IMG/VR virus record: IMGVR_UViG_2681813135_000006
From: a virus
Lineage: Duplodnaviria; Heunggongvirae; Uroviricota; Caudoviricetes
Reading direction: 5' to 3' (one strand)
Length of the DNA stretch: 18,486 nucleotides
Part shown: positions 1 to 18,486 of the stretch, one piece after another
Layout of the letters: every line of letters begins with the position of its first letter
Numbering within the stretch: position 1 is the stretch's first letter
The notes under the pieces: generated by a model
Database searches by the model: none
Told to the model about the DNA's origin: nothing
Seen by the model: the letters and a program-made list of their open reading frames with translations, nothing else
Translations under genes and position numbers: made by a program

Positions 1-129
1 CTAATGAAAAAAACGCGTATGCCTTTGCCAGACAAGCGTTATAGCTATCGCGGCAAGGTGATGCTGCCAACTTACTGATTTAGTGTATGATGGTGTTTTT
101 GAGGTGCTCCAGTGGCTTCNNNNNNNNNN

Positions 130-182
130 CCGCAGCCGGTTAGCAGCTGCAGCAGGCACAGGCCGACGAGCGCAATCATCAT
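130..182 (-). CDS. Rz1-like o-spanin lipoprotein, 5' end only (in the +1 frame inside Rz); remainder lost in or beyond the N gap
   Basis: Minus-strand ATGATG at 182-177, then MMIALVGLCLLQLLTGC: a lipoprotein signal peptide with a lipobox (LTGC, Cys codon at 134-132), embedded in the distal half of Rz as is typical for Rz1. Confidence 0.5.
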
Positions 183-459
183 CCGCAACAGCCACTTTGA
201 TATCTGCCTGGGCTCTCTGTGACTCCAGTGCGATCTTGTTCTTTGCATTCTGGTTCGCCTCTGAAATGGCGTTGATGATACTCACGGCCCGAATCACGTT
301 CGCGGTGACAGCATTCGCGGTCTCAGCCTGCTGTTCTGCGCTATCGGCCCGCTCCTTTTCGCTACTGGCTTTGTCGCTGTAATACCATGCCGACCAGCAC
401 GCCCCGCCGAACAGGCAAAGGAGGAATATGGCAATCGCAATGATGTGACGAGCTTTCAT
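130..459 (-). CDS. Rz-like i-spanin (inner-membrane spanin), 5' portion; C-terminus undefined because the ORF runs into the N gap at 120-129
   Basis: ATG at 459-457 overlaps the endolysin TGA stop (ATGA). N-terminal hydrophobic signal-anchor (MKARHIIAIAIFLLCLFGGA) followed by a charged Ala/Gln-rich helical region, as expected for Rz. Sits directly downstream of holin and endolysin. Confidence 0.7.
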
Positions 460-992
460 TTATCGAGCCCCCAGCATGCCAACGCGCTTTCTTGGTCGCG
501 GCGTTCCACCTGACCGAAGCATCCGTTCTTCTGCCCCTTGGTTAGCCGGCAATCCCGGCCGCCATCTTTTATCCACCAGCGGATCGCTTCGCATGCCCCT
601 TTACGGTCACCGGCATTGATGCGCTTATAGAACGTCGAGGGGAAGCACTTACCGGGCCCGATGTTATACGGGCAGAAAGAAGCTATTCCGGCCTTTTGCG
701 GTTCGGTCAGCGGCACCCTGATATTGCGTTCAACCCAGGCCAGCGCTTTATTTCGCTCAACGGCATTCACCTGGTCACATTTGGCCTGCGTCAGCTTCAT
801 GCCCTGGCGAACTGGTTTACCATCTACCAGCGTGGCGCCGCGGCAAATAGTCCAGACGCCGCCACCGTCCTGATAAGCAATCAGGCTGTTGCCTTCCTTC
901 TCATTCAGGAACTGATCGAGAATAACGGGCGCTGACGCACCGGCGAGGATAAGACCTAATACCGCAGCGCTAAGCTTTGATCTGTCAGCCAC
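456..992 (-). CDS. Phage endolysin, lysozyme-like (RrrQ-type) with an N-terminal SAR-like hydrophobic segment; start re-called to GTG at 992
   Basis: Protein reads like prophage lysozymes (EGNSLIAYQDGGGVWTICRGAT...CFPSTFYKRINAGDRKGACEAIRWWIKDGGRDC) by recall. N-terminus LSAAVLGLILAGASAPVIL resembles a signal-anchor-release domain. GTG at 992-990 overlaps the holin TAG stop; the ORF-track start at 1103 is GTG with no RBS and lies inside the holin gene. Confidence 0.85.
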   Translation of the reverse strand: MADRSKLSAAVLGLILAGASAPVILDQFLNEKEGNSLIAYQDGGGVWTICRGATLVDGKPVRQGMKLTQAKCDQVNAVERNKALAWVERNIRVPLTEPQKAGIASFCPYNIGPGKCFPSTFYKRINAGDRKGACEAIRWWIKDGGRDCRLTKGQKNGCFGQVERRDQESALACWGLDK

Positions 993-1207
993 TATTCCCC
1001 CCTGGCGGCTTTGCGCCGGTCCTCTTTGATTTTGAAATACAGGTTTGTCAGATACGTCAGCAGCCCGAACACCAGGCTGCCAAGCACACCAATGGCTGCC
1101 CACTGCGATGGTGACACCTGGTCAAGCAACTGCAGGCTCCAGTAACCAGCGTTAGTCGCTGATGCACCATAGGCGATGCCAGTGGTTAGTTTTTCCATGC
1201 GTAACAT
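992..1207 (-). CDS. Class II holin, phage 21 S21 pinholin-like, with dual-start motif (M1-L-R-M4)
   Basis: 71 aa; sequence [14 protein letters not shown]...[42 protein letters not shown] matches recalled S21 pinholin. Both M1 and M4 are ATG; strong SD GGAGGTG sits 6 nt upstream of the first ATG. Two predicted TM segments. Confidence 0.85.
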
Positions 1208-1307
1208 GCTCTCACCTCCGATTATTTCGGGGTGCTATGTGTAATGGGGATCAGGCTCTCGGGCTGCATTAACAACAAGGCTTGTTGAGGAGGTTTCCCG
1301 GAGCCTG

Positions 1308-1335
1308 AAAAAGAAAAGGCCCGCGTATGCGAGCC
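1308..1335 (-). terminator. Putative intrinsic terminator on the minus strand between Q and the lysis genes (candidate tR'-like site)
   Basis: Minus-strand RNA GGCUCGC-AUAC-GCGGGCC (7-bp stem, one G-U pair) followed by UUUUCUUUUU; about 100 nt upstream of the holin start. Confidence 0.5.
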
Positions 1336-1590
1336 TCTATAAATTCTTTGCCACTTCCCGGAGTGGCCACGCTCATGCCCTTGAGCTGCTGTCGCATCAT
1401 CGCCGCTTATCACCGGTGCGCGTCTGGCTTTCGCGCTGCTTTACCGGAGCTATTTTTAATCTATGAACCCTGACCCGTCACTACACAGGCTCGCTCAATG
1501 GCGACTCGGGGCAGCATCATGACTGCTGCATTGCCTTTCGGCTACGGTGTGTCCGTTCTACTCTACATTTTCATACCCTCCAGAAACGGC

Positions 1591-1620
1591 AAAGCCCCGC
1601 GGGGTTAACCGCAGGGCTTT
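1591..1620. other. Strong 12-bp hairpin (one G-U pair) of unknown function in the Q-to-holin intergenic region
   Basis: aaagccccgcggggttaaccgcagggcttt is nearly self-complementary around a ttaacc loop. No long U tract follows on either strand, so it is not a canonical terminator. Confidence 0.4.
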
Positions 1621-1715
1621 AAACGAAGGCAGTAACCCATCGTTGGAGAGAAATTAACACAGATTCGGGAAAAGTAAATAGCTCACGATAAAATCGACAG
1701 CGATTAATTGGTGCT

Positions 1716-2546
1716 TTATCGAGTTATTGCTCGCAGTTGCGATTCGGCCCACGCTTCTTCCATGTCGAATTTGGTGATCAGCCGGTCGTAAAACGGCTTC
1801 ACTGACTTTTTCCAGGTGTCCAGAGTAATGGCGTCGGTAATAAGGCAAACAGCCGCATATGCCTCAGTCGAGGGGATCCGCTCATACCCGCGCCCGCCGC
1901 AGCGCTTGCAGTCGGCCATCACCGGCGCGCCCTGCTTTTCTGTCAGCGTCTTGCTGACAGCTTTTCCGCGCCCCTGGCAGTCATTACATGCGCAGCTGAC
2001 GACCTTCTTCCCTTTGCAGGCCGAGCACAGCACCCGGGCCACCTCTTTCACCTCACGCCGATTCTGATGCTGCGAAGGGATAACCTTCAGCCCCCATTTT
2101 TTTGATTTTTGAATGATGTCTTTTGCGCAGCCAGAGATGCTGGTTTTCATACTAAAAACGTCAGCCTCAATGAACCCCTGCCCTGCGCAACATTCGCACC
2201 TCTTGACGCTGGCGGCGCTGCGGGAATAGTCCTCAAAAGCGAAGGTAGCAAGCTGGCGCATCACCAGCGGTTTAACCCCAGCGTCCAGTTTGCGCAGGGC
2301 AGCCACGCTATCGCATTTTGTCAGCGCATACTGGGCCAGCAGCTCGATCGCTCTCTCCCGATCGTTGTTGCTGATGCCCATCTTTCCGAGAAAGGCACTG
2401 TAGCCCATGGCGGCGCGTTCCTGGGTCATGCCCATGGCTGCCATGATGTCCGTTCCGGTCAGCGAGTCGGAGGCCGTAGCGCGCGGAGAGTCGCTAATCA
2501 GCGTCGATTTGGCGAAGTGGTATTTCACGGTGTTTTCGAGGTTCAT
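1716..2546 (-). CDS. Putative late-gene antiterminator Q (Q-like, with two CxxCxGxG zinc-finger-like motifs)
   Basis: 276-aa ORF; ATG at 2546 with SD AGGAG 7 nt upstream. Lies between rusA/ylcG-like and the lysis cassette, the canonical Q position. Motifs CNDCQGRGK and CKRCGGRGY. Family assignment is by position and recalled similarity to prophage antiterminators. Confidence 0.6.
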   Translation of the reverse strand: MNLENTVKYHFAKSTLISDSPRATASDSLTGTDIMAAMGMTQERAAMGYSAFLGKMGISNNDRERAIELLAQYALTKCDSVAALRKLDAGVKPLVMRQLATFAFEDYSRSAASVKRCECCAGQGFIEADVFSMKTSISGCAKDIIQKSKKWGLKVIPSQHQNRREVKEVARVLCSACKGKKVVSCACNDCQGRGKAVSKTLTEKQGAPVMADCKRCGGRGYERIPSTEAYAAVCLITDAITLDTWKKSVKPFYDRLITKFDMEEAWAESQLRAITR

Positions 2547-2683
2547 GCAGCAGCTCCTGCCAACTGGTTAATGCGAATAAAATTGCGAAGAATGCGGTAG
2601 TCCACCAGCACCGAACCCGGGCGGCGATAAATGCGGAGGCGTGTCCAGCGCATGCGGATTACCTCAATCAGTTCTGATGTCAT
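2543..2683 (-). CDS. Small 46-aa protein, YlcG-like by position (not in the ORF track)
   Basis: Minus-strand ATG at 2683-2681 overlaps the rusA TGA, and its TGA at 2545-2543 overlaps the Q ATG (ATGA coupling at both ends). SD GGGGGA upstream. Translation [46 protein letters not shown]. Same position as ylcG between rusA and the Q gene in DLP12. Confidence 0.55.
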
Positions 2684-3042
2684 AAGTCCCCCAGTTCGGT
2701 GATGGTCAGCTCCAGCCTGCCGCCCCTGACGACGGGCATCCGTATAACGCGGTAGTCGTCCACCAGCTGATCGTCCTGCCAGAATCCGGCCTTAGTAAGC
2801 GCGTCGAACGCGGCCTTCTGCAGGTTGTCCAGGTCACGGCGGCGGCGGGCAGGCATATGGCACTCGATGCGAATCTTCACCGGGCCGGAGATGCCGATAT
2901 CCAGCAGCTGGTCTTTGATGATTTGGGCCACGCGGTCGCGGTAAGCCTGCCCTTCCGTGCTGATGTGCGTACGCCCGCGATTGTGTCGGTAATAGCGGTT
3001 ATTACTCGGTGGCCACGGCAATGTGATTTTGTACTCGCTCAC
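2680..3042 (-). CDS. rusA: Holliday junction resolvase RusA; start re-called to GTG at 3042
   Basis: [35 protein letters not shown]...[61 protein letters not shown] is near-identical in pattern to E. coli RusA (recall). GTG start preceded by an AGGGGAAGG-like SD; the ORF-track N-terminal extension overlaps the upstream gene. Confidence 0.9.
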
Positions 3043-3329
3043 GCTTTCACCTTCCCCTCTTTCAGCCAGATAACCTGCGTGCGGGCCATGCCCTCCAGCG
3101 CGCACTCCTTTGCATAATCCGCGTCGACCAGGCGAGTGCGGCGGTCGATTTCGTCGTGACAGCTGCTGCATGCAATGGTGGCAATCAGATCAGGCGGCTT
3201 AATTCCGGTACCGCACAGCCCGGCCAGGCGAATATGCGCCAGCACGCTTGTGTCTGGGTTGCCGTTGCACACGCCGGGGATCCGAACCTGACATTCGCGA
3301 CCGCGCGCAGCTTTGCGTAAATCCGCCAT
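3039..3329 (-). CDS. ybcO: YbcO-like protein (DUF1364 family, putative Zn-binding nuclease), 96 aa
   Basis: From the internal ATG at 3329: [34 protein letters not shown]...[11 protein letters not shown]...WLKEGKVKA, matching DLP12 YbcO in sequence and in position upstream of rusA (recall). The ORF-track N-terminal extension was rejected. Confidence 0.8.
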
Positions 3330-3331
3330 GC

Positions 3332-3538
3332 TCACCCCCAGACCTTCTGACGGAGTGACCGCGGCGTACGTTCCTGCCGGTGCGCCTCCGGCAGCCGGGC
3401 GCTGACGGTCCAGGTGACGTAATCGGGATTCAGGCTTCGCTCTACCTTCACGCCGCGGCGCCGGTATTCCGCCATGAGCTCGTCGGCCTGCTGCGTGGTG
3501 CACTCGGTGTGCTGGAACCATGTTTCTTTCATCGGCAT
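3332..3538 (-). CDS. Small hypothetical nin-region protein (about 66-68 aa)
   Basis: ORF in the ninE-equivalent position; candidate starts are GTG 3541, ATG 3538 and ATG 3532, with the upstream gene's TGA overlapping. No recognisable family. Confidence 0.5.
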   Translation of the reverse strand: MPMKETWFQHTECTTQQADELMAEYRRRGVKVERSLNPDYVTWTVSARLPEAHRQERTPRSLRQKVWG

Positions 3539-4137
3539 CACCCCACGAAGCTCATGAGCTGCGCAGCGGCATTATCCGCGTCGCTACGGCTCTTGAATGC
3601 CCTGGACAGGATCCAACGCCACAGAACATCGAGTGCGGCCCTGTAGAGTTGCTGGAACTCGGTTTCGTCCATATTGGCGAAGGCGATGCTGCGGGGGTGT
3701 TTGCGGAGGGTGCCGTCAGGCAGCTGTATCGCGTCGTAGTGGCCGGATTCGATGGTTACCCAGGCGCGGTAGGCGTCGAATGACTTGCAGGCGCTGATGC
3801 TGCCCGTGCGCTTATCAGCGATGCGCTCGAGATATTGCTCAGCGGCATCCAGCAGCGCCCCTTCGTTCCCGCCGTAGGAGGCCAGAAATCTGGCATAGCC
3901 GGTCACCAGCTTGCGTTCGTTGGAAGAGATCGCCCCGCCGGTTGGCTCCCAGTATTCGAACCCGAGGTTTAAAAGCGCGAAGAAGCGGCGGTGGAAAGCC
4001 GGATTGCGGACCTGTTTGAAGTCGGCTACCAGCACGGCGCCGAGTTTGATTTTTGATTGCAGAATATCGCTGGTCTCCGGCGTCGCGGGGATCAGGATTC
4101 CTGATGACTGCTTGATGAGTTGTAGTTCGTGCGCCAT
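3538..4137 (-). CDS. Conserved prophage nin-region protein of about 199 aa (possibly DUF1367-like; tentative)
   Basis: ATG at 4137 with SD GGAGAG 6 nt upstream; long ORF in the same direction as the flanking phage genes. Family assignment is by recall only. Confidence 0.65.
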   Translation of the reverse strand: MAHELQLIKQSSGILIPATPETSDILQSKIKLGAVLVADFKQVRNPAFHRRFFALLNLGFEYWEPTGGAISSNERKLVTGYARFLASYGGNEGALLDAAEQYLERIADKRTGSISACKSFDAYRAWVTIESGHYDAIQLPDGTLRKHPRSIAFANMDETEFQQLYRAALDVLWRWILSRAFKSRSDADNAAAQLMSFVG

Positions 4138-4171
4138 GGTTTCTCTCCGTGGCGCAGTAGGTTACGGTTGT

Positions 4172-4420
4172 TCAGACCGTTGATTTCATATTATCAGAAG
4201 GTTGGGTTACCCGGTAGCCGAGACGGTTAATAAACTGCATAAAACCATTAGGAGTAAAGACCTCTTCATCATCCAGCAAAGGCCGCATAGAAACCATGCC
4301 ATTGACGCGATAAATTAGATGCCTGCCCGATGAAGGAAAGCTAAACACCACGCAGCCGTCAGACCTTCTTACAATGTCATACCAGTTGTCTTCTGACGTT
4401 TGCAAAGCTGAATCACTCAC
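4172..4420 (-). CDS. Hypothetical 82-aa protein downstream of the dinI-like gene
   Basis: GTG start at 4420 with AGGGAG upstream; no family recognised. Confidence 0.45.
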   Translation of the reverse strand: MSDSALQTSEDNWYDIVRRSDGCVVFSFPSSGRHLIYRVNGMVSMRPLLDDEEVFTPNGFMQFINRLGYRVTQPSDNMKSTV

Positions 4421-4537
4421 ATTTATGTTCTCCCTTCGAGCGACTAACAGACGCGATTAAAGATTGTCGGCAGCAGCATCAGAGGGTTACGCAAATTGCG
4501 GTATTCTGAAAAATGCGCGCCAGCCTTAAGCGCAATT

Positions 4538-4771
4538 CTAATAAAACCAGTCGTCAGCGCTTTCCCAGGTATCCTGGAGGATTGATTCAATTTTCTTTTT
4601 ATCGTCCTTGTCACCACCAAAAACACTTAACCCATCGGCCCCGGCACGGCGGATTGTGAGCCTGCAATTGTCATAGTGATCATTCAGGCGCTTAAGCAGT
4701 TCTTTCTCCAGTGCTGGTACTGCGCCTTTAGGAAGTTCTTTCATGCGATCAATGGTTAATTCAACTTTCAT
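4538..4771 (-). CDS. dinI: DinI-like DNA-damage-inducible protein; start re-called to ATG at 4771
   Basis: MKVELTIDR...LSVFGGDKDDKKKIESILQDTWESADDWFY parallels E. coli DinI (MRIEVTI...ISEILQETWESADDWF) by recall. A LexA box lies immediately upstream. Confidence 0.85.
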   Translation of the reverse strand: MKVELTIDRMKELPKGAVPALEKELLKRLNDHYDNCRLTIRRAGADGLSVFGGDKDDKKKIESILQDTWESADDWFY

Positions 4772-4789
4772 AATGGCCCCCATTGCATG

Positions 4790-4809
4790 TACTGTGTTTT
4801 TATACAGTA
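4790..4809. promoter_or_regulatory. LexA (SOS) box, TACTGTGTTTTTATACAGTA, upstream of the dinI-like gene
   Basis: CTGT-N8-ACAG palindrome matching the E. coli consensus TACTGT(AT)4ACAGTA at 16 of 20 positions; 19 nt upstream of the dinI-like ATG and overlapping a plausible -10 region. Confidence 0.75.
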
Positions 4810-4871
4810 TACCTATGCGCGGAAATGATCAACGTTTTAAGAGCACAAATTGTTAATTTTCTGTCAGTTGT

Positions 4872-4899
4872 AAAAAAAGAAAACCCGCCGTAGCGGGTT
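4872..4899 (-). terminator. Rho-independent terminator on the minus strand
   Basis: Minus-strand RNA AACCCGC-UACG-GCGGGUU (perfect 7-bp stem) followed by UUCUUUUUUUU. Confidence 0.7.
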
Positions 4900-5262
4900 G
4901 AATTAGCAGTGTTATATTAAGCGGCAATTTCTTTCTGCCGGCACAATCCCGAGAGATTCGCCCTCTGTATCGCATCATCAATGAGCACCTGTATGACCAT
5001 GAGGCAAAGCGTTATCCAACTTGCATTCATCTTTTTCAATCAGCAAAGGAGTGGTTAGTGCTGTGAGTGGGCTTTGTTCACTTCATGGTAGATAAATCAG
5101 CTATGGATAAGTGATAAGAGGTGAAATCAATCCGAATTAACAACCTGAAGCACATTAATCGGAACACAGATATTAAAATCCTAAAGTCTAGTAACAAATA
5201 GCCGATATGAGATATTGCTTATCAGTTTAAAAATCATCTATTGAAAAAATGGGGGGGAGGCG

Positions 5263-5826
5263 TTGAAGCGAGTAGAGCGCGATTTTATCTGTCTGTTTAA
5301 TTGTGTGTGGTATCAAGATTTCCCTGTGTTCAAAGGTGAATATATCAACCGTTCCAACTGGACCATTCATGTTGGCCTGGTCATGCGCGAGTGTGCAAAG
5401 TTAATGGGCGCAAGAACATTTTTTGAACAAGGCGGGCGTACCGATGCGGTCCTACAATATCCAGACAATCAAATTTTAACCTATGTTGAGTGGGAGTATA
5501 ATCAGGCAGACAGAGATAGCGTTAACGAGTTAGACAAACTGCTTGAAAAAAACGACAAGTGCTATTTCTCCACATTCATCTCATATTGTCAGCATGAAAA
5601 CATCAATATTGTTATTGAAAAAGCAAGTAGAATATGGAGTGAAGCAAGCAGGCCTTTGATTTTTTTTCTTATCACCTATGAGCCTCAAACGAAAAAACGC
5701 CGCCATTTTTTAGAACTCAGAACTTATTTTTTCTCAAACGGCAAAAGAAAACTAGTTCGCAAACAACCTGCGCTTCCATGGGATATTGAGCAACGAAAAT
5801 ACAATGTCGAAGAAGATGCAGGATAG
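5263..5826 (+). CDS. Hypothetical 187-aa protein encoded in an AT-rich island on the opposite strand to the flanking phage operon (candidate moron/accessory gene)
   Basis: TTG start at 5263 immediately after a very strong SD (GGGGGGGAGG at 5251-5260). Visibly AT-rich coding sequence. No TM segment or family recognised. Confidence 0.6.
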   Translation: MKRVERDFICLFNCVWYQDFPVFKGEYINRSNWTIHVGLVMRECAKLMGARTFFEQGGRTDAVLQYPDNQILTYVEWEYNQADRDSVNELDKLLEKNDKCYFSTFISYCQHENINIVIEKASRIWSEASRPLIFFLITYEPQTKKRRHFLELRTYFFSNGKRKLVRKQPALPWDIEQRKYNVEEDAG

Positions 5827-6049
5827 AAGAGACATAAGGTTTTCACGACAGTCTCGTTCCGAGCCCTAACTAAAATATTCTGTTCGGAGCAACCAAATAG
5901 CTCTGGCTTTGCTGTGACCATGTTCGCGGTACCAACGCCTCTCTAGGTCCGCTTCTCGCTCATGGTGGACCAAAATCAAATCTAAAATGACGTGGCTAAG
6001 CGGGAGTACATAGTGAATGACAGGATGCTCCGGGCAGCACCATACTAAT

Positions 6050-6247
6050 TCAGTTCCCGTCAGAGGTAGGCGTTGCTTCATGATGGGATGAGCGCTCCCT
6101 CCAGACAATCCATGCGACAGCCGCCTCCCATGATATATATCCATTACCGCCATTTTTCGCTCTGCGGAGATTAACTGCATCACCAAACCTTTCAATGATG
6201 AATTTTTCAAATTCTATGCGTTTTTCTTCGTCGATTGTTGAATCCAT
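6050..6247 (-). CDS. Hypothetical small acidic protein (65 aa); may be the 5' part of a frameshifted gene continuing in another frame to 5866
   Basis: ATG at 6247 preceded by GGGGAAGG. The ORF-track entry 5866..6210 overlaps it in a second frame. Confidence 0.35.
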   Translation of the reverse strand: MDSTIDEEKRIEFEKFIIERFGDAVNLRRAKNGGNGYISWEAAVAWIVWRERSSHHEATPTSDGN

Positions 6248-6464
6248 ACCTTCCCCAGAAGAGTCCTACGAATCGCTCTTATTGCATAAAAAATAGCATA
6301 TACAATAGAGAGTGAAAAACCGACGTAGCGGGTTAACTTTATGTTACTCATGAGTCTTGTCTCGCTGCGACTTAAAAGCGGAACATTCTCGCGCAAGTTG
6401 CGTTGCTAAAGCTACGGGGTTGAATGGCTCTCCATGCCCATTTAAGAAGGCATGCGGTGTGTAG

Positions 6465-6493
6465 TTGAACGTTATTTAAAACACAGATAGAAT
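6465..6493 (+). promoter_or_regulatory. Putative sigma70 promoter for the secreted-protein gene
   Basis: -35 TTGAAC (6465-6470), 17-bp spacer, -10 TAGAAT (6488-6493), about 30 nt upstream of the ATG at 6527. Confidence 0.35.
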
Positions 6494-6526
6494 CAAGAAA
6501 AATCCTAAATAAATGGAATATTGTTT

Positions 6527-6907
6527 ATGGCTAAGAAAATCGCATTACTGGGCTTTTCTGCTCTTTTTGTTGCAAGTGTTGCTTTTGCTGAAACGACAAG
6601 TAACTGGGTTGAGGTTACTACAGCTGATGATGGCATTTTTTCAGCAAAAAAAGGCACATTTAGAAATGTAAAAGGTGATTCATCTGCCTTGTTCATGTAT
6701 CAAACAAAAAATAAAAAAGTAGAGTACTACAAAGTTAGTATTAAAGATGCCGACTGTGATAGTGGATATGGGGAGATAAGATTCTTCTATATGGATGGGA
6801 AATTAGCTTTCAAAGGTGATTATGTTGCTGATGGGAACAGTGTTGGCGCAGGTATTGGTGATTTTATGTGTGGAGTCAGAATTGGACTTAACACACAAAA
6901 AAGTTAA
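6527..6907 (+). CDS. Secreted/periplasmic protein of unknown function (126 aa, Sec signal peptide, 2 Cys)
   Basis: From ATG 6527: MAKKIALLGFSALFVASVAFA followed by ETT, a typical signal peptide with an AXA cleavage motif. Mature part is Gly/Asp/Lys-rich with two Cys. AT-rich; the TTG at 6521 in the ORF track is probably not the start. Confidence 0.7.
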   Translation: MAKKIALLGFSALFVASVAFAETTSNWVEVTTADDGIFSAKKGTFRNVKGDSSALFMYQTKNKKVEYYKVSIKDADCDSGYGEIRFFYMDGKLAFKGDYVADGNSVGAGIGDFMCGVRIGLNTQKS

Positions 6908-7321
6908 ATGAGGGGCATTTGTTAAAAAACAATAGCCCCACATTAGATCAATATTGGCTCCGGCATTTCTGGATAAAAGCTTCTATGCTACGGCGCTCAT
7001 AGCGAACAATCTTAGCGCTGAACTTTACACGGGGCCAATGTAGACCGGTGTCGGTGTTCTGTATTCCATTTACATAATGTTTTTTGCGTAATTCCCAGCT
7101 TCTGGCATACCTCGCCCGGAGTGAGGAGATCATCAGGTTGCTCAGTCATGTTATGCCTCGCTGTTATCTGGGGTGATGATTAGCAGCTTCCAGATGGCTG
7201 AGACATACATAGCCTGATGTTTCGCATCGACTAGGGCATTATGCATGTCACCTTCAAACGGCATGTCCCGAGTTCTCCCTTTTCGCCGCTTTCGCGTCGC
7301 ATATTCTCCAAACGGTATTTA

Positions 7322-7879
7322 TCAATCATTACTGTTATCCTCGCAGTAGTAGTGCCGTCCCTCTGGGTCAGTAGATACATGTCCGCAGATATCGCATTCA
7401 ATTCCAGGAAGCACCGATTCTGACTGCGCTTTGATATGCAGTCGCGGTTCACCGTCTTTCGGCTCTGGCCACTGGCGGTTTTTGTTAACCGCCAGCTTTT
7501 CTACCATCGCCAGGGTAATCTGCTTATCACTGATACCGGCACGACGTTGCGCATCCCATAACAGGAATTGCATGTCAGCCCATTCGCTCATCTCGTCTGG
7601 TTCCGCAGCAGCCTCGATAGCTTCTTTGGAAAGGTGCTTCAGCGGACCAACTGGACCGACATCGCCGAATGTTTCATCTGACCATGCTGCATGTTCACAG
7701 CGTACCTGCTCACGGGCTATCGACTCCAGAACCCCATCAATCACCTTCACTGCATCAGCCATTGCGTAGCCGAGATTACCGCCGTCGCTTTGTGCTGCTG
7801 CTTTGCTGAGTATTTCGCGTATCTGGTGCAAGCGATCAAGTGATACAGGACCGTGCGCCGGGTGGTTGTTAGTTGTCAT
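7322..7879 (-). CDS. DUF550-like prophage protein (dATP/dGTP pyrophosphohydrolase-like; tentative)
   Basis: 185-aa ORF with ATG at 7879; about 4 nt after the stop of the upstream small gene. Family by recalled similarity to conserved lambdoid prophage proteins. Confidence 0.6.
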   Translation of the reverse strand: MTTNNHPAHGPVSLDRLHQIREILSKAAAQSDGGNLGYAMADAVKVIDGVLESIAREQVRCEHAAWSDETFGDVGPVGPLKHLSKEAIEAAAEPDEMSEWADMQFLLWDAQRRAGISDKQITLAMVEKLAVNKNRQWPEPKDGEPRLHIKAQSESVLPGIECDICGHVSTDPEGRHYYCEDNSND

Positions 7880-7882
7880 GGG

Positions 7883-8083
7883 TTAGTCCTCTACCTTGTT
7901 TCCGCAATGCGGGCAGTAATTGAACTTATGGGCGAATCCAGGATGCGGAACGGCAAAGCGTTTGGTTTTCTCGTTCCAGTCAGCAATTACGATTTCAAAA
8001 TTTACGACCGCATTAGCCCAGTCACTGGAAAGAACTGGCTGCGACCCAATCAGGCCGACTATACAGCGATTACATTTTTCCAC
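7883..8083 (-). CDS. Small zinc-ribbon protein (CxxC...CxxC), hypothetical
   Basis: GTG start at 8083; CNRC near the N-terminus and CPHC near the C-terminus; tightly packed in the operon. Confidence 0.5.
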   Translation of the reverse strand: MEKCNRCIVGLIGSQPVLSSDWANAVVNFEIVIADWNEKTKRFAVPHPGFAHKFNYCPHCGNKVED

Positions 8084-8087
8084 TGAC

Positions 8088-8282
8088 TCACACCCCCTTC
8101 ACGCCAATGCCAGCAGTAAATCGCGACGGTGACCAATCGCAATATGTGTTCGACTCCGTGTGTCCAAAAATTGCTTTACAACGATGGATATGGTGGCAAT
8201 TACCACATGTTATGCCAGCCGGTAATCGCATCTTGTCGGGATCGGCTGGGTCATAATTCAACGCCAGTTTTTCGGTTGTCAT
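8088..8282 (-). CDS. Small Cys/His-rich hypothetical protein (64 aa)
   Basis: ATG at 8282 overlaps the upstream TGA (ATGA); SD GGGGAGG 8 nt upstream; CGNCHHIHRC motif. Confidence 0.5.
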   Translation of the reverse strand: MTTEKLALNYDPADPDKMRLPAGITCGNCHHIHRCKAIFGHTESNTYCDWSPSRFTAGIGVKGV

Positions 8283-8617
8283 GCTGGCATCCTCCCCACG
8301 ATATCTATAACCCGACGCATAACCGCACTTCCCCGAAAATCTGCTGGTAACTCAATCAGAGGCTTACTCGAACCGTATGAGAATCGTTGGAGATCGAAAT
8401 CAATTACAGCCTTTGGGTCCCTGAACAAATCTAGACGACCGTAACGAATGAGTTCGCCGCGTTCGGCTGCTACGCGGAAATACTTCTCAGCAGTCTGACG
8501 ATGCAGCGACAACATCTGTGATGCCTCGCTAACGGTTAAGCGTCCACGGATTTTCACCTCTTCGATGATCACCCGGATAAGTGCCGCCTGCTCTTCTGGT
8601 GTATTTGGTCTTGGCAT
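8279..8617 (-). CDS. Hypothetical HTH-containing protein immediately downstream of the O-like gene
   Basis: ATG at 8617, 2 nt after the O-like TAA, with GGGGG SD; helix-turn-helix-like stretch LTVSEASQMLSLHRQTAEKYFRVAAERGELIRYGR. Confidence 0.6.
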   Translation of the reverse strand: MPRPNTPEEQAALIRVIIEEVKIRGRLTVSEASQMLSLHRQTAEKYFRVAAERGELIRYGRLDLFRDPKAVIDFDLQRFSYGSSKPLIELPADFRGSAVMRRVIDIVGRMPA

Positions 8618-8619
8618 GC

Positions 8620-9531
8620 TTACCCCCTGAATCCGGGTGGGATTGTTTTGTCTGGCTCAGAAATGCGGTTCACATCCCTGCCCGTTTTGCGAGCGTTGAG
8701 AGCGAACTTCGGTTTAAACAGTCCCTGGTACCCGTTGGCGATACTGGTGTTGATCACATCAACGGGGTCATGCCCAGCGTCCAGGCAAGCCTTGAGCAAC
8801 TTGAATGCTTTGGTGACCGTCATTTCGGTCTTGATGGCTTTGCCAGACTGTTGGCGGTAGGCCACCCACTCACTCCAGGACACAGAATCAAGCCACTCAG
8901 GAACGGGAATCGTCAGCGGGTCAAACTTACCCTTCCCCTTTGGGGGATTAGAGGGGGTTAGATCTGTATTTATATTTGTATTTGGAAGAATGTCTTTGGT
9001 GTTCCCTGTTTTCAGGGATACCTCTCCCTGTTTTTGGGGATGGTTATCCCCGTTTTCAGGGATGATTGAAGGGGTAAAATTGCTATCCCTGAATTCAGGG
9101 ATGGTAATAACCCATGTGACAACTTCAGCAGCAGGAAACACCGCTGGACACTTCATGCAATTTGGCTTGGTATACGCCCATTTATCCAGGCTGGTATTAA
9201 TCCCTATGTATCTGGTTTGCCCAATGCGGCGCAGGATGATGATGTTCCGATAGGCAAGGCTCAACACGGCTTCAGAGACGTGTTTCACCTTCAGCGTCGT
9301 TTTATCTGCAATGAGGCTATTGGCGATGCGGTCAGAACTCTTAGACCAGCCATAGGTCAGACGAACGATAGCATTCAGCACCCGGAACTCGCGCCCGGAT
9401 AGTTCGACGATACACAGGGCATCCTGAATCTGGTTGGCCAGGCGCAAATAGCCTTTCTCCAGTTCAGCCATGCTGCTCTCCTGTTTCCCCTGCTGTGTGG
9501 GGAATTTGAATATTTCAGCGGTATTTGACAT
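8620..9531 (-). CDS. Lambda O-like replication initiator; start re-called to ATG at 9531
   Basis: N-terminus MSNTAEIFKFPTQQ...EKGYLRLAN...REFRVLNAIVRLTYGWSKSSDRIANS parallels lambda O (MTNTAKILNF...DGYARLSN...RQFKVLLAILRKTYGWNKPMDRITDS) by recall. Iterons and an AT-rich tract lie inside the gene. SD GGAGAA 5 nt upstream of the ATG. Confidence 0.85.
   Translation of the reverse strand: MSNTAEIFKFPTQQGKQESSMAELEKGYLRLANQIQDALCIVELSGREFRVLNAIVRLTYGWSKSSDRIANSLIADKTTLKVKHVSEAVLSLAYRNIIILRRIGQTRYIGINTSLDKWAYTKPNCMKCPAVFPAAEVVTWVITIPEFRDSNFTPSIIPENGDNHPQKQGEVSLKTGNTKDILPNTNINTDLTPSNPPKGKGKFDPLTIPVPEWLDSVSWSEWVAYRQQSGKAIKTEMTVTKAFKLLKACLDAGHDPVDVINTSIANGYQGLFKPKFALNARKTGRDVNRISEPDKTIPPGFRG
9003..9105. 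repeat. Replication origin iterons: four roughly 18-19 bp palindromic repeats (TCCCTG...CAGGGAT type) inside the O-like gene, with an AT-rich tract at about 8961-8990
   Basis: tccctgttttcagggata (9003), tccctgtttttggggatgg (9025), tccccgttttcagggatga (9047), tccctgaattcagggatgg (9087). Spacing is 22, 22 and 40 bp. Resembles lambda ori iterons, with the AT-rich region downstream in the direction of O transcription. Confidence 0.7.
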
Positions 9532-9615
9532 ACTGTTCTCCGCAATTACGCACAGTTTTTGCACCTGAAAGCCGTTGGTGTTCGAGCACCGCGGCTTTCG
9601 CCATTTCTGAGCCCG

Positions 9616-10173
9616 TCATAGCGCACCACCCAGCATCGTTGTAACCATCGCCATAATGGGCGCCACAGAATCAGGTCCGTCCAGGTAGAGCTTGGCTACG
9701 ATGCTCTCGCTGATTTCCTTCATCCGTTCGTGTCTGGGGGCTTTGAGGACGACAGCCTGTATCGCCTCAGCGTCTTCTTTCACCGACCTGGCGACACGAA
9801 CCGCAAAGCAGTCGTGCTTAATCACGCGATCCCGGTACGCCAGCGGCAGAACCGAAATTATTACCGGCGCCAGCTGCTCGACGTTCGCCCGGTAGGCCGG
9901 TGATTTCTCGTGGTTGTCCAGCCAGCGAAACAGCTTCACGTTCCACACATCGGCGCTGCCGGTCATGTCAATGCTGTCAAGCTCGGCCTGTTCGGCAGCC
10001 TCTTTAATCGCCAGAGCGACCGCCACGCGGCCCTCTGCCGCCGCCCAGGCGCGGACGGCAGAACAGATAGCCCGGTGATCGACCGGCTGGCCTTCAGCCT
10101 CACTGTGTTGATACTGGAATTTCAGGTGCTCTGATGGCGCTCTGTTATTCTGTTGAAAAGAAAGTGTTTGCAT
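9616..10173 (-). CDS. YdaT-like/CII-position regulatory protein (185 aa)
   Basis: ATG at 10173 with AGGAG SD. Directly downstream of the Cro/YdaS-like gene. The motif LAPVIISVLPLAYRDRV resembles the recalled Rac YdaT; family is tentative. Confidence 0.55.
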   Translation of the reverse strand: MQTLSFQQNNRAPSEHLKFQYQHSEAEGQPVDHRAICSAVRAWAAAEGRVAVALAIKEAAEQAELDSIDMTGSADVWNVKLFRWLDNHEKSPAYRANVEQLAPVIISVLPLAYRDRVIKHDCFAVRVARSVKEDAEAIQAVVLKAPRHERMKEISESIVAKLYLDGPDSVAPIMAMVTTMLGGAL

Positions 10174-10184
10174 TGTCAGTGCTC

Positions 10185-10403
10185 CTACTTTGGTAATCCG
10201 TCAGTGGGATTTGGATAGAGATCAGGGCGCAGCTCGTGGGGGGTTACGCCTGTCATTTTGAAAATCGGGAAGATATAGCTTGGCGGGACGATCCCTTGGT
10301 CACGATTCTTCCAATGACTTACAGACATACTCGTCACACCAAGCGCGATGCTGAGCTTTCTGGCAGAGCCAGCGGCTTTAATTGCTTTATCGAGTGCGGA
10401 CAT
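10185..10403 (-). CDS. Cro/YdaS-like HTH regulator (72 aa), divergent from the repressor
   Basis: ATG at 10403 with AGGAG 6 nt upstream. HTH-like KAAGSARKLSIALGVTSMSVSHWKN. Position and size match cro/ydaS in an immunity region. Confidence 0.75.
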   Translation of the reverse strand: MSALDKAIKAAGSARKLSIALGVTSMSVSHWKNRDQGIVPPSYIFPIFKMTGVTPHELRPDLYPNPTDGLPK

Positions 10404-10505
10404 GTGCTTCTCCTGCTTATTGATAGCAGAAGTAAACCACAGATTTATACTTCATGCAAACTTTGGATTTATTGCGTGCATAAACCAAATATTTACAATG
10501 ACCAT
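10404..10505. promoter_or_regulatory. Divergent immunity-region promoter/operator segment between the Cro-like and repressor genes
   Basis: AT-rich 102-bp intergenic region. For the repressor: -35 TTGCGT (10472-10477), -10 TACAAT (10494-10499), with no SD before the ATG at 10506 (leaderless-like). Pseudo-palindromes such as TTATTGCGTGCATAA are candidate operators. Hexamer assignments are inference. Confidence 0.5.
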
Positions 10506-10895
10506 ATGAGAAAAGAAGAACCCAACCTCGTTCTGGTGGAGCGCCTTACTGAGATCACTGATCGCGGCGTTACCAAAGCAGACATGGCAAGAATAGCTGG
10601 AGTCACCCCTCAGGCCGTAAACGGCTGGTTCAAAAAAGGCGTGATTAGTAAGAAATCGGCACTGGCCATAGCCGACGCTGTTGGTATTTCTGTCGCCTGG
10701 CTACTCGGTGAAGACGTTGGGGAGAAAGACGGTCTCAAACCGGACGAACAGCGTTTGCTCGAGCTCTACCGCCAGTTACCGGAAGAAGAGCAGCAGAACA
10801 TGCTCCGCATTTTTGCGCTTCGCCTGAAAGAGTTAGATGAGCTGTACGAGAAGTACATGAAGGGTCGGATTCGATCGCAAGGTGAGCAAACCTAA
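10506..10895 (+). CDS. Prophage repressor, XRE-type HTH, 129 aa, without an S24 peptidase (autocleavage) domain; RacR/CI-like role
   Basis: ATG at 10506. HTH TKADMARIAGVTPQAVNGWFKKG; the C-terminal half is a charged helical region (LLELYRQLPEEEQQNMLRIFALRLKELDELYEKYMK). Divergent from the Cro-like gene. The ORF-track N-terminal extension (from 10236) crosses the promoter region and was rejected. Confidence 0.8.
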   Translation: MRKEEPNLVLVERLTEITDRGVTKADMARIAGVTPQAVNGWFKKGVISKKSALAIADAVGISVAWLLGEDVGEKDGLKPDEQRLLELYRQLPEEEQQNMLRIFALRLKELDELYEKYMKGRIRSQGEQT

Positions 10896-10959
10896 ACCAG
10901 TAGTATCTAATTCCATGTAATAAAAATATTTCAAGATTTAATATCTTCTGGAGGATTCG

Positions 10960-11241
10960 GTGTCTAAAGAAACAACCGTCGAACTTATGCATCTTAATGA
11001 TGTAATCGAAGCGAAAAATTTCATCGAGACCAATGCTGACGGTGTCGTAACAATCGGCACACAAAATGCCGGTTACGAAGTTTACAATTTTGTGTTCCTG
11101 AATAGCAGCCCGATCATCGGTACGGATAATGCGGATATAGTCGTCAAGGGCATGCAGCGAACCAAAGTTGTGTCTGTGACTTTAAGCAAACAAAAGGCTT
11201 ATGATTTTTATCAATCCTTAAAAAGTATGTTTGAGGAATAA
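10960..11241 (+). CDS. Hypothetical 93-aa soluble protein, first gene of an AT-rich pair downstream of the repressor
   Basis: GTG at 10960 with strong SD GGAGGA 4 nt upstream; no TM segment; no family recognised. Confidence 0.65.
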   Translation: MSKETTVELMHLNDVIEAKNFIETNADGVVTIGTQNAGYEVYNFVFLNSSPIIGTDNADIVVKGMQRTKVVSVTLSKQKAYDFYQSLKSMFEE

Positions 11242-11247
11242 TAATTG

Positions 11248-11769
11248 ATGGATGCGGCTCAATCATCTCTTGGTGAAGGGAAGTTATTGATTGCATATTC
11301 AGACCATAGCGGAGCTACAGTAGGCTTAGAGTTTTCATCAGTAGCTTCGAGCCAAGCAACCTTCCTTATGGGTGCTTGTAGTTTTGCCGCTTCGGATAAA
11401 CAAAAACGGATTGTCACATCAGTTGCTATGGATGATACTGAAATCATTCATACGTCAACTGAAGATGGAGGTGACGACATGGAAAAGAGATTGGCTATTC
11501 TTGAGGTTGAAGTTGCCCACATCAAGAAAGATGTTGCCGAGATAAAAAACACAGTTTCAAAAGTTGATACGACAGTGAATTCACTGGACAAAAATATGGC
11601 TGTAGTTTTGGAGAGGCTGTCTAGTATCAAAGAGTCTGTAGACAAAAAGCCCTCATCAGACACAGTGGACAAGAAAATCTCTGATGCTAAATTGGCGATT
11701 CTCTTAGGTGTCCCTGCGATTATCGCCATTGGTACAGGGCTGTACAAAGCTTTTATGCACTTCTTTTAG
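11248..11769 (+). CDS. Hypothetical 173-aa tail-anchored membrane protein with a central coiled-coil-like region
   Basis: ATG at 11248 (SD GAGGAA upstream), 6 nt after the previous stop. Heptad-like segment EKRLAILEVEVAHIKKDVAEIKNTVSKVDTTVNSLDKNMAVVLERLSSIKESV, then a single C-terminal hydrophobic helix LAILLGVPAIIAIGTGLY. AT-rich. A strong terminator follows. Confidence 0.7.
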   Translation: MDAAQSSLGEGKLLIAYSDHSGATVGLEFSSVASSQATFLMGACSFAASDKQKRIVTSVAMDDTEIIHTSTEDGGDDMEKRLAILEVEVAHIKKDVAEIKNTVSKVDTTVNSLDKNMAVVLERLSSIKESVDKKPSSDTVDKKISDAKLAILLGVPAIIAIGTGLYKAFMHFF

Positions 11770-11841
11770 TCAGATTTGGTCAATACGCCTGAGTTATAAG
11801 GCTCTCAGCTACTAACTCTGTCGCCTTCCCCGAACCTTCTC

Positions 11842-11869
11842 ATCCCGACCACGCGTCGGGATTTTTTTT
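11842..11869 (+). terminator. Rho-independent terminator ending the repressor-side operon
   Basis: ATCCCGAC-cacgc-GTCGGGAT (8-bp perfect stem) followed by T8. Confidence 0.8.
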
Positions 11870-11943
11870 GCCTGCGATTCTGCAGACGTGTCACAAAACC
11901 CAGCCACATAAACCTCAGATTTACAATTAACACTAACCTTAAG

Positions 11944-11972
11944 TTGACACATATATAAACCAGTGATTTAAT
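11944..11972 (+). promoter_or_regulatory. Putative sigma70 promoter (early-left-like) driving the kil/recE/recT side
   Basis: -35 TTGACA (11944-11949), 17-bp spacer, -10 TTTAAT (11967-11972). An ATTTACAAT motif just upstream (11919-11927) is also present in the immunity region (10491-10499). Confidence 0.45.
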
Positions 11973-12224
11973 CTAACTCACCAAGACGCACCACGAACCA
12001 CCCAGGCATGGAGCCCACGAAGTAGCCGTCCGGGGCATACGAAAACCGGAATGAGGTGGTGATATTAACGCGCAGTAGGTTTGAAACGTTCCGCCAGCCT
12101 GGCGACAAGGGCAAACACAGAAGTGAGCTTCGCGGTGGTGAATTGCAGAGTTAAAACGCTCAACTGTGAAGATCAGCGTCACGGCACCACCAGCGAAGTT
12201 CACTCAGCAATAGTGGAGAACATC

Positions 12225-12431
12225 ATGGTTCATCAGCACTACGGTACACAGACAGTAAACCGCGGCGCAGTTCAGCCGGGGATGCTTGTAAAACACAAAG
12301 ACTCAACCTGGACCGCATCTGCTAACGCACGCGGTCGCCTGTATCTTCACCGTGGCATCGAACGTACCTACACCAAAGATTTGCTGGTTGAGGTTTATCT
12401 AAACGGTTTAGGACATGGCCTTAGCCATTAA
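12225..12431 (+). CDS. Kil-like small protein (KilR-family, FtsZ-inhibitor type), 68 aa
   Basis: ATG at 12225 with SD GGAG 4 nt upstream. MVHQHYGTQ...ASANARGRLYLHRG resembles the recalled Rac KilR pattern. The ORF-track entry with a TTG start at 12081 is probably an over-extension. Confidence 0.55.
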   Translation: MVHQHYGTQTVNRGAVQPGMLVKHKDSTWTASANARGRLYLHRGIERTYTKDLLVEVYLNGLGHGLSH

Positions 12432-12442
12432 CGGAGTGAGTT

Positions 12443-12604
12443 ATGCAGGAGAAAAAATGCGCGTACTGCCGCAAGCCGATCAAGCAAGGGAAGGAAGTTA
12501 AAAACGAACTGCTCTTTATCCACGGCACGCAGTTGAAACGCGAGCAACGTGATTACTGTTCAGTACGTTGCGCTTCGTTCGACCAGATGGCCCACGAAGC
12601 ATAA
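12443..12604 (+). CDS. YdaE-like small zinc-ribbon protein, 53 aa (not in the ORF track)
   Basis: ATG at 12443 with SD GGAG 6 nt upstream. MQEKKCAYCRKPIKQGKEVKNELLFIHGTQLKREQRDYCSVRCASFDQMAHEA has paired Cys residues (CxxC...CxxxC). Same position as ydaE between kilR and recE in Rac. Confidence 0.55.
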   Translation: MQEKKCAYCRKPIKQGKEVKNELLFIHGTQLKREQRDYCSVRCASFDQMAHEA

Positions 12605-12742
12605 CGAAAACCCCGCGCAAGGCGAGATTCACGTCCGGTGCCACCGACCAAAGTTACACCGGAATTTATACCAAACCAAAAAACATCCAATGGGCGCTAT
12701 CTCTGGCCCGGGGATTCTAACACTCAAAAAAGAGGATCTCAC

Positions 12743-15652
12743 ATGGAATTTTTCCATCTGATAAAAGCCAGTCAGAAGTCTGGCAAGAAAGATGCAGTGA
12801 TTTGGTTCACTGCGAAAAGTGTAGCGCGCGCCAATCTCCAACTCGATGTGGCACTGGAAGAAGCCGGAATTGAAGAAACTGGCCGCGGTAAAGATTATGC
12901 CAAACCAATCCGCACCGATTTCCCGGTATATGACGACCTGCCGGAAGAAGGCGCAGTGGATTACACCTGGTGCAAACGCTACGAACTGCAGAACGATGAC
13001 CGCACCTGGATGCCAAAAGTCACAGCTGAAAACTCTGACGAGAAAACGGCTCAGACCGTTGATAGTCACATAACTACTGAGTCAACGCTGCCAGAAACCG
13101 CTGGCATCACGCTGGACGAACACGACGACGACTCAACCCTCTACCCGGTAGTGCAGATGCCGTTTCGTAAGCAACTGCTTTCCCAGTTCACCGCCGACGA
13201 ACTGCGCCACCACGTAACCCGCGAAGAGTACGAAGCTATCGGCGCGCTGGAGATGGACACTGATAACAGTTACGTCCAGAACTTGCTGTTAGCTGCTGAG
13301 AACTGCCCGGACGTGAAGGGTTACGACACCAAAGACCTGTGGCGCTACACCGATGCCATTCGCAAAGTGTTCAGCCAGGACAAGCGTCACGAACTCGCGC
13401 TGGTACTCCGTTTCACCAGAATGTGGGCGGCGACTGATTACATTGACCGTGGCATCCTGGCGCGTGAATGGGCTGCCGGTAATCACATCAGTAGTGTTCA
13501 GCGTACTGATTCCGGAACCAATGCCAACGGCGGTTACGTCACTGACCGTGGACCTGATGCATACCATACCCTTGACACTCTCGATTTAGAGATTGCATGT
13601 GCCCTTCTGCCTATGGACTTCAACCACTTCGAGATCCCGGGCAGCATTCTTCGTCGCGCTAAAGAAATCGTGACCAAAAAAGAAGAACCGTGGAAATCAT
13701 GGAGCAGCATTCTGCGCAATCAACCCGGCGTTCTTGGCGTTAACCGCACAGCTATTTTTAACCTGATACGTATCGCGCCGGAAAATATTCATCTAACTCC
13801 TGTCGCTCACCTGGAGTTTGTTAACCGGACCATGACTGCTGCGTTTAATGCTGCTGTTGAGTTATTGCCATTGCATGAAGCTGAGCCCGCAACACAGGAA
13901 ATTCCCCAACCTGAAAGTAAGGAGTCTCCACGCAAACCCTTCTGCACTCACGAAGAGAACCTGCAACGCGTACGTGAAGAAGAAGCACGCCGCCGCGCAG
14001 AGGAAGCGACAGCACAACCACATAAAGCCGAACAAGAACTGGTTAAAAATGTCGGCAACGGAATATTCGATGTTACGGCTTTACTGCAGAACTCAGCAAC
14101 TCATGGCACGAAACAGGCTACGGAAACCACCAGCAATGTGCAGGTTCAAGAAACTGTCAGTGATGAAAAAAATGTTGGTAATGAAATGCAGTCAGGCGAA
14201 AGCAGTCTGGAAACTGGTGAAGAGTCACATCCCGGCCAGCAGGCCGATGTAAACCAAAATACGGAATCTGTCGCTCAAAATAGCGATTCTGTAAACCAGA
14301 CTGAACCAGTTTTGGCACACGTCGAGCCAGAGGCGCAATCTGACGAACAAGCTGTTTTTTACCCCGATTACTTCGAGCCTGGGCGCTATGAAGGTCTGCC
14401 GAACGAGGTTTACCACGCTGCCAACGGCATCAGTTCCACCCAGGTAAAAGATGCGCGCGTTTCGCTGATGTACTTCAATGCGCGCCACGTTGAGAAAACC
14501 ATCGTCAAAGAGCGCTCCTCAGTGCTGGACATGGGAAACCTGGTACATGCGCTGGCGTTGCAGCCAGAACAGCTCGATGAAGAATTTAGCGTTGAACCCG
14601 TAATTCCGGAAGGTGCATTTACCACCACGGCAACGATCCGCGCGTTTATTGATGAGTACAACGCCAGCCTGCCAGCGCAACTGAGCGCAGACGATATCAA
14701 AGCTTTGCTGGATGAATACAACGCCACCCTGCCAGCGCTGGTGCCGCTGGGCGCTAGCCTGGATGAAACGGCGCAGAACTATATGGCGCTGCCAGCTGAA
14801 TTCCAACGTATCGATGCAGATCAGAAGAAGACAGCAACAGCAATGAAGGCGTGCATCAAAGAGTACAACGCCACCCTGCCAGCGCAGATTAAAACCAGCG
14901 GCAGCCGCGACGCACTACTCGAACAACTTGCGATTATCAATCCTGACCTGGTCGCGCAGGAAGCTCAGAAGCTGCAACCGCTGAAAGTCTCTGGCACGAA
15001 GGCCGATCTGATTCAGGCCGTGAAGGCAGTCAAACCAGATGCAGTGTTCGCCGACGAGCTGCTCGATGCGTGGCGCAACAACCCGGAAGGGAAAGTGCTG
15101 GTTACCCACCAGCAACTTGCCACCGCGCAGGCAATTCAGTCAGCACTGCTCTCGCACCCGACCGCAGGCATGCTGCTAACCCACCCGAGCCGCGCCGTTG
15201 AGGTGAGCTACTTTGGCTTTGACGAGGAGACGGGACTGGAAGTTCGTGTGCGCCCTGACCTTGAGATCGACCTAGACGGCGTGCGTATCGGTGCTGACCT
15301 GAAAACCATCAGCATGTGGAATGTTAAGCAGGAAAGCCTGCGCGCCAGGCTACACCGGGAAATTATTGAACGTGATTATCACCTGAGCGCGGCTATGTAC
15401 TGCGAAACCGCAGCGCTGGATCAGTTCTTCTGGATTTTCGTCAACAAAGACGAGAACTACCACTGGATCGCCATCATCGAGGCATCCGCTGAACTACTGG
15501 AGCTGGGTATGCTCGAGTACCGCAAAGCGATGCGCAATATCGCAACCGGATTCGACACAGGTGAATGGCCAGCGCCAATCACTGCTGACTACACCGACGA
15601 ACTGAACGACTTCGACCTGCGCCGCCTTGAAGCGCTGCGTACTCAGGCATAA
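12743..15652 (+). CDS. recE: RecE-like exonuclease (exodeoxyribonuclease VIII family), 969 aa; start re-called to ATG at 12743
   Basis: N-terminus MEFFHLIKASQKSGKKDAVIWF...FPVYDDLPEEGAVDYTWCKRYEL parallels recalled E. coli RecE. Long acidic/Gln-rich middle region. C-terminal region (YFGFDEETGLEVRVRPDLEIDLDGVRIGADLKTI...) is consistent with the RecE nuclease domain. SD AGAGGA 6 nt upstream of the ATG. Confidence 0.85.
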   Translation: MEFFHLIKASQKSGKKDAVIWFTAKSVARANLQLDVALEEAGIEETGRGKDYAKPIRTDFPVYDDLPEEGAVDYTWCKRYELQNDDRTWMPKVTAENSDEKTAQTVDSHITTESTLPETAGITLDEHDDDSTLYPVVQMPFRKQLLSQFTADELRHHVTREEYEAIGALEMDTDNSYVQNLLLAAENCPDVKGYDTKDLWRYTDAIRKVFSQDKRHELALVLRFTRMWAATDYIDRGILAREWAAGNHISSVQRTDSGTNANGGYVTDRGPDAYHTLDTLDLEIACALLPMDFNHFEIPGSILRRAKEIVTKKEEPWKSWSSILRNQPGVLGVNRTAIFNLIRIAPENIHLTPVAHLEFVNRTMTAAFNAAVELLPLHEAEPATQEIPQPESKESPRKPFCTHEENLQRVREEEARRRAEEATAQPHKAEQELVKNVGNGIFDVTALLQNSATHGTKQATETTSNVQVQETVSDEKNVGNEMQSGESSLETGEESHPGQQADVNQNTESVAQNSDSVNQTEPVLAHVEPEAQSDEQAVFYPDYFEPGRYEGLPNEVYHAANGISSTQVKDARVSLMYFNARHVEKTIVKERSSVLDMGNLVHALALQPEQLDEEFSVEPVIPEGAFTTTATIRAFIDEYNASLPAQLSADDIKALLDEYNATLPALVPLGASLDETAQNYMALPAEFQRIDADQKKTATAMKACIKEYNATLPAQIKTSGSRDALLEQLAIINPDLVAQEAQKLQPLKVSGTKADLIQAVKAVKPDAVFADELLDAWRNNPEGKVLVTHQQLATAQAIQSALLSHPTAGMLLTHPSRAVEVSYFGFDEETGLEVRVRPDLEIDLDGVRIGADLKTISMWNVKQESLRARLHREIIERDYHLSAAMYCETAALDQFFWIFVNKDENYHWIAIIEASAELLELGMLEYRKAMRNIATGFDTGEWPAPITADYTDELNDFDLRRLEALRTQA

Positions 15653-15657
15653 GGGGA

Positions 15658-16776
15658 ATGATGATGGAAAACACGAATATCGTAACCGCTGAACAGCAGA
15701 CTCCAAACACGATCTCAGCCAGCAATGCCATTTTCAACGTGCAGGCTTTAACCCAGCTTCAGTCTGTCGCCGGGTTGATGGCACAGGCAGCCGTAACGGT
15801 GCCTGAGCACCTCCGCGGCAATCCGGCAGACTGCATGGCCATCATCATGCAGGCGATGCAGTGGGGTATGAACCCTTACGCCGTGGCGCAAAAGACGCAC
15901 CTGGTTAACGGTGTCCTGGGATACGAAGCGCAACTGGTTAATGCGGTGATCTCCAGCTCAAACGCCATCGTTGGCCGCTTTCACTATGAGTACGAGGGCG
16001 ACTGGTCGAAATGTGCCAGCAGCCGCGAGATAACCGTTAAAAAGCCTGCGAAAGGTGGCGGGACGTACGACAAGAAAGAAATGGTACGCGGTTGGGAAAG
16101 TGCTGATGAACAAGGACTGTCGGTACGGGTAGGTGCCGTTATTCGCGGTGAAAGTGATATCACCTGGGGAGAGCCTGTTTTCCTCTCCAGCGTAATCACA
16201 CGTAATTCTCCACTTTGGGTATCAAACCCGAAACAGCAGATCGCTTATCTGGCACTCAAATACTGGGCGCGCCTGTATTGCCCTGCAGTTGTTCTTGGTG
16301 TGTACACCCCTGATGAGATTGAACAGCGCACAGAAAAAGAGATCAACCCAACGCCGCAACGCGTTAGCCTGGCTGATATCTCAGGTGACACCGTCACAAC
16401 CACGCAAAGCGCACAGGAATCGTCGGTAAATGTCGACTCTCTTGCCGATGATTTCCGCGAACGCATCGAATCTGCTCAGGACGTGGATAGCGCCAAATCG
16501 CTGCGTGCCGACATTGAAACGGCGAAAGCTACGCTGGGATCCGCACTATTCACCGAGCTGAAAAACAAAGCCGTAAAGCGTTATTACCTAGTGGATGCAC
16601 GCAACAAGGTTGAGGAGGCTATTAAATCCCTGCCCCAGCCCGACGAGCCGCATGCATCCGAACGGTTCGCTGAAGCCGAGCGCATGCTTGCATCTTCAAA
16701 GCGTCACTTAGGCGATGAACTGCACGATCAATTCAGCATCACCCTGGCGGATATGAAACCGGAATACGTGGCCTGA
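15658..16776 (+). CDS. ssDNA annealing protein of the Redbeta/RecT family, with a long C-terminal extension (372 aa if from the first ATG)
   Basis: Begins 6 nt after the recE-like stop. ADCMAIIMQAMQWGMNPYAVAQKTHLV and SPLWVSNPKQQIAYLALKYWARLYCPAVVLGVY parallel lambda Beta motifs (QYGLNPWTKEIYAF; PKRMLRHKAMIQCARLAFGFAGIY) by recall. Three consecutive ATGs at 15658-15666; the exact start is uncertain. Confidence 0.75.
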   Translation: MMMENTNIVTAEQQTPNTISASNAIFNVQALTQLQSVAGLMAQAAVTVPEHLRGNPADCMAIIMQAMQWGMNPYAVAQKTHLVNGVLGYEAQLVNAVISSSNAIVGRFHYEYEGDWSKCASSREITVKKPAKGGGTYDKKEMVRGWESADEQGLSVRVGAVIRGESDITWGEPVFLSSVITRNSPLWVSNPKQQIAYLALKYWARLYCPAVVLGVYTPDEIEQRTEKEINPTPQRVSLADISGDTVTTTQSAQESSVNVDSLADDFRERIESAQDVDSAKSLRADIETAKATLGSALFTELKNKAVKRYYLVDARNKVEEAIKSLPQPDEPHASERFAEAERMLASSKRHLGDELHDQFSITLADMKPEYVA

Positions 16777-16814
16777 CGAGACCGGGAGGGGTAACCCTCC
16801 CTCAAGGAGATTAT

Positions 16815-17057
16815 ATGCGACTGATCAATCGAGGAAGTAAGCAATCACCTTTAGCTCGCCAAGCATGCGACATCGCGCTGGCAGCTCACTTGCAAACATA
16901 TGGCGACTATGGGCGAAGCAAGATGAAAGAGACTTATACGGTGAAGGTTGAAGGCGTGAAAGTCTGGGTGGAGGTGGTGAACCGAAAGGCGAGCTACGTG
17001 GCCACAGCGATGACCGGCATGCGCCGTCTCCGCTCCCTGCCCGGGCAGGTTGGTTGA
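16815..17057 (+). CDS. Hypothetical 80-aa protein
   Basis: ATG at 16815 with strong SD AAGGAGA 4 nt upstream, preceded by a GGGAGGG-gtaa-CCCTCCC stem-loop (16784-16801). Confidence 0.5.
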   Translation: MRLINRGSKQSPLARQACDIALAAHLQTYGDYGRSKMKETYTVKVEGVKVWVEVVNRKASYVATAMTGMRRLRSLPGQVG

Positions 17058-17098
17058 AAAAGATTTTGAATGGCCCGAACGGGCAACTGGAGAGAGCT

Positions 17099-17296
17099 AT
17101 GGATGATATTTTGGTAACGTCAGACCTGACCAGTCGCTACAAAATTTCACGCAAAACCCTTTGGTCATGGCAAAGTGCAGACACAATGCCTCGGGGCTTC
17201 GTATGCCCGTTCCCACCCCCTGACTGGCCCGGCAACCCTAACCGCTGGCGCTCTGAGTCAATCAAAGAGTGGGAGGATAAAAAGAAGATAAATTAA
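17099..17296 (+). CDS. AlpA-family small DNA-binding protein (excisionase/regulator-like), about 65 aa
   Basis: From ATG 17099 (SD GGAGAG): [34 protein letters not shown]...[13 protein letters not shown] resembles AlpA-type HTH proteins by recall. The TTG at 17054 in the ORF track is probably not the start. Confidence 0.65.
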
Positions 17297-18486
17297 CTGA
17301 AGGGCTCTCCGATGATCTCTTCAAGATGGCTCTGCCAAACGCGGAGCCAGTGTTTCTGATCATCGATATAGTCATGAAGGTTGTAATGCGCCATAACCCC
17401 CACCATCTGATGCCCGAGCAGCTTTTCAATTACGTGCGGCGGGCAACCTAACTCAGAGAGATTTGTGGCTATCGTCCGCCTCATATCATGAAGCGACCAC
17501 TCTGCCATACCTGTTCCATTCCAAATAGAACGGGCGTAATTGGATGCCACAGGTGAATGAACGGGCGAATCTTTGATCCCGCCATCAATTTTACGTTGTG
17601 AAGTCACCAGGTGATTGGTGTTTATTTTCTTGAGGTGATTTCTGACCAGGTTAACGGCGGCGTCTGAGAGTCCCCTTCTAATATGTACCCGAGTTTTATA
17701 ACTGCCCGCAGGCACGACCCACTCATTATCATCCAATCGAAACCATGATCTCTCACTAAGTCGAATCTCAGCCGTACGGCATCCGGTAAGCATAATAAAT
17801 TTCACCAGGAAAACGGACTCTATCGACATATGGCTTTTCAACCACTGATAGATTTTGCGCAGATCGTCATCGTCCATCCTGCGAGTTCTCTTTTTAGGCT
17901 TTTGCCCGACATCAGATGGCAGTAATCCCTCGAGTGGGTTTGAGGCGATCACACTTCTGTTAACGCAGAACCTAAAGGCCCGTTTGCACAGCGAAAGCAT
18001 GTAATGAGCCATCACCCTGCTTTCTATAGAATCGAAGACGTTGATCCAGTGCATTTTCGCTGTGTTATCGACTTTGACATTCTTCATCGGTTCGGCGATA
18101 TGTTTCTCAAACACCTGGCGATAGTAATCGACTTTAACTAGCCCGTTAGCGATACAGTGCCTTTCAATCCAGTAATTGAACGCTTCGGCAACGGACATCG
18201 CTTCCTGTCGGGTCTGCTTATCCAGCTTCACCTGCTCTCGCGGATCCAGTCCCTCAGTTAACCAGTTTCTGAATTGTTGGCGACGCTCTCTTGCCTGGGT
18301 GATACTCATTGCAGGATAATCACCAACATTGAGTTTTACCGCTTTACCGGCCCAGCGATACCGATAGAAAAATGATATTTTTCCGGCCTGGCTGATTCTG
18401 GCGTTGAGCCCGTGCGAATCAGAAATAATCTCGATATCATCTCTTTTCTTGCCGAGCGCCTTCCTGAGCTTTGTGTCGGTGATCAT
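17293..18486 (-). CDS. int: Tyrosine site-specific integrase (P4/CP4-57-like), 397 aa; start codon at the window edge
   Basis: ATG at 18486-18484. Integrase-like N-terminal region and a C-terminal catalytic region containing HDMRRT...LLGHQ...AHYNLHDY (R/H/Y catalytic residues of tyrosine recombinases). Confidence 0.9.

Follow-up and report, generated by a model that had tools for sequence, protein, structure and literature searches.

The analysed window (18,486 nucleotides of the caudoviricete record IMGVR_UViG_2681813135_000006 in IMG/VR) carries four lysis genes that are read from the minus strand in the order holin, endolysin and i-spanin (Rz), with the frame of the o-spanin (Rz1) lying inside Rz (Table 1). 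The genes are joined by overlapping signals, as the first-pass annotation of this DNA had described: the holin stop codon TAG (994-992) and the endolysin start codon GTG (992-990) share a G in the string TAGTG, and the endolysin stop codon TGA (458-456) lies on the Rz start codon ATG (459-457) in the string ATGA. The same GTG is also called as the endolysin start by PGAP in identical genomes. The features of the cassette are not due to chance, since the holin matches Pfam PF04971 at 6.6e-34, the endolysin matches Pfam PF00959 at 1.5e-24, and Rz matches the Rz-like spanin family PHROG 214 at 1.5e-36.

Table 1. Features of the lysis cassette and its surroundings, with positions counted in the window
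Feature	Position	Strand	Details and evidence
Run of 10 N, scaffold join	120..129		Sole N run in the window
i-spanin gene (Rz-like), 5' part	130..459	-	110 of 130 codons; PHROG 214, SfIV identity
o-spanin gene (Rz1-like), 5' part	130..248	-	+1 frame inside Rz; open frame, lipobox
Endolysin gene	456..992	-	178 aa, GTG start; Pfam PF00959, PHROG, structures, 933W R
Holin gene (S-like)	992..1207	-	71 aa; Pfam PF04971, PHROG, EssD/933W S identity, hydropathy
Hairpin pairing the holin Shine-Dalgarno	1213..1234	-	CACCCCG...CGGAGGUG; MFE and centroid folds
Terminator-like hairpin followed by T-run, Q-to-S spacer	1315..1338	-	10-bp stem with 6 GC pairs, tail TCTTTTTCAG

A gene for the antiterminator Q (PF03589, 1e-43) is found upstream of these genes at 2546..1716, separated from the holin gene S by a spacer of 508 nt. 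The RusA gene is also located upstream, and in complete copies of the prophage the terminase lies downstream. The position of the cassette after Q and ahead of the terminase therefore identifies it as the lysis unit of the late operon in a lambdoid prophage. This prophage is Rac-like, and its early region contains RecE/RecT and YdaE/YdaT. The hairpin in the Q-to-S spacer is a candidate tR'-type terminator that would be read through under Q antitermination. Scanning of the spacer with the sigma-70 consensus found no promoter, and the Rfam and tRNA scans of the whole window returned nothing.

The product of the S gene is predicted to belong to the class II holins of the S type known from phage 21. 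Its score against the Pfam model 'Bacteriophage P21 holin S' is 116.1 bits (cut-off 26), it matches the PHROG holin family at 3e-37, and its identity is 85% to EssD of DLP12, a cryptic prophage of E. coli K-12, and 82% to S of the Stx2 phage 933W. The first transmembrane domain (TMD1, approximately residues 7-27) is weakly hydrophobic and rich in Gly, Ala, Ser and Thr, and the second (TMD2, approximately residues 36-58) is strongly hydrophobic and followed by a basic C-terminal tail. In the Kyte-Doolittle hydropathy analysis (17-residue window, threshold 1.2), residues 31-60 are the only ones above the threshold, and the profile is the same in EssD and 933W S. The protein begins with M-L-R-M-E-K and its gene is preceded by a GGAGGT Shine-Dalgarno sequence 7 nt upstream. 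The dual-start M-L-R-M motif reported by the first-pass annotation is present, and both Met1 and Met4 are kept in EssD (MKSM) and in 933W S (MYQM). The dual-start and antiholin logic of S21 and the pinholin mechanism have been described (PMC9636201).

Comparison with phage 21 S21 and with DLP12 EssD, which is closely related to it, reveals the same arrangement of Met1 and Met4 as possible dual starts and the same combination of a weak TMD1 with a strong TMD2, and EssD shares with the window holin the length of 71 residues and the tail motif KIKED(R/K)RKAARGE. In contrast, the extra positive charge of the long form is contributed by Arg3 in the window holin (MLRM) and by Lys2 in EssD (MKSM), and the two proteins differ by 11 substitutions that fall mostly in TMD1 and the loop. 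The hairpin in which the Shine-Dalgarno sequence of the holin gene is paired was present in both the minimum free energy and the centroid fold and gives a weak hint that the translation of both holin starts might be controlled at this point, the fold z-score of the 101-nt region around the holin 5' end being -1.6, a value that is not distinguishable from shuffled sequences.

The endolysin, which matches the PHROG endolysin family at 1e-59, has the catalytic triad of the E-x8-D-x5-T form (E33, D42 and T48). Its N-terminus contains the basic residues R4 and K6 followed by an uncharged segment L7-L25 (LSAAVLGLILAGASAPVIL), in which Gly, Ala and Ser account for 10 of the 19 residues (53%) and Cys is absent; eight Cys residues are located in the periplasmic domain. 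Signal-anchor-release (SAR) domains are described as two or three basic residues followed by an uncharged transmembrane domain of about 20 mainly weakly hydrophobic residues (PMC9239132), and the endolysin N-terminus has this composition. Relevant in this respect is R of phage 933W, used as a SAR endolysin by the Young laboratory (PMC9239132), to which the window enzyme is 80% identical from residue 4 onwards, the N-terminus included. Common to the two proteins are the triad, all eight Cys residues and, at the N-terminus, the SAR-like stretch LSAAVL.LI.AGASAP.ILDQFL. At the level of sequence the T4-lysozyme fold, the SAR-like N-terminal domain and the similarity to 933W R agree with the earlier proposal that this enzyme is a SAR endolysin, which we regard as its probable nature.

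An alternative is an endolysin with a cleavable signal peptide or a plain membrane anchor in place of a SAR domain, accompanied by a canonical large-hole holin, and two properties of the protein are in line with it: i) residues 19-21 read A-S-A, similar to the motif of a signal-peptidase site, and ii) the best 17-residue hydropathy window reaches 2.26, as high as in many stable transmembrane domains. However, the R21-type enzyme RrrD, the SAR paradigm, peaks likewise at 2.29, and the residue that would stand at +1 of the possible cleavage site is Pro22, a proline at this position being generally unfavourable for cleavage by signal peptidase I. The AGASAP segment that contains the motif is also found in 933W R, an experimentally used SAR endolysin. 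Moreover, the partner holin falls in the pinholin family, the members of which are unable to release cytoplasmic endolysins (PMC9636201). A cleaved or permanently anchored enzyme working with a large-hole holin is thus very unlikely.

The SAR reading of the N-terminus is in agreement with the comparison to the known structures of R21/RrrD. Two of these (PDB 3hde and 4zpu) are matched by the endolysin at ~1e-18, and because the alignment begins at residue 5 it includes the N-terminal domain. As in R21/RrrD (PDB 3hde, 3hdf and 4zpu), the enzyme belongs to PF00959 and combines the E-x8-D-x5-T triad with a weakly hydrophobic N-terminal domain free of Cys, but it is 13 residues longer, has eight Cys residues against four, and carries a C-terminal insertion (RLTKGQKNGCFGQ). 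Its identity to RrrD is 37%; given this value and the larger number of Cys residues, details of activation may differ from those of R21, for which the mechanism is known structurally. Activation proceeds by disulfide isomerisation in P1 Lyz and by steric refolding in R21. A third mode of keeping the enzyme inactive and then activating it, separate from both and involving for example the disulfide pattern of the periplasmic domain, is conceivable for the window enzyme and yet unlikely. The features on which this suggestion is based are the eight conserved periplasmic Cys residues, the SAR domain devoid of Cys and the limited identity to R21.

The two remaining genes encode a predicted two-component spanin. 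Apart from its PHROG match, Rz is similar to Pfam DUF2570 at 4.7e-4, which is under the cut-off of this family, and it has an N-terminal transmembrane domain at residues 6-22 (Kyte-Doolittle 2.57) preceded by K2 and R4. For Rz1, a start and the lipobox LLTGC that had been noted in the +1 frame inside Rz were confirmed (459-182 = 277 = 3x92+1). Translation of this frame from position 182 (ATG ATG ...) gives M-M-I-A-L-V-G-L-C-L-L-Q-L-L-T-G-C-G, where the lipobox Cys is encoded at 134-132 and GLCLLQLLTGC fits a PROSITE-style lipobox pattern. The codon at +2 is GGn and encodes Gly; with a lipobox followed by a residue other than Asp, Rz1 is predicted to be sorted to the outer membrane.

The exact start of Rz1 is ambiguous between ATG 248, TTG 188, ATG 182 and ATG 179. 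The codon at 248, which is kept in SfIV, has AGAGG 9 nt upstream and would give a signal of 39 residues with six basic ones; a signal that begins at ATG 182 has no basic residue, and one that begins at TTG 188 has a single Arg. None of the four lysis proteins passed the cut-off of an NCBIfam model. The assignment of the spanins to P2 LysB/LysC was also considered, as PGAP uses the label 'LysC', and was abandoned since the NCBIfam LysB model reached 20.6 bits, well short of its cut-off of 92.75.

The window contains 110 of the 130 codons of Rz and 17 of the 87 codons of Rz1, so that the relative position of the two stop codons is not readable from it. To establish the architecture, we followed the downstream DNA in three complete genomes (strains Res13, 613 and ES7). 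In each of them Rz has 130 codons and ends 20 codons past the break in the window, and Rz1 has 87 codons when counted from the Met-Met start (109 aa from ATG 248) and ends 148 nt past the Rz stop; in the coordinates of an identical genome (L002), Rz ends at 3654 and Rz1 at 3802. In strains 613 and ES7 both frames continue without interruption past the point that matches base 130 (GAATACGCGGACAGTTTACG...). The Rz1 gene was previously described as embedded, which does not hold for the complete identical copies: because its end lies beyond the Rz stop, the architecture is of the overlapped type. This predicted architecture was read in the three complete copies and in SfIV, the sequence available for the strain of the window itself ending at base 130. 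The same Rz/Rz1 DNA has been annotated in three different ways by automated pipelines.

Similarity searches with the full-length proteins lead to the same type of spanin. Rz and the i-spanin of SfIV show 57% identity over 129 aa, and Rz1 is 73% identical to both the SfIV o-spanin and SfV Rz1. In comparison with the lambda/21-type proteins, Rz aligned to RzpD over 34 residues with E=0.03 and Rz1 gave no alignment to RzoD. In the classification of Kongari et al. 2018 (PMC6139136), SfIV and SfV are assigned to the overlapped type, with the SfIV/SfV-type o-spanin placed in the 'Mu' family, phages 21 and 933W belong to embedded Lambda families, and the N15 spanins form an embedded singleton family.

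These results bear directly on the view that the locus is a true phage-21-type cassette composed of an S21 pinholin, an R21 endolysin and a lambda/21-type Rz with embedded Rz1. Its holin part is well founded, the window protein being a clear member of the S21 family, and the R21 fold, the triad and the N-terminal hydrophobic domain of the endolysin point in the same direction, as does the position of the Rz1 start in the +1 frame inside Rz. However, the endolysin is far closer to 933W R than to RrrD, Rz1 ends well past the Rz stop in complete identical copies, and the spanins match the SfIV/SfV overlapped type and have no significant similarity to RzpD/RzoD. The spanin part of this view is, judging from the complete copies, already refuted, and a true phage-21 cassette as a whole is extremely improbable. 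The name 'phage-21-type lysis system' used in the first-pass annotation can therefore be kept for the holin, applies to the endolysin in its fold, triad and N-terminal domain but not in its overall identity to R21-type RrrD, and is inappropriate for the spanins. The functional reading given there (pinholin, SAR endolysin and two-component spanin) still stands as a prediction from family matches and motifs.

The break in the two spanin genes coincides with the N run, which had been taken for a small unsequenced hole in Rz. The DNA on its other side does not agree with this explanation. Bases 58-119 represent a terminal repeat of IS1 that reads into the gap and has matches in thousands of plasmids as well as in almost every E. 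coli genome, and bases 1-57 correspond to the 3' end of a ybhM-like gene of the Bax-inhibitor-1 type, which adjoins ybhN and clsB. On the right side, the contig is 100% prophage sequence to base 130 and includes no IS1 bases. With an IS1/ybhM flank on the left and no IS1 bases at 130, we conclude that the 10 N join two unrelated contigs. An origin of the left flank from p15A or another cloning vector was also considered and was dropped after searches of plasmids and genomes, which identified the IS1 terminal repeat.

The same junction might be explained by damage to the prophage, in which Rz and Rz1 would have lost their 3' ends through insertion of IS1 or a deletion mediated by it, so that lysis can no longer be completed. 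Cryptic prophages are often disrupted by IS elements, as illustrated by IS5 in nmpC of DLP12, and an IS1 terminal repeat does face the gap from the other side. However, at an IS1 junction both contigs should carry IS1 bases, whereas here the contig end at 130 is pure Rz and all 62 IS1 bases belong to the other contig, and the outer flank of IS1 is the ybhM region and not prophage DNA. A run of fixed length of 10 N would moreover be typical of contigs that were strung together. In SfV-like phages the 3' region of Rz/Rz1 recurs at 86-90%, and a second prophage copy is thus a simpler reason for the contig break at this point. Loss of the spanin ends through IS1 is accordingly improbable, and in the window the spanin genes are cut by the assembly join.

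Positions 130-1720 of the window are found at 99.9-100% identity in 17 complete E. coli genomes, and in strain ES7 the whole of 130-18486 is present at 100%. A megablast search of the phage collection with the cassette as query matched just 130-265, the region of the Rz/Rz1 overlap, at 86-90%; no isolated phage in this collection has the whole cassette at the DNA level. All components are already known, and identical prophages are annotated in complete E. coli genomes.

At the protein level, each part of the cassette has close relatives that are found in different surroundings. In 933W, 4 nt lie between S and R in contrast to the overlap observed here, an ant gene is inserted between R and Rz, and the spanins are of the lambda type and embedded. 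The endolysin is also ~88% identical to gp54 of N15 (88-90% across N15 gp54 and coliphages Eeyore and Flotzy), and in N15 the stop of gp53 and the start of gp54 likewise overlap by 1 nt, but the partner holins of N15, Eeyore and Flotzy are unrelated in size (84-101 aa). The Shigella phages SfIV and SfV share with the complete copies of the cassette the 130-aa i-spanin, the o-spanin, the overlapped layout and the lipobox context LLTGC, although the SfIV spanins come after a holin of 108 aa and a lysin of 158 aa, both of different kinds. By these similarities the cassette is a mosaic that consists of a phage-21/933W-type holin, a 933W/N15-type predicted SAR endolysin and SfIV/SfV-type spanins, with the overlapped architecture read in the complete copies.

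Taken together, we are highly confident that the locus comprises the late-operon lysis genes of a Rac-like lambdoid prophage of E. coli, in which a predicted pinholin and SAR endolysin are combined with overlapped spanins in a mosaic arrangement. The computed basis of this interpretation includes the gene structure, the family membership, the motifs and the layout of the spanin genes in genomes with identical DNA.

By analogy with characterised homologues, the cassette would act as follows. Two products would be made from the S gene, starting at Met1 and Met4, and the longer one, with the additional positive charge of Arg3, may have weak antiholin activity. The shorter one would build up in the inner membrane until the weakly hydrophobic TMD1 exits the bilayer and TMD2 oligomerises, forming small pinholes that would collapse the proton motive force. 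Pinholes of this class would be heptamers of about 2 nm through which cytoplasmic endolysin is not released. The endolysin would meanwhile be exported by Sec, and its SAR domain at the N-terminus would tether it to the periplasmic side of the membrane in an inactive state; upon depolarisation it would be released, refold and cleave the murein by means of E33, D42 and T48. Finally, the i-spanin in the inner membrane and the o-spanin, an outer-membrane lipoprotein, would fuse the two membranes and thereby disrupt the outer membrane. The antiholin function and the membrane fusion are modelled here on the homologous systems, and the SAR behaviour and the pinhole size more specifically on homologues at 80-85% identity.

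The biological weight of the finding is small, since every component comes from a well-studied family and identical DNA has already been annotated, and nothing in the cassette is surprising to a specialist. The practical lessons include the following: i) embedded and overlapped spanins are indistinguishable on the basis of a truncated contig, ii) N runs in scaffolds may join unrelated DNA, and iii) overlapped spanin genes are annotated inconsistently by automated pipelines, for which the present locus provides one more case. Such reshuffling of modules is commonplace among lambdoid phages, and because modules reassort, a lysis cassette is not typable by its holin alone. In its most far-reaching and unlikely reading, the natural combination of an S21-type pinholin with overlapped spanins of the SfV type would show that these modules can be exchanged freely.

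Comparison of three loci from complete E. coli genomes, L002 (3262-3802), L006 (2762-3302) and L001 (4473-4802), which carry DNA identical to window positions 130-459 together with its continuation, allows us to identify three differing RefSeq/PGAP annotations for one and the same Rz/Rz1 DNA. In one genome Rz, the i-spanin, is called as a 130-aa DUF2570 protein and Rz1, the o-spanin, as an 87-aa 'peptidase'; in another Rz1 is a 109-aa 'LysC' and Rz a truncated pseudogene; the third has no Rz call. Rz1 has four candidate start codons in frame. The upstream ATG at 248 is preceded by a Shine-Dalgarno-like AGAGG, the conserved counterpart of which is GGAGG in the Shigella phage SfIV, and translation from this codon would give a lipoprotein signal of 39 aa that is unusually long and very basic. 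Translation from the proximal ATG at 182 would give a signal without any basic residue.

Coordinates of features in the window
Feature	Position	Strand	Details
ybhM-like Bax-inhibitor-1 gene	1-57		3' end; ybhN/clsB neighbourhood
IS1 terminal inverted repeat	58-119		oriented into the N10 run
Rz1 start candidates	179-248	minus	four, in frame
Hairpin CACCCCG/CGGAGGUG	1213-1234	minus	putative; would pair up the holin Shine-Dalgarno sequence
Q-to-holin gene spacer	1208-1715		508 nt
Terminator-like hairpin	1338..1315	minus	within the Q-holin spacer
Q antiterminator	1716-2546	minus	276 aa; two PF03589 stretches
YlcG, RusA, DUF1364, DinI, replication protein, YdaT, cI/cro-like pair, YdaE, RecE, RecT	within 2547-18486
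Integrase gene	extreme end of window

Unrelated contigs are joined at the run of ten Ns (120-129) to the left of the truncated spanin genes. Other strains have IS1 within the same ybhM-like gene, ~480 bp off. Positions 2547-18486, the remainder of the window, make up the early part of a lambdoid prophage of Rac-like type, and in E. coli ES7, which has an identical prophage, the integrase adjoins kch. The Q antiterminator matches the DnaJ-type CXXCXGXG zinc finger below threshold, scoring 24 bits where the cut-off is 32.7. Scans of the Q-to-holin spacer returned no sigma-70 consensus match and no tRNA or Rfam match. A second GC-rich hairpin, read by eye at ~1590-1620 in the same spacer, is without a T-run.

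Immediately upstream of the holin gene, the putative hairpin that would sequester the Shine-Dalgarno sequence recalls the way in which translation of dual-start holins is controlled, but the predicted fold of this region is not significantly better than those of its shuffles (z = -1.6).

The endolysin, encoded on the minus strand at 456-992, contains eight cysteines, none of which is located in the SAR domain. All eight are shared with the R endolysin of phage 933W, whereas the R21-type endolysin RrrD has four. The mode by which the tethered enzyme is kept inactive may be different from the two structurally known cases of SAR endolysin inactivation, P1 Lyz and R21.

Follow-up and report, generated by a model that had tools for sequence, protein, structure and literature searches.

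The window (the whole stretch of viral DNA that was analysed, 18,486 nucleotides) is a prophage of Escherichia coli. Over 7.2 kb it matched the ES7 chromosome at 100% identity; with strains PSJ-22 and NCTC11023 its identity was 99.9%. The prophage is of the Gifsy/Rac-like lambdoid type. One arm carried the genes for an integrase, a DUF4060 protein, RecT and RecE. In the immunity part, the repressor gene faced cro and cII genes of the YdaS and YdaT type, respectively. The next part contained O, a DUF977 gene and a dATP/dGTP pyrophosphohydrolase gene. Two unannotated ORFs on the opposite strand separated the latter from an SOS operon, after which the DUF1364, RusA, YlcG, Q, holin and lysozyme genes were found. 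The integrase, recE/recT, O, Q, holin and lysozyme genes and the immunity region were all intact within the window. Two RefSeq pseudogene fragments (a DUF2570 protein and an exoribonuclease domain) were located nearby. A search of the window against Rfam gave no match.

The operon lay on the minus strand, with the gene order dinI homologue, 82-aa ORF and DUF1367/irsA homologue. From upstream to downstream, the features of the operon and its control region were as follows:

4882–4899, minus strand: terminator-like hairpin found by a terminator scan, AACCCGCTACGGCGGGTT followed by a T run, G+C-rich
4806–4832, minus strand: putative sigma-70 promoter P(dinI-gfoA), from manual reading and conservation
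4790–4809, no strand assigned: LexA (SOS) box of 20 bp, TACTGTGTTTTTATACAGTA, reading TACTGTATAAAAACACAGTA in gene orientation
4538–4771, minus strand: dinI homologue, first gene of the operon (Pfam DinI, E 3.8e-26)
4516–4534, minus strand: short hairpin with a T run in the dinI-gfoA spacer, a weak hit of the terminator scan
4172–4420, minus strand: predicted gfoA orthologue of 82 aa with a GTG start (4420), from homology, operon slot and primers
3538–4137, minus strand: irsA homologue (DUF1367), third gene of the operon (Pfam DUF1367, E 6.4e-93)

The 800 bp around this locus showed 98.9% nucleotide identity with the viable coliphage mEp237 and 86% with Salmonella phage SEN34, and the dinI 3' end with the spacer was approximately 90% identical to Gifsy-1 and Gifsy-2. 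The module was carried by 52 of the 5,426 complete E. coli genomes, and in 44 complete E. coli genomes its conservation was 99% or higher.

The hairpin at 4882–4899, a putative terminator, insulates the SOS operon from upstream read-in. An equivalent hairpin was present upstream of the Gifsy-2 dinI, and every Gifsy LexA box is preceded by such a terminator (Lemire 2011, PMC3121763). The putative promoter consisted of a -35 hexamer TTGATC (4832–4827) and a -10 hexamer TATACT (4811–4806) with a spacer of 15 nt, and identical hexamers and spacing were observed in Gifsy-2 and in Citrobacter loci. A sigma-70 consensus scan allowing spacers of 16–18 nt found no promoter at dinI, and for this reason the promoter stays putative; the short spacer and the failed scan are points against the SOS model. 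In Gifsy-1, a single SNP within the -10 of PdinI-gfoA is enough to abolish induction and phage production (Owen et al., PMC5322425). The LexA box was the sole match in the window to TACTGTATATATATACAGTA at three mismatches or fewer, and none of 200 dinucleotide-preserving shuffles contained a match. It was also the only CTGT-N8-ACAG site of the 18.5 kb. Its three mismatches to the consensus were all in the AT-rich centre, and both the CTGT/ACAG arms and the flanking TA were intact. The first four bases of the box corresponded to the last four of the putative -10, a geometry found again in Gifsy-2 and related loci. The overlap of a LexA box with the dinI promoter, proposed in an earlier sequence-only reading of this DNA, was thus borne out, the promoter itself being putative.

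That reading had also described a dinI-like gene followed by an 82-aa gene, and both genes were recovered; every coordinate given in the reading proved correct. The dinI homologue scored 91.6 bits against Pfam PF06183 (gathering cut-off 24.2) and was named a DinI family protein in RefSeq. Its start was refined to the RefSeq ATG at 4771, the raw ORF list having used an upstream ATG at 4783. Against the NCBIfam DinI model (E 3.7e-26) the score of 91.4 was below the equivalog cut-off of 111, which suggests a phage paralogue and not the chromosomal DinI. The spacer between dinI and the 82-aa ORF was 117 nt long. Its hairpin, possibly a partial terminator, existed in Gifsy-2 and was missing from many related loci. 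The RNA fold of the whole spacer was not unusually structured (z = +0.79). An attenuator is not claimed here, the fold being ordinary and the hairpin with its T run not being family-wide. The irsA homologue started 34 nt after the 82-aa ORF, a position equal to that of STM1020/irsA in Gifsy-2.

The 82-aa ORF is a hypothetical protein in RefSeq and matched phrog_340, a PHROGs family of unknown function. It showed no match to Pfam, NCBIfam or PDB sequences, and the DinI domain was absent from it in the Pfam scan. GfoA and GfoR sequences were obtained with the help of the primers published for these genes and by scanning IMG/VR for exact matches. The gfoR 5' primer, used as an exact pattern, was present in ten IMG/VR contigs. 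Most of them encoded a 131-aa protein with the GfoR termini MKEKTHQIN.. and ..EKYMKGRIRTRED, and three of the ten also encoded a GfoA-type ORF. The 3' end of the gfoA of strain 14028 (..GATATA) gave no match in an exact-match scan of viral contigs. As this allele itself was not retrieved, the closest allele linked to gfoR served as the reference for the identity: the 82-aa ORF was 91% identical to the GfoA allele on the gfoR-carrying contigs (E 9e-58). Its termini matched the published gfoA primers pp866, pp867 and le163. The primer-derived ends were ATG-AGTAATTCAGCTTTGCAA (MSNSALQ) and ..CGTCGTCTCGGCTACCGGGTAACACCACCTTCTGATATA (..RRLGYRVTPPSDI), and those of the window ORF GTG-AGTGATTCAGCTTTGCAA and ..NRLGYRVTQPSDN, so that the N-terminus read MSNSALQK.. 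in the gfoA primers and MSDSALQT.. in the window ORF. The ORF occupied the slot between dinI and irsA, outside the immunity region and behind the LexA box and terminator.

BLASTP of the 82-aa ORF against GftA of Gifsy-2 gave no similarity (E 0.94); GfoA, of another clade than GftA, was the appropriate reference. The GfoA-family profile aligned weakly with GftA in hhalign (probability 68%, E 4.9e-5, 66 columns), a match which, at the level of profiles, agrees with the distant relationship reported in PMC3121763. The AlphaFold2 model of the ORF was of moderate quality (pLDDT 67.6), with four strands and one helix, and a Foldseek search of the PDB with this model found no match (best E 2.5), so that the fold gave no clue to the mechanism. 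The gfoA ORF was under purifying selection, with dN/dS values of 0.05–0.25 in all pairs whose dS exceeded 0.05; one near-identical pair was uninformative. By its sequence, the assignment of the 82-aa ORF as a GfoA-type antirepressor is supported.

The features of the immunity region that bear on the target of such a protein were the following:

10506–10895, plus strand: repressor of the GfoR/GfhR/DicA family, 129 aa, with an HTH domain and a helical C-terminal domain
10433–10495, no strand assigned: candidate operator repeats in the gap between repressor and cro, TAAACCACAGATTTA and TAAACCAAATATTTA, from a repeat search and the sequence
10185–10403, minus strand: Cro-like gene (YdaS family), divergent from the repressor (Pfam YdaS_toxin, E 1.4e-13)
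9616–10173, minus strand: CII-like gene (YdaT family; Pfam YdaT_toxin, E 1.5e-17)

RefSeq starts the repressor at a GTG at 10476, 30 nt upstream, whereas the alignment with GfoR favours the ATG at 10506. An HTH_3 match was found at residues 20–66 (E 1.5e-6). In the AlphaFold2 model (pLDDT 83.6) a five-helix HTH domain (residues 8–66) was followed by a flexible linker and by helices at 81–90 and 93–126, the protein being all-helical after residue 66. Foldseek retrieved only XRE-type HTH domains with this model, for example those of P22 c2, 434 and SinR. A PDB sequence search with the repressor returned polyubiquitin matches limited to a 23-residue stretch, which were spurious and were discarded. 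The Pfam scan detected no Peptidase_S24 in the repressor, including the whole 219-aa upstream-extended ORF. The sequence-only reading had given this protein an HTH and a helical C-terminal region with no S24 domain; the Pfam scan and the structural model agree with this description, and the hidden cleavage domain that would have contradicted it was not found even on the extended ORF. Judged by its domains, the protein is not an autocleavable repressor of the Lambda CI or LexA type.

Over 117 aa, the repressor shared 62% identity and 84% similarity with GfoR (E 2e-54); its identity with DicA of Qin was 28% (E 5e-12). Its C-terminal domain (50 columns) shared 80% identity with that of GfoR and 88% with that of the mEp237 repressor; for the N-terminal domain the values were 46% with GfoR and 62% with the GfhR-like mEp237 repressor. 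The 46% identity with GfoR in the N-terminal domain is a point against the SOS model. On these comparisons the HTH domain is of a third immunity type, distinct from those of GfoR and GfhR, and the operators should therefore differ from those of GfoR. The candidate operator repeats had the pattern TAAACC-N5-ATTTA.

One genome per species was scanned with a degenerate pattern, which revealed 27 loci with a GfoA homologue (52–96% identity) in other Enterobacteriaceae species, distributed over Citrobacter, Enterobacter, Leclercia, Atlantibacter, Silvania, Raoultella, Siccibacter, Superficieibacter, Pseudocitrobacter and Mangrovibacter, plus one unclassified isolate. In all 27, a CTG-N10-CAG box that departed from the consensus at one to five positions was present upstream, in the corresponding place. 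A dinI gene was detected by tblastn between box and gfoA in 21 of the 27, the DUF1367 gene was directly downstream of gfoA in most of them, and a GfoR-family repressor was located 5–10 kb upstream, beside a YdaS-type cro, in 18. Nearly all the homologues inspected had a GTG start behind a conserved GGGGA-type ribosome-binding site, and the GTG start was found in all the dinI-containing related loci inspected.

Previous work on the Gifsy prophages of Salmonella described the same arrangement: a terminator-like palindrome, a LexA box, a dinI homologue, a small antirepressor gene and an irsA homologue (PMC3121763). The antirepressors GfoA (Gifsy-1), GftA (Gifsy-2) and GfhA (Gifsy-3) have a non-canonical start codon, and the repressors GfoR, GtgR and GfhR are not cleaved during induction (PMC3121763). 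The lexA3 allele blocks the induction of Gifsy-2, and when PBAD replaces the LexA-box region of this prophage, induction occurs with arabinose and not with mitomycin C (PMC3121763). GfoA and GftA accumulate after mitomycin C treatment in Western blots, pull-downs showed GfoA with GfoR and GftA with GtgR, and in gel shifts GtgR leaves the operator DNA when GftA is present (PMC3121763). Prophages of Escherichia, Citrobacter, Klebsiella and Enterobacter have likewise conserved the region from dinI to irsA, along with homologues of GfoA and GfoR (PMC3121763).

Sequence comparison thus makes it very likely that a Gifsy/Rac-like lambdoid prophage of E. coli has its SOS input in this region, built like that of Gifsy-1. 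By analogy with the Gifsy systems, the resident repressor is very probably a target of the GfoA-type protein of the window; as for the action of this GfoA allele on this particular repressor, we infer it by homology with the Salmonella systems. We propose the following sequence of events. In the lysogen, the host LexA bound to the box at 4790–4809 would cover the -10 of the promoter and keep dinI-gfoA-irsA silent, while the upstream terminator would block read-in to the operon. Upon DNA damage, RecA would become active, LexA would cleave itself and the operon would be transcribed. The GfoA-type 82-aa protein, made from a weak GTG start, would build up and bind the dimer of the repressor encoded at 10506–10895, the complex being, by analogy, probably an A2B2 assembly. 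The repressor would be released uncleaved from operators located between 10404 and 10505, for which the repeats at 10433–10495 are candidates. The early lytic genes (cro/YdaS, cII/YdaT, O and others, together with the recE/recT arm) would then begin to be transcribed. This implies that the switch should be reversible once the damage is repaired, since the repressor survives.

It is also conceivable, but improbable, that the protein is a functional GfoA-type antirepressor for which the resident repressor is not the target, or not the sole one. It would then act mainly in trans, on other GfoR-family prophages of the same cell, as with FsoA of Fels-1, and the prophage of the window would be induced otherwise or not at all. 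The pairs of antirepressor and repressor are indeed clearly shuffled. Over 17 pairs, the divergence of GfoA was uncorrelated with that of either repressor domain (Spearman about 0), and no co-variation was found between GfoA and these domains. In one of the related loci (L012) the module goes together with a CI-like repressor of 210 aa that bears a GDSM S24 motif. Trans-acting antirepressors are documented in Salmonella, where GtgR is insensitive to GfoA (PMC3121763). Against this stands the C-terminal domain of the window repressor, 80–98% identical to those of GfoA-paired repressors, including GfoR and that of mEp237. Moreover, the window ORFs that were scanned all lacked an S24 domain, and no second antirepressor or other induction device was seen in the window.

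The action on the resident repressor is therefore retained as the preferred reading, and the same comparisons led to a further, tentative proposal. Among the repressors compared, the mean identity was approximately 84% for the C-terminal domain and 62% for the HTH domains, and it was approximately 65% for the GfoA proteins. The HTH domains and the GfoA proteins diverge and reassort freely relative to the repressor C-terminal domain. The latter, a helical domain of 50–55 residues, may perhaps represent a shared docking module for the GfoA-type antirepressors. If so, in an E. coli polylysogen a single GfoA made upon SOS induction would set off all the prophages that have this domain, those of the third immunity type of the window included, and a gfoA next to a CI/S24-type repressor, as in L012, would act purely in trans. 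This would extend the cross-talk described in Lemire 2011, where GfoA inactivates GfoR as well as GfhR despite their different operators (PMC3121763).

DinI alone modulates RecA filaments, and the operon could in principle be an accessory SOS-modulating locus of the DinI type (a “moron”), with an 82-aa ORF unrelated to induction. The absence of any assigned function for this ORF in PHROGs, Pfam, NCBIfam and RefSeq would agree with such a role. The explanation is nevertheless very improbable, given the 91% identity with an antirepressor proven both genetically and biochemically, and it is opposed by the composition of the related loci. In five of these (L024–L027 and L030) dinI was not found by tblastn, and the box was located approximately 170–190 nt upstream of gfoA; in L031 dinI was missed by tblastn, yet a dinI-like sequence followed the box. 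The conservation of box and gfoA without dinI indicates that the antirepressor, and not DinI, is the constant cargo of the LexA-controlled promoter. In addition, non-polar deletions of dinI and irsA do not significantly change the induction of Gifsy-1 and Gifsy-3 (PMC3121763). A decaying remnant with a vestigial circuit, for which the nearby pseudogene fragments and the view of only part of the prophage (18.5 kb) might speak, is the least credible explanation of all, because gfoA is under purifying selection and the module is present in a viable phage, mEp237, and is so highly conserved among complete E. coli genomes, the genes for integration, recombination, immunity, replication and lysis being intact in the window as well.

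The sequence-only reading had put forward the 82-aa ORF as a candidate LexA-gated antirepressor. Its identity with GfoA, its slot in the operon and the GfoR-family repressor in the same window argue for this candidacy. The likeness to Gifsy, offered there as an analogy, holds and goes further, the window having in fact this very gene family and operon; the idea was therefore right but not new. The finding is a correct rediscovery of a mechanism known since 2011. Its value lies mainly in annotation, this gene being unnamed in RefSeq, PHROGs, Pfam and NCBIfam despite a proven homologue with 91% identity, and the module being present in many other Enterobacteriaceae besides E. coli. Recognising the module predicts an SOS induction that proceeds via LexA and not by repressor cleavage, that is reversible in principle, and that may be joint for co-resident prophages sharing the repressor C-terminal domain. 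This is of relevance to prophage induction by DNA-damaging antibiotics, and opens no new question.

Among the known systems, Gifsy-1 of Salmonella Typhimurium ATCC14028 was the closest in organisation. The two shared the gene order, the upstream terminator and the LexA box overlapping the promoter. They also shared an antirepressor with a non-canonical start (the window ORF having its 91% identity with the GfoR-linked GfoA allele), a repressor of approximately 130 aa with an HTH and a helical C-terminal domain but no S24, and divergent cro and cII of the YdaS/YdaT type. They differed in the host, E. coli for the window, and in the repressor HTH, which is of another immunity type. The GfoA of the window was six residues longer at the C-terminus (..PPSDNMKSTV) than the 14028 allele implied by the primer (..PPSDI), and the start codon of gfoA was GTG in the window as compared to TTG in Salmonella-type viral contigs.

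In the free-living E. coli phage mEp237, the block from the LexA box to dinI, gfoA and irsA had 98.9% nucleotide identity with that of the window, and the two GfoA proteins differed at 2 of 82 residues. The mEp237 repressor started with MEKVKHH and ended with ..AKYMNRRIRGDAD, resembling the primer-derived ends of GfhR (Gifsy-3), and its gene was annotated with a longer N-terminal extension, unlike in the window. Its N-terminal domain was only 62% identical to that of the window repressor, so that the two phages are probably heteroimmune. The GftA/GtgR pair of Gifsy-2 resembled the system of the window in its operon slot and LexA control, with a distant kinship of GftA to the GfoA family; GftA belongs to PHROG family 4847, in contrast to 340 for the window ORF. 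[quoted passage not shown]

The short non-cleavable HTH repressor DicA of the Qin prophage (E. coli K-12) belongs to the family of the window repressor. DicA is inactivated by a small antirepressor, Rem, which was found by PSI-BLAST from GfoA and for which, unlike the gfoA of the window, no LexA control is reported (bioRxiv 10.1101/2023.04.14.536235). An hhalign comparison of the GfoA family, as a shallow profile, with Rem found no relationship. Tum of phage 186 and AntC of N15 are, like the predicted GfoA of the window, antirepressors under LexA repression; their target is a non-cleavable repressor, and a DinI moiety is associated with them. However, Tum is a 146-aa fusion with the antirepressor half first, whereas the window has separate genes with dinI first. 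From its sequence, the region belongs to the Gifsy LexA/antirepressor system, and is neither a Tum-type fusion nor a CI/S24 system.

The GfoR-family repressors are modular. When the window repressor (10506–10895) was compared with the repressors of the related loci L005–L030, of the free-living coliphage mEp237 and of L033, the HTH domains were of at least three types, with a mean pairwise identity of 62% and a minimum of 42%. The mean identity was 84% over the 50 columns of the C-terminal helical domain, which was thus more conserved than the GfoA proteins (65%). The divergence of GfoA was not correlated with that of either the HTH or the C-terminal domain of the repressors.

RefSeq starts the window repressor at GTG 10476, giving 139 aa. 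The ATG at 10506 (129 aa) is favoured by the alignment with GfoR, a protein expressed experimentally. Upstream of the repressor start, the reading frame is open as far as 10236, which is reminiscent of GfhR*, the longer form of the Gifsy-3 repressor seen during induction. A TAAACC-N5-ATTTA repeat, whose copies are candidate operators, was present in this region:

10433–10447, repeat in the repressor–cro interval, candidate operator
10481–10495, repeat in the repressor–cro interval, candidate operator
10885–10899, partial copy at the 3' end of the repressor

The GfoA family (window 4172–4420) has no entry in Pfam or NCBIfam; it corresponds to phrog_340, of "unknown function" in PHROGs, and is labelled "hypothetical protein" in RefSeq. 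The family was characterised experimentally in 2011 (PMC3121763), and this is an annotation gap, the databases giving no function despite those experiments. The primers le163 and pp867 imply that the ATCC14028 allele ends in ..PPSDI (PMC3121763), whereas the window gene, compared with them at 4172–4192, and most homologues end in ..PSDNMKSTV. A 1-nt indel could account for the two different ends (GATAATATGAAA against GATATATGA), and the final six residues are probably dispensable.

Further features in and near the SOS operon were as follows:

4516–4534, minus strand, short hairpin and T run directly past the dinI stop codon
5263–5826, plus strand, ORF of 187 aa, RefSeq hypothetical protein at 5263–5826
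6521–6907, plus strand, ORF of 128 aa, RefSeq hypothetical protein with a later start (6527–6907)

The hairpin could be a partial terminator, cutting antirepressor output relative to DinI. It also occurs in Gifsy-2 upstream of gftA, an unrelated gene; it is absent in many related loci, and the folding of the dinI–gfoA spacer is not unusual (z = +0.79). DinI itself seems to be a passenger that the SOS promoter can do without, since dinI was not found by tblastn in five Silvania/Leclercia loci (L024–L027 and L030) which keep a LexA box approximately 170–190 nt upstream of the gfoA homologue (locus positions 9810–10001). The two ORFs, both without a Pfam match, have the replication region on one side and the SOS operon on the other. 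They are opposite in direction to the neighbouring early-right genes and are candidate accessory (moron) genes.

A LexA box–dinI–gfoA-like module was also present in L012, a locus of Enterobacter quasihormaechei:

10001–10216, gfoA homologue
1047–1679, minus strand, CI-like repressor of 210 aa with a GDSM S24 motif

As this lambda CI-like protein was the sole HTH repressor found within 10 kb, the arrangement suggests that prophages with a cleavable repressor can host the antirepressor module, which would then act in trans, like FsoA, the trans-acting antirepressor of Fels-1.

Follow-up and report, generated by a model that had tools for sequence, protein, structure and literature searches.

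The two imperfect direct repeats analyzed here are probably two instances of a generic Rho-independent terminator hairpin that is reused at gene boundaries in the nin region of a lambdoid prophage and lies at module joints, rather than the scar of a cassette insertion. Throughout, the window denotes the whole stretch of viral DNA that was analyzed (18,486 nt; IMG/VR record IMGVR_UViG_2681813135_000006). Copy 1 (GAAAACCCGCCGTAGCGGGTT, positions 4879–4899) and copy 2 (GAAAAACCGACGTAGCGGGTT, positions 6314–6334), both read from the plus strand, are identical at 19 of 21 positions, and 200 dinucleotide-preserving shuffles of the window never yielded two matches with ≤3 mismatches. The original prediction had described such a same-strand repeat and had noted that it brackets an ORF of 187 aa (5263–5826, plus strand) and minus-strand ORFs at 5866–6247; both observations were confirmed. 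No homology between the copies was detected beyond the 21-nt core, the 200-nt flanks on each side scoring below shuffled controls, and a segmental duplication was rejected because neither extended nor gapped homology surrounds the two copies.

We compared the minus-strand folding energies of the two copies with those of shuffled sequences. Copy 1 folded into a hairpin of –12.8 kcal/mol (z = –4.9) with a 7-bp stem containing five G–C pairs and a 4-nt loop, followed on its 3΄ side by the U-rich tract UUUUCUUUUUUU, and was also picked up by a terminator scan. Copy 2 folded no better than shuffled sequences (–1.8 kcal/mol, z = +0.7), as its two differences from copy 1 are located in the stem and destroy G–C pairs; the tract on its 3΄ side, UUUUUCACUCUCU, is a weaker U-tract than that of copy 1. 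Each copy had been predicted to form a minus-strand terminator-like hairpin, which holds for copy 1 and fails for copy 2. The suggestion that the repeats are duplicated terminators is essentially right in the sense of a single type of minus-strand terminator hairpin, with copy 1 intact and copy 2 a decayed relic. Across the window, no known RNA family was matched at the Rfam gathering threshold.

According to sequence comparison, the window represents a lambdoid prophage similar to mEp237, HK225 and phi80. Comparison with mEp237 and with an identical prophage in E. coli ES7 placed the early-right (pR) operon on the minus strand, where it starts, in order, with a cro-like gene, YdaT, an O-like replication gene, DUF977, a dATP/dGTP pyrophosphohydrolase and an exoribonuclease remnant, and continues through an AT-rich island to dinI, DUF1367, RusA and Q. 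The perfect palindrome upstream of dinI fits the LexA consensus (CTGT-N8-ACAG) and is kept in all island carriers. A boxA-like octamer (CGCTCTTA, 6274–6281) was considered as a nut element and rejected; it lies on the plus strand, antisense to the pR operon, and about 0.6 occurrences per window are expected by chance for an 8-mer (own estimate). The repeats fall between P and Q in the 'nin' region, where genes are read on the minus strand. The corresponding region of lambda, the general biology of which is summarized in PMC5630979, contains terminators, and their deletion renders growth independent of N (PMC5630979). The features of the window are listed in Table 1.

Table 1. Features of the window that bear on the repeat pair (positions in the window; assignments are predictions from the evidence in the last column)
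Feature	Position	Strand	Evidence
dinI (77 aa), directly downstream of copy 1	4538–4771	–	Pfam DinI, E = 3.8e-26; annotated in identical prophages as DinI family
LexA-box-like palindrome TACTGTGTTTTTATACAGTA, between copy 1 and dinI	4790–4809		Read from sequence
Copy 1, predicted intact intrinsic terminator	4872–4899	–	Fold; terminator scan; conservation adjoining dinI
Parts of copy 1: stem; loop CGTA; A-run encoding the U-tract	stem 4882–4888/4893–4899; A-run 4872–4881	–	
Left arm: 3΄ remnant of C5-cytosine methyltransferase gene (stop 4917–4919) and ~100 nt of conserved backbone	4900–5075	–	Translation compared with L021; identity to L084, L097 and L127
Cargo 1, AT-rich, with 187-aa gene (5263–5826, +)	5076–5943	+	Predicted PD-(D/E)XK/BamHI-like fold
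Right arm: phage backbone with 65-aa ORF (6050–6247, –; phrog_660 fragment)	5944–6313	–	PHROG, E = 6.9e-5; identity to relatives
Copy 2, putative decayed terminator relic	6314–6334	–	Fold; intact orthologous hairpins; end of homology
Cargo 2, second foreign block: 126-aa secreted-protein gene (6527–6907, +) and helix-turn-helix ORF fragment (7012–7149, –)	6335–7150	+	
RecE-like exonuclease and RecT annealase genes	12638–16776	+	Match to RecE/RecT genes of mEp237 and HK225

The left flank of the island was matched in 58 of 5,426 complete E. coli genomes, and only three of these 58 carried the island. For the other 55, homology spanned dinI and copy 1 and ended at window position 4938 or 4965, i.e. 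40–66 nt past copy 1; copy 1 also stands next to dinI in mEp237. Both in mEp237 and in the island-free prophages, the 3΄ end or remnant of a C5-cytosine methyltransferase gene directly precedes the hairpin on the minus strand. The window itself holds the last ~20 codons of this gene (translation ...RANLSGLCRQKEIAA, then stop; the intact tail in the related locus L021 reads ...GNAVPPPFAEALVRANLPELCQQKQIAA, then stop), and copy 1 is located 17 nt past the stop of the remnant on the same strand. To judge from these alignments, copy 1 is part of the phage backbone and not of the island. Because the hairpin directly follows the 3΄ end of the gene in the relatives as well as in the window, copy 1 is the predicted terminator of the methyltransferase gene and would separate the SOS-controlled dinI from upstream transcription. 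In most island carriers copy 1 is weakened (GAAAACCCGACGTAGTGGGTT, –5.8 kcal/mol), so that a strong terminator appears not always to be retained here. One locus in which host genes apparently abutted copy 1 (L116) was discarded, the joint being a run of N at an assembly scaffold gap.

At copy 2, DNA 83–90% identical to window positions 5947–6334 was found in three viral contigs (L084, L097 and L100) and later in L127, L130 and L257. An intact hairpin occupies the position of copy 2 in L100 (AAAAAACCCGCCGTAGCGGGTTT), in L084 (loop CGAA) and in L097 and L130 (loop CGGA), with folding energies of –13.7 to –14.8 kcal/mol for L084, L097 and L100. Relative to these orthologues, copy 2 has suffered a 1-nt deletion (C lost) and one substitution (C to A), and all instances of its degenerate form (17 in fetched loci and 6 in metagenomes) were inside this island and had the same flanks; L127 and L257 harbor an independently decayed hairpin (AACCAGCCATAGCGGGTT, –5.7 kcal/mol). 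The orthologues are located just past the stop of a small lipoprotein gene and before the 65-aa ORF, and in the window the lipoprotein gene is replaced by the second foreign block. Homology to the window ends at the outer edge of the hairpin, at position 6334 in L097, L100 and L127 and at 6341 in L084. The stems are conserved and the loops vary (CGTA, CGAA and CGGA), and this pattern therefore points to selection on structure, i.e. on termination, and not on a recognition sequence. As far as can be judged from its orthologues, copy 2 is the decayed relic of a terminator between the lipoprotein gene and the 65-aa ORF. We infer both that hairpins of this type terminate transcription and the reason for the decay of copy 2; the predicted termination efficiency is similar for copy 1 and the L100-type hairpin, lower for the GACGTAGT variant and approximately zero for copy 2.

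A further suggestion was that the two copies bound a 1.4-kb cassette delivered by insertion, in which case a single copy might mark the empty site. If so, they might be attL/attR-like sites or a target-site duplication from the insertion of a mobile cassette, as their direct, same-strand arrangement around AT-rich DNA and the presence of exactly one copy, adjoining dinI, in the island-free prophages would lead one to expect. However, the real cargo junctions were located at ~5075 and ~5944, i.e. inside the repeats. Phage backbone common to phages with other cargo extends ~175 nt rightward from copy 1 and ~370 nt leftward from copy 2: the identity of window positions 4873–5061 to L084, L097 and L127 is 82–92% (weaker similarity continues to ~5075), and the right arm is 83–90% identical to L084 (7362–7757), L097 (5462–5851), L100 and L127. 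To the right of copy 2 the backbone is not resumed, the second foreign block standing there instead, and even the island-free prophages retain homology past copy 1. No integrase or transposase was found among the ORFs between the copies (Pfam, PHROG and PADLOC), and the one-copy joint predicted for a repeat-to-repeat deletion was matched neither among 2.9 M viral contigs nor among 241 M metagenome records. Moreover, the 187-aa, 65-aa and 126-aa genes occurred together in 20 of 20 genomic contexts, in which the outer prophage flanks differed. Attachment sites and target-site duplications are likewise imperfect direct repeats flanking foreign-looking DNA, but the repeats in the window lie off the junctions, lack a recombinase and an empty site, and consist of a generic terminator. 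An origin of the repeats as cassette ends is thus largely refuted and, in our view, very unlikely.

The alignments of these junctions delimit what appears to be a recurrent frame, in which the order hairpin, left arm, cargo, right arm and hairpin is maintained and the slot at ~5076–5943 takes varied accessory cargo. The junctions agree within ~5 nt across phages: on the left, ...GGTTAGTGC-CA(A/T)(A/T)AGCGGAC(G) is followed by cargo, and on the right, cargo is followed by (C)GTCCGCTT(T/C)TCGCTCAT(A/G)G(C/T)GGACC. A conserved hairpin, GGTCCGC...GGTGGACC, is present at 5946–5971, at the right cargo junction. The same slot contains a CdiI immunity gene (PF24172, E = 5e-35) in L084 and L127, an arsH-arsR-arsB-arsC-like operon in L097 and L128/L130, and, in L257, a 4.8-kb stretch with a gene for an Mrr-nuclease/STAND-NTPase protein of 898 aa and an ORF of 412 aa. 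Together with the ~870 nt of the window that carry the 187-aa gene, four types of cargo (five variants) were observed. The GC content is 0.38–0.41, compared with 0.45–0.64 for the backbone. The slot accordingly appears to be an accessory-gene hotspot, having alternative cargo at the same backbone position and a deviant base composition. An empty version of the true cargo slot had no match among the viral contigs with two pattern designs. The conserved GTCCGCT/AGCGGAC hairpin at ~5944–5971 has an inverted partner at ~5065–5075.

The 187-aa protein had no match in Pfam, PHROG or PADLOC. It belongs to a family conserved in Enterobacterales and Pseudomonas, in which D61, E76 and E78 are invariant, a pattern reminiscent of the D...ExE motif of BamHI-type enzymes. 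A consensus scan of the plus strand yielded no convincing promoter or terminator for its gene. The second foreign block is joined directly to copy 2 and has a GC content of 0.365–0.39. Within or next to it, window positions 6464–6915 match E. coli plasmids and a tRNA-Thr island at 79–81% identity, and positions 6950–7159 match integrase-adjacent loci at 72–77%. The 126-aa protein has an obvious signal peptide, and its homologues (~73% amino-acid identity) are encoded on E. coli plasmids and the tRNA-Thr island. The island DNA had no match in phage records, and in plasmids only the block with the 126-aa gene and the helix-turn-helix fragment were matched. A 43-aa ORF remnant was used in a protein search for a donor of the 129 nt to the right of copy 2, and no match was returned.

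We further analyzed how widely the motif is distributed and what flanks it. Among the matches listed, the exact 20-mer was present in genomes of >120 species, including Enterobacterales, Pseudomonas, Nostoc and Clostridia, whereas the chance expectation is ~1 in 596 Gb (own calculation, 2 × 596 Gb/4^20). An unbiased scan of 2.9 M viral contigs detected the motif in 99 stretches. This distribution is that of a generic terminator, an outcome which the original prediction had itself stated would refute it. When the 50-nt flanks of 114 instances were clustered, at least 18 left and at least 22 right classes were obtained, and the dinI-side flank (left class L1) was joined to six right classes. For the commonest classes, all four combinations of left classes L1 and L4 with right classes R1 and R7 were observed (L1 with R1, 49 instances; L1 with R7, 1; L4 with R7, 14; L4 with R1, 1), and exchange at or within the hairpin is therefore required.

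The order of modules is permuted as well, with a hairpin at each joint. Denoting the hairpin by T, the left arm–cargo–right arm unit by frame, the small lipoprotein gene by lipo and the methyltransferase 3΄ remnant by Mtail, we found the order dinI-T-frame-T-lipo-T-Mtail in L097 and L127, dinI-T-Mtail-lipo-T-frame-T in L084 and dinI΄-orf65-T-lipo-T-Mtail in L100. In L084, three hairpins within 1.5 kb share the stem and the 5΄ A-run. These comparisons identify the hairpin as a recombination joint of phage modules, within which crossover may occur. The original prediction that the repeats are remnants of a recombination event is borne out in this general sense of a mosaic joint, as homology to L097, L100 and L127 stops at 6334 and the flanks reassort.

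A motif that contains a palindrome and recurs at module boundaries might also be a specific recognition site, e.g. for a site-specific recombinase or an integron-attC-like or Xer-like system, or a nut/boxB-type RNA element, and not a plain terminator. However, the orthologues keep the stem and vary the loop, the geometry of the A-run and T-run is that of intrinsic terminators, no Rfam family matches, no recombinase gene is associated with the motif, and the motif occurs across phyla that have no recombinase in common. We therefore regard specific recognition as extremely improbable.

Alternatively, the copies might be independent, convergent terminators that have the AAAACCCGC-loop-GCGGGTTTT design in common and share neither a history nor a role in recombination. 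The listed occurrence of the 20-mer in unrelated species as distant as Nostoc, Clostridia and Pseudomonas, the many unrelated phage contexts of the motif and the lack of homology outside the core are consistent with this possibility. However, homologous flank classes reassort exactly at the hairpin in a four-gamete pattern, breakpoints coincide with the hairpin edge in several independent comparisons, and the neighboring hairpins of L084 share more than a stem. Convergence might account for how the copies arose, yet it leaves unexplained why they fall at joints, and as a full account it appears unlikely. Common descent of copies 1 and 2, as opposed to common function, is not proven, because a generic hairpin could arise independently twice and the copies have no flanking homology.

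Under the preferred explanation, that of a generic terminator reused at module joints, a hairpin design consisting of an A-run, AACCCGC, a 4-nt loop and GCGGGTT would recur after several small nin genes on the strand of the pR operon. Copy 1 would be a functional terminator after the methyltransferase gene, insulating the LexA-controlled dinI, and, by analogy with lambda tR2–tR4, should stop pR transcripts that have not undergone antitermination. Copy 2 would be the mutated, non-folding remnant of an equivalent terminator between the lipoprotein gene and the 65-aa ORF, the second foreign block having been joined exactly there. Because near-identical hairpins are present at several gene boundaries in many phages, they could serve as short patches of homology at which RecE/RecT-type or other recombination rejoins modules, and the hairpin would consequently end up at mosaic joints. 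In lambdoid mosaics, such recombinases have been shown experimentally to act at short or diverged homologies (PMC3945230, PMC2327257). Since the prophage encodes RecE and RecT and mosaicism at short homologies has been published, the reused hairpin is a plausible crossover patch, and we infer a role of RecET at the hairpins on these grounds.

The arrangement can be compared with several known systems. Lambda tR2, tR3 and tR4, which are located between P and Q, are likewise intrinsic terminators on the pR strand, between the replication genes and Q, among small non-essential nin genes, and by this likeness the hairpins in the window are expected to be overridden by antitermination. Unlike tR2–tR4, to which they are unrelated in sequence, the same hairpin is reused at several boundaries here, and a LexA-regulated dinI lies directly after one of the copies. 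Modular exchange among lambdoid phages (Martinsohn 2008, De Paepe 2014) similarly involves mosaic joints at gene boundaries, short or diverged homology flanking modules, and a phage-encoded Rad52-like recombinase, here RecT with RecE. However, the patch in the present case is a terminator hairpin of ~20–25 bp and not a diverged coding 'shoulder', and recombination is deduced from the reassortment of flanks. Morons and accessory hotspots (HK97/HK022 morons and P2/P4 hotspots) resemble the slot in that AT-rich and often oppositely oriented accessory genes lie between backbone genes and in that alternative cargo occupies one slot (the nuclease-fold protein, CdiI, the ars operon or the Mrr-STAND protein), whereas the nin position, from the methyltransferase remnant to the phrog_660-type ORF, and the frame of arms and hairpins are specific to this phage group.

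These results indicate that the feature is ordinary lambdoid mosaic architecture. The reuse of a hairpin at gene boundaries, coinciding with joints, fits mosaics generated by RecET/Red-type recombination at short homologies. The novelty is modest and lies in a defined cargo slot of the nin region together with an uncharacterized occupant of predicted nuclease fold. The cargo of the slot, namely CdiI immunity, arsenic resistance and the Mrr-STAND protein, resembles genes for host benefit or defence, and the widely distributed 187-aa protein, with its predicted restriction-endonuclease fold, is a reasonable candidate for a prophage-encoded defence gene. A stronger interpretation, which we consider rather unlikely, is that the frame is a dedicated cargo-exchange locus, at which unrelated genes for defence or immunity are exchanged at one set position, the conserved GTCCGCT/AGCGGAC hairpin with its inverted partner, by a mechanism more specific than flank homology. 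If this were true, the 187-aa BamHI-like protein would be a new single-gene defence or exclusion factor of prophages.

Cargo junctions at the hotspot between the left and right backbone arms agreed to within about 5 nt when the window was compared with four homologous loci (L084, L097, L127 and L257), which hold the different cargo genes listed in the table. An inverted pair of 7-8 bp (AGCGGAC/GTCCGCT) delimits the cargo, and the hairpin GTCCGCT-N10-AGCGGAC was also found at the cargo boundary. Pattern searches of viral contigs identified no empty version of the slot. On the minus strand at window 5866-6247, a 65-aa ORF, corresponding to an internal fragment of phrog_660, overlaps a 114-aa ORF in a different frame, and the arrangement of these frames varies among related phages, which suggests that this gene of the backbone has probably degenerated or been cut short where it meets the cargo. 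A boxA-like octamer, CGCTCTTA, was also observed at window 6274-6281 (plus strand), within a stretch (AATCGCTCTTATTGCATAA) that is unchanged across L084, L097 and the further homologous locus L100. The octamer lies upstream of the 65-aa ORF, yet on the other strand, and probably represents promoter-region conservation or chance.

Hotspot junctions and the variant form of repeat copy 1 in the window and homologous loci
Feature	Locus	Coordinates	Cargo or equivalent
Hotspot junctions	window	~5062-5075 and ~5944-5971	nuclease-fold gene
Hotspot slot	L084	6843-7369	CdiI immunity gene
Hotspot slot	L127	2046-2849	CdiI immunity gene
Hotspot slot	L097	2502-5470	ars operon
Hotspot slot	L257	474-5249, reverse complement	Mrr-STAND gene + 412-aa ORF
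Copy 1, GAAAACCCGACGTAGTGGGTT form	L104, L105, L108-L110, L112, L113	~5617-5637	window 4879-4899
Copy 1, GAAAACCCGACGTAGTGGGTT form	L252, L253, L255		

In most loci carrying the island, copy 1 of the 21-bp repeat has the form GAAAACCCGACGTAGTGGGTT, with a weakened hairpin (-5.8 kcal/mol). The GACGTAG core common to this form and copy 2 could be explained by gene conversion between the copies or by parallel decay. In the public scaffold L116, host genes (Dus) only seem to abut the island; a deletion joint was rejected here, because the A-run next to copy 1 coincides exactly with a 10-N gap (3344-3353), an assembly artefact.

Copy 2 is directly abutted by a second foreign block (window 6335-7150), encoding a 126-aa secreted protein with the signal peptide MAKKIALLGFSALFVASVAFA. 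Homologues of this protein with ~73% identity are found on E. coli plasmids, adjoining IS3, and in a tRNA-Thr island, beside a YecR lipoprotein. The block also carries a helix-turn-helix ORF fragment resembling integrase-adjacent regulators, and its first 129 nt (6335-6463) had no homologue in any collection searched.

Upstream of the prophage dinI, we observed a perfect LexA-box-like palindrome, TACTGTGTTTTTATACAGTA (window 4790-4809), which implies that dinI expression would be SOS-controlled, independently of the pR operon.

Follow-up and report, generated by a model that had tools for sequence, protein, structure and literature searches.

A mosaic cargo region between the dinI and DUF550 genes of a Rac-like lambdoid prophage, with genes for a predicted BamHI-class nuclease and a predicted exported protein

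The phage DNA analyzed here (IMG/VR record IMGVR_UViG_2681813135_000006; 18,486 nucleotides, referred to below as the window) belongs to a Rac-like lambdoid prophage with an early operon on the minus strand. Between the minus-strand genes dinI (4538-4783) and a DUF550 gene (7322-7879), this operon is interrupted by two intact plus-strand open reading frames, gene A (5263-5826) and gene B (6527-6907), and the region contains one minus-strand gene, gene C (6050-6247). In three E. coli chromosomes (99.8-99.9% identical), RefSeq calls the products of genes A and B hypothetical proteins. An initial annotation of the window had described positions 4900-6940 as an AT-rich island whose plus-strand genes break the one-directional gene order, and both statements agree with our data: the segment has a GC content of 0.407 versus 0.520 for the rest of the window, it represents the lowest-GC 2 kb (the eight lowest-GC 2041-bp windows in a sliding scan of the whole window all start between 4701 and 5051), and the two reading frames occupy exactly the positions claimed for them. 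Third codon positions differ from those of the flanks as well, with GC3 values of 0.40 for gene A and 0.26 for gene B, compared with 0.46-0.78 for the other annotated genes, excepting a second AT-rich patch near 11000-11800; whole-gene GC contents are 0.40 (A), 0.365 (B) and 0.52 (window). A scan of the second AT-rich patch (10900-11800) returned weak coiled-coil-type matches alone, and no RNA family was found when positions 4300-7400 were scanned against Rfam at E-values up to 1. Elsewhere in the prophage, an IS1 end is present in the lysis region and a lysis gene is truncated.

The left border of the region is formed by DNA that related phages share. Just upstream of dinI, on the minus strand, a palindrome can be read from the sequence (TACTGTGTTTTTATACAGTA; 4790-4809) that fits TACTG-N10-CAGTA, the LexA box consensus; it sits in a segment (4800-4938) that relatives share at 93.5%, and it is a conserved backbone marker to the left of the variable DNA. 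A terminator scan detected an intrinsic terminator for minus-strand transcription at 4879-4904, in which a stem (4882-4899) precedes a run of T residues (fold energy -12.8 kcal/mol, z -4.6). It is followed, on the minus strand, by a leftover 3' fragment of a gene for a DNA (cytosine) methyltransferase (4917-5057), which covers 4917-4965 and probably extends to about 5057. Pseudogenes annotated as methyltransferases in WEM25, ET881 and others align with positions 4880-4965 through their 3' ends, a 40-amino-acid reading frame of the remnant has no Pfam match, and the remnant is backbone common to relatives, with 4544-5061 being contiguous at 90-94% identity in the IMG/VR phages L105, L107 and L109. 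The long ORF-free leader that had been assigned to 4900-5262 is borne out insofar as no reading frame of at least 50 amino acids is present; it is not one leader, though, since 4917-4965, and probably the DNA up to about 5057, is part of the methyltransferase remnant and 5058-5262 accompanies the nuclease gene in other genomes, so that the segment has two origins.

Gene A lies in a cassette (5058-5971, plus strand) that consists of 205 bp of upstream DNA, the gene itself and 145 bp of downstream DNA. Junction alignments show that this cassette overlaps with the phage backbone at 5058-5072 on the left and at 5947-5971 on the right, and its exact span recurs with 86% nucleotide identity in the chromosomal loci L014-L016 and with 83% identity in Pantoea wallisii (L017). 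At the right junction, pattern search and alignment identified the palindrome GTCCGCT-N10-GGTGGAC (5947-5970), which forms a hairpin when 5900-5975 is folded and belongs to a family that is dispersed in Pantoea-type loci and is present in related phages as well. The surroundings of gene A comprise a conserved upstream block and downstream hairpins, and a promoter scan revealed no consensus promoter upstream of the gene. The idea that the upstream DNA is a conserved regulatory RNA was abandoned, as it is kept among close Pantoea-type copies only and neither in L013 nor in Pseudomonas; a 24-nt complementarity between 5107-5130 and 5656-5679 was likewise dropped, because no compensatory changes occur in L014 or L017.

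Gene C, to the right of this cassette, is co-directional with the early operon, annotated in RefSeq and encodes a 65-amino-acid protein. It has a weak match to phrog_660, its counterparts in many IMG/VR phage contigs are 79-87% identical, and it is 46-49% identical to reading frames of SfV/SfII-type phages; it is an ordinary small phage gene. A 114-amino-acid minus-strand reading frame (5866-6210) was discarded as spurious, as it lacks a phage homologue and overlaps both gene C and the cassette border. Beyond gene C, a degenerate second copy of the dinI-proximal terminator (6314-6339, minus strand; 26-nt direct repeat family D1) is 85% identical to 4879-4904 and no longer folds (-1.8 kcal/mol). 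The two repeat copies bound a 1435-bp unit composed of the methyltransferase remnant, cassette A and gene C, and this unit is missing from the phages L088-L093, in which the dinI terminator is joined straight to the equivalent of 6315-7006, without any counterpart of 4900-6314, and which hold gene B and neither A nor C. A blastn search of 5827-6526 against GenBank phages gave no match; relatives of this stretch came from IMG/VR.

The right part of the region is a patch (6377-7270) with 93.5% identity over 894 nt to the loci L053-L056, which represent the integrase end of Citrobacter-type lambdoid prophages and have the gene order int, B, followed on the opposite strand by genes for an excisionase-like protein and an exonuclease. 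The patch contains the last 14 codons and the stop codon of a foreign integrase gene (6379-6423, plus strand), which read RNILAQVALLKLRG compared with RSILAQVALLRRRS at the integrase end of L053, in both cases followed by the stop. On the far side of gene B lies an excisionase-like HTH_17 pseudogene (6948-7149, minus strand) carrying a 1-nt insertion: two overlapping reading frames match phrog_4745 at consecutive profile positions, and in an alignment with the intact 66-amino-acid gene of L053, a single inserted C is seen in the pseudogene. Next to it, 37 codons remain from the C-terminal end of a gene for an Rv2179c-like 3'-5' exoribonuclease (7151-7264, minus strand; positions 153-177 of the 177 of Pfam PF16473), which RefSeq lists as a pseudogene and which is an intact 190-amino-acid gene in L053. 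These alignments show the gene B patch to be a copy of a Citrobacter-type int-B-xis-exo corner, with the broken neighbouring genes included.

Gene B itself encodes a 126-amino-acid protein that is predicted to be exported, with a signal peptide ending in VAFA, ahead of ETT. Its AlphaFold2 model has a pLDDT of 84, with low confidence in the signal peptide only, and two independent fold searches converge on protein E (surface adhesin E); in a Foldseek search against BFVD, the top matches were phage proteins named 'Surface-adhesin protein E' (E about 1e-3, TM about 0.5). Two cysteine residues (C77, C115) are conserved, and dN/dS values of 0.15-0.19 indicate that the family is under purifying selection. 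No match was found in Pfam (E up to 0.1), PADLOC, PHROG or NCBIfam, the family members listed are all without a precomputed Pfam domain, and the family matched nothing in the PDB by sequence or by profile. The predicted fold is shared with the Haemophilus influenzae protein E and the phage 'surface-adhesin protein E-like' proteins (PDB 3zh5; PMC6652776), from which gene B differs in lacking a sequence or Pfam match. Since the signal peptide lacks a lipobox cysteine, an absence that is likewise conserved across the family, the product is predicted to be a soluble periplasmic protein and not a surface lipoprotein such as protein E. A promoter scan detected a sigma-70-like candidate on the plus strand upstream of the gene (6465-6493; TTGAAC, 17-nt spacer, TAGAAT), and because homology to plasmid- and prophage-borne copies of gene B begins at 6464, this candidate travels with the gene. 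Between gene B and the convergent excisionase-like pseudogene is a hairpin (6907-6944) that is terminator-like in both directions (plus strand, -16.5 kcal/mol, z -5.1; minus strand, -17.1 kcal/mol, z -4.4). The gene B family is confined to Enterobacteriaceae. Its members always adjoin an integrase or recombinase where a mobile element ends, or else IS elements on a plasmid; the neighbours are int/xis in Citrobacter prophages and YecR at the ends of prophage-like elements of Klebsiella and E. coli. That gene B is an envelope conversion factor is a tentative proposal, to which we give somewhat less than an even chance.

The product of gene A (187 amino acids, with a TTG start codon that is conserved in five loci) is predicted to be a solitary nuclease of the BamHI class with a PD-(D/E)xK fold, the fold that forms the catalytic core of restriction enzymes. 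Its AlphaFold2 model (pLDDT 88, pTM 0.86) consists of a single domain that matches BamHI, BstYI, OkrAI and BglII, with BamHI and OkrAI being the closest. Among 54 family sequences, ranging down to 24% identity, there is no variation at E55, E76 or E78, D61 is kept in at least 90%, and all four residues are located on the expected strands of the fold. The catalytic residues are Glu77, Asp94, Glu111 and Glu113 in BamHI and Glu71, Asp86, Glu99 and Glu101 in OkrAI, and few restriction enzymes have a glutamate as the last of the catalytic residues (PMC3025578). The conserved E..D..ExE residues of gene A would match this unusual active site, with a spacing from the first Glu to the Asp of 6 residues compared with 15-17 in the two type IIP enzymes (PDB 1bam, 3odh). 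As gene A has no sequence similarity to solved structures, the equivalence of the active sites rests on fold, position in the secondary structure and conservation: searches of the PDB with sequences and profiles of the family found no match, and an hhalign comparison of the family with the BamHI sequence gave no signal (probability 0.6%). Gene A has no match in Pfam, PHROG, PADLOC or NCBIfam, and its distant homologues have none in Pfam, NCBIfam or PADLOC (PADLOC-DB v2.0.0). With dN/dS values of 0.05-0.06, the family appears to be under strong purifying selection. Judging from the model and the conserved residues, gene A most likely encodes a Mg2+-dependent DNA endonuclease with a BamHI-type E/D/ExE site that needs no cognate methyltransferase, and we consider it reasonably probable that this nuclease is catalytically active.

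The region is carried by 3 of 5426 complete E. coli genomes; in a further 55, the dinI side is common up to 4938 or 4965, with divergence beyond these positions. As an alignment to related prophages revealed, the segment is variable: relatives with 87-98% identical flanks have quite different content, or none, at the same position. Between the two junctions of cassette A, sister phages carry a CdiI immunity gene or an arsRBC operon (the latter in L107 and L109), gene C is found together with either of these cargoes in other phages, and the cargo seen at this site comprises CdiI immunity, the ars operon, tRNA-Ile, an ImmA/IrrE protein, small secreted proteins and nuclease A. The presence of ars or CdiI genes marks a general cargo slot and not a dedicated defence site, and the ars genes imply that what is carried there need not concern phages at all. 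Genes A and B recur in unrelated contexts elsewhere, namely in chromosomes of Pantoea and Pseudomonas, Pseudomonas phages, E. coli plasmids and the ends of Citrobacter and Klebsiella prophages. The initial annotation was therefore right to suspect a horizontally acquired moron, in that the DNA is accessory, lies at a variable position and deviates in composition; its notion of a single insertion has to be given up, since the sequence comparisons indicate that the mosaic is made up of no fewer than three pieces of independent origin, separated by gene debris. We hold this architecture and its origin as a cargo slot with considerable confidence, and regard a piecemeal-filled prophage cargo slot with nuclease A and the exported protein B as the likely overall explanation.

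According to this explanation, the slot, which has dinI (SOS-regulated) on one side and the replication/DUF550 genes on the other, has been filled piece by piece through recombination with other phages and bacterial chromosomes; exchange might have taken place across short common sequences, possibly aided by the RecE/RecT proteins of the prophage itself. Because A and B are oriented against the early operon, repression of the prophage would leave both free to be transcribed from signals of their own; upon induction, transcription of the early operon would run against the two genes and tend to silence them. The likeliest role of the gene A product would be the cutting of foreign or modified DNA, as a restriction-like or exclusion function, and the conserved TTG start codon may keep its level low. 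The gene B product would be transported via the Sec pathway to the periplasm, where it would probably be disulfide-bonded, and might alter a property of the envelope such as adhesion, serum interaction or phage entry. The decay of the prophage, evident in the pseudogenes and the IS1 end, means that selection on A and B in this particular lineage is not guaranteed.

How far gene A serves the phage is where the most serious competitor comes in. The gene A family is rare (185 cluster representatives among 1.84 billion proteins), patchily distributed over Pantoea, Pseudomonas, Dehalococcoidia and phages, and without annotation anywhere. It might be a chromosomal housekeeping or repair nuclease without any phage role that was captured in the same way as the ars operon, and the fixed place of its homologue among metabolic genes on the chromosomes of several Pseudomonas species, its CoA-transferase neighbour in Dehalococcoidia, the arsRBC genes found in the same slot and the lack of a match to a defence model all speak for this. 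The Pseudomonas position agrees equally well with a housekeeping nuclease and with a defence gene. The CoA-transferase gene is the sole recurrent neighbour of gene A, and as a functional partner it was rejected in favour of local synteny; neighbour clustering over 34 loci yielded no conserved partner. Against a housekeeping role stand the rarity and patchiness of the family, a GC content of gene A below that of the surroundings in most loci, and its repeated appearance by itself, on the opposite strand, between the HNH and small-terminase genes of unrelated Pseudomonas phages, as well as next to genes for a TraI_2 relaxase and a KilA-N-domain protein. Taken together, a gene that is rare, patchy, low in GC and recurrently alone fits the pattern of a mobile accessory function better than that of core repair, and we consider the housekeeping role rather unlikely.

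The remaining explanations fare worse. Four remnants or pseudogenes within 2.4 kb (methyltransferase, integrase, excisionase-like, exonuclease), together with the IS1 end and the truncated lysis gene, could suggest that the whole stretch is debris of a dying prophage in which A and B have ceased to function. Both reading frames are intact and retain all conserved catalytic and cysteine residues, the dN/dS values point to purifying selection, and the arrangement is 99-100% conserved in the three E. coli genomes and eight IMG/VR contigs, which makes this reading improbable. More improbable still is that gene A is a selfish, homing-type endonuclease, which would cut 'empty' phages or chromosomes at the palindromes that flank its cassette and then be copied in by repair. 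Palindromes are what BamHI-class enzymes, as homodimers, recognize; a palindrome family (GTCCGCT-N10-AGCGGAC) borders the cassette and also occurs at the equivalent sites of phages without gene A, and the presence or absence of the cassette is polymorphic with exact junctions. These palindromes are, however, dispersed in Pantoea-type loci at places without gene A and are absent from the six Pseudomonas loci scanned, all of which carry it (L004, L019, L024, L068-L070); the gene is stably syntenic in Pseudomonas, and the activity of A cannot explain the ars and CdiI cargo at the same junctions. That A, C and B form one multi-gene defence system over the whole 2 kb, the strongest version of what the initial annotation proposed, as their adjacency and the conserved arrangement in the few genomes having it might suggest, is scarcely credible given that the three genes have separate origins and occur apart (A alone in about 40 loci; B with int/xis, YecR or IS elements, or in L088-L093 without the others; C with CdiI or ars cargo) and that none of them matches PADLOC.

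The preferred reading, a cargo slot filled piecemeal, places the region among known forms of phage variation; taken as a whole, variable cargo of this kind is nothing out of the ordinary for a temperate phage. Morons are transcription units in their own right that horizontal transfer spreads among phages (PMC3594210), and expression during lysogeny is frequent for accessory loci (PMC7067206). Like the lambdoid morons bor and lom of lambda, the added genes of the region are lodged between conserved phage genes, are missing from close relatives, have a deviant base composition and spread horizontally; gene B in particular would resemble them in its promoter candidate, its flanking hairpin and an orientation that is predicted to permit expression from the repressed prophage. 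Unlike a tidy moron unit, it comprises several cassettes and broken genes, with gene A being left blank by the promoter scan, and unlike the late-region sites of bor and lom, the slot is situated downstream of the replication genes and upstream of dinI/ninB. The hotspots of P2-like phages and P4-like satellites (PMC9122126) offer another parallel, as they, too, are fixed sites between conserved phage genes at which unrelated cargo is swapped among close relatives; they differ from the slot in phage family and position, and the cargo of the latter is not mainly defence.

With respect to gene A, comparison with restriction enzymes is instructive. It shares with type II restriction-modification systems the predicted PD-(D/E)xK core and lacks an adjoining cognate methyltransferase; in contrast to the BamHI/OkrAI class, it has neither sequence similarity to these enzymes nor an adjacent or conserved methyltransferase gene. 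No methyltransferase gene stands beside it in 34 loci from three phyla, although an unlinked one may exist, and the window itself holds only the 3' stub of a phage methyltransferase. McrA of prophage e14 is a solitary, prophage-borne (type IV) HNH enzyme, and a lone nuclease of this kind, encoded by a mobile element without a methyltransferase, exemplifies a way in which a restriction-like enzyme can be tolerated without self-protection. Gene A resembles McrA and the solitary restriction enzymes that have been surveyed (PMC3488263) in being a lone nuclease gene without a methyltransferase on a mobile element; it differs from McrA, which is an HNH enzyme, and has no recognizable modified-base-binding domain: no separate domain reading modified bases is visible in its single-domain model of 187 amino acids. 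Compared with NucC, the effector of CBASS and type III CRISPR systems that is activated by cyclic trinucleotides (PDB 6p7p, 7zgv), gene A is about 55 residues shorter, and unlike NucC systems it has no cyclase or signalling gene nearby in any locus (no cyclic-oligonucleotide synthase was found in the window or the loci fetched) and no PADLOC match.

Gene A appears to be the only credible defence candidate of the region. The encoded proteins match no defence model in PADLOC, and we regard a role of gene A in anti-phage or anti-plasmid restriction as possible and on balance unlikely. More speculative is the proposal that it is the first member of a new family of defence nucleases that are restriction-like, consist of a single gene, need no methyltransferase and have a BamHI-type ExE site; phages of Enterobacteria and Pseudomonas would carry it as lysogeny-expressed cargo, and antisense early transcription would switch it off once the prophage replicates. 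We think this doubtful. A bolder version of this proposal would have the gene A product recognize the palindromes at the borders of its own cassette and in this way promote its own spread.

An answer to how the cell tolerates gene A, and to what its product cleaves, could add a compact nuclease to the defence and enzyme toolbox. The three cargoes found at the same two short junctions (a nuclease, a CdiI gene and an ars operon) represent an unusually clean natural case of cassette exchange, and the slot lends itself to studies of host-gene capture by lambdoid phages.

The window is an E. coli prophage of the Rac-like lambdoid type, and three complete chromosomes of this species (ES7, PSJ-22, NCTC11023) match its segment 4100-7400 with 99.8-99.9% identity. 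According to the ES7 annotation, the minus strand carries, in this order, lysis genes, Q, rusA, ninB (DUF1367), dinI, the region 4900-6940, DUF550, DUF977, and the genes for a replication protein, YdaT and a cro-like protein; repressor, RecE and RecT are encoded on the plus strand, and the integrase gene adjoins kch. This gene order identifies the minus strand as the early-right operon, as the initial annotation had assumed. The integrase gene (17293-18486, minus strand) is convergent with the recE/recT operon, a layout likewise found around gene B (6527-6907, plus strand) in Citrobacter prophages. Within the lysis-gene region, the first 63 nt of IS1 and then ten Ns (57-129) mark an IS1 insertion together with an assembly gap; the IS1 sequence matches the IS1A end of a plasmid locus (L002) at 100% identity.

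The region 4900-6940 had been described as an AT-rich accessory island. Its AT-richness is evident from a GC content of 0.407 versus 0.520 in the rest of the window, of which it is the lowest-GC 2-kb stretch; the values are 0.37-0.41 over 4800-5800 and 6200-7000, and 0.5-0.6 in the flanks. The GC3 values of its two plus-strand genes, gene A (5263-5826; 0.40) and gene B (0.26), compare with 0.46-0.78 in neighbouring genes, and both are real ORFs that are annotated in ES7 at identical coordinates, so that composition and gene order are as first described. A second AT-rich patch (10900-11800; GC 0.40) contains two plus-strand genes (10987-11241 and 11248-11769) directly after the repressor gene, a position at which lambdoid phages often keep exclusion genes expressed during lysogeny; searches of these two genes against Pfam and PADLOC yielded weak coiled-coil-type matches and nothing else.

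The region is not a single island; it is a mosaic, as revealed by blastn comparison with all fetched loci. The first piece (4800-4965) is phage backbone, and extends to 5061 in three IMG/VR relatives (L105, L107, L109). It comprises a near-perfect LexA-box-like palindrome (TACTG-N10-CAGTA; 4790-4809) directly upstream of dinI, a strong minus-strand terminator (4882-4899), and, from 4917 on, a stub from the 3' end of a DNA methyltransferase gene that relatives annotate as a pseudogene. Since the terminator insulates dinI from the early operon, the palindrome makes dinI look SOS-controlled on its own. The second piece, cassette A (5058-5971), shares 86% identity with chromosomal loci (L014-L016) and 83% with Pantoea wallisii (L017); besides gene A, the match takes in some 205 bp of preceding and some 145 bp of following sequence. 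The supposed ORF-free leader (4900-5262) therefore consists of what remains of the methyltransferase gene and of the start of cassette A, upstream of gene A. The third piece (5947-6341) carries gene C (6050-6247, minus strand), which occurs with 82-92% identity in many phage contigs, and ends with a degenerate second copy of the dinI terminator (6314-6339) that has lost its folding. The fourth piece (6377-7270), the gene B patch, shows 93.5% identity to prophages of Citrobacter (L053-L056), in which the integrase gene and gene B lie on one strand, and an excisionase-like HTH_17 gene and an Rv2179c-like exoribonuclease gene on the other. The window retains the final 14 codons of the Citrobacter-type integrase gene, an intact gene B, the excisionase-like gene disrupted by a single inserted base, and the final 37 codons of the Rv2179c-like exonuclease gene. 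The 5' end of the DUF550 gene (7732-7881) is 95-96% identical to that of an unrelated Citrobacter prophage gene encoding 280 amino acids; this common N-terminal module may represent the other crossover point of the gene B patch.

The segment is present in only three of 5426 complete E. coli genomes. In a further 55 E. coli genomes, as in phage mEp237, the match covers the dinI side and ends at 4938 or 4965, with divergent sequence beyond. At the equivalent place, WEM25 has the methyltransferase stub alone, adjoining replication gene P, ET881 an ImmA/IrrE peptidase gene and a hypothetical gene, and ECCWS199 a tRNA-Ile gene and small ORFs. Given this rarity and differing content, the region is a variable cargo slot, and the proposal of a horizontally acquired moron was right in substance, with defence only a putative role.

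The 187-amino-acid gene A protein and its distant relatives had no match in Pfam, PHROG, PADLOC or NCBIfam, and sequence comparison with solved structures and BamHI detected nothing. The family is small: 34 matches were recovered in a search of 5.8 billion proteins, and a profile search returned 185 cluster representatives among 1.84 billion; the identity of homologues is 95% in Pantoea, 45-61% in Pseudomonas and 31-37% in Dehalococcoidia. Only E55, E76 and E78 are invariant in 54 sequences with identities as low as 24%, and D61 is at least 90% conserved. In the confident AlphaFold2 model (pLDDT 88, pTM 0.86), D61 directly precedes strand 62-65, and E76-W-E78 lies inside the next strand (71-81), the canonical PD-(D/E)xK placement. 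The catalytic residues are Glu77, Asp94, Glu111 and Glu113 in BamHI and Glu71, Asp86, Glu99 and Glu101 in OkrAI, and a final glutamate is known elsewhere solely from BamHI isoschizomers and BtsCI (PMC3025578). The motif of gene A thus agrees with the best structural neighbours of its model. The dN/dS ratio against four homologues is 0.05-0.06, and TTG is the start codon in all five aligned enterobacterial copies.

No methyltransferase or other conserved partner was found near gene A in 34 loci. The sole recurrent neighbour, a CoA-transferase gene in Dehalococcoidia, reflects local synteny. In most loci, the GC content of gene A is below that of the surroundings. In two Pseudomonas phage contigs, a homologue with 56-60% identity stands alone on the opposite strand between HNH and small-terminase genes (L068:6001-6564, L069:6001-6561); in a further contig, the neighbours of the gene A homologue are a TraI_2 relaxase gene on one side and a gene encoding KilA-N and ORF11CD3 domains on the other. 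Gene A thus probably encodes a solitary, active nuclease of the BamHI class and travels as a one-gene cassette. The most attractive reading of its role is a methyltransferase-independent restriction-like function that might depend, for instance, on DNA modification or activation; a serious rival reading is a housekeeping nuclease that was captured. Genes for solitary restriction endonucleases form a recognised though poorly explained class (PMC3488263).

The gene B protein (126 amino acids) begins with a signal peptide (ending AFA|E), lacks a lipobox and contains two cysteines that are conserved; its model is confident except for the signal peptide. It had no Pfam match, no precomputed Pfam domain was found among the family members listed, and the named members listed are all from Enterobacteriaceae. 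All contexts are mobile elements: gene B follows the integrase gene in prophages of Citrobacter, neighbours a YecR lipoprotein gene where small prophage-like elements of Klebsiella and E. coli end, and adjoins IS3 on E. coli plasmids of 108 kb. The start of the conserved DNA around it (6464) coincides exactly with a promoter-like site (TTGAAC, 17-nt spacer, TAGAAT), and a stable hairpin follows 3' of the gene (dN/dS 0.15-0.19). Gene B fits the classical moron pattern; its fold and location suggest a role in adhesion, serum interaction or blocking of phage entry.

Genes A and B point against the early operon. In a lysogen, with this operon repressed, signals of their own could drive both genes; once the prophage is induced, early transcription would traverse them antisense and conveniently reduce expression of nuclease A during phage replication. 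Such logic fits current knowledge of accessory loci (PMC3594210, PMC7067206).

The junctions point to how cargo might be exchanged. In phages L088-L093, the dinI terminator is joined straight to 6315-7006; compared with these, the window has an additional 1435-bp unit (methyltransferase stub, A, C) between copies of a 26-nt terminator repeat. Within this unit, cassette A fills a sub-slot with fixed borders, at which short sequences (left, 5058-5072; right, 5947-5971) are common to the phage backbone and the putative Pantoea-type donors. The right border fits the palindrome GTCCGCT-N10-RGYGGAC perfectly, and is one member of a REP-like family (GTCCGCT-N10-AGCGGAC) dispersed in Pantoea-type chromosomes (L014:8687-8748; L017:2624-2647, 6728-6751; L018:4263-4286; L013:16422-16445). 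Cargo would be swapped by recombination across these borders, which the prophage's own RecE/RecT could conceivably carry out. In this phage group, one cassette boundary after another carries a copy of a unit composed of methyltransferase 3' end and terminator hairpin (L105:3540-3660, 5139-5303; L108:4843-5378; window 4879-4965, 6314-6339); such units may be portable recombination sites. In L105 and L108, a small Cys-rich secreted protein (MKKVLV...CSGKKGG...) is encoded between two copies.

The sub-slot carries different cargo in sister phages. In L107 and L109, it holds about 3 kb with arsR, arsB, arsC and an FMN reductase gene (L107:4303-7262); with this complete cluster, a lambdoid phage has captured metal-resistance genes of host type. 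Between the equivalents of 5061 and 5947, L105 and L108 encode a 126-amino-acid CdiI immunity protein (PF24172, E 5e-34); this gene (4373-4753 in both) is an orphan without the CdiA toxin, exactly at the place of cassette A. The points of note in the region are gene A and these clean cassette-swap junctions, and the orphan CdiI of the sister phages would be a prophage's gift of immunity to contact-dependent inhibition.

Follow-up and report, generated by a model that had tools for sequence, protein, structure and literature searches.

A solitary protein with a predicted restriction-endonuclease fold and a putative BamHI-type acidic site, carried on a mobile cassette in a Rac-like Escherichia coli prophage

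Introduction

BamHI (213 aa) and OkrAI (194 aa) are small type IIP restriction enzymes whose catalytic centers are formed by four acidic residues, E77, D94, E111, and E113 in BamHI and E71, D86, E99, and E101 in OkrAI (PMC3025578). A glutamate at the final position of the active site is rare among restriction enzymes (PMC3025578). Genes for restriction enzymes may also occur without an adjacent methyltransferase. Such solitary genes are a recognized genomic category for which explanations have been discussed, and a distant methyltransferase was predicted for 57 of 272 of them (Ershova et al., 2012; PMC3488263).

Other proteins related by fold work within larger systems or have other dimensions. 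NucC (about 240 aa), found in CBASS and type III CRISPR systems, is activated by cA3 and depends on a cyclic-oligonucleotide synthase. HamA, of the Hachiman system, needs the HamB helicase. SduA, of the Shedu system, has about 400 residues and carries extra domains. Finally, the proteins of the PD-(D/E)xK-like YaeQ family have about 175-180 residues and are encoded by solitary genes in Proteobacteria.

Here, we describe a gene for a protein of 187 residues found in an 18,486-nucleotide stretch of viral DNA (IMG/VR record IMGVR_UViG_2681813135_000006; hereafter, the window). We consider its predicted fold, the family to which it belongs, the cassette that carries it, and the functions that may be proposed for it. 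The positions of the main features are collected in Table 1.

Table 1. Features of the locus, in window coordinates
Feature	Position	Strand	Remark
dinI	4538-4783	minus	neighbor of the gene
Mobile cassette (leader, CDS, tail), about 914 bp	5058-5971	+	recurs in unrelated enterobacterial chromosomal islands
-10-like hexamer TAAAAT (TACAAT in L012)	5228-5233	+	alignment A2; lacks a good -35
G-rich Shine-Dalgarno GGGGGGGAGG	5251-5260	+	GGAGG core ends 2 nt 5' of TTG
CDS, 187 aa, TTG start	5263-5826	+	solitary protein, predicted PD-(D/E)xK fold, unclassified family
E55 codon (5425-5427) and D61 codon (5443-5445)	5425-5445	+	end of core strand 1 and start of core strand 2; putative metal ligands
E76-W77-E78 codons, ExE motif	5488-5496	+	core strand 3; pattern of BamHI E111-x-E113
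Hairpin, 8-bp stem, dG -13.1 kcal/mol, without U-tract	5946-5971	+	3' edge of the cassette; fold, alignment A3
65-aa remnant	6050-6247	minus	neighbor of the gene
DUF550 gene	7322-7879	minus	neighbor of the gene

The gene and the predicted fold of its product

The open reading frame ends with a stop codon at 5824-5826. Upstream, an in-frame TGA is found at 5242-5244 and no ATG, GTG, or TTG separates it from position 5263, so that the TTG at this position is the first possible start. The same coordinates are annotated by RefSeq/PGAP (WP_170973743.1), and homologues align from residue 1 (MKRxERDF), which further supports the start at 5263. The first-pass annotation had proposed a real gene beginning with TTG just after GGGGGGGAGG and running antisense to the surrounding phage operon; the sequence, the RefSeq/PGAP coordinates, the alignment of homologues, and the orientation of the neighboring genes all agree with it.

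A structural model of the protein is globular and of the alpha/beta type, with the alpha-beta-beta-beta-alpha-beta core of the PD-(D/E)xK enzymes, and a Foldseek search with this model retrieved the restriction-endonuclease fold. On its predicted structure, the protein thus belongs to the PD-(D/E)xK fold. Its best structural neighbors are type II restriction enzymes, NucC, and HamA, and not Hjc, RecU, MutH, Vsr, or RecB-type nucleases. The top Foldseek match in the PDB is a YaeQ family protein (E 5e-5), of similar length and likewise encoded by a solitary gene. This likeness is at the level of the fold only, the Pfam YaeQ model having no match among 49 family members at E <= 1. A Foldseek search of BFVD gave nothing below 1e-3.

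In the alignment of 49 members, which reaches down to 26% identity, the only invariant residues are P21, E55, E76, and E78, and D61 and W77 are each at least 90% conserved. The core strands of the model comprise residues 51-53, 62-65, and 71-81. D61 precedes the second of these strands and E76-x-E78 lies within the third, as in the PD-(D/E)xK signature. By pattern and strand position, E55, D61, E76, and E78 would therefore match the BamHI tetrad, and we regard them as a putative active site. It had been noted previously that the protein has no transmembrane segment and no recognizable motif. The former statement agrees with the globular model, but the latter missed the E55...D61...E76-x-E78 motif. 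Another stretch, NIVIEK (residues 115-120), had rightly been judged insufficient for a PD-(D/E)xK site, as it falls inside a helix (111-125) and lacks conservation across the wide alignment.

The resemblance to BamHI, OkrAI, BstYI, and BglII extends to size (187 aa vs. 194-213 aa) and, for BamHI and OkrAI, to the pattern of a putative acidic tetrad (E, D, ExE) distributed over three successive strands. In contrast, only 6 residues separate the first glutamate from the aspartate, vs. 15-17 in BamHI and OkrAI, and the family has conserved motifs of its own, WYxDFP near the N-terminus and QPALPW near the C-terminus. At the level of sequence, homology to BamHI and OkrAI was not detected (hhalign probability 0.9%). 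The one piece that could be aligned (WYRDFP with WYREKP) lacks significance, and position 19 is not invariant. Moreover, hmmsearch of PDB sequences with both profiles gave no match at E <= 10. Hence, this family resembles no characterized enzyme in sequence, unlike the solitary genes collected by Ershova et al., which were found through similarity to REBASE entries. It shares with them a restriction-enzyme fold and the lack of an adjacent methyltransferase.

The other systems are not recognized at this locus either. With respect to NucC, there is no PADLOC match at E <= 1 and neither CD-NTase nor CRISPR genes are found nearby. With respect to Hachiman, the protein has no PADLOC match and no helicase gene neighbors it in the window. 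No PADLOC match to SduA was obtained. Finally, for type IV Mrr-like enzymes, the Pfam Mrr_cat model matches 1 of the 49 members, at E 0.12 only, and there is no match to the PADLOC mREase_IV model.

A widespread family without a conserved partner

The protein had been described as an orphan. Such is not the case. Homologues form 34 clusters at 90% identity, and an exhaustive profile search yielded 183 clusters at 50% identity with full-length members, nearly all of 185-215 aa. They are found in Pseudomonas, Pantoea, Oxalobacteraceae, Dehalococcoidia, and one archaeal metagenome-assembled genome; carriers thus include Gammaproteobacteria, Betaproteobacteria, Chloroflexota, and an archaeon. The family is also present on one ICE-like plasmid and on megaplasmids. 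In E. coli it is rare, with the gene in 3 of 5426 complete genomes. A very long protein (P0097, 1950 aa, 15 partial matches) was rejected as a member, being an artifact of repeat translation. Comparison with four enteric alleles gives dN/dS values of 0.05-0.06, corresponding to strong and uniform purifying selection. Judged from these sequence comparisons, the frame is a genuine conserved accessory gene.

Homologues are annotated merely as "hypothetical protein" and a search of the literature with the accession numbers of the gene returned nothing. The protein itself has no match among Pfam, NCBIfam, PHROG(s), and PADLOC models. Searching Pfam with the 49 members and with longer, possibly fused members identified no family, and tblastn found no match in 50,697 phage records.

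Examination of 33 loci revealed no conserved partner gene, and no neighbor was conserved across 23 contexts. In particular, a methyltransferase gene is found neither in the window nor in the flanks (up to 3.5-8 kb) of the contexts examined, so the adjacent methyltransferase that characterizes type II restriction-modification is absent, and these contexts contain no conserved adjacent antitoxin gene. In one Pseudomonas clade, an ORF of about 222 aa without Pfam match abuts the homologue, and at one locus two dynamin-like GTPases adjoin it; neither arrangement is general. Some neighborhoods are defense or mobile-element islands, with PDC-M53A/B, Mrr-type IV, DarTG, dynamin-like LeoBC, HsdR together with a P4-like integrase, an Abi_2-like protein, or an HsdM_N fusion remnant. 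A DarTG assignment beside locus L027 was rejected, the ORFs there encoding a metallophosphoesterase, a KilA-N protein, and a protein of no assigned family. Many homologues adjoin housekeeping genes, which is atypical for defense genes. In several species of the P. fluorescens group, the gene occupies a syntenic site between an SDR gene and a cytochrome c-like gene, and the Dehalococcoidia copies adjoin CoA-transferase and radical-SAM genes.

A mobile cassette in a Rac-like prophage

The element that carries the gene is a Rac-like lambdoid E. coli prophage, in which the gene is inverted within the early-right operon. Indeed, its neighbors lie on the minus strand, and it is therefore antisense to this operon. 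Its position is in the nin region, beside dinI, NinB/DUF1367, and RusA, with RecE and RecT further along the prophage. The island that contains the gene has a GC content of about 40%, vs. 50-60% in its flanks.

The limits of the inserted DNA are defined by comparison with three enterobacterial loci (L011-L013). In blastn, identity to the window is 86% and is confined to 5058-5971, with nothing matching outside. Within this segment, the coding sequence is 94% identical and its flanks 71-75%. Related Rac-like prophages do not have the insert beside dinI. The insertion point is located between conserved phage genes and adjoins gene remnants. The insertion itself, the lack of the segment in sister prophages, and the low GC content would fit a moron, which should also have transcription signals of its own.

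The transcription signals of the cassette are limited to the -10-like hexamer and the hairpin without U-tract. The hexamer, read from the alignment of alleles, is a weak candidate for a promoter of the gene's own. A consensus scan of the + strand upstream of the gene found no full sigma-70 site, and no convincing intrinsic terminator was found for the gene. The hairpin is related to the hairpin-like repeats (families D1 and D2) found on either side of the cassette in L012. Regulation of the gene by LexA was rejected, the sole LexA box found (4790-4809) being that of dinI, with none upstream of the gene. An antisense ORF at 5724-5921 was considered as a partner and discarded, as it is broken in other alleles. 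Reading of alignment A2 revealed no conserved small ORF in the leader of the cassette, and no Rfam family matches the cassette or the whole window. A two-gene module was also rejected, the window ORF at 6521-6907 (128 aa, + strand) being unrelated to the 127-aa cytochrome c-like gene of Pseudomonas.

Possible functions

Taking sequence comparisons and the structural model together, we favor, with moderate confidence, the reading that the gene encodes a solitary metal-dependent DNA endonuclease with a BamHI/OkrAI-type site, carried as a prophage moron and likely cutting incoming DNA. The product would be a small stand-alone PD-(D/E)xK enzyme in which glutamate replaces the usual lysine, encoded by a cassette of about 0.9 kb inserted backwards in a variable slot beside dinI. 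Since this cassette is self-contained and inverted, the gene probably relies on signals of its own for expression in the lysogen, in the manner of a moron. Since no partner gene was found, discrimination between host DNA and substrate would have to reside in the enzyme's own specificity, for example towards modified bases, rare sites, or particular DNA structures. The likeliest benefit to the host would be the cutting of incoming phage or plasmid DNA, and such a role in exclusion or defense is plausible. A more precise version of this proposal is tentative, and as a whole we would sooner doubt it: a single-gene immunity nuclease, BamHI-like, using two metals and free of any methyltransferase, would protect lysogens as well as the hosts of the ICE and plasmids, its expression being kept low by the TTG start. 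Self and non-self would then be told apart by hypermodified phage bases, a rare site, or a replication or packaging intermediate.

An unlikely alternative is that the enzyme serves mobile elements as a nuclease for recombination or repair, specific for structures such as flaps, junctions, or stalled forks. Rather than attack invaders, such an enzyme would work with RecA, ERCC4/XPF-like nucleases, NinB, RusA, or RecET. Two megaplasmids, pQBR57 and one of P. aeruginosa, indeed carry the homologue in a conserved block composed of an ERCC4 nuclease gene, recA, a hypothetical gene, the family member, another hypothetical gene, and a DUF4942 gene. However, this linkage concerns 2 of 6 plasmid matches and is absent from the other contexts checked. 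Similarly, the nin region places the gene beside the SOS-regulated dinI, NinB/DUF1367, and RusA, but the gene itself has no upstream LexA box, is inverted with respect to the recombination genes, and came on an independent cassette. Stable synteny in several Pseudomonas species would suit a cellular role, and many PD-(D/E)xK families are repair enzymes (see also PMC3424549), whereas the nearest folds are those of type II restriction enzymes, NucC, and HamA and not of repair nucleases. The structure of the cassette raises the question of a selfish, free-standing element of the homing type, which would cut cassette-free loci and be copied into them during repair. Homing activity would explain the occurrence of the cassette in unrelated contexts. 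A compact single-gene unit of about 0.9 kb with sharp homology borders, shared by a prophage and unrelated islands, is what would be expected, as are the 23-nt hairpin-like direct repeats flanking the cassette in L012, the insertion between conserved phage genes beside remnants, and the truncated copies (L035, L052, and P0114). Yet the insertion sites differ wholly among contexts, with no common target evident, and the 50,697 phage records are devoid of matches. Purifying selection (dN/dS about 0.06 even at dS 1.7) and the long synteny in Pseudomonas also do not resemble the cycle of gain and decay of homing genes, which makes this reading quite improbable.

Very little weight can be given to the idea of a toxin, or an effector of abortive infection, that attacks RNA or host DNA and is held by an unrecognized antitoxin or activator. 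An AbiEii or Abi_2-like gene is found nearby in two plasmids, but no neighbor is conserved across the 23 contexts. No conserved small ORF adjoins the gene, the antisense ORF of the cassette is broken elsewhere, and the Rfam search of cassette and window found no RNA. Moreover, neither a CD-NTase nor another signal generator was found, and PADLOC gives no match. The least probable reading is a type II restriction enzyme with an unlinked methyltransferase ("separated" restriction-modification) or one protected by a housekeeping methylase of the host. In its favor, the nearest folds belong to type IIP enzymes of comparable length (BamHI, OkrAI, and BstYI), and solitary restriction enzyme genes with distant methyltransferases are documented (PMC3488263). 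Against this, there is the lack of a methyltransferase in the window and in the contexts examined, and a cassette that moves alone and needs an absent methylase would kill a new host on arrival. The carriers also range over Gammaproteobacteria, Betaproteobacteria, Chloroflexota, and an archaeon, which are not known to have a housekeeping methylase in common.

Provided that the protein is active as a nuclease, about 180 clusters in Proteobacteria, Chloroflexota, and an archaeon form a previously unclassified family. Its members would be restriction-fold enzymes of very small size, tolerated without a protective methylase. A mechanism sparing host DNA could make it a single-gene defense or exclusion addition to the repertoire of prophage morons, and enzymes of the family might serve as tools with a new cleavage specificity. 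The family could also represent a second, independent lineage for the ExE two-metal site, which has essentially been described in BamHI and its isoschizomers. Should the protein instead turn out to be a nuclease for repair, or a relic without activity, it would be an ordinary addition to a very large superfamily.

Translation initiation signals

Upstream of the gene, GGGGGGG (5251-5257) and GGAGG (5256-5260) are followed by CG and then by the TTG at 5263. The first-pass annotation saw here an unusually strong G-rich Shine-Dalgarno sequence. The duplex with the anti-SD sequence is indeed strong (-11.3 kcal/mol), but it is not unique, as three other genes of the window have comparable energies (-10.7 to -11.4 kcal/mol). 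The spacing of 2 nt between GGAGG and TTG is below the usual SD spacing, and a correctly spaced pairing would need the G-run and G-U wobble. Runs of seven G are not above chance in the window (1 observed vs. 1.38 expected).

Three E. coli genomes have an identical G-run, whereas the other enteric alleles lack it, and the closest of these have GAGG 6 nt from the TTG or AAGGAGGT 4 nt from it. In the alleles compared, the G-rich sequence is thus a feature of the E. coli allele and not of the family. Phase variation of the tract was rejected, its length being constant in the three E. coli genomes. In contrast with the G-run, the TTG start is common to the five enteric alleles, although dS reaches about 1.7. 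This weak start would hold a potentially self-damaging nuclease at a low level, and the earlier suggestion of a toxic or defense gene would be compatible with a nuclease that stands alone and keeps such a start.

A conserved accessory gene in a Rac-like prophage

The 187-aa ORF carried by this Escherichia coli lambdoid prophage, which is Rac-like, is a conserved, selected, accessory protein-coding gene. Pairwise Nei-Gojobori comparison with four enteric alleles gives dN/dS values of 0.053-0.063 at dS 0.30-1.72. A word-indexed search returned 34 clusters (90% identity) that are 52-96% identical to the query. When 1.84 billion representatives were searched exhaustively with an HMM, 183 clusters emerged at E <= 1e-3 and 37 at E <= 1e-30, nearly all 185-215 aa long and matched end to end. 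Selection and family breadth rule out a spurious ORF, and the protein is not the orphan that the first-pass annotation had seen in it. The carriers are Pseudomonas, with many species, together with Pantoea, Massilia/Duganella, MAGs of Dehalococcoidia and a single Bathyarchaeia MAG. The family protein is labeled “hypothetical” in every source; the query and 49 relatives have no match in Pfam, NCBIfam, PHROGs or PADLOC, and no PDB sequence matches the family.

In strain NCTC11023, the allele (L016, 1064-1669) lacks one A of the run CGAAAATAC, at about window position 5796. The resulting frameshift of the last ~10 residues lengthens the protein to 201 aa and affects the C-terminal tail, which the structural model predicts with low confidence. 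In another matched protein, P0114 (234 aa), the family's last 69 residues are fused to an HsdM N-terminal domain; it is probably a deletion fusion or remnant from a locus where the family gene adjoined a type I R-M system. P0097 (1950 aa, 15 partial matches) was rejected as a false positive, being a translated tandem repeat that contains GRTDIVLSYPDE.

The early-right operon of the prophage runs in the order cro, YdaT-like gene, replication gene, DUF977, DUF550, dinI, NinB/DUF1367, DUF1364, RusA and Q, then holin, lysozyme and Rz, and the cI-like repressor gene lies on the opposite side with RecE, RecT and the integrase. Directly upstream of dinI is a near-consensus LexA box, TACTGTGTTTTTATACAGTA (4790-4809, minus strand), the sole CTGT-N8-ACAG of the window. 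Just upstream of this box, a strong minus-strand intrinsic terminator (4882-4899, AACCCGCTACGGCGGGTT then a T-run) stands between dinI and the variable region. GC content is 37-44% across 4500-7000 vs. 50-63% in the phage backbone, and of 5426 complete E. coli genomes only three (ES7, PSJ-22, and NCTC11023) contain positions 4400-7300 at >99% identity. The 10 N at 120-129, at the window's left end, fall within the Rz/lysis gene region and reflect an assembly gap or masking; the DUF2570 gene at the matching place in strain ES7 is flagged incomplete by RefSeq.

Features of the window and of related loci
Feature	Sequence	Coordinates	Strand	Remarks
Early-right operon	window		-	
Q	window	1716-2546	-	
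NinB/DUF1367 gene	window	3538-4137	-	
dinI	window	4538-4783	-	
PHROG_660 fragment	window	6050-6247	-	65 aa, matches PHROG_660 positions 94-143 only
3'-5' exoribonuclease pseudogene fragment	window	about 7151-7270	-	RefSeq annotation
DUF550 gene	window	7322-7879	-	
Replication gene	window	8620-9564	-	
cro	window	10185-10403	-	
RecE	window	12638-15652		
RecT	window	15658-16776		
Integrase	window	17293-18486	-	
recA/ERCC4 block	pQBR57 (L053)	3433-9654		megaplasmid
recA/ERCC4 block	P. aeruginosa H15 (L054)	3311-9893		megaplasmid

Start codon and Shine-Dalgarno sequence

The start site proposed in the first-pass annotation stands: the G-rich tract GGGGGGGAGG at 5251-5260 is followed by CG and by TTG at 5263, which begins a frame that continues without interruption up to a stop at 5824-5826. 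The neighboring genes are on the opposite strand, which bears out the reading of the ORF as antisense to the operon. Since an in-frame TGA occupies 5242-5244 and no further start codon lies between it and 5263, this TTG is the sole start possible for the conserved N-terminus. PGAP gives identical coordinates (WP_170973743.1), and homologues align from residue 1 onward (MKRxERDF). TTG itself is a conserved element, found in 5/5 enteric alleles even at dS about 1.7, with ATG instead in the Pseudomonas alleles and in that of Pantoea sp. Mb-10.

The Shine-Dalgarno sequence, described earlier as unusually strong, is indeed strong (-11.3 kcal/mol vs. the 16S tail) but not unique, three other genes of the window reaching -10.7 to -11.4. 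Because GGAGG ends only 2 nt from the start codon, a normally spaced anti-SD contact would need the G-run with G-U wobble. The G7 run is not above chance in the window (1 observed vs. 1.38 expected). The tract is the same in all three E. coli genomes, and the nearest alleles are without it, showing GAGG-6 nt-TTG in the enterobacterial island alleles (L011-L013), AAGGA-7 nt-TTG in L014 and AAGGAGGT-4 nt-TTG in Pantoea wallisii (L017).

Predicted fold and putative active site

An AlphaFold2 model built on a 34-sequence alignment is confident (mean pLDDT 85.6, pTM 0.84) and predicts a restriction-endonuclease fold. Its elements are H3-15, H30-47, E51-53, E62-65, E71-81, H89-99, E102-110, H111-125, E132-142, E146-158 and E161-169, among which the stretch from H30 to E102-110 forms the alpha-beta-beta-beta-alpha-beta core of PD-(D/E)xK nucleases. 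BamHI and OkrAI rank highest in structural comparison, ahead of many other restriction enzymes and of YaeQ, CdiA-CT toxins, Can2, McrC and SduA. Foldseek agrees at the superfamily level (YaeQ at E 5e-5, EcoRV lower), with TM-scores of about 0.3-0.45.

In an alignment of 49 sequences reaching down to 26% identity, only P21, E55, E76 and E78 are invariant, and conservation reaches 90% or more at D61, H36, W77 and E89. The model places E55 at the end of core strand 1, D61 at the start of core strand 2 and E76-W-E78 within core strand 3, and the hairpin register suggests that the four acidic residues should align across the sheet. The family has a conserved acidic tetrad that resembles the BamHI type, its E/D/ExE pattern matching the catalytic residues E77, D94, E111 and E113 of BamHI and E71, D86, E99 and E101 of OkrAI. 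Outside these two enzymes, the OkrAI paper reports a glutamate in the last place only for BamHI isoschizomers and BtsCI (PMC3025578). The likeness is one of fold and pattern, without sequence homology (hhalign probability 0.9% for the family profile vs. BamHI plus OkrAI). Whereas the protein had been read as lacking any recognizable motif, E55, E76, E78 and D61 on this core provide one; NIVIEK was rightly distrusted as a nuclease motif, since its residues (115-120) lie in helix 111-125 and are unconserved across the wide family.

A mobile single-gene cassette

The gene moves as a single-gene cassette. Homology to L011-L013 is limited to 5058-5971 (86% identity; 94% in the CDS, 71-75% in the flanks), which defines a unit of ~914 bp with a leader of about 205 nt and a tail of 145 nt. 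In these loci the gene belongs to an island in the chromosome close to cysS/folD, and in one of them a P4-type integrase, a primase and a type I HsdR lie beside it. The L012 cassette lies between two 23-nt direct repeats, TCCGCTCTGTGCCAnnAGCGGAC (7792-7814 and 8726-8748, 91% identical), each capable of forming a hairpin. A third, degenerate copy at its 3' edge corresponds to the hairpin that ends the cassette in the window (5946-5971, dG -13.1 kcal/mol, without U-tract). The repeats could represent REP-like elements, or else sites of recombination involved in moving the cassette. In sister prophages that share these dinI and nin genes, dinI lies almost next to the replication genes, separated from them by no more than a Dcm fragment or one small hypothetical gene, so that the slot beside dinI is variable.

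Neither a full sigma-70 promoter nor an intrinsic terminator was found for the gene in the window; a -10-like TAAAAT (5228-5233) is kept as TACAAT in L012. No Rfam family matched. An antisense ORF overlapping the gene (5724-5921) was discarded, being broken in other alleles.

Genomic neighborhoods

No conserved partner gene was found across the neighborhoods examined, and no linked methyltransferase in any of them: methylase, antitoxin and sensor partners are absent. Chromosomal copies in the P. fluorescens group are syntenic, flanked by an SDR gene and a cytochrome c-like gene near bphOP, and Dehalococcoidia copies adjoin CoA-transferase, NfeD and radical-SAM genes. The copy on a Pantoea plasmid is surrounded by ICE genes, with an integrase and an Abi_2-like protein as neighbors. 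Two Pseudomonas megaplasmids share a block of Crp/Fnr regulator, ERCC4-domain nuclease, plasmid recA, hypothetical, family member, 287-aa hypothetical and DUF4942 (about 570 aa).

A scan of 149 ORFs in 23 contexts found scattered defense genes (DarT/DarG, Mrr-type IV enzymes, PDC-M53A/B, dynamin-like GTPases, HNH, and SIR2), PDC-M53A/B lying 1.7 kb downstream of the family gene in P. putida QH1, and many ordinary metabolic genes. An ORF of about 222 aa, without Pfam match, abuts the family stop codon in a single clade of Pseudomonas comprising P. bharatica, P. cedrina and two MAGs (L029-L032, about 8555-9229, plus strand). In Pseudomonas sp. 14P_8.1_Bac3 (L023, 8558-10226, plus strand), two dynamin-like GTPases follow directly, with overlapping stop and start codons. 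Both may be lineage-specific operon partners.

Possible function

The family protein is likely an active nuclease of the PD-(D/E)xK superfamily. It would act as a two-metal DNA endonuclease, sparing host DNA through its intrinsic substrate specificity and held at low expression by the conserved TTG, and the gene would be a prophage moron most likely excluding foreign DNA. A role in defense or exclusion is, taken by itself, a tentative assignment and somewhat less likely than not; the best combined statement, an active nuclease serving such a role, we regard as evenly balanced. That it provides immunity as a methylase-independent single-gene nuclease is a rather doubtful proposition.

The main rival, a role in recombination or repair, draws on the recA/ERCC4 linkage on the megaplasmids, the nin-region setting and the stable synteny in Pseudomonas, and appears unlikely. 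With a unit that moves as a single gene, a homing-type selfish cassette may be considered, and is improbable. Still less is to be expected of a toxin or abortive-infection effector, no antitoxin accompanying the gene, and least of all of a type II enzyme, whose methylase would have to be unlinked.

As a kind, PD-(D/E)xK nucleases are very well characterized, and a catalog of solitary restriction-like genes exists (PMC3488263). What is new is the family itself, which is without a model in every library tried, very small, equipped with a rare ExE site, devoid of partners and borne on phage, ICE, plasmid and island backbones.

A second accessory ORF

Another accessory ORF opposed to the operon (6527-6907, plus strand; 126 aa in the RefSeq annotation) has the lowest GC content of the window (~37%) and a promoter-like TTGAAC-17-TAGAAT just upstream (6465-6493). 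It has no match in Pfam, PHROGs, PADLOC or NCBIfam; a Sec signal peptide (MAKKIALLGFSALFVASVAFA/ETT) is clearly recognizable in its product, which may act in lysogenic conversion as a secreted or periplasmic factor. The PHROG_660 and exoribonuclease remnants flank the accessory ORFs and the cassette, which suggests repeated illegitimate insertions in the dinI-side slot.

Follow-up and report, generated by a model that had tools for sequence, protein, structure and literature searches.

A mobile promoter-ORF-hairpin cassette in a phi80/mEp237-type lambdoid prophage of Escherichia coli encodes a putative Sec-exported protein with a predicted Protein E/PseM-like fold

The stretch of DNA analysed here (18,486 nt at its full length, hereafter the window) is a phi80/mEp237-type lambdoid prophage from Escherichia coli. 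Coordinates of its phage modules, together with those of the gene under study and its accompanying features, are summarized in Table 1. An original prediction, made from the letters of the DNA, had placed an AT-rich gene for a 126-aa protein with a promoter of its own between positions 6465 and 6907; an ORF of that length is found there, and the interval coincides nearly exactly with the conserved cassette delimited below. The GC content of the ORF (0.365, or 36.5%) bears out the predicted AT richness when compared with that of the surrounding island (positions 4800-7100, 0.407) and of the entire window (0.508, or 50.8%). Similarity of the window to phage mEp237 breaks off at 4938, and the gene is absent from this related phage. 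It lies on the plus strand, opposite to the surrounding early-right genes. An identical locus is present in E. coli ES7, where the gene is annotated as the hypothetical protein WP_053271636.1, and a 3-kb stretch at 99.8-99.9% identity occurs in only 3 of the 5,426 complete E. coli genomes; frog-farm and environmental isolates are among the hosts.

Table 1. Features of the prophage window, of the cassette and its product, and of a gene found next to homologues. Positions are those of the window unless another locus or residue numbers are given.
Feature	Position	Strand	Remarks
Integrase	17293-18486	(-)	
recT and recE	leftwards of integrase	(+)	
Immunity region	near 10.2-10.9 kb		
Replication protein	8620-9564	(-)	
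Q	1716-2546	(-)	nin-type genes between replication protein and Q
AT-rich accessory island with cassette	4939-7150		between DinI/nin genes and replication-side genes; GC 0.37-0.41 vs 0.5-0.6 in flanks
-35-like hexamer TTGAAC	6465-6470	(+)	promoter scan; also left edge of conserved cassette
-10-like hexamer TAGAAT	6488-6493	(+)	promoter scan; 17-nt spacer to -35
Weak Shine-Dalgarno-like GGA	6515-6517	(+)	9 nt ahead of ATG
Coding sequence, 126 aa plus stop	6527-6907	(+)	ATG 6527, TAA 6905-6907
Predicted Sec (signal peptidase I type) signal peptide, residues 1-21	6527-6589	(+)	sequence features, conservation, low-confidence model N-terminus
Mature domain, 105 aa, ~11.5 kDa, pI ~6.5	6590-6904	(+)	predicted antiparallel beta-sheet and C-terminal helix (106-125)
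Cys77 codon	6755-6757	(+)	DC-x2-G-x-G motif after strand 65-73; invariant in 128 members
Cys115 codon	6869-6871	(+)	C-terminal helix; presumed disulfide partner of Cys77; invariant in 128 members
G+C-rich hairpin GGGGC...GCCCC	6912-6939		directly 3' of stop codon; cassette right edge
Predicted strands	residues 27-33, 36-41, 46-48, 51-60, 65-73, 81-87, 93-100		AlphaFold2 model
Predicted helix	residues 106-125		AlphaFold2 model; C-terminal, with C115; C77 in short turn
YecR-like lipoprotein gene	L004 7542-7862; L005 7532-7861; L009-L011 7628-7948	(+)	Enterobacter, Citrobacter, Klebsiella aerogenes

The island carries a second plus-strand ORF (5263-5826, 187 aa; hypothetical protein WP_170973743.1 in E. 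coli ES7) that is unmatched in Pfam, PHROG, PADLOC and NCBIfam, lacks an obvious leader and has a homologue in none of the other fetched loci; it is possibly another, independent moron. Small minus-strand ORFs lie on either side of the cassette, one of 61 aa (6948-7133) that weakly matches PHROG 4745 ('DNA binding protein', E 0.003) and one of 65 aa (6050-6247) that matches phrog_660 (function unknown, E 6.7e-5). The three neighbouring genes scanned in the window gave no Pfam or NCBIfam match, and an Rfam scan across the window found no known RNA. A 63-aa antisense ORF within the gene (6505-6696, minus strand) is nominally 'conserved' in seven loci; it was rejected as a second gene, being a mere shadow of the conserved coding sequence. 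A role in a lysis cassette was likewise rejected: the gene and Q are on opposite strands and approximately 4 kb apart, and the lysis genes are on the far side of Q, past the edge of the window.

The limits of the cassette were obtained from BLASTN comparison with nine loci of unrelated contexts, in which similarity begins at 6464/6465, the first base of the -35-like hexamer, and stops between 6905 and 6940, that is, at the stop codon or the hairpin. The promoter-like -35/-10 pair of the original prediction is present (TTGAAC-17-TAGAAT, 6465-6493). A promoter scan of positions 5800-7600 returned two sites as opposed to 4.0 +/- 1.9 in shuffled sequences, a count not above expectation, and the pair alone therefore means little; it becomes meaningful because seven of eight aligned loci keep it in spite of having unrelated sequences upstream of the -35. 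Specifically, GTTGAACGTT at the -35, one of GATAGAAT, GATAGACT or GATAAAAT in the -10 region, and the leader region are each kept in seven of the eight, and a AAATGGAA block around the Shine-Dalgarno-like GGA is kept in most loci. Transcription would, judging from these elements, start near 6500. An alternative in-frame TTG at 6521 would extend the product to 128 aa; the ATG is invariant in the eight aligned loci.

The hairpin has a folding energy of -17 kcal/mol, with z scores of -5.2 on the plus strand and -4.7 on the minus strand, and in other loci the corresponding place is taken by a GGGG-rich hairpin whose stems differ in sequence. On the plus (coding) strand it is followed by no U-tract, and a terminator scan gave no terminator call. 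An A-tract precedes it, and in the minus-strand reading (6903-6948) the hairpin is followed by UAACUUUUUUG, a U-run. Any terminator function of the hairpin, and its direction, is therefore putative; it may equally, or even mainly, act on leftward (early-right) phage transcription, shielding the cassette from antisense read-through. That 6464-6940 constitutes a mobile promoter-ORF-hairpin cassette under purifying selection, with the anatomy of a moron, is well supported. The moron assignment gains support from the edges at the -35 and at the hairpin, which coincide in loci that share nothing else.

The protein begins with a leader, MAKKIALLGFSALFVASVAFA (followed by ETTSNW), that starts with MAKK and comprises two Lys residues, a 17-residue hydrophobic core and an AFA motif at -3/-1. 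They agree with the Sec signal peptide and AFA cleavage motif of the original prediction, and the putative leader is conserved family-wide. Indirect support comes from 33 close homologues, all of which retain A21 and the VAFAE around it, and from 119 of the 128 family members, which have a hydrophobic stretch of 10 or more residues within the first 45. In the AlphaFold model residues 1-23 are of low confidence and the first strand begins at residue 27. The leader contains no Cys and no lipobox; lacking a Cys, it is of the signal peptidase I type and not that of a lipoprotein, and a lipoprotein reading was rejected on the missing lipobox. Cleavage is predicted between A21 and E22. The mature part contains the two Cys residues previously noted (C77 and C115), and a Cys77-Cys115 disulfide is probable from their invariance and from the occurrence of the same bond in Protein E (PE) and PseM. 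Formation of this bond would probably be DsbA-dependent, with the protein residing in the periplasm.

Searching 1.84 billion cluster representatives exhaustively with HMMER identified 194 relatives at E <= 1e-3, most of which are 115-175 aa long with an N-terminal hydrophobic leader. A word-index profile search using the 128-sequence alignment added only six distant proteins, all on short contigs. Approximately 19 among the 150 relatives listed are tandem two-domain proteins of ~230-275 aa (ex. P0043, P0046, P0051, P0053, P0054, and P0059) in which each domain has its own Cys pair. Of all positions in the 128-sequence alignment, C77, G82 and C115 alone are invariant; W27 is conserved in 98% of members, G103 in 92%, and D76 and D98 in 72-77%, and no invariant acidic or other polar residue was found. 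Recurring motifs are K-x-G-S/T-F, D-C-x2-G-x-G, and D-Y/F-V-x2-G-x-S-V-x3-I-A-D-x2-C, and the two Cys are spaced by 38 in all longer members inspected. A lipobox-like motif is present in ~16 of the 128 relatives, and the wider family therefore includes lipoprotein forms. Pairwise dN/dS values of 0.05-0.24 at dS 0.1-1.1 indicate purifying selection.

Comparison of the protein with Pfam (E <= 1), PHROGs, PADLOC (E <= 1) and NCBIfam gave no matching model, whether of a defence protein, an enzyme or a toxin, and neither phmmer nor the 128-sequence profile retrieved anything relevant from PDB sequences at E <= 10. A Pfam scan of the 128 members (E <= 0.01) assigned no family, save one chance match to CNNM. 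Since its members match no Pfam family, the family is undescribed in the searched libraries. A literature search on TdeM, PA0989 and WP_053271636.1 yielded nothing beyond the paper describing PseM (PMC12494544).

The close family comprises 38 members, all from Enterobacteriaceae (Citrobacter, Kluyvera, Klebsiella, Raoultella, and Enterobacter, and also E. coli), every one of which is labelled hypothetical; an unrelated defined function among homologues, which would speak against the original prediction, was found in none. Homologues occupy at least six unrelated mobile-element contexts. In Kluyvera the homologue lies directly inside the tyrosine integrase at a prophage end, with an intact Rv2179c-like exoribonuclease gene next to it; in Enterobacter, Citrobacter and E. 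coli homologues are found at the proBA-side border of elements; in K. aerogenes they lie terminally in small elements encoding a lambda-E-type capsid protein, beside serine recombinases, and serine recombinases are their neighbours in K. variicola as well; in Raoultella the homologue is near a P4-like primase. In E. coli a homologue is further carried on non-mobilizable plasmids of 108-133 kb, one of which, on inspection, is IncFIB and phage-plasmid-like, with Rha, an S24 peptidase and a phage methylase. A 30%-identical relative occurs on Klebsiella 5.5-kb plasmids that have an inovirus-type Gp2 replication protein on board, and among distant metagenomic relatives one adjoins a YqaJ exonuclease gene and another a resolvase gene. 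The gene is the only feature common to ten compared loci: no neighbour is conserved, and no conserved partner (immunity, toxin or receptor) was found among them. A tblastn search of 50,697 phage records gave no match; the gene thus travels as cargo on integrated elements and plasmids and is not part of the core of sequenced phages. The moron reading put forward originally is thus upheld by the edges of the cassette, by its absence from mEp237 and from these phage records, and by the unrelated contexts of its homologues.

Several of these loci are of interest in their own right. To the right of the cassette, the window retains a remnant of a 3'-5' exoribonuclease (Rv2179c-like) gene (7152-7271, minus strand), and in the Kluyvera sichuanensis prophage (locus L003) a full 239-aa exoribonuclease gene (8615-9334, minus strand) follows the homologous cassette. 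Similarity between the window and the K. sichuanensis locus spans 6377-7270, which suggests that the cassette came together with its exoribonuclease neighbour and that the latter was subsequently truncated. A gene for a 106-aa YecR-like lipoprotein (PF13992) lies 50-130 nt upstream of the homologue, on the same strand, in five of the ten loci and is absent from the window; as judged from sequence, the two genes form a predicted two-gene exported-protein unit in those five loci. At seven loci (L009-L011 and L015-L018) homologues are situated at the very end of small elements adjoining host genes such as proBA. Besides a resolvase or integrase and a handful of small genes, these elements encode a lambda-E-type major capsid protein (PF03864); within the 8 kb visible to either side, they have the look of small satellite-type elements with a capsid gene and not of full prophages. 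On the K. pneumoniae 5.6-kb plasmid NZ_LR890297.1 the family member (3049-3453, plus strand; 30% identity, both Cys conserved) is one of six genes and has a helix-turn-helix gene directly upstream.

The structure prediction and Foldseek search that had been proposed as a check yielded a confident model whose best viral matches are named for surface-adhesin protein E. AlphaFold2, supplied with 33 homologues, gave pLDDT values above 90 throughout the mature domain. Foldseek against the PDB was uninformative. Against viral predicted structures, the top two matches were a phage 'surface-adhesin protein E' and a 'surface-adhesin protein E-like domain-containing protein' (E about 1e-3, probability 1.00, TM about 0.5). 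The predicted fold is a small curved antiparallel sheet with a C-terminal helix and is Protein E/PseM-like.

PE of Haemophilus influenzae (Pfam PF16747, Adhesin_E; PDB 3ZH5 and 6GUT) has a six-stranded antiparallel sheet and a C-terminal helix, and its C99-C148 disulfide bonds the helix to the end of beta4 (PMC6652776). An antiparallel sheet with a C-terminal helix packed on top is also predicted for the present protein, in which one invariant Cys (C77) comes just after strand 65-73 and the other (C115) lies in helix 106-125. At the sequence level, PF16747 scores PE itself at 62.7 bits and matches neither the protein (E <= 1) nor the 128 relatives (E <= 0.01). Alignment of the 128-sequence profile with 22 PE-family sequences by hhalign reached a probability of 35.6% over 20 columns, which correspond to the Cys-bearing helix with the cysteines in register; because the PE alignment is shallow (Pasteurellaceae only), this result is a weak negative. 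Neither this alignment nor one with PE alone was significant. A further difference is that PE is a lipoprotein, whereas the present protein lacks a lipobox and its leader ends in AFA before E22.

PseM (PA0989) of Pseudomonas aeruginosa is a 186-aa protein that has a Sec signal peptide and acts in the periplasm; it is described as an endolytic muramidase, toxic when exported and reported to be T6SS-dependent, with catalytic residues that have not been pinned down and a C87-C134 disulfide joining a strand end to helix alpha3 (PMC12494544). TdeM of PDB entry 9M3L is taken to be PseM because of the title of that entry and because both are described as endolytic muramidases. PE and PseM both dimerise head to tail. 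In the model, the present protein resembles PseM in its beta-sheet core, its presumably disulfide-tethered helix, a matching strand order, and a Cys pair at the same two positions; its own leader is signal-peptide-like and conserved. PseM alone has beta8 and helices alpha5/alpha6, which build the homodimer and the proposed substrate crevice, whereas the present protein ends after helix 106-125; PseM alone has an adjacent immunity gene (PA0990, Nudix-type); and the Cys spacing is 47 in PseM, which was compared by its published description, versus 38 here. We do not assign the protein to the PE or the PseM family, since the sequence-level link fails, a lipobox is lacking, and the extra parts of PseM are missing; in its predicted fold and disulfide architecture it is like both, and it may be very distantly related to them. 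Support for an exported or periplasmic protein, as read in the original prediction, comes from the leader features, from the family-wide conservation of leader and Cys pair, and from the fold likeness to exported PE and PseM. As a joint claim, the anatomy of the cassette and the export of its product are in our judgement highly probable.

Classical lambdoid morons that encode exported proteins are lambda bor and lom and phi80/N15 cor; Lom is a beta-barrel, whereas the products of bor and cor are lipoproteins of the outer membrane. The present gene resembles them in being small, presumably independently transcribed and compositionally atypical, in lying between conserved phage modules, and in having an envelope-targeted product with presumed expression in the lysogen. 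Its product differs from all three in having a predicted signal peptidase I site and a different fold, and no sequence relation to bor, lom or cor was found by the PHROG scan or among the 50,697 phage records. A functional analogy may be drawn with Ivy, PliC/MliC, and T6SS immunity proteins of the Tsi/Tai type, which are small Sec-exported, often disulfide-bonded single-domain binders; the present protein would likewise be a small exported single-domain binder.

We propose, tentatively and at a probability of roughly 0.35-0.4, that the cassette encodes a protective binder. The near-consensus sigma-70 promoter would drive the cassette (~6464-6940) within the phi80/mEp237-like lambdoid prophage, and the gene would be expressed in the lysogen from this promoter of its own, because transcription runs against the early-right operon. 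The product would be exported by Sec, cleaved after AFA21, and folded in the periplasm, where the Cys77-Cys115 disulfide would pin the helix to the sheet. As a non-enzymatic periplasmic module it could then bind, neutralise or mask an envelope-directed agent or its target, candidates being a component of an incoming phage or a periplasm-acting, peptidoglycan-targeting toxin, and the lysogen would benefit through exclusion or immunity. A non-enzymatic binder is suggested by the fact that only Cys, Gly and Cys are invariant and that the gene travels alone, and it is further favoured by the accessory placement in many element types, beside integrases and recombinases and at element borders. Against a protective role, the dN/dS values are without the diversifying selection often seen in exclusion and immunity proteins, no homologue has been characterised, and no PADLOC defence model or PHROG matches.

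On the candidate roles named in the original prediction (alteration of the cell surface, superinfection block, virulence or immunity), the nearest characterised structures disagree (an adhesin versus a periplasm-acting toxin), no homologue has a defined function, and each structure supplies a competing explanation. The gene product could be a PseM-like periplasmic peptidoglycan-active protein (an endolytic muramidase or toxin), with which the prophage would remodel or attack the cell wall. The predicted sheet core and tethered helix recall PseM, but we consider such an activity unlikely: beta8 and alpha5/alpha6 are missing and the chain stops with the disulfide-bearing helix, no immunity gene or conserved neighbour of any kind is adjacent, no PDB chain is matched by sequence even with the 128-sequence profile, and the Cys spacing differs. 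An invariant acidic residue is also lacking, although a missing catalytic residue is weak evidence because those of PseM are not pinned down. Moreover, a constitutive-looking exported wall toxin without immunity would be expected to harm its own lysogen, which argues for the binder. The likeness to PE would instead suggest an adhesin or host-interaction (virulence, serum-resistance) factor at the cell surface or in the medium, encoded by a lysogenic-conversion gene. This is improbable given that the protein, without a lipobox, has no membrane anchor or evident route to the surface, that PF16747 is unmatched by the protein and its 128 relatives and the hhalign probability is low, and that environmental and frog-farm isolates are among the hosts.

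Just about as improbable is a role in envelope homeostasis, in which the protein would carry or bind a small hydrophobic or lipid molecule in the periplasm in the manner of sheet-wrapped-helix carriers (Der p 7, JHBP or LolA). Such proteins score below PE and TdeM and are twice the size of the present domain, and a gene carried exclusively on mobile elements, as a cassette of its own, would be unexpected for a housekeeping function. The absence of a functional annotation everywhere and the AT-rich surroundings could be taken to indicate a chance ORF or a decaying remnant without function. This explanation, very improbable in our estimate, is effectively refuted by the conservation data: full length is kept in more than 30 homologues at 54-98% identity, dN/dS remains at 0.05-0.24 at dS up to ~1.1, the predicted fold is confident, and the promoter is conserved. 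A bolder version of the protective-binder reading holds that the family is an unrecognised, widely mobile group of Sec-exported one-gene periplasmic counter-measures with a Protein E/PseM fold ('orphan immunity' or exclusion), carried by phages, satellites and plasmids against wall-targeting toxins or components of incoming phages, which would link PE, PseM and the present family as an envelope-conflict superfamily; this we regard as a speculative proposal that is rather unlikely to hold in full.

Even without a function, the analysis delineates a new, unnamed family that is defined by a predicted signal peptide, a W, the motifs K-x-G-S-F, D-C-x2-G-x-G and D-Y-V-x2-G-x-S-V, a final C, and a 38-residue Cys spacing, and that has a predicted fold-level tie to Protein E (a vaccine antigen) and PseM. 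PseM was described by its authors as being without a structural homologue (PMC12494544); the present comparison indicates a core common to PseM and Protein E-like proteins. Should the protective-binder reading be wrong, the gene would be one more hypothetical moron. If it is correct, the cassette would represent a compact one-gene module of envelope defence or immunity that has spread among Enterobacteriaceae prophages, satellite-like elements and plasmids, and that current defence-finder and Pfam libraries have missed.

Follow-up and report, generated by a model that had tools for sequence, protein, structure and literature searches.

Phage lambda carries its replication origin inside the gene of its own initiator, in the linker-coding part of an O gene that begins with a Phage_rep_O N-terminal domain. 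About four inverted-repeat iterons of about 18 bp, with TCCC...GGGA arms, a central AAAA, and a mean spacing near 22 bp, are followed straight after the last unit by an A-rich AT tract that opens with ACAC(A/C)AAAGACA, and each of these features recurs in the 18,486-bp stretch of DNA analyzed here (the window). In lambda, in-frame deletions in the AT tract inactivate the ori but leave the O protein able to complement (PMC6022878). Variation of the kind 4 versus 6 iterons has been documented for lambda and Stx phages, and the extra iterons of the Stx phages 933W and P27 (six iterons) are placed distal to the AT tract of an otherwise lambda-type origin (PMC7466680). The O protein encoded in the window is 74% identical over its full length to those of Gifsy-1, Gifsy-2, and SPN3UB of Salmonella ("Lambda gpO homolog"). 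The Gifsy-2 record carries no iteron annotation, and in the searchable literature we found no description of Gifsy iterons, the two matches being plasmid iterons, and no experimental report of O binding or initiation for the Gifsy-type iteron. We conclude that positions 8930-9102 of the window are very probably the replication origin of a lambdoid E. coli prophage of the Gifsy-1/-2 type, embedded in the linker-coding part of its own O initiator gene.

The gene that holds this site lies on the minus strand at 8620-9531, stop codon included, and encodes an O-type replication initiator of 303 aa, with the origin in the middle of the gene. RefSeq annotates the product as "replication protein" (WP_029403925.1), and the protein matches Pfam Phage_rep_O with an E value of 1.3e-27 as well as TIGR01610 (phage_O_Nterm). 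Translation starts at the ATG at 9531 (MSNTAEI..., as in all homologues) and not at the GTG at 9564. The N-terminal, iteron-binding domain is encoded at 9178-9471 on the minus strand, where Pfam residues 32-129 of the 314-aa ORF correspond to residues 21-118 of the 303-aa protein. A megablast search against phages gave a sole match of 65 bp, at the 5' end of O, and relatives were found by protein-level search. The iterons occupy approximately codons 144-177 and the AT tract codons 178-192, so that the origin sits, as in lambda, between the N-domain and a conserved C-domain that begins at about residue 194. An earlier note, made from the sequence alone, had proposed a lambda ori-in-O arrangement for this gene, and the order of its parts agrees with that proposal, with a Phage_rep_O N-domain, repeats in the linker that follows it, and then an A-rich AT tract.

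The iteron array consists of four 18-bp palindromes with the coding-strand consensus ATCCCYGAAAACRGGGAT. A scan of the whole window with the pattern TCCCYGNNNNCRGGGA, allowing at most one mismatch, returned four matches, all four within 100 bp, against 0.09 expected by chance from 200 shuffles, none of which yielded four. The note's four palindromic iterons inside an O-like gene are thus well supported. All are on the minus strand, and in the direction of transcription they are iteron 1, the distal unit (9085-9102; ATCCCTGAATTCAGGGAT), iteron 2 (9046-9063; ATCCCTGAAAACGGGGAT), iteron 3 (9024-9041; ATCCCCAAAAACAGGGAG), and iteron 4, which adjoins the AT tract (9002-9019; ATCCCTGAAAACAGGGAA). 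Direct reading of the plus strand and a repeat finder gave TCCCTGTTTTCAGGGA at 9003-9018, TCCCTGTTTTTGGGGA at 9025-9040, TCCCCGTTTTCAGGGA at 9047-9062, and TCCCTGAATTCAGGGA at 9086-9101. From start to start the steps are 39, 22, and 22 bp, with one distal unit followed by three proximal ones. The 22-bp spacing that had been claimed for the repeats is therefore correct for the three proximal units and wrong for the distal unit, which is separated from them by a 21-bp spacer (9064-9084, unstranded) whose sequence is poorly conserved and differs among relatives. Like lambda, the window has inverted-repeat iterons of ~18-19 bp in tandem, spaced by about two helical turns and here four in number, but in contrast to lambda the 39-bp step sets off a distal cluster.

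Palindromes of this kind could also fold into hairpins, in single-stranded DNA or in the mRNA of O, that control translation, terminate transcription, or serve for primosome assembly, and would then not be duplex sites for a binding protein. The strand does fold far better than its shuffles (z = -6.0), but a good fold comes automatically with any set of palindromes. The one terminator-like match, on the plus strand at 9013-9030, is antisense to the O gene. At the sole variable position of the arms (6, paired with 13), 86 related iterons have C/A in 35 cases, T/G in 28, T/A in 19, and C/G in 4, which argues that pairing is not maintained, and we regard a hairpin function as highly improbable. 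A scan for promoters and terminators gave no signal above chance, whether around the origin or in the cro/cI-like intergenic region. Since a simple scan of that intergenic region picked up no sigma-70-like promoter, activation of the origin by transcription is an assumption.

All relatives that share the N-domain have the window's iterons, 3-11 copies each, at the corresponding place in the gene. These relatives comprise 16 that were compared individually (Gifsy-2, 13 enterobacterial genomes from different genera compared in full, E. coli GZ2408P, and phage Tbat2_3) and at least 120 viral contigs. Homologues with the same N-domain that lacked the repeats were what the earlier note had named as evidence against its reading, and the survey found the repeats throughout. 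The iteron type is the common Gifsy-1/-2 one and hence not confined to the window; Gifsy-1, Gifsy-2, and SPN3UB agree with the window in iteron consensus, 39-bp step, AT tract, and the DnaT-like tail of O. The iterons stay constant across relatives with 56-100% N-domain identity, including those with another C-domain. Tbat2_3 keeps the N-domain, iterons, and AT tract and differs in the C-domain and the downstream gene, and 16 viral contigs with the same origin junction also have a different C-domain. The junction between iteron 4 and the AT tract, AAAACAGGGAACACCAAAGACATT, is exact in at least 120 viral contigs. As in lambda-type origins generally, the iteron is inherited with the O N-domain and differs between specificity classes.

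The number of units is the variable part of the layout. The distal iteron position holds 1-4 units in relatives, the 39-bp step is found in most layouts, and the "1+3" layout of the window is the commonest among viral contigs. Iteron number changes in 22-bp steps; Gifsy-2 has 7 iterons (4+3) and the window 4 (1+3), and the difference of 66 bp, or 22 codons, preserves the reading frame. Close relatives in the window's family therefore vary in iteron number as Stx phages do (PMC7466680). The Stx phages, however, have lambda-type iterons and an O-P pair, whereas the window has another iteron family and another C-terminal module.

Conservation by codon position separates selection on the DNA from selection on the protein. 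Mean pairwise identity at third codon positions is 0.94 in iterons 2-4 and the AT tract, against N-domain and C-domain values of 0.67 and 0.62, while at first and second positions the origin shows no excess of conservation over the domains. This indicates a constraint on the DNA beyond the needs of the protein, as in lambda-type origins, and the AT-tract deletion result in lambda (PMC6022878) fits such a constraint in the Gifsy-type origin. If the repeats were instead a repeated peptide in a flexible linker with no function as DNA, the repetitive, low-complexity character of the linker (IPENGD / HPQKQG / SLKTGN) would be accounted for. This explanation is hardly credible, however, when the raised conservation is at third positions and the three proximal units each fall in a different reading frame, 22 not being divisible by 3. 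It also leaves the palindromy of the units unexplained, since protein selection does not account for it.

Directly promoter-distal of the iterons is the presumed DNA-unwinding element, an AT-rich tract at 8958-8999 (minus strand; GATC at 8961-8964) that is A-rich on the coding strand, with 21 A versus 10 T. Its GC content is about 27% (27.5% at 8960-8999). No 40-step stretch of duplex in the O gene is less stable than 8957-8997, and in the window as a whole only 0.4% of such stretches are. The O gene is on the minus strand and the tract therefore lies downstream of the repeats in the direction of transcription, in agreement with the note. An easily melted, strand-asymmetric tract in this position is a lambda-type feature, and the homology with the lambda ori extends to sequence, as the first ~25 nt are similar to the same part of the lambda origin. 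Among 14 relatives the tract is nearly invariant, third codon positions included. Beyond it, a short G/C palindrome, TCCCC-N-GGGGA (8934-8947, unstranded), lies where the stretch conserved as DNA ends on the right. Third-position identity is still 0.89-0.95 down to about 8930, and a CCCC(C)-N(1-3)-GGGG palindrome is found at the same place in 100 of 138 related loci.

Plasmid iterons have roles in autoregulation and copy-number control. The iterons of the window might likewise be operators for O autoregulation or for copy-number control by handcuffing, with the true origin elsewhere in the prophage, and a distal cluster that varies in number would suit such a role. Against this, the iterons adjoin the least stable duplex of the gene, a tract that is strand-asymmetric, conserved as DNA, and similar at its start to the lambda unwinding region. 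No match to the DnaA-box consensus (TTWTNCACA) occurs anywhere in the 18,486-bp window. We therefore consider the operator explanation improbable. An origin of the plasmid Rep/iteron type was ruled out by the palindromic units, the lack of a DnaA box, and the location inside the initiator gene.

With 8930-9102 taken as an origin, lambda serves as the model from which we infer how O binds, the DNA unwinds, and the helicase is loaded. The 18-bp palindromes would be bound by dimers of the O N-domain, and a bent "O-some" would arise on the three units spaced at 22 bp, or about two helical turns, whose central A-tracts are in phase. This complex would destabilize the adjoining A-rich AT tract, and the O C-domain would recruit the replicative helicase via a DnaC-type loader. 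The distal iteron at 9085-9102 would be part of a variable auxiliary cluster.

The site is a lambda-type ori with Gifsy-type specificity and is otherwise of an ordinary, widespread type. Its iteron, TCCCYG-AAAA-CRGGGA, differs from the TCCCTC-AAAAC-GAGGGA of lambda in the inner arm bases and in arm spacing, with 3-4 mismatches per unit. The note's claim of a different iteron sequence was confirmed in a comparison with two of the four phages it names, lambda (ATCCCTCAAAACGAGGGA) and phi80 (TTCCCGAAAACGGGAA). The N-domain is 40% identical to lambda O and also to phi80 gp15, and the similarity is confined to this domain. Given the distinct iteron and an N-domain identity of only 40%, a separate specificity class is the natural reading, and the distinct O specificity suggested in the note appears likely from the sequence comparison. 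The same architecture, at the same position in the gene, is found in phi80 gene 15/mEp237 O, mEpX1 O, and the O of Klebsiella phage ST11-VIM1phi8.2, and each has its own iteron, with TGTCTCGAAGTTAGAGACA in mEpX1 and TTACCCGAATCAGGTAA in the Klebsiella phage. In the latter two, O is paired with a DnaC-like loader, and the right flank CCCCC..AATCCCCC is in common with the window. Five O lineages thus have five iterons at the same gene position, and four of the five, the window's included, open the AT tract with ACAC(A/C)AAAGACA; the opening differs in phi80/mEp237.

Among lambdoid phages, whose iterons vary together with the O N-domain, this makes one further specificity class. The main use of the analysis is in annotation, where the Gifsy-1/-2 family origin can now be given an iteron, ATCCCYGAAAACRGGGAT, a layout, and a length of ~170 bp. 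Such prophages occur commonly in Enterobacteriaceae, Salmonella and E. coli among them, and none of the records examined marks the origin.

In one respect the window departs from a lambda-type replication module, as no partner helicase-recruiting gene (P, DnaC-like, or DnaB-like) directly follows O. The partner is P in lambda and a DnaC/IstB-like ATPase in the window's relatives; at the position of the relatives' DnaC-like helicase loader the window has a DUF977 gene (8279-8617, minus strand; Pfam DUF977). Of the 14 genome loci with this complete O C-domain, 13 have a loader directly after O, as do Gifsy-2, E. coli GZ2408P, and 75 of 82 viral contigs with the same C-domain, and homology to E. 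coli GZ2408P stops right past the O stop codon. The absent partner gene is a property of the replication module and not of the cis-acting site. The prophage looks decayed, being only ~32 kb long and containing several partial structural genes and pseudogenes. Origin activity in the window's copy is uncertain, and this copy either relies on the host DnaB-DnaC or is no longer active.

There is a serious possibility that the origin is intact in sequence and functionally dead. In a cryptic prophage that had lost its loader, O could bind and no replication would follow, and the conservation of the site would reflect the recency of the loss. This is consistent with the absence of the DnaC-like gene that in most relatives lies within a few bases after O, with the short prophage and its pseudogenes, and with the rarity of the variant, which is present in 3 of 5426 complete E. 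coli genomes (at 100% identity). On the other hand, the O frame, the four iterons, and the AT tract are all intact, and the layout is the one commonest in viral contigs. There is also a second, independent loader-less arrangement, in which O is followed by a ~585-aa protein (L056, L075, L090, and L143), so the phage may be able to do without a loader of its own. The host has its own DnaC, and O itself ends in the DnaT-like tail.

This tail, the last 19 codons of O (8623-8679, minus strand; RDVNRISEPDKTIPPGFRG), reproduces the C-terminal tail of E. coli DnaT and was detected by phmmer, NCBIfam, and hhalign. The two tails match at 14 of 19 residues, with phmmer matches to PDB chains 2ru8, 6aep, and 9zbt, an NCBIfam DnaT E value of 2.3e-5, and an hhalign probability of 95%. 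Compared with E. coli DnaT, only the tail of O matches. A profile of 14 C-domains aligns with DnaT over the last 22 residues only, a Pfam search of the O C-domain gave no match, and the C-domain outside the tail has no significant similarity to DnaT. We therefore claim a DnaT-like tail and dropped a DnaT-like domain for O. The C-domain is unrelated to the P-binding domain of lambda O, and its single-sequence AlphaFold2 model (mean pLDDT 45) was too poor for a fold search. A 2026 preprimosome paper states no function for the DnaT tail. The bacterial protein DopC is described as joining an O N-domain to a DnaT C-terminal motif (PMC5509034); the DopC locus was reported to be without iterons, whereas the O gene in the window has them.

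The missing loader and the DnaT-like tail suggest a route by which initiators of this kind could use the host DnaB-DnaC directly. In the relatives, O and the dnaC-like gene are 2-5 nt apart, a pairing that mirrors the E. coli dnaT-dnaC operon. It is conceivable, if doubtful, that a Gifsy-type O may fire its origin without a phage loader, the tail engaging the replication-restart or DnaB-DnaC loading machinery of the host. Both loader-less arrangements would then be functional modules, and the bacterial dnaT-dnaC operon would have in the O-dnaC-like pair its phage counterpart, or its source.

The oriJ of the Rac prophage (ydaU-ydaV) was considered as a relative of this origin and rejected because YdaU is a DUF1376 protein, with no Phage_rep_O match. 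Rac and the window have YdaS/YdaT-like, RecE/RecT, and YdaE-like genes in common, but their initiators are different.

The iterons and AT tract lie within a minus-strand reading frame whose true start is the ATG at 9531 (MSNTAEI...), giving an O gene at 8620-9531 that encodes a 303-aa protein. Residues 21-118 of this protein match Pfam Phage_rep_O (E 1.3e-27) as well as TIGR01610 phage_O_Nterm. Reading of the sequence together with a repeat finder located four palindromic units within 8700-9400. On the minus (coding) strand these are the distal iteron 1 at 9085-9102 (ATCCCTGAATTCAGGGAT), iteron 2 at 9046-9063 (ATCCCTGAAAACGGGGAT), iteron 3 at 9024-9041 (ATCCCCAAAAACAGGGAG), and the proximal iteron 4 at 9002-9019 (ATCCCTGAAAACAGGGAA). 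Allowing at most 1 mismatch, the degenerate core TCCCYGNNNNCRGGGA has four matches in the 18,486-bp window, all of them at this site; shuffling gives an expectation of 0.09, and four matches were reached in 0 of 200 shuffles. The AT tract follows directly after iteron 4, with a GC content of 27.5%, and is A-rich on the coding strand (21 A versus 10 T). By nearest-neighbour energies, no other 40-step stretch of the O gene is less stable than 8957-8997, and across the window only 0.4% of such stretches are. The earlier note's description of a lambda-type origin embedded in an O-like gene, with four palindromic repeats and an AT-rich tract downstream in the direction of transcription, is borne out in substance by these features. 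Its 22-bp spacing holds for the two proximal steps and fails as a uniform rule, since the steps from start to start in the direction of transcription are 39, 22, and 22 bp.

A GATC (Dam/SeqA) site is found inside the AT tract at 8961-8964, as AGATCT, and is kept in most relatives; phi80 and mEp237 likewise have AGATCT in their own AT tracts. Beyond the tract, at 8934-8947, is a short palindrome, TCCCCTTTGGGGGA, with iteron-like outer arms and a shorter center.

For each codon position, mean pairwise identity was calculated across 14 full-length relatives aligned by codon. Identities at positions 1, 2, and 3 were 0.94, 0.95, and 0.67 in the N-terminal domain and 0.89, 0.91, and 0.62 in the C-terminal domain, versus 0.90, 0.92, and 0.94 across iterons 2-4 and the AT tract (8953-9063). 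In a sliding window, synonymous-site identity forms a plateau of 0.9-1.0 from about 9063 to about 8930, while conservation is far lower in the distal unit and in the spacer of the 39-bp step than in this proximal block. Third-position conservation in the origin block equals that of the other positions, which is not a product of protein selection. As 22 cannot be divided evenly by 3, the proximal iterons fall into three different frames and are translated as IPENGD, HPQKQG, and SLKTGN; selection on the protein therefore cannot explain their similarity. This constraint on the DNA agrees with results in lambda, where in-frame deletions in the AT tract kill origin function although the O proteins left by them, while shorter, remain able to complement (PMC6022878). 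The 8934-8947 palindrome lies within the synonymous-site plateau, and 100 of 138 related loci have a palindrome of the form CCCC(C)-N(1-3)-GGGG in its position; the element may mark a right-hand boundary or serve as an additional binding site. At the only arm position that is degenerate, C/A (35), T/G (28), T/A (19), or C/G (4) is found among 86 related iterons. Because complementarity between the arms is not maintained there, this pattern argues for iterons that act as two putative half-sites read independently in duplex DNA rather than as a hairpin.

Other lambdoid phages carry iterons of their own at the equivalent place in O: TTCCCGAAAACGGGAA in phi80 gene 15 and mEp237, TGTCTCGAAGTTAGAGACA in mEpX1, and TTACCCGAATCAGGTAA in Klebsiella phage ST11-VIM1phi8.2. 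Lambda has annotated iterons of the ATCCCTCAAAACGAGGGA type, spaced by 20, 24, and 23 bp and followed by a high-AT region. This comparison upholds the view that the iteron sequence differs from those of lambda and phi80. The N-domain of the window O shares 40% identity with its counterparts in lambda and phi80, and outside this domain no similarity to the lambda and phi80 proteins was found. Although the iterons differ, the tract after the last iteron opens recognisably alike in the window (AACACCAAAGACATTCTTCCAAA), lambda (GACACAAAAGACACTATTACAAAAG), mEpX1 (ACACACAAAAGACATTCTTTAAAGAC), and the Klebsiella phage (AACACAAAAGACAAACATACAAAAGAC). Flyfo siphovirus Tbat2_3 (L031 1498-2532) has an N-domain 68% identical to that of the window and the same iterons and AT tract, but an unrelated C-domain and a DUF6475 gene downstream, with the mosaic junction just past the origin. 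Another C-domain is found in at least 16 viral contigs with the window-type origin junction. From these exchanges, the N-domain and origin are inherited as a single cassette, the classic lambdoid pattern, with which the distinct O specificity proposed in the earlier note agrees. At the right flank of the AT tract, CCCCC..AATCCCCC is common to the window and the loader-paired O genes (Gifsy-2, mEpX1, and the Klebsiella phage; L002, L028, L029), and TTCGTCnGAGAATTCTGnCGAATCCTCTGAC is common to P-paired O genes (lambda, phi80, and mEp237; L003, L004, L030). A recombination boundary between the origin and the C-domain types seems to lie at this flank.

A scan with one genome per species found 20 related loci, spanning Citrobacter, Leclercia, Pseudescherichia, Enterobacter, Yokenella, Kluyvera, Silvania, and others. 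The repeats are not missing from homologous O genes: 16 of the 20 loci (54-95% identity) have at least three window-type iterons at the same place, a Pantoea locus (59% identical) has two, and the Gifsy-2 O gene has seven units with the window's consensus, arranged as four, a 39-bp step, and three. Two layouts predominate, "1 + 3" with an O of 303-304 aa and "3-4 + 3" with an O of about 325 aa, and the difference between them is exactly 66 bp, which is 3 x 22 bp or 22 codons. At least 120 IMG/VR viral contigs contain the exact 24-mer spanning the junction of the last iteron and AT tract. Among the matches listed, 39 contigs have 4 iterons (the "1+3" of the window), 38 have 6, 23 have 7, 4 have 5, 3 have 3, and 1 has 11, the last with two 39-bp steps; the other junction contigs listed have irregular layouts or are interrupted by the contig end. 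"1+3" is thus the commonest single variant among the matches listed, and the arrangement in the window is therefore not a damaged one. Iteron clusters grow and shrink by 22-bp units, and the 93% identity over 58 nt of the two Gifsy-2 clusters (L002 3469-3631) suggests a recent duplication. Iteron number also varies between Stx phages, with six, and lambda, with four, and the extra distal iterons of Stx phages are weakly bound yet required (PMC7466680). A search of the accessible literature found no description of Gifsy-type iterons, and the records examined for Gifsy-2 and E. coli carry no annotation of them. What the window contains is an origin of lambda type that falls into the common Gifsy-1/-2 specificity class and is unremarkable for a lambdoid prophage. 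In practice it is of use for annotation, and only the missing loader and the DnaT-like tail of O merit follow-up.

Anatomy, conservation, and homology are shown, while the steps of initiation are extrapolated from lambda. O dimers would bind the palindromes through the N-terminal domain, and the three proximal sites, which are spaced by about two helical turns and have an A-tract at their center, would form a bent nucleoprotein complex that destabilises the adjacent AT tract. The helicase would then be recruited by the O C-terminal domain. The partner in this O family is a DnaC/IstB-like ATPase (Pfam IstB_IS21), not P. This loader is encoded 2-5 nt past O in Gifsy-2 and in 13 of 14 genome loci with a complete O C-terminal domain of this type, in E. 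coli GZ2408P, and, among the matches listed, in 75 of 82 viral contigs whose O has the same C-domain. The last 19 residues of O, RDVNRISEPDKTIPPGFRG (8623-8679, minus strand), are a near copy of the E. coli DnaT C-terminal tail, RDVNTVSEPDSQIPPGFRG, and the pairing of O with a dnaC-like gene resembles the E. coli dnaT-dnaC operon. The match is restricted to the tail, no significant likeness to DnaT being found in the remainder of the O C-domain. Bacterial DopC is likewise reported to fuse an O N-domain to a DnaT C-terminal motif (PMC5509034).

In the window the loader is absent from this position, and a DUF977 gene starts about 3 bp past the O stop codon (8617-8622). The corresponding junctions in loader-bearing loci are L025 2998-3003 (GZ2408P) and L002 4011-4014 (Gifsy-2), and homology to GZ2408P stops at the O stop codon or immediately past it. 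Nowhere in the early region of the prophage is a loader gene annotated. The origin sequence itself is intact. Since the loader is absent and the prophage is only about 32 kb, with truncated genes and pseudogenes, the origin in this copy may be silent. Yet a phage loader may be dispensable if the host DnaB-DnaC can be used, since 7 of the 82 contigs, among the matches listed, likewise have no adjacent DnaC-like gene. Four of these seven (L056, L075, L090, L143) have an unrelated arrangement with a protein of about 585 aa after O, a second, independent loader-less arrangement. In these four contigs O is of the same type and 327 aa long, with the DnaT-like tail plus 2 extra residues, and the ~585-aa protein, beginning MHTTNHP...FSPDCRHFSKAKG, is encoded about 370 nt past O.

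Over the O gene, the window matches three complete genomes of E. coli (PSJ-22, NCTC11023, and ES7) at 100% identity, and the closest phage proteins are the O homologues of Gifsy-1, Gifsy-2, and SPN3UB, with 74% identity across their whole length. The PSJ-22 prophage with this gene is integrated beside kch. Its early-transcription order is a divergent cI-like repressor, a YdaS-like gene in the Cro position, a YdaT-like gene, O, and DUF977; farther on are DinI, RusA, Q, and the holin and lysozyme genes, and on the opposite side RecE, RecT, and integrase. Upstream of O in the window (9616-10403, minus strand), the Cro and CII positions are occupied by YdaS-like and YdaT-like genes, which belong to Pfam "toxin" families. 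Rac likewise has YdaS/YdaT, but its initiator, YdaU, is a DUF1376 protein rather than O-type. With a size of only ~32 kb, several truncated structural genes, and pseudogenes, the prophage looks cryptic. A partial 3'-5' exoribonuclease pseudogene is located at 7151-7270, and several truncated structural genes lie upstream in PSJ-22 (L032; 925-940 kb). Positions 120-129 of the window, in the lysis-gene region, are a run of 10 N. In a second, neighbouring PSJ-22 prophage (904-921 kb; L032 7091-8585), a "DnaT-like ssDNA-binding domain-containing protein" precedes replication protein P and DUF977, giving another combination of the same replication-module parts.

Follow-up and report, generated by a model that had tools for sequence, protein, structure and literature searches.

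It is very likely that positions 10404-10895 comprise the right operator, the maintenance promoter and the repressor gene of an E. coli prophage that is lambdoid and Rac/Gifsy-like and, as part of one and the same explanation, that the mRNA of this repressor begins at its own AUG, i.e. that it is leaderless. The conclusion on the leaderless start is supported by the comparison of related loci and by experiments on relatives of this repressor. The anatomy of the region, its conservation and the family membership of the repressor are observed directly in the sequences compared here.

Prophage context of the immunity region

The window (the whole stretch of DNA that was analysed, 18,486 nucleotides) is an E. 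coli prophage of the lambdoid, Rac/Gifsy-like kind. Its part 9600-11800 is present at about 100% identity and with full coverage in 13 complete E. coli genomes; NCTC11023, ECCWS199 and KL53 are among the strains with exactly this prophage. In the element of ECCWS199 the lysis genes are followed by an antiterminator, a dinI homologue, the replication O/P genes and the immunity region, and then by ydaE, recE, recT and an integrase gene adjoining kch. A Pfam search of the window also places a replication O homologue beyond the ydaS/ydaT-like pair, and no tRNA genes were found in the 18.5 kb. The genes of the immunity region are as follows.

9616-10173, - strand: ydaT-like gene (CII analogue), 185 aa, Pfam YdaT 1.5e-17
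10185-10403, - strand: ydaS-like gene (Cro analogue), 72 aa, Pfam YdaS 1.4e-13, with an AGGAG Shine-Dalgarno sequence at 10410-10414
10506-10895, + strand: repressor gene (CI analogue, assigned to the GfoR/GfhR family), 129 aa, identified by its ORF, Pfam and the conserved ATG
10960-11241 and 11245-11769, + strand: two AT-rich accessory ORFs of no assigned function, between the repressor gene and the terminator
11842-11870, + strand: intrinsic terminator closing the repressor operon

The two accessory ORFs match phrog_12039 and phrog_12602 and are not related to paaA2-parE2; PADLOC gave no credible defence-system match for either of them, and the slot that they occupy downstream of the repressor gene varies between relatives.

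A -10 hexamer precedes the repressor start codon

The elements assigned around the repressor start are the following.

10472-10477, + strand: putative PRM-like -35 element TTGCGT, weak, with a 16-nt spacer
10494-10499, + strand: PRM-like -10 hexamer TACAAT, separated from ATG 10506 by gaccat (6 nt)
10506, + strand: A of the AUG, the transcription start predicted from the geometry, 7 nt past the -10 hexamer

The first-pass annotation of this DNA had pointed to a TACAAT element 6 nt before the repressor ATG and to the lack of a Shine-Dalgarno sequence there. Direct reading of the sequence bears out the former. The latter is in agreement with the pairing energies, as the best pairing between the 20 nt upstream of ATG 10506 and the 3' end of 16S rRNA is +0.7 kcal/mol, versus -7.4 kcal/mol for the divergent ydaS-like gene, which lies 102 bp from the repressor ATG. 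When 34 genes that PGAP annotates in this prophage are taken as controls, the median is -6.6 kcal/mol, with three of them weaker than -3.3 kcal/mol, and only one has a -10-like hexamer (5/6 matches) 5-8 nt before its start. A hexamer with at least 5/6 matches that ends 5-8 nt before the ATG is nevertheless obtained in 4.4% of shuffles of the AT-rich 102-bp spacer, and therefore the TACAAT of this single locus is suggestive at most; it is the conservation in the relatives, described below, by which the -10/ATG geometry exceeds chance.

The PRM-like promoter is weak, with 8/12 consensus matches. At the -35 position other immunity types also have a sequence of the type TTGnGn (TTGAGT, TTGAGC). 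A consensus promoter scan with a threshold of 9/12 made no call in either OR or OL, nor in the dinI region, and because its rules (9/12 matches; an A required as the second base of the -10 element) leave out weak or TTTAAT-type elements, the promoters described here were assigned by reading and by conservation. In the predicted fold of the first 50 nt of the mRNA the AUG is unpaired, but this is indistinguishable from shuffled sequences (z = 0.38). A further + strand promoter candidate upstream, TATACT (10446-10451), was dropped, as its key positions vary in otherwise identical relatives. By analogy with RacR, additional leadered transcripts may also arise here from upstream promoters.

The start codon and its geometry are conserved in related loci

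The window was compared with 24 genome loci of Enterobacteriaceae (62-98% identity), three diverged E. coli versions and CP-933P, giving 29 loci (28 relatives and the window; individual loci carry L numbers), which fall into four groups by operator and helix-turn-helix (HTH) domain. For the locus search, an alignment of 17 sequences proved too diverse and was replaced by a closer one of six sequences. The leaderless-looking start noted at first pass is a property of the whole set: all 29 loci have an ATG aligned with 10506, and in every one of them a -10-like hexamer (TACAAT, TAGAAT, TAAAAT, TATTCT or GATAAT) ends 6-8 nt before this ATG, with anti-Shine-Dalgarno pairing between +1.5 and -3.2 kcal/mol, so that the geometry is kept throughout and a Shine-Dalgarno sequence is absent. 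The four operator/HTH groups share this geometry, and therefore the arrangement has been maintained while the flanking DNA diverged. Near-identical loci differ most in the six nucleotides that separate hexamer and ATG (gaccat, gtcgat, gaacct, gaccct, gagcct, ggtgaa, gagaga), whereas the operators, the -10 hexamer and the encoded MRKEEPN are unchanged. Six variable nucleotides between a fixed hexamer and a fixed MRKEEPN are the pattern of a promoter discriminator and not of two codons.

These observations bear on the annotated start. PGAP places the start at GTG 10476, 30 nt upstream of the ATG, giving a protein of 139 aa that would begin with MHKPNIYNDH, and database entries for the same protein have lengths of 123, 124, 127, 137, 139, 140 and 161 aa. 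An in-frame start codon (GTG or ATG) at -30 is restricted to the closest relatives, eight loci (the window, L005, L007-L011 and the Salmonella locus L032). In 16 loci an in-frame stop codon 1-5 codons upstream of the ATG makes a longer protein impossible.

It is conceivable that both forms are made, the leaderless 129-aa protein from PRM in lysogens and the 139-aa protein during establishment or induction from an upstream, YdaT-activated, PRE-like promoter. This would resemble the extended GfhR* of Gifsy-3, and YdaT activates a reverse promoter in both Rac and CP-933P; moreover, the frame of the window is open upstream to 10236 and the -30 start is kept within its immunity type. However, the frame is closed by a stop at -9 in L012, a locus with the same type of operator, the Shine-Dalgarno sequence of GTG 10476 is poor, and a PRE-like promoter or YdaT box was searched for here and not found, so that the two-form arrangement is a doubtful one, and its precise version, with the 139-aa form translated from GTG 10476 on YdaT-activated PRE-like transcripts, must be called unlikely. 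If two isoforms do exist, the ten added residues would be a translated promoter plus O3 and could give the establishment or induction form altered properties, and the unexplained GfhR* observation of Gifsy-3 would be generalized.

That GTG 10476 is the only true start, used on a leadered mRNA from an upstream promoter with TACAAT merely coding for Tyr-Asn, is highly improbable. Besides the PGAP call and the -30 start of the closest relatives, this reading can draw on a weak GGA 8 nt upstream of the GTG (pairing -3.1 kcal/mol) and, again, on the extended Gifsy-3 isoform found after induction. The -30 start is missing, however, in the 16 relatives with the nearby stop codon, the codons before the ATG are hypervariable (DH, VD, EP, DP, GP, GE) next to the invariant MRKEEPN, PGAP itself picks the ATG in L004-L006, and the lysogenic product of Gifsy-3 is the short form, with its promoter between the two AUGs. 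The PGAP start of the repressor gene is therefore probably wrong.

Predicted operators and promoters of the OR and OL regions

In OR, three 15-bp operators of the form TAAA-N7-TTTA are predicted with a period of 24 bp, and a matching region lies past the terminator of the repressor operon and ahead of ydaE/recE/recT.

10431-10459, - strand: putative PR-like promoter of the ydaS/ydaT operon, -35 TTGCAT at 10454-10459, -10 TTTACT at 10431-10436, 17-nt spacer
10433-10447: operator O1, TAAACCACAGATTTA, centre -66 from the ATG, overlapping the -10 element and spacer of the rightward (ydaS) promoter
10457-10471: operator O2, CAAACTTTGGATTTA, centre -42 from the ATG, between both -35 elements
10481-10495: operator O3, TAAACCAAATATTTA, centre -18, its final two bases also opening the PRM -10 hexamer
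11909-11972, + strand: OL/PL-like region, TTGACA (11944-11949), 17 nt, TTTAAT (11967-11972), flanked by two operators
11909-11923 and 11956-11970: OL operators TAAACCTCAGATTTA and TAAACCAGTGATTTA, exact copies bracketing the PL-like promoter

The centres at -66, -42 and -18 correspond to the positions of OR1, OR2 and OR3 of lambda relative to the PRM start. The register of O3 relative to the -10 hexamer is identical in all 28 tabulated loci. The ydaS-like promoter overlaps both O1 and O2, and in the Gifsy-1-type loci TTGACA-17-TTTAAT is found at the equivalent position.

There are four exact matches to TAAACCNNNNATTTA in the 18.5-kb window, all within OR or OL, and together with one degenerate copy they make up the full set of operators, which is limited to these two regions; the total number of matches to the operator pattern was equalled by none of 200 shuffles. 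The repeat finder in its default setting missed one of the three OR operators and gave no inverted repeats; O2 and the OL pair were obtained by pattern search. The half-sites co-vary with the HTH type of the repressor, being TAAA..TTTA in the window's type, TAAG..CTTA in L004, L006, L013 and L014, GTAAAGC..TTTAC in L015, L016 and L030, and TAAACAT.ATGTTTA in L017-L029.

A short repressor of the GfoR/GfhR family

The 129-aa repressor matches only HTH families in Pfam (HTH_3, 1.5e-6), without a match to Peptidase_S24. Its AlphaFold2 model (pLDDT 85.7) is all-helical, with a five-helix HTH domain (residues 8-66) joined by a linker to a helical hairpin (79-126), which presumably serves dimerization. 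The best PDB matches of this model in Foldseek are the DNA-binding domains of P22 c2 and the 434 repressor, and TP901-1 CI is also matched; no peptidase fold was found by this search. The earlier description of the repressor as peptidase-less is thus borne out by both the Pfam result and the C-terminal hairpin of the model. A sequence search of the PDB gave only weak matches to the 434 repressor, apart from polyubiquitin matches that were rejected as spurious, arising from a short 'DGLKPDEQRL' match summed over repeats.

The membership of the GfoR/GfhR (Gifsy) family, recognized through primer-encoded peptides and published hallmarks, rests on strong but indirect evidence. The published gfoR cloning primer encodes KEKTHQIN after the His tag, the peptide with which the L019-L021 and L025 repressors begin, the primer being identical to L025, and GfoR-like proteins starting with this peptide are 62-74% identical to the window repressor (63-74% by tblastn for L019-L021 and L025). 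The Salmonella protein P0082, present on more than a thousand contigs, is 91% identical to the window repressor. At its locus an in-frame ATG is followed 30 nt later by a second one, with TACAAT in between and a parA-family gene downstream, and because the two AUGs, the promoter between them and the parA order match the published description of gfhR, P0082 is taken to be gfhR-like. Functional phages with repressors of this family are PHB10, SEN34 and mEp237.

The relation to other short repressors is more distant. The module had been described as of the RacR/YdaS/YdaT type, which holds for its YdaS and YdaT parts, as judged by Pfam, but not for the repressor, which is of the GfoR/GfhR type and resembles RacR over 27 aa of the HTH motif (48%) and no more. 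PaaR2 is probably a distant relative of the window repressor, according to sequence comparison: BLASTP gives a weak match (19% identity over 81 aa, E 5e-4), both proteins match phrog_5736 over their length (window repressor 5.1e-8, PaaR2 6.9e-39), and the alignment shows a common C-terminal helical motif, 'LL..F..LPE.EQ'. The DicA model is matched far under its cutoff (34 versus 101 bits).

Probable induction by a LexA-controlled antirepressor

When immunity types are compared, identity is 50-57% for the N-terminal HTH domain and 84-98% for the C-terminal domain. As the C-terminal domain is near-invariant, it is a candidate for a shared antirepressor target, and in the window repressor it would be the obvious one. 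Away from the immunity region, the prophage itself appears to encode such an antirepressor, in a dinI-antirepressor operon with a LexA box.

4172-4420, - strand: gfoA-like antirepressor gene, 82 aa, 89% identical to Salmonella P0273
4538-4771, - strand: dinI homologue, phrog_189 3.5e-27, NCBIfam DinI 4.4e-26
4790-4809, - strand: LexA box TACTGTATAAAAACACAGTA, containing CTGT-N8-ACAG at 4792-4807
4882-4899: terminator preceding the LexA box/dinI operon

The motif CTGT-N8-ACAG has a single occurrence in the window. The N-terminus of P0273 (MSNSALQ) and its VTPPSD stretch are encoded by the published gfoA cloning primers. In the Gifsy phages the repressors escape cleavage and are bound by small antirepressors, which release them from DNA; the genes for these antirepressors lie behind a dinI homologue, in an operon under LexA control that is preceded by a terminator; GfoA and GfhA each act on both GfoR and GfhR despite the different operators (PMC3121763). 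The lack of a peptidase domain in the window repressor is explained by the LexA-controlled antirepressor operon elsewhere in the window. The combination of a divergent HTH domain with a near-constant C-terminal domain also provides a sequence rationale for the induction of heteroimmune prophages by one antirepressor.

The divergent ydaS-like and ydaT-like genes

The resemblance of the divergent genes to ydaS and ydaT, also proposed at first pass, is clear, as both proteins score above the Pfam gathering cutoffs, YdaS (PF15943) with 50.9 bits versus 30 and YdaT (PF06254) with 64.2 bits versus 21. The YdaS-like protein also matches the Xylella Cro structure 3bd1 (1.7e-5). The YdaT-like protein is 30% identical to K-12 YdaT and matches phrog_163, a CII-like transcriptional activator (3.1e-40); a PDB sequence search gave no match for it. 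The reverse promoter on which YdaT acts as an activator in Rac and CP-933P lies within one of the genes ydaS and ydaT or between them, and in the window a search for the CP-933P YdaT box (TTGATT-N6-AATCAA) or for local repeats marking PRE yielded nothing above chance.

YdaS and YdaT of E. coli Rac had further been described as toxic when de-repressed. The toxicity is real in the literature, as loss of RacR in K-12 leads to toxicity (PMC5700377, PMC5700373), but it is a consequence of the switch: YdaS and YdaT are now seen as analogues of Cro and CII and not as dedicated toxins (PMC8630535, PMC5917428, PMC11879457), and the toxicity of YdaT has been attributed to regulatory effects in later work. 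That the locus would be a toxin-antitoxin-like addiction module, with the repressor as antidote, instead of a lysis-lysogeny switch, as the Pfam names YdaS_toxin and YdaT_toxin and the early K-12 reports could suggest, is barely credible given the complete lambdoid context (O/P, antiterminator, lysis genes, recET, integrase), the presence of operator sets in both OR and OL, the occurrence of the repressor family in functional phages and the experimentally established Cro and CII roles of YdaS and YdaT.

Proposed mechanism of the switch

In the preferred reading, that of a lysis-lysogeny switch with a leaderless repressor mRNA, the repressor would bind the three TAAA-N7-TTTA operators, 24 bp apart. 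RNA polymerase, using TACAAT and the weak -35 element, would start at or within 1-2 nt of the A of ATG 10506, and the resulting mRNA would be translated through direct recognition of its 5'-terminal AUG, as with lambda cI transcribed from PRM. Occupancy of O1 and O2 would block the promoter of the divergent ydaS-like/ydaT-like operon, while O2, by the position of its centre, may stimulate PRM, and O3, which shares two bases with the -10 hexamer, may shut PRM at high repressor levels. The PL-like promoter at 11909-11972 would be closed by the same repressor. With no autocleavage domain in the repressor, induction would proceed via SOS de-repression of the dinI/gfoA-like operon, and the 82-aa antirepressor would bind the repressor and free it from the DNA. 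For the leaderless start, the non-cleavage of the repressor and the action of the antirepressor, this scheme borrows from experiments on relatives, and it is from the positions of the elements that the start of the mRNA, the role of each operator and the activation by O2 are inferred.

The current understanding of the biology is not challenged by this locus, and its value is mostly practical. Because the design of its relatives is well documented, it is useful chiefly for the correction of start-site annotation: a -10 hexamer, 6-8 nt and an ATG fix the starts of this repressor family in many Enterobacteriaceae prophages.

Comparison with known leaderless repressors and related switches

Lambda cI mRNA made from PRM is an experimentally established example of a leaderless repressor transcript, and the same is predicted from the geometry for the window. 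Lambda is also alike in its divergent promoters, between which three operators recur about every 24 bp, and in its matching OL/PL region. Unlike lambda, the window encodes a repressor without the S24 autocleavage domain, for which induction by an antirepressor is predicted, and no sequence relationship between the two repressors can be detected past the HTH fold.

Further leaderless examples in E. coli are dicA, racR and ymfK, as found by dRNA-seq (PMC4681348). The leaderless transcript of racR comes from PracR3, its strongest promoter, upstream of which there are two weaker ones (PMC9638921). The RacR module of K-12 Rac and the DicA module of Qin have the same layout as the window, with short, non-cleavable repressors and leaderless transcripts (the main one, from PracR3, in the case of RacR), and the window prophage shares recE, recT and ydaE with Rac. 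Nine monomer sites and three promoters set RacR apart from the window.

In CP-933P, leaderless translation has been proven for PaaR2 itself, as the transcript starts at the A of the ATG according to 5' RACE and the protein proved on N-terminal sequencing to begin with MQKKE, in agreement with its mass (PMC8630535). The paaR2 locus has GATAAT, 6 nt and ATG, a spacing equal to that of the window, and the likeness extends to the short HTH repressor with the 'LL..F..LPE.EQ' C-terminal helical domain, the spacer of about 100 bp and the divergent ydaS/ydaT genes. The repressors, however, share only about 19% identity, the CP-933P operators are GTTTAGTAA repeats, paaA2-parE2 lies downstream of paaR2 where the window carries unrelated ORFs, and CP-933P reportedly fails to respond to mitomycin C.

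The closest systems are those of Gifsy-3 and Gifsy-1. The two AUGs of gfhR in Gifsy-3 enclose the promoter of the short form, and this short form is the lysogenic product, the extended GfhR* being made on induction (PMC3121763). With 27 nt between the two AUGs and the promoter inside, there is no space for a leader, a consequence not stated in that paper, and a literature search pairing 'leaderless' with 'Gifsy' returned no paper that makes this statement. The window shares with these phages the repressor family (91% identity to the gfhR-like and 62-74% to the GfoR-like proteins), operators that match those of the Salmonella locus, and the succession of terminator, LexA box, dinI and antirepressor operon, with an antirepressor that is 89% identical. 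It differs in its host, E. coli, in having a YdaT-type activator where Gifsy has one of the Phage_CII type, in the two AT-rich ORFs at the place of parA, and in the upstream in-frame start, which is GTG in the window and AUG in Gifsy. Clearly, the design of this switch is an ordinary one, already described for such phages, to which the locus adds another example.

Repressor conservation and the predicted antirepressor operon

Among the related repressor loci L004-L030, the conservation of the repressor is mosaic: between immunity types, the DNA-binding domain (residues 1-68) has 50-57% identity, and the C-terminal helical domain (residues 69-125) has 84-98% identity. On the basis of these sequences, the pattern suggests either module exchange or strong constraint by a common antirepressor. 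The gene predicted to encode the antirepressor, together with the ORF that follows it, is located as follows:

4172-4899, minus strand: predicted SOS-controlled operon, with a terminator, a LexA box, a dinI homologue and a gfoA-like antirepressor gene
3538-4137, minus strand: 199-aa ORF after the gfoA-like antirepressor gene, matching phrog_319

A terminator-like hairpin (4516-4534) separates the dinI homologue from the gfoA-like gene, which has a GTG start codon and whose product has database homologues all labelled "hypothetical protein". The 199-aa ORF, named DUF1367 by PGAP, occupies the place where irsA has been described in the Gifsy operon; phrog_319 is the NinB/Orf recombination mediator.

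Start of the repressor gene and putative promoter elements

For the repressor gene (12877-13296 in the coordinates of locus L001), PGAP places the start at the GTG at 10476, with the conserved ATG lying 30 nt further downstream. The same protein is deposited in public databases at no fewer than seven lengths, ranging from 123 to 161 aa; this spread shows that gene callers systematically mis-start this gene, which lacks a Shine-Dalgarno sequence.

10446-10451, plus strand: second -10-like hexamer, TATACT, within the spacer

This hexamer could be the source of a leadered repressor transcript, as is known for racR; its key positions are not kept in close relatives.

11909-11972: OL/PL-like control region, with two exact copies of the predicted operator on either side of TTGACA-17-TTTAAT

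This region precedes the ydaE/recE/recT genes. Its first operator copy is followed by TACAAT (11921-11926), duplicating the layout of operator O3 and the -10 hexamer at the repressor promoter.

Accessory genes downstream of the repressor gene

10960-11241, plus strand: AT-rich ORF, matching phrog_12039
11245-11769, plus strand: AT-rich ORF, matching phrog_12602

Both ORFs, situated downstream of the repressor gene and ahead of the terminator (11842-11862), have a GC content of ~0.39-0.40, compared with 0.45-0.63 in the windows immediately upstream, and both phrogs are without annotated function. The product of the second ORF has a coiled-coil region and a hydrophobic segment at its C-terminal end. 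This position, which relatives occupy with other genes, resembles a slot for morons or exclusion genes: at loci L004 and L006 it encodes a protein of ~466 aa, in CP-933P it holds paaA2-parE2, and in a Salmonella relative it holds parA.

What the first reader, a model, noticed from the sequence alone, without database searches (positions are those of the whole stretch)
11248..11769. 173-aa protein with N-terminal globular part, central coiled coil and a single C-terminal TM anchor (holin/XhlA-like architecture) outside the lysis cassette
The heptad-like charged stretch followed by one C-terminal hydrophobic helix is the architecture of small membrane-disrupting proteins. Here it is in the lysogeny module rather than next to the endolysin, which fits an abortive-infection effector or exclusion protein more than a lysis gene.
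Basis: inference. Interest (0 to 1): 0.6.

Follow-up and report, generated by a model that had tools for sequence, protein, structure and literature searches.

The report
Tail-anchored coiled-coil protein beside prophage repressor
This is a real, uncharacterised prophage gene pair (a small soluble protein plus a membrane-anchored coiled-coil protein) in the slot where phage lambda keeps its rexAB exclusion genes; it is probably a new kind of phage-exclusion module, but no function has been shown.

Summary
Window 11248-11769 (+) encodes a 173-aa protein with four parts:
- a small beta-beta-alpha N-domain (residues 10-47)
- a Gly/Asp-rich linker
- eight perfect heptads (78-133)
- one hydrophobic helix at the extreme C-terminus (148-170)

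It is translationally coupled to the 93-aa gene upstream. Both lie between a DicA-like prophage repressor and a strong intrinsic terminator, which is the rexAB slot of lambdoid phages.

Relatives at 55% identity occupy the same slot in phage HK544 and in the Stx1 prophage of E. coli O157:H7. Proteomics papers detected both O157 homologues in lysogens.

The coiled-coil/anchor module defines a family of about 327 clusters. It is restricted to Enterobacterales and has no Pfam, NCBIfam or PADLOC assignment.

The upstream partner and the N-terminal region swap together among at least ten unrelated types. A conserved internal Shine-Dalgarno sequence plus ATG at Met78 suggests a second, 96-aa isoform.

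It is not a holin and not an XhlA family member. It is a tail-anchored protein with its bulk in the cytoplasm.

The best reading is a lysogen-expressed two-component exclusion or abortive-infection module. That rests on position, architecture and modularity only. Interest is moderate.

The parts
10476..10895 (+). Prophage repressor (139 aa, HTH only, DicA-like, no S24 peptidase domain). It is the first gene of the inferred operon. It faces a divergent YdaS-like cro (10185-10403, -) and a YdaT/CII-like gene (9616-10173, -).
   Evidence: Pfam HTH_3 E 1.5e-6 and Phage_CI_repr E 8.6e-4. NCBIfam DicA subfamily E 1.9e-8, below its cut-off. The RefSeq start is taken from the near-identical region of L001.
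10960..11241 (+). 93-aa soluble partner protein. It has a GTG start with a GGAGG Shine-Dalgarno sequence and a tandem TAA TAA stop 6 nt before the next gene's ATG.
   Evidence: phrog_12039 (unknown function) E 1.6e-47, full length. There are 19 clusters of homologues, nearly all 93 aa, with no Pfam domain and an invariant ETNADGVVTI motif. No Pfam, NCBIfam or PADLOC hit. The AlphaFold2 model is poor at pLDDT 44. The O157 homologue ECs2991 was detected by proteomics (PMC3936929).
11248..11769 (+). 173-aa tail-anchored coiled-coil protein (the finding itself).
   Evidence: phrog_12602 covers residues 1-147 and phrog_3556 covers 63-173; both are of unknown function. The exact protein is seen on at least 1000 public contigs.
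11275..11388 (+). N-terminal beta-hairpin plus helix domain (residues 10-47). It is the variable part and co-varies with the partner gene.
   Evidence: AlphaFold2 pLDDT 84-92. Partner cluster and N-region cluster correspond one-to-one or one-to-few in 88 loci.
11389..11478 (+). Disordered linker ending in the conserved DGGDD motif.
   Evidence: pLDDT below 50 for residues 62-73. G74 is nearly invariant.
11467..11481 (+). Internal Shine-Dalgarno sequence GGAGGT (11467-11472), then 6 nt, then ATG of Met78 (11479-11481). This is a candidate internal start for a 96-aa isoform made of coiled coil plus anchor only.
   Evidence: 30 of 36 distinct family linkers have an SD core of at least 5 nt placed 4-10 nt before this conserved ATG. 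Synonymous-codon resampling gives 14.4 +/- 2.7, and 0 of 2000 resamples reach 30. None of 111 other in-frame ATGs has one. Annotation pipelines often call the short form (a 96-aa entry on 280 contigs). Locus L092 has the full 170-aa ORF open although only 93 aa were called.
11479..11646 (+). Eight-heptad coiled coil (residues 78-133). Its first two heptads (ME.R.A.LE.DV.HIK) are the most conserved part of the family.
   Evidence: heptads; E79, R81, L85, E86, V89 and I92 nearly invariant. The best PDB profile matches are trimeric coiled coils: Lpp at E 3.8e-4, an autotransporter stalk and reovirus sigma-1.
11644..11655 (+). KKPS hinge between the coiled coil and the juxtamembrane helix.
   Evidence: K134, P135 and S136 are nearly invariant across all anchor types. 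The helix breaks here in the AlphaFold2 model.
11689..11757 (+). C-terminal membrane anchor (residues 148-170, KLAILLGVPAIIAIGTGLYKAFM), followed by 3 residues.
   Evidence: Kyte-Doolittle maximum 1.96. At least four unrelated anchor sequences occur in the family, always terminal. The O157 homologue Z3360 was listed among candidate lipoproteins in a proteomic survey of membrane protein fate (APEXi 858; PMC3210124).
11842..11872 (+). Intrinsic terminator (8-bp stem, 5 G-C pairs, T7 run), 73 nt after the stop codon. It is the inferred end of the repressor-partner-anchor transcript.
   Evidence: The equivalent site in VT1-Sakai is annotated 'putative rho-independent terminator for pRM transcript'.

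Best explanation
The 93-aa gene and the 173-aa gene form a two-gene accessory ('moron') cassette. It is inferred to be co-transcribed with the prophage repressor during lysogeny.

**Inferred structure.**
- The 173-aa protein inserts post-translationally into the inner membrane by its C-terminal helix.
- It projects a parallel coiled coil, probably trimeric and about 8 nm long, into the cytoplasm.
- Each chain carries, on a flexible Gly-rich tether, a small variable domain that binds the co-encoded soluble partner.

**Proposed function.** I propose it is a phage-exclusion module analogous to RexA/RexB. The partner plus N-domain would give specificity or restraint. The conserved coiled coil and anchor would be the membrane effector. 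On infection by another phage, the effector would compromise the membrane or a membrane-linked step and abort that infection. A shorter isoform started at Met78 may co-assemble with the full-length form and set the threshold.

**Shown here:** gene reality, architecture, slot, modular co-variation and the internal SD signal.

**From papers:** homologues of both proteins were detected in O157 proteomes.

**Inferred:** co-transcription, topology, oligomeric state, partner binding, and any exclusion activity.
For: **Slot.** The order is repressor, partner, anchor protein, terminator, then the kil/recE side.
- The same order occurs in HK544, a phage with lambda-like PRM, cI and PL annotation, and in VT1-Sakai.
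- It also occurs in Klebsiella, Enterobacter, Salmonella and E. coli prophages with unrelated repressors.
- 68 of 88 loci have a repressor-like gene directly upstream.
- Owen et al. describe the cI-N interval as a common moron site that also holds rexAB and bstA (PMC7067206).

**Moron features.**
- GC falls to about 40%, against 50-60% in the flanks.
- Sister prophages with the same flanking genes carry HicAB plus a small membrane protein, or an unknown 467-aa protein, in the slot.
- A variant cassette sits between the major tail and tape-measure genes in a Serratia prophage. That is another typical site for accessory-gene insertion.

**Expression in lysogens.** ECs2991 and Z3360 were detected by proteomics. 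Z3360 was listed among candidate membrane lipoproteins.

**Modularity typical of sensor/effector systems.**
- Partner type and N-region type co-vary: cluster pairs (0,0) in 24 loci, (1,1) in 21, (2,{2,5,7}) in 14, (3,{3,9}) in 9 and (4,4) in 5.
- No N-region cluster has two different partner clusters.
- The coiled-coil start and the KKPS hinge stay conserved.
- A mosaic joint lies inside the gene at about 11500-11530.

**Tight coupling.** Gaps between partner stop and anchor-gene start, or overlaps, are small.
Against: - No experiment or paper links any family member to phage resistance.
- No PADLOC model matches beyond coiled-coil noise.
- Co-variation of partner and N-region could partly reflect simple linkage, because recombination joints fall in the conserved coiled-coil DNA.
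- The anchor is only moderately hydrophobic and contains Pro and three Gly. It may be just an anchor rather than a pore.
- Pantoea chromosomes carry partner-less copies next to an AraC-like gene, so a prophage context is not obligatory.
- The partner model was too poor to test binding.
- The internal-start statistics use related sequences, and Gly-rich coding gives a high baseline.
Confidence: 0.45

Rival explanations
1. Non-lethal superinfection exclusion. The anchored protein sits at the cytoplasmic face of the inner membrane and blocks genome entry of incoming phages. It might do this by occupying the sugar-transporter route used by lambdoid siphophages, without killing the cell.
For: - It is a lysogen-expressed membrane protein in classic moron sites, including a variant between the major tail and tape-measure genes.
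- The HK97 gp15 exclusion moron lies next to the tape-measure gene (my recollection of the literature, not checked here).
- Constitutive expression without obvious toxicity fits a passive blocker.
Against: - Almost nothing of the protein is periplasmic (0-11 residues after the anchor). It could therefore act only from inside or within the bilayer.
- The hypervariable partner and N-region are harder to explain if the target is a conserved host transporter.
Confidence: 0.18
2. A lysogeny or host-physiology factor rather than a defence. One version is a membrane tether that sequesters a host or prophage protein through the partner and N-domain to tune induction, as proposed for the 434 Hex protein (my recollection of the literature, not checked here). 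Another is a stress-related tail-anchored protein of the kind of ElaB/YqjD/YgaM.
For: - The architecture (cytoplasmic coiled coil plus C-terminal anchor) is that of the E. coli tail-anchored proteins.
- The cassette is co-located with the repressor.
- No defence-family signal was found.
Against: - The cassette occurs with cleavable (S24) and non-cleavable repressors alike, and in one subgroup lies in the tail module, far from the repressor.
- No Pfam DUF883 or other family match was found.
- Rapid swapping of partner types suggests an arms race more than housekeeping.
Confidence: 0.2
3. A lysis accessory protein of the XhlA or holin-regulator type that happens to be encoded away from the lysis genes.
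For: - The coiled coil plus C-terminal hydrophobic helix resembles XhlA.
- There are weak hits to PHROG 'hemolysin' families (E 1.4e-5 and 5.7e-3) and to a holin PHROG (E 0.071).
- A possible dual start recalls holin/antiholin pairs.
Against: - The query has no PF10779 hit, and only 1 of 40 members touches it, below the cut-off.
- None of the best 120 of 327 family clusters carries any Pfam domain.
- The gene is never next to an endolysin in the loci examined.
- Its orientation, the terminator and the proteomic detection of homologues point to expression in the lysogen. Constitutive expression would be dangerous for a lysis protein.
Confidence: 0.06
4. Not a functional gene: a chance ORF or a decaying remnant.
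For: - In E. coli KL53 the match is split over two places in the genome.
- In a Symbiopectobacterium genome the gene is broken into two ORFs.
Against: - Homologues at 30-83% identity keep length, heptad register, hinge and terminal anchor.
- The O157 homologues of both proteins were detected by mass spectrometry.
- The exact sequence is on at least 1000 contigs.
Confidence: 0.02

Closest known systems
Lambda RexA/RexB exclusion system
   Same: - Same genomic slot: after the repressor gene, on the same strand, before a terminator and the PL side.
- In HK544, which has lambda-type cI, PRM and PL annotation, the cassette lies between cI and PL.
- Two genes, one soluble and one membrane-bound, expressed in the lysogen.
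   Different: - No sequence relationship was found.
- RexB is a polytopic (four-helix) membrane protein and RexA is about 280 aa (established knowledge). Here the membrane component has a single terminal helix with a long coiled coil, and the soluble component is 93 aa.
- The gene order also differs in size terms: small soluble gene first, anchored gene second.
- No exclusion phenotype is known.
XhlA (Pfam PF10779), lysis accessory protein of Bacillus prophage PBSX
   Same: It is a short protein with an N-terminal coiled coil and one C-terminal hydrophobic helix. There is weak sub-threshold profile similarity over the coiled coil.
   Different: - The Pfam cut-off is not reached.
- The gene is not in a lysis cassette.
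- It carries an extra N-terminal domain and a co-varying partner gene.
- It is found in Enterobacterales rather than Firmicutes.
Prophage two-gene membrane-linked defences of mycobacteriophages (Butters gp30/gp31) and the single membrane-anchored abortive-infection protein PdpSau of S. aureus prophages
   Same: - These are prophage-expressed accessory genes.
- A soluble and a membrane component act together in Butters (PMC7542560).
- A single-helix membrane protein changes membrane polarity and permeability after infection in S. aureus (PMC10127798).
   Different: - No homology was found.
- Butters gp31 is predicted to have transmembrane domains; its helix count was not checked here.
- PdpSau is anchored by an N-terminal helix and is encoded next to the lysis genes.
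- Neither has a long heptad coiled coil or a swappable N-region.
E. coli tail-anchored inner-membrane proteins ElaB/YqjD/YgaM (DUF883)
   Same: They have a cytoplasmic helical region followed by a single C-terminal membrane helix and no signal peptide. Post-translational insertion is therefore expected.
   Different: - There is no Pfam DUF883 match.
- Those proteins are chromosomal stress proteins without a partner gene.
- This family is prophage-borne and modular.
Braun's lipoprotein Lpp and other trimeric parallel coiled coils
   Same: Lpp is the best solved-structure profile match (E 3.8e-4 over 51 residues). Both have beta-branched residues at the a and d positions. Some databases label family members 'Lpp' or 'SlyX'.
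   Different: The similarity is in heptad composition only. There is no signal peptide or lipobox, and the hits to SlyX and LPP are below their Pfam cut-offs. The labels are annotation artefacts.

Membership tests
XhlA (Pfam PF10779) | Profile score at or above the Pfam gathering cut-off (34.7 bits) | tested here: not met
   The query has no hit at E<=0.1. Only 1 of 40 family members hits, at E 0.0033. The cut-off value is shown.
XhlA (Pfam PF10779) | Coiled coil followed by a single C-terminal hydrophobic helix | tested here: met
XhlA / holins | Encoded in the lysis cassette next to the holin or endolysin | tested here: not met
   The gene lies between the repressor and the kil/recE side in the window and in all the lambdoid loci examined.
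Holins | One or more membrane helices with a short, highly charged cytoplasmic C-terminal tail, and homology to a holin family | tested here: not met
   The helix is at the extreme C-terminus with 3-8 mostly hydrophobic residues after it. The only holin hit is phrog_1296 at E 0.071.
RexAB-type exclusion system | Located directly downstream of the repressor gene, same strand, ending at a terminator before PL | tested here: met
RexAB-type exclusion system | Homology to RexA and RexB, with a polytopic RexB | tested here: not met
   No PADLOC, Pfam, NCBIfam or PHROG match to Rex proteins. There is a single hydrophobic segment only.
RexAB-type exclusion system | Excludes superinfecting phage through membrane depolarisation | not testable with these tools
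   This needs infection and membrane-potential assays.
Tail-anchored inner-membrane proteins (class, not a homology family) | A single membrane helix within about 30 residues of the C-terminus, no N-terminal signal peptide, bulk in the cytoplasm | tested here: met
   Hydropathy profile, conserved in 40 of 40 members. The homologue Z3360 was listed among candidate membrane lipoproteins in a proteomic study. The orientation is inferred, not measured.
ElaB/YqjD/YgaM (DUF883) | Pfam DUF883 profile match | tested here: not met
   DUF883 is absent from the hit lists.
Bacterial lipoprotein (suggested for homologue Z3360 in PMC3210124) | Lipobox Cys directly after an N-terminal signal peptide | tested here: not met
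   - The proposed Cys is residue 44, inside the predicted helix 34-47.
- It has no preceding hydrophobic leader.
- It is not conserved in the family.
- The paper itself flags 'no hydrophobic leader sequence'.
SlyX / Lpp (labels given by some databases) | Pfam gathering score | tested here: not met
   SlyX scores 24.5 bits against a cut-off of 30. LPP is matched by 5 of 40 members, all sub-threshold. The labels are seen.

The most novel reading that the evidence does not exclude
This would be a previously unrecognised, modular family of prophage defence systems in Enterobacterales, including the Stx1 prophage of O157:H7.
- **Sensor.** A swappable sensor, made of the soluble partner plus the matching N-terminal region, is tethered by a Gly-rich linker to a conserved effector.
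- **Effector.** The effector is a trimeric, tail-anchored coiled coil.
- **Two isoforms.** The effector gene makes a long and a short isoform from a conserved internal ribosome-binding site.
- **Trigger.** The ratio of the isoforms and the state of the partner would decide when the anchors assemble into a membrane lesion that aborts infection.
Probability: 0.22. Interest if true: 0.8.

Novelty: new variant of a known kind. Interest (0 to 1): 0.55.

Why it matters
- **An unexplained slot.** The interval after the prophage repressor is one of the best-known homes of phage-exclusion genes (rexAB, bstA), yet most of its cargo is unexplained.
- **Reach of the cassette.** It fills that slot in prophages across Escherichia, Salmonella, Klebsiella, Enterobacter, Serratia and Pantoea. 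The partner plus N-module is in 106 of 5426 complete E. coli genomes, including O157:H7 EDL933, whose Stx1 prophage carries the homologues.
- **Expression.** The homologous proteins are made in lysogens.
- **If it is a defence.** It would add a new effector type, a tail-anchored coiled coil. It would also give a compact example of sensor swapping. It could affect phage therapy or typing of these pathogens.
- **A cheap test.** The candidate internal start offers an easy experiment on dual-isoform control outside holins.
- **If it is not a defence.** It is still a rare bacterial tail-anchored protein family with a dedicated partner.

Tried and rejected
**Family searches**
- Pfam, NCBIfam, PADLOC and PHROGs on both proteins returned only unknown-function PHROGs and sub-threshold coiled-coil hits.
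- Pfam, PHROG and PADLOC on nine alternative partner types returned all unknown, one being a Zn-ribbon.

**Structure and sequence comparison**
- PDB search by sequence and by profile found only generic, mostly trimeric coiled coils.
- Foldseek of the model against PDB and BFVD found nothing at E<=0.001.
- AlphaFold2 of the partner gave pLDDT 44, unusable, so no fold search was run on it.
- BLASTP of the partner against the N-domain found no similarity.

**Searches that failed or were empty**
- A locus search with the full diverse alignment failed for lack of a conserved stretch. A narrower alignment worked.
- Rfam and ARAGORN on the window found nothing.

**Literature**
- Searches by locus tags, accessions, rexAB-slot terms, tail-anchored/defence terms and the DefensePredictor supplements found no functional study.

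**Readings rejected**
- Lipoprotein: the Cys is not conserved and there is no leader.
- Holin or XhlA membership.
- SlyX and Lpp labels.
- Stand-alone 93-96-aa 'short genes' as independent evidence. The one locus I re-read (L092) has the full ORF open, with only the internal start called.
Full report
**1. The observation**

The ORF at 11248-11769 (+) translates to 173 aa. Four features were checked.

- **Hydropathy.** There is one strong maximum, at residues 147-165 (Kyte-Doolittle 19-mer mean 1.96), with eight residues after it. Every other window is below 1.0.
- **Heptads.** Residues 78-133 are eight uninterrupted heptads whose 16 a/d positions are all I, L, M or V. None of 20,000 shuffles of the segment reach that occupancy. 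Ten of 20,000 reach the observed 3.5-residue periodicity.
- **Family conservation.** In a 40-member alignment the a/d columns are 0.67-1.00 hydrophobic, all but one at 0.90 or above. Seven members lack exactly one heptad. Every member keeps its hydrophobic maximum at the extreme C-terminus, with 0-11 residues after it.
- **Model.** AlphaFold2 gives a confident beta-hairpin plus helix for residues 10-47 (pLDDT 84-92). It then gives a disordered linker, one long helix 76-132, a break at KKPS, and a final helix 137-172.

No dedicated TM or coiled-coil predictor was available.

**2. Context in the window**

The window is a Rac-like lambdoid prophage of E. coli. In order it carries:

| Window coordinates | Strand | Gene |
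|---|---|---|
| 8620-9564 | - | O-like replication gene |
| 9616-10173 | - | YdaT/CII-like gene |
| 10185-10403 | - | YdaS-like cro |
| 10476-10895 | + | HTH-only, DicA-like repressor |
| 10960-11241 | + | 93-aa gene |
| 11248-11769 | + | 173-aa gene |
| 12081-12431 | + | Kil-like ORF |
| 12638-15652 | + | RecE |
| 15658-16776 | + | RecT |
| 17293-18486 | - | integrase |

- The stretch 10900-11900 is 100% identical in 12 complete E. coli genomes.
- The partner's tandem stop codons lie 6 nt before the ATG.
- The strongest terminator in the region (8-bp stem, T7) lies 73 nt after the stop, at 11842-11872. No comparably strong terminator (at least 8 stem pairs and a long T run) and no promoter-like site was predicted between the repressor and the pair.
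- GC drops to about 40% over the pair, against 50-60% on either side.

This layout matches the lambda cI-rexA-rexB-terminator arrangement. Co-transcription from the repressor promoter is inferred, not shown.

**3. Relatives and their context**

- **HK544 and VT1-Sakai.** tblastn against phage records finds the protein at 55% identity only in HK544 and in the Stx1 phage VT1-Sakai and a close relative.
  - In HK544, whose record annotates lambda-like PRM, cI and PL, the two genes (HK544_041 and HK544_040) lie exactly between cI and PL.
  - In VT1-Sakai the larger gene is H0053. It is followed by a feature annotated 'putative rho-independent terminator for pRM transcript'. The 93-aa gene is present there but unannotated.
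- **Family size.** A full HMMER scan of 1.8 billion representatives gives only 54 hits. A profile of the coiled-coil/anchor module finds 327 clusters at 90% identity. Of the 120 best, nearly all that carry an organism name come from Enterobacterales, all are labelled 'hypothetical', and none has a Pfam domain.
- **Other hosts.** Look-ups of five divergent members from E. coli, Klebsiella, Enterobacter and Salmonella all show the order repressor, small gene, anchored protein, then the kil/gam/recT side. The repressors are unrelated: some have an S24 peptidase domain and some do not.
- **Counts.** Among 88 loci gathered from genomes and viral contigs, 68 have a recognisable repressor directly upstream of the pair.
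- **Exceptions.**
  - A subgroup with a Zn-ribbon partner is inserted between the major tail protein and the tape-measure gene of Serratia-type prophages.
  - Pantoea copies lie next to an AraC-like gene. Some have no partner and some sit beside a second anchored paralogue.
- **Prevalence.** The partner plus N-module occurs in 106 of 5426 complete E. coli genomes. Thirteen carry this allele, and 95 carry an allele at 60-80% identity, about 75% in the O157:H7 and other hits listed. The C-module allele of the window is in 13 genomes. The exact protein is on at least 1000 public contigs.

**4. Modularity**

- **Co-variation.** I clustered the upstream gene products and the regions N-terminal to the conserved helix. 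The correspondence is strict. Cluster pairs are (0,0) in 24 loci, (1,1) in 21, partner 2 with N-regions 2/5/7 in 14, partner 3 with 3/9 in 9, (4,4) in 5 and (6,6) in 3. No N-region type has two partner types.
- **Partner types.** They are unrelated to one another: phrog_12039, phrog_4231, phrog_5893, a Zn-ribbon family phrog_4293, and others. All are of unknown function.
- **Conserved core.** The start of the coiled coil (ME.R.A.LE.DV.HIK) and the KKPS hinge are nearly invariant. At least four unrelated anchor sequences occur.
- **Mosaic joint.** Against HK544 and an Enterobacter locus, nucleotide identity is 53-85% (mostly 62-85%) up to about 11500 and then falls to 30-58%. There is therefore a mosaic joint inside the gene.
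- **Slot as a cargo site.** In two sister prophages that keep the identical cro and YdaT proteins, a (near-)identical O protein and the same right flank, the slot holds other cargo. One has HicAB plus a YoaK-like small membrane protein. The other has an unknown 467-aa protein.

Together these suggest three exchangeable units: partner plus N-region, coiled coil, and anchor. Part of the co-variation could be simple linkage.

**5. A conserved internal start signal**

- The DGGDD linker is encoded as GAT GGA GGT GAC GAC. This places GGAGGT 6 nt before the ATG of Met78, the first residue of the conserved module.
- In 30 of 36 distinct family linkers, an SD core of at least 5 nt lies 4-10 nt before this ATG.
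- Resampling synonymous codons with the genes' own usage gives 14.4 +/- 2.7, with a maximum of 24 in 2000 trials.
- None of 111 other in-frame ATGs has such a site.
- Annotation pipelines frequently call only the short product (96 aa on 280 contigs). In locus L092, where 93 aa were called, the full 170-aa ORF is open.

A second isoform consisting of coiled coil plus anchor is therefore plausible. I put it at roughly 0.5. The caveats are that the sequences are related, and that the signal could be a relic of a fusion onto an ancestral short gene.

**6. Evidence of expression**

- A proteome study of O157:H7 in rumen fluid lists ECs2991, the partner homologue (PMC3936929).
- A proteome survey of EDL933 lists Z3360, the anchored homologue, at APEXi 858 among candidate lipoproteins. 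It notes that the protein has no hydrophobic leader (PMC3210124).
- The lipoprotein guess does not hold. The Cys is residue 44, inside the predicted N-domain helix, and is not conserved. The listing among membrane-attached candidates is, however, what a tail anchor would predict.

**7. What it is not**

- **XhlA.** The query has no hit. One of 40 members hits at E 0.003, below the 34.7-bit cut-off.
- **Holin.** Only phrog_1296 at E 0.071. The gene is never beside an endolysin, and the topology is wrong.
- **RexA/RexB.** No similarity, and one hydrophobic segment rather than several.
- **SlyX and Lpp.** Both are sub-threshold. These labels appear in some databases.
- **Structure searches.** They give nothing specific. 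The profile's best solved matches are trimeric parallel coiled coils: Lpp, an autotransporter stalk and sigma-1. With beta-branched a/d residues, this hints at a trimer. That is inference.

**8. Mechanism**

Most likely (about 0.45), the pair is a lysogen-expressed exclusion module built like RexAB in logic but not in parts.

- The anchored protein oligomerises through the coiled coil at the cytoplasmic face of the inner membrane.
- The partner binds its matching N-region.
- Infection by another phage changes that interaction.
- The conserved coiled coil and anchor then damage the membrane or a membrane-linked step.

Alternatives are:

| Alternative | Probability |
|---|---|
| Non-lethal block to genome entry | about 0.18 |
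| Lysogeny or host-physiology tether | about 0.20 |
| Lysis accessory role | about 0.06 |
| Non-functional ORF | about 0.02 |

None of the functional claims is tested. No paper in the library addresses the family.

**9. Verdict**

It is a new variant of a known kind, namely the two-gene soluble-plus-membrane cargo of the repressor-adjacent slot, with an uncharacterised protein family. Interest is moderate at 0.55. It would be higher if the modular-sensor and dual-isoform reading proves true.

Noticed in passing
window 10476-10895 (+), with 10185-10403 (-) and 9616-10173 (-): The repressor is a short HTH-only, DicA-like protein with no S24 self-cleavage domain. It is paired with YdaS-like and YdaT-like genes. 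Induction of this prophage probably does not work by RecA-stimulated repressor cleavage.
   Followed up: partly
window 10960 vs RefSeq start (L001 12088 = window 10987): RefSeq annotates the partner as 84 aa starting at Met10. Homologues are nearly all 93 aa, and a GGAGG lies 7 nt before the GTG at 10960. The longer form is therefore probably correct.
   Followed up: partly
L090 2518-3907 and L091 2381-3784: Sister prophages keep the identical cro and YdaT proteins, a (near-)identical O protein and the same right flank. In the same slot they carry other cargo. One has a second HTH gene, a YoaK-like small membrane protein, HicA/HicB and a 141-aa unknown. The other has a 467-aa protein with no Pfam or PADLOC match.
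   Followed up: partly
L004 4556-5300 (also L037, L038, L087, L089): A cassette variant with a 119-aa Zn-ribbon partner is inserted between the major tail protein gene and the tape-measure gene of Serratia-type prophages. This is a second classic moron site.
   Followed up: partly
L007 4481-5220; L008 and L010 4974-5276: Pantoea genomes carry the anchored module next to an AraC-like regulator and outside an obvious prophage. It occurs either as a 100-aa form without an N-region or as two tandem anchored paralogues.
   Followed up: no
L011 4800-5347; E. coli KL53 (hits H22, H41): The anchored gene is split into two ORFs in a Symbiopectobacterium genome. In E. coli KL53 the match is divided between two places. 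Both look like inactivated copies.
   Followed up: no
window 1-9500 and 13900-15200 vs L001: The window is mosaic relative to the best-matching genome. Only 9500-13872 (96.5%), 15206-18486 (91%), 3385-4938 (90%) and a 124-bp piece align. The two tRNA genes annotated in that genome have no counterpart here: ARAGORN and Rfam find none in the window.
   Followed up: partly
window 12081-12431 (+): The Kil-like ORF matches phrog_294 only over residues 43-115. The real start is therefore probably the internal ATG near 12225, as in RefSeq's 68-aa call. That leaves about 450 nt of non-coding DNA after the terminator, where the leftward early promoter and operators are expected.
   Followed up: no
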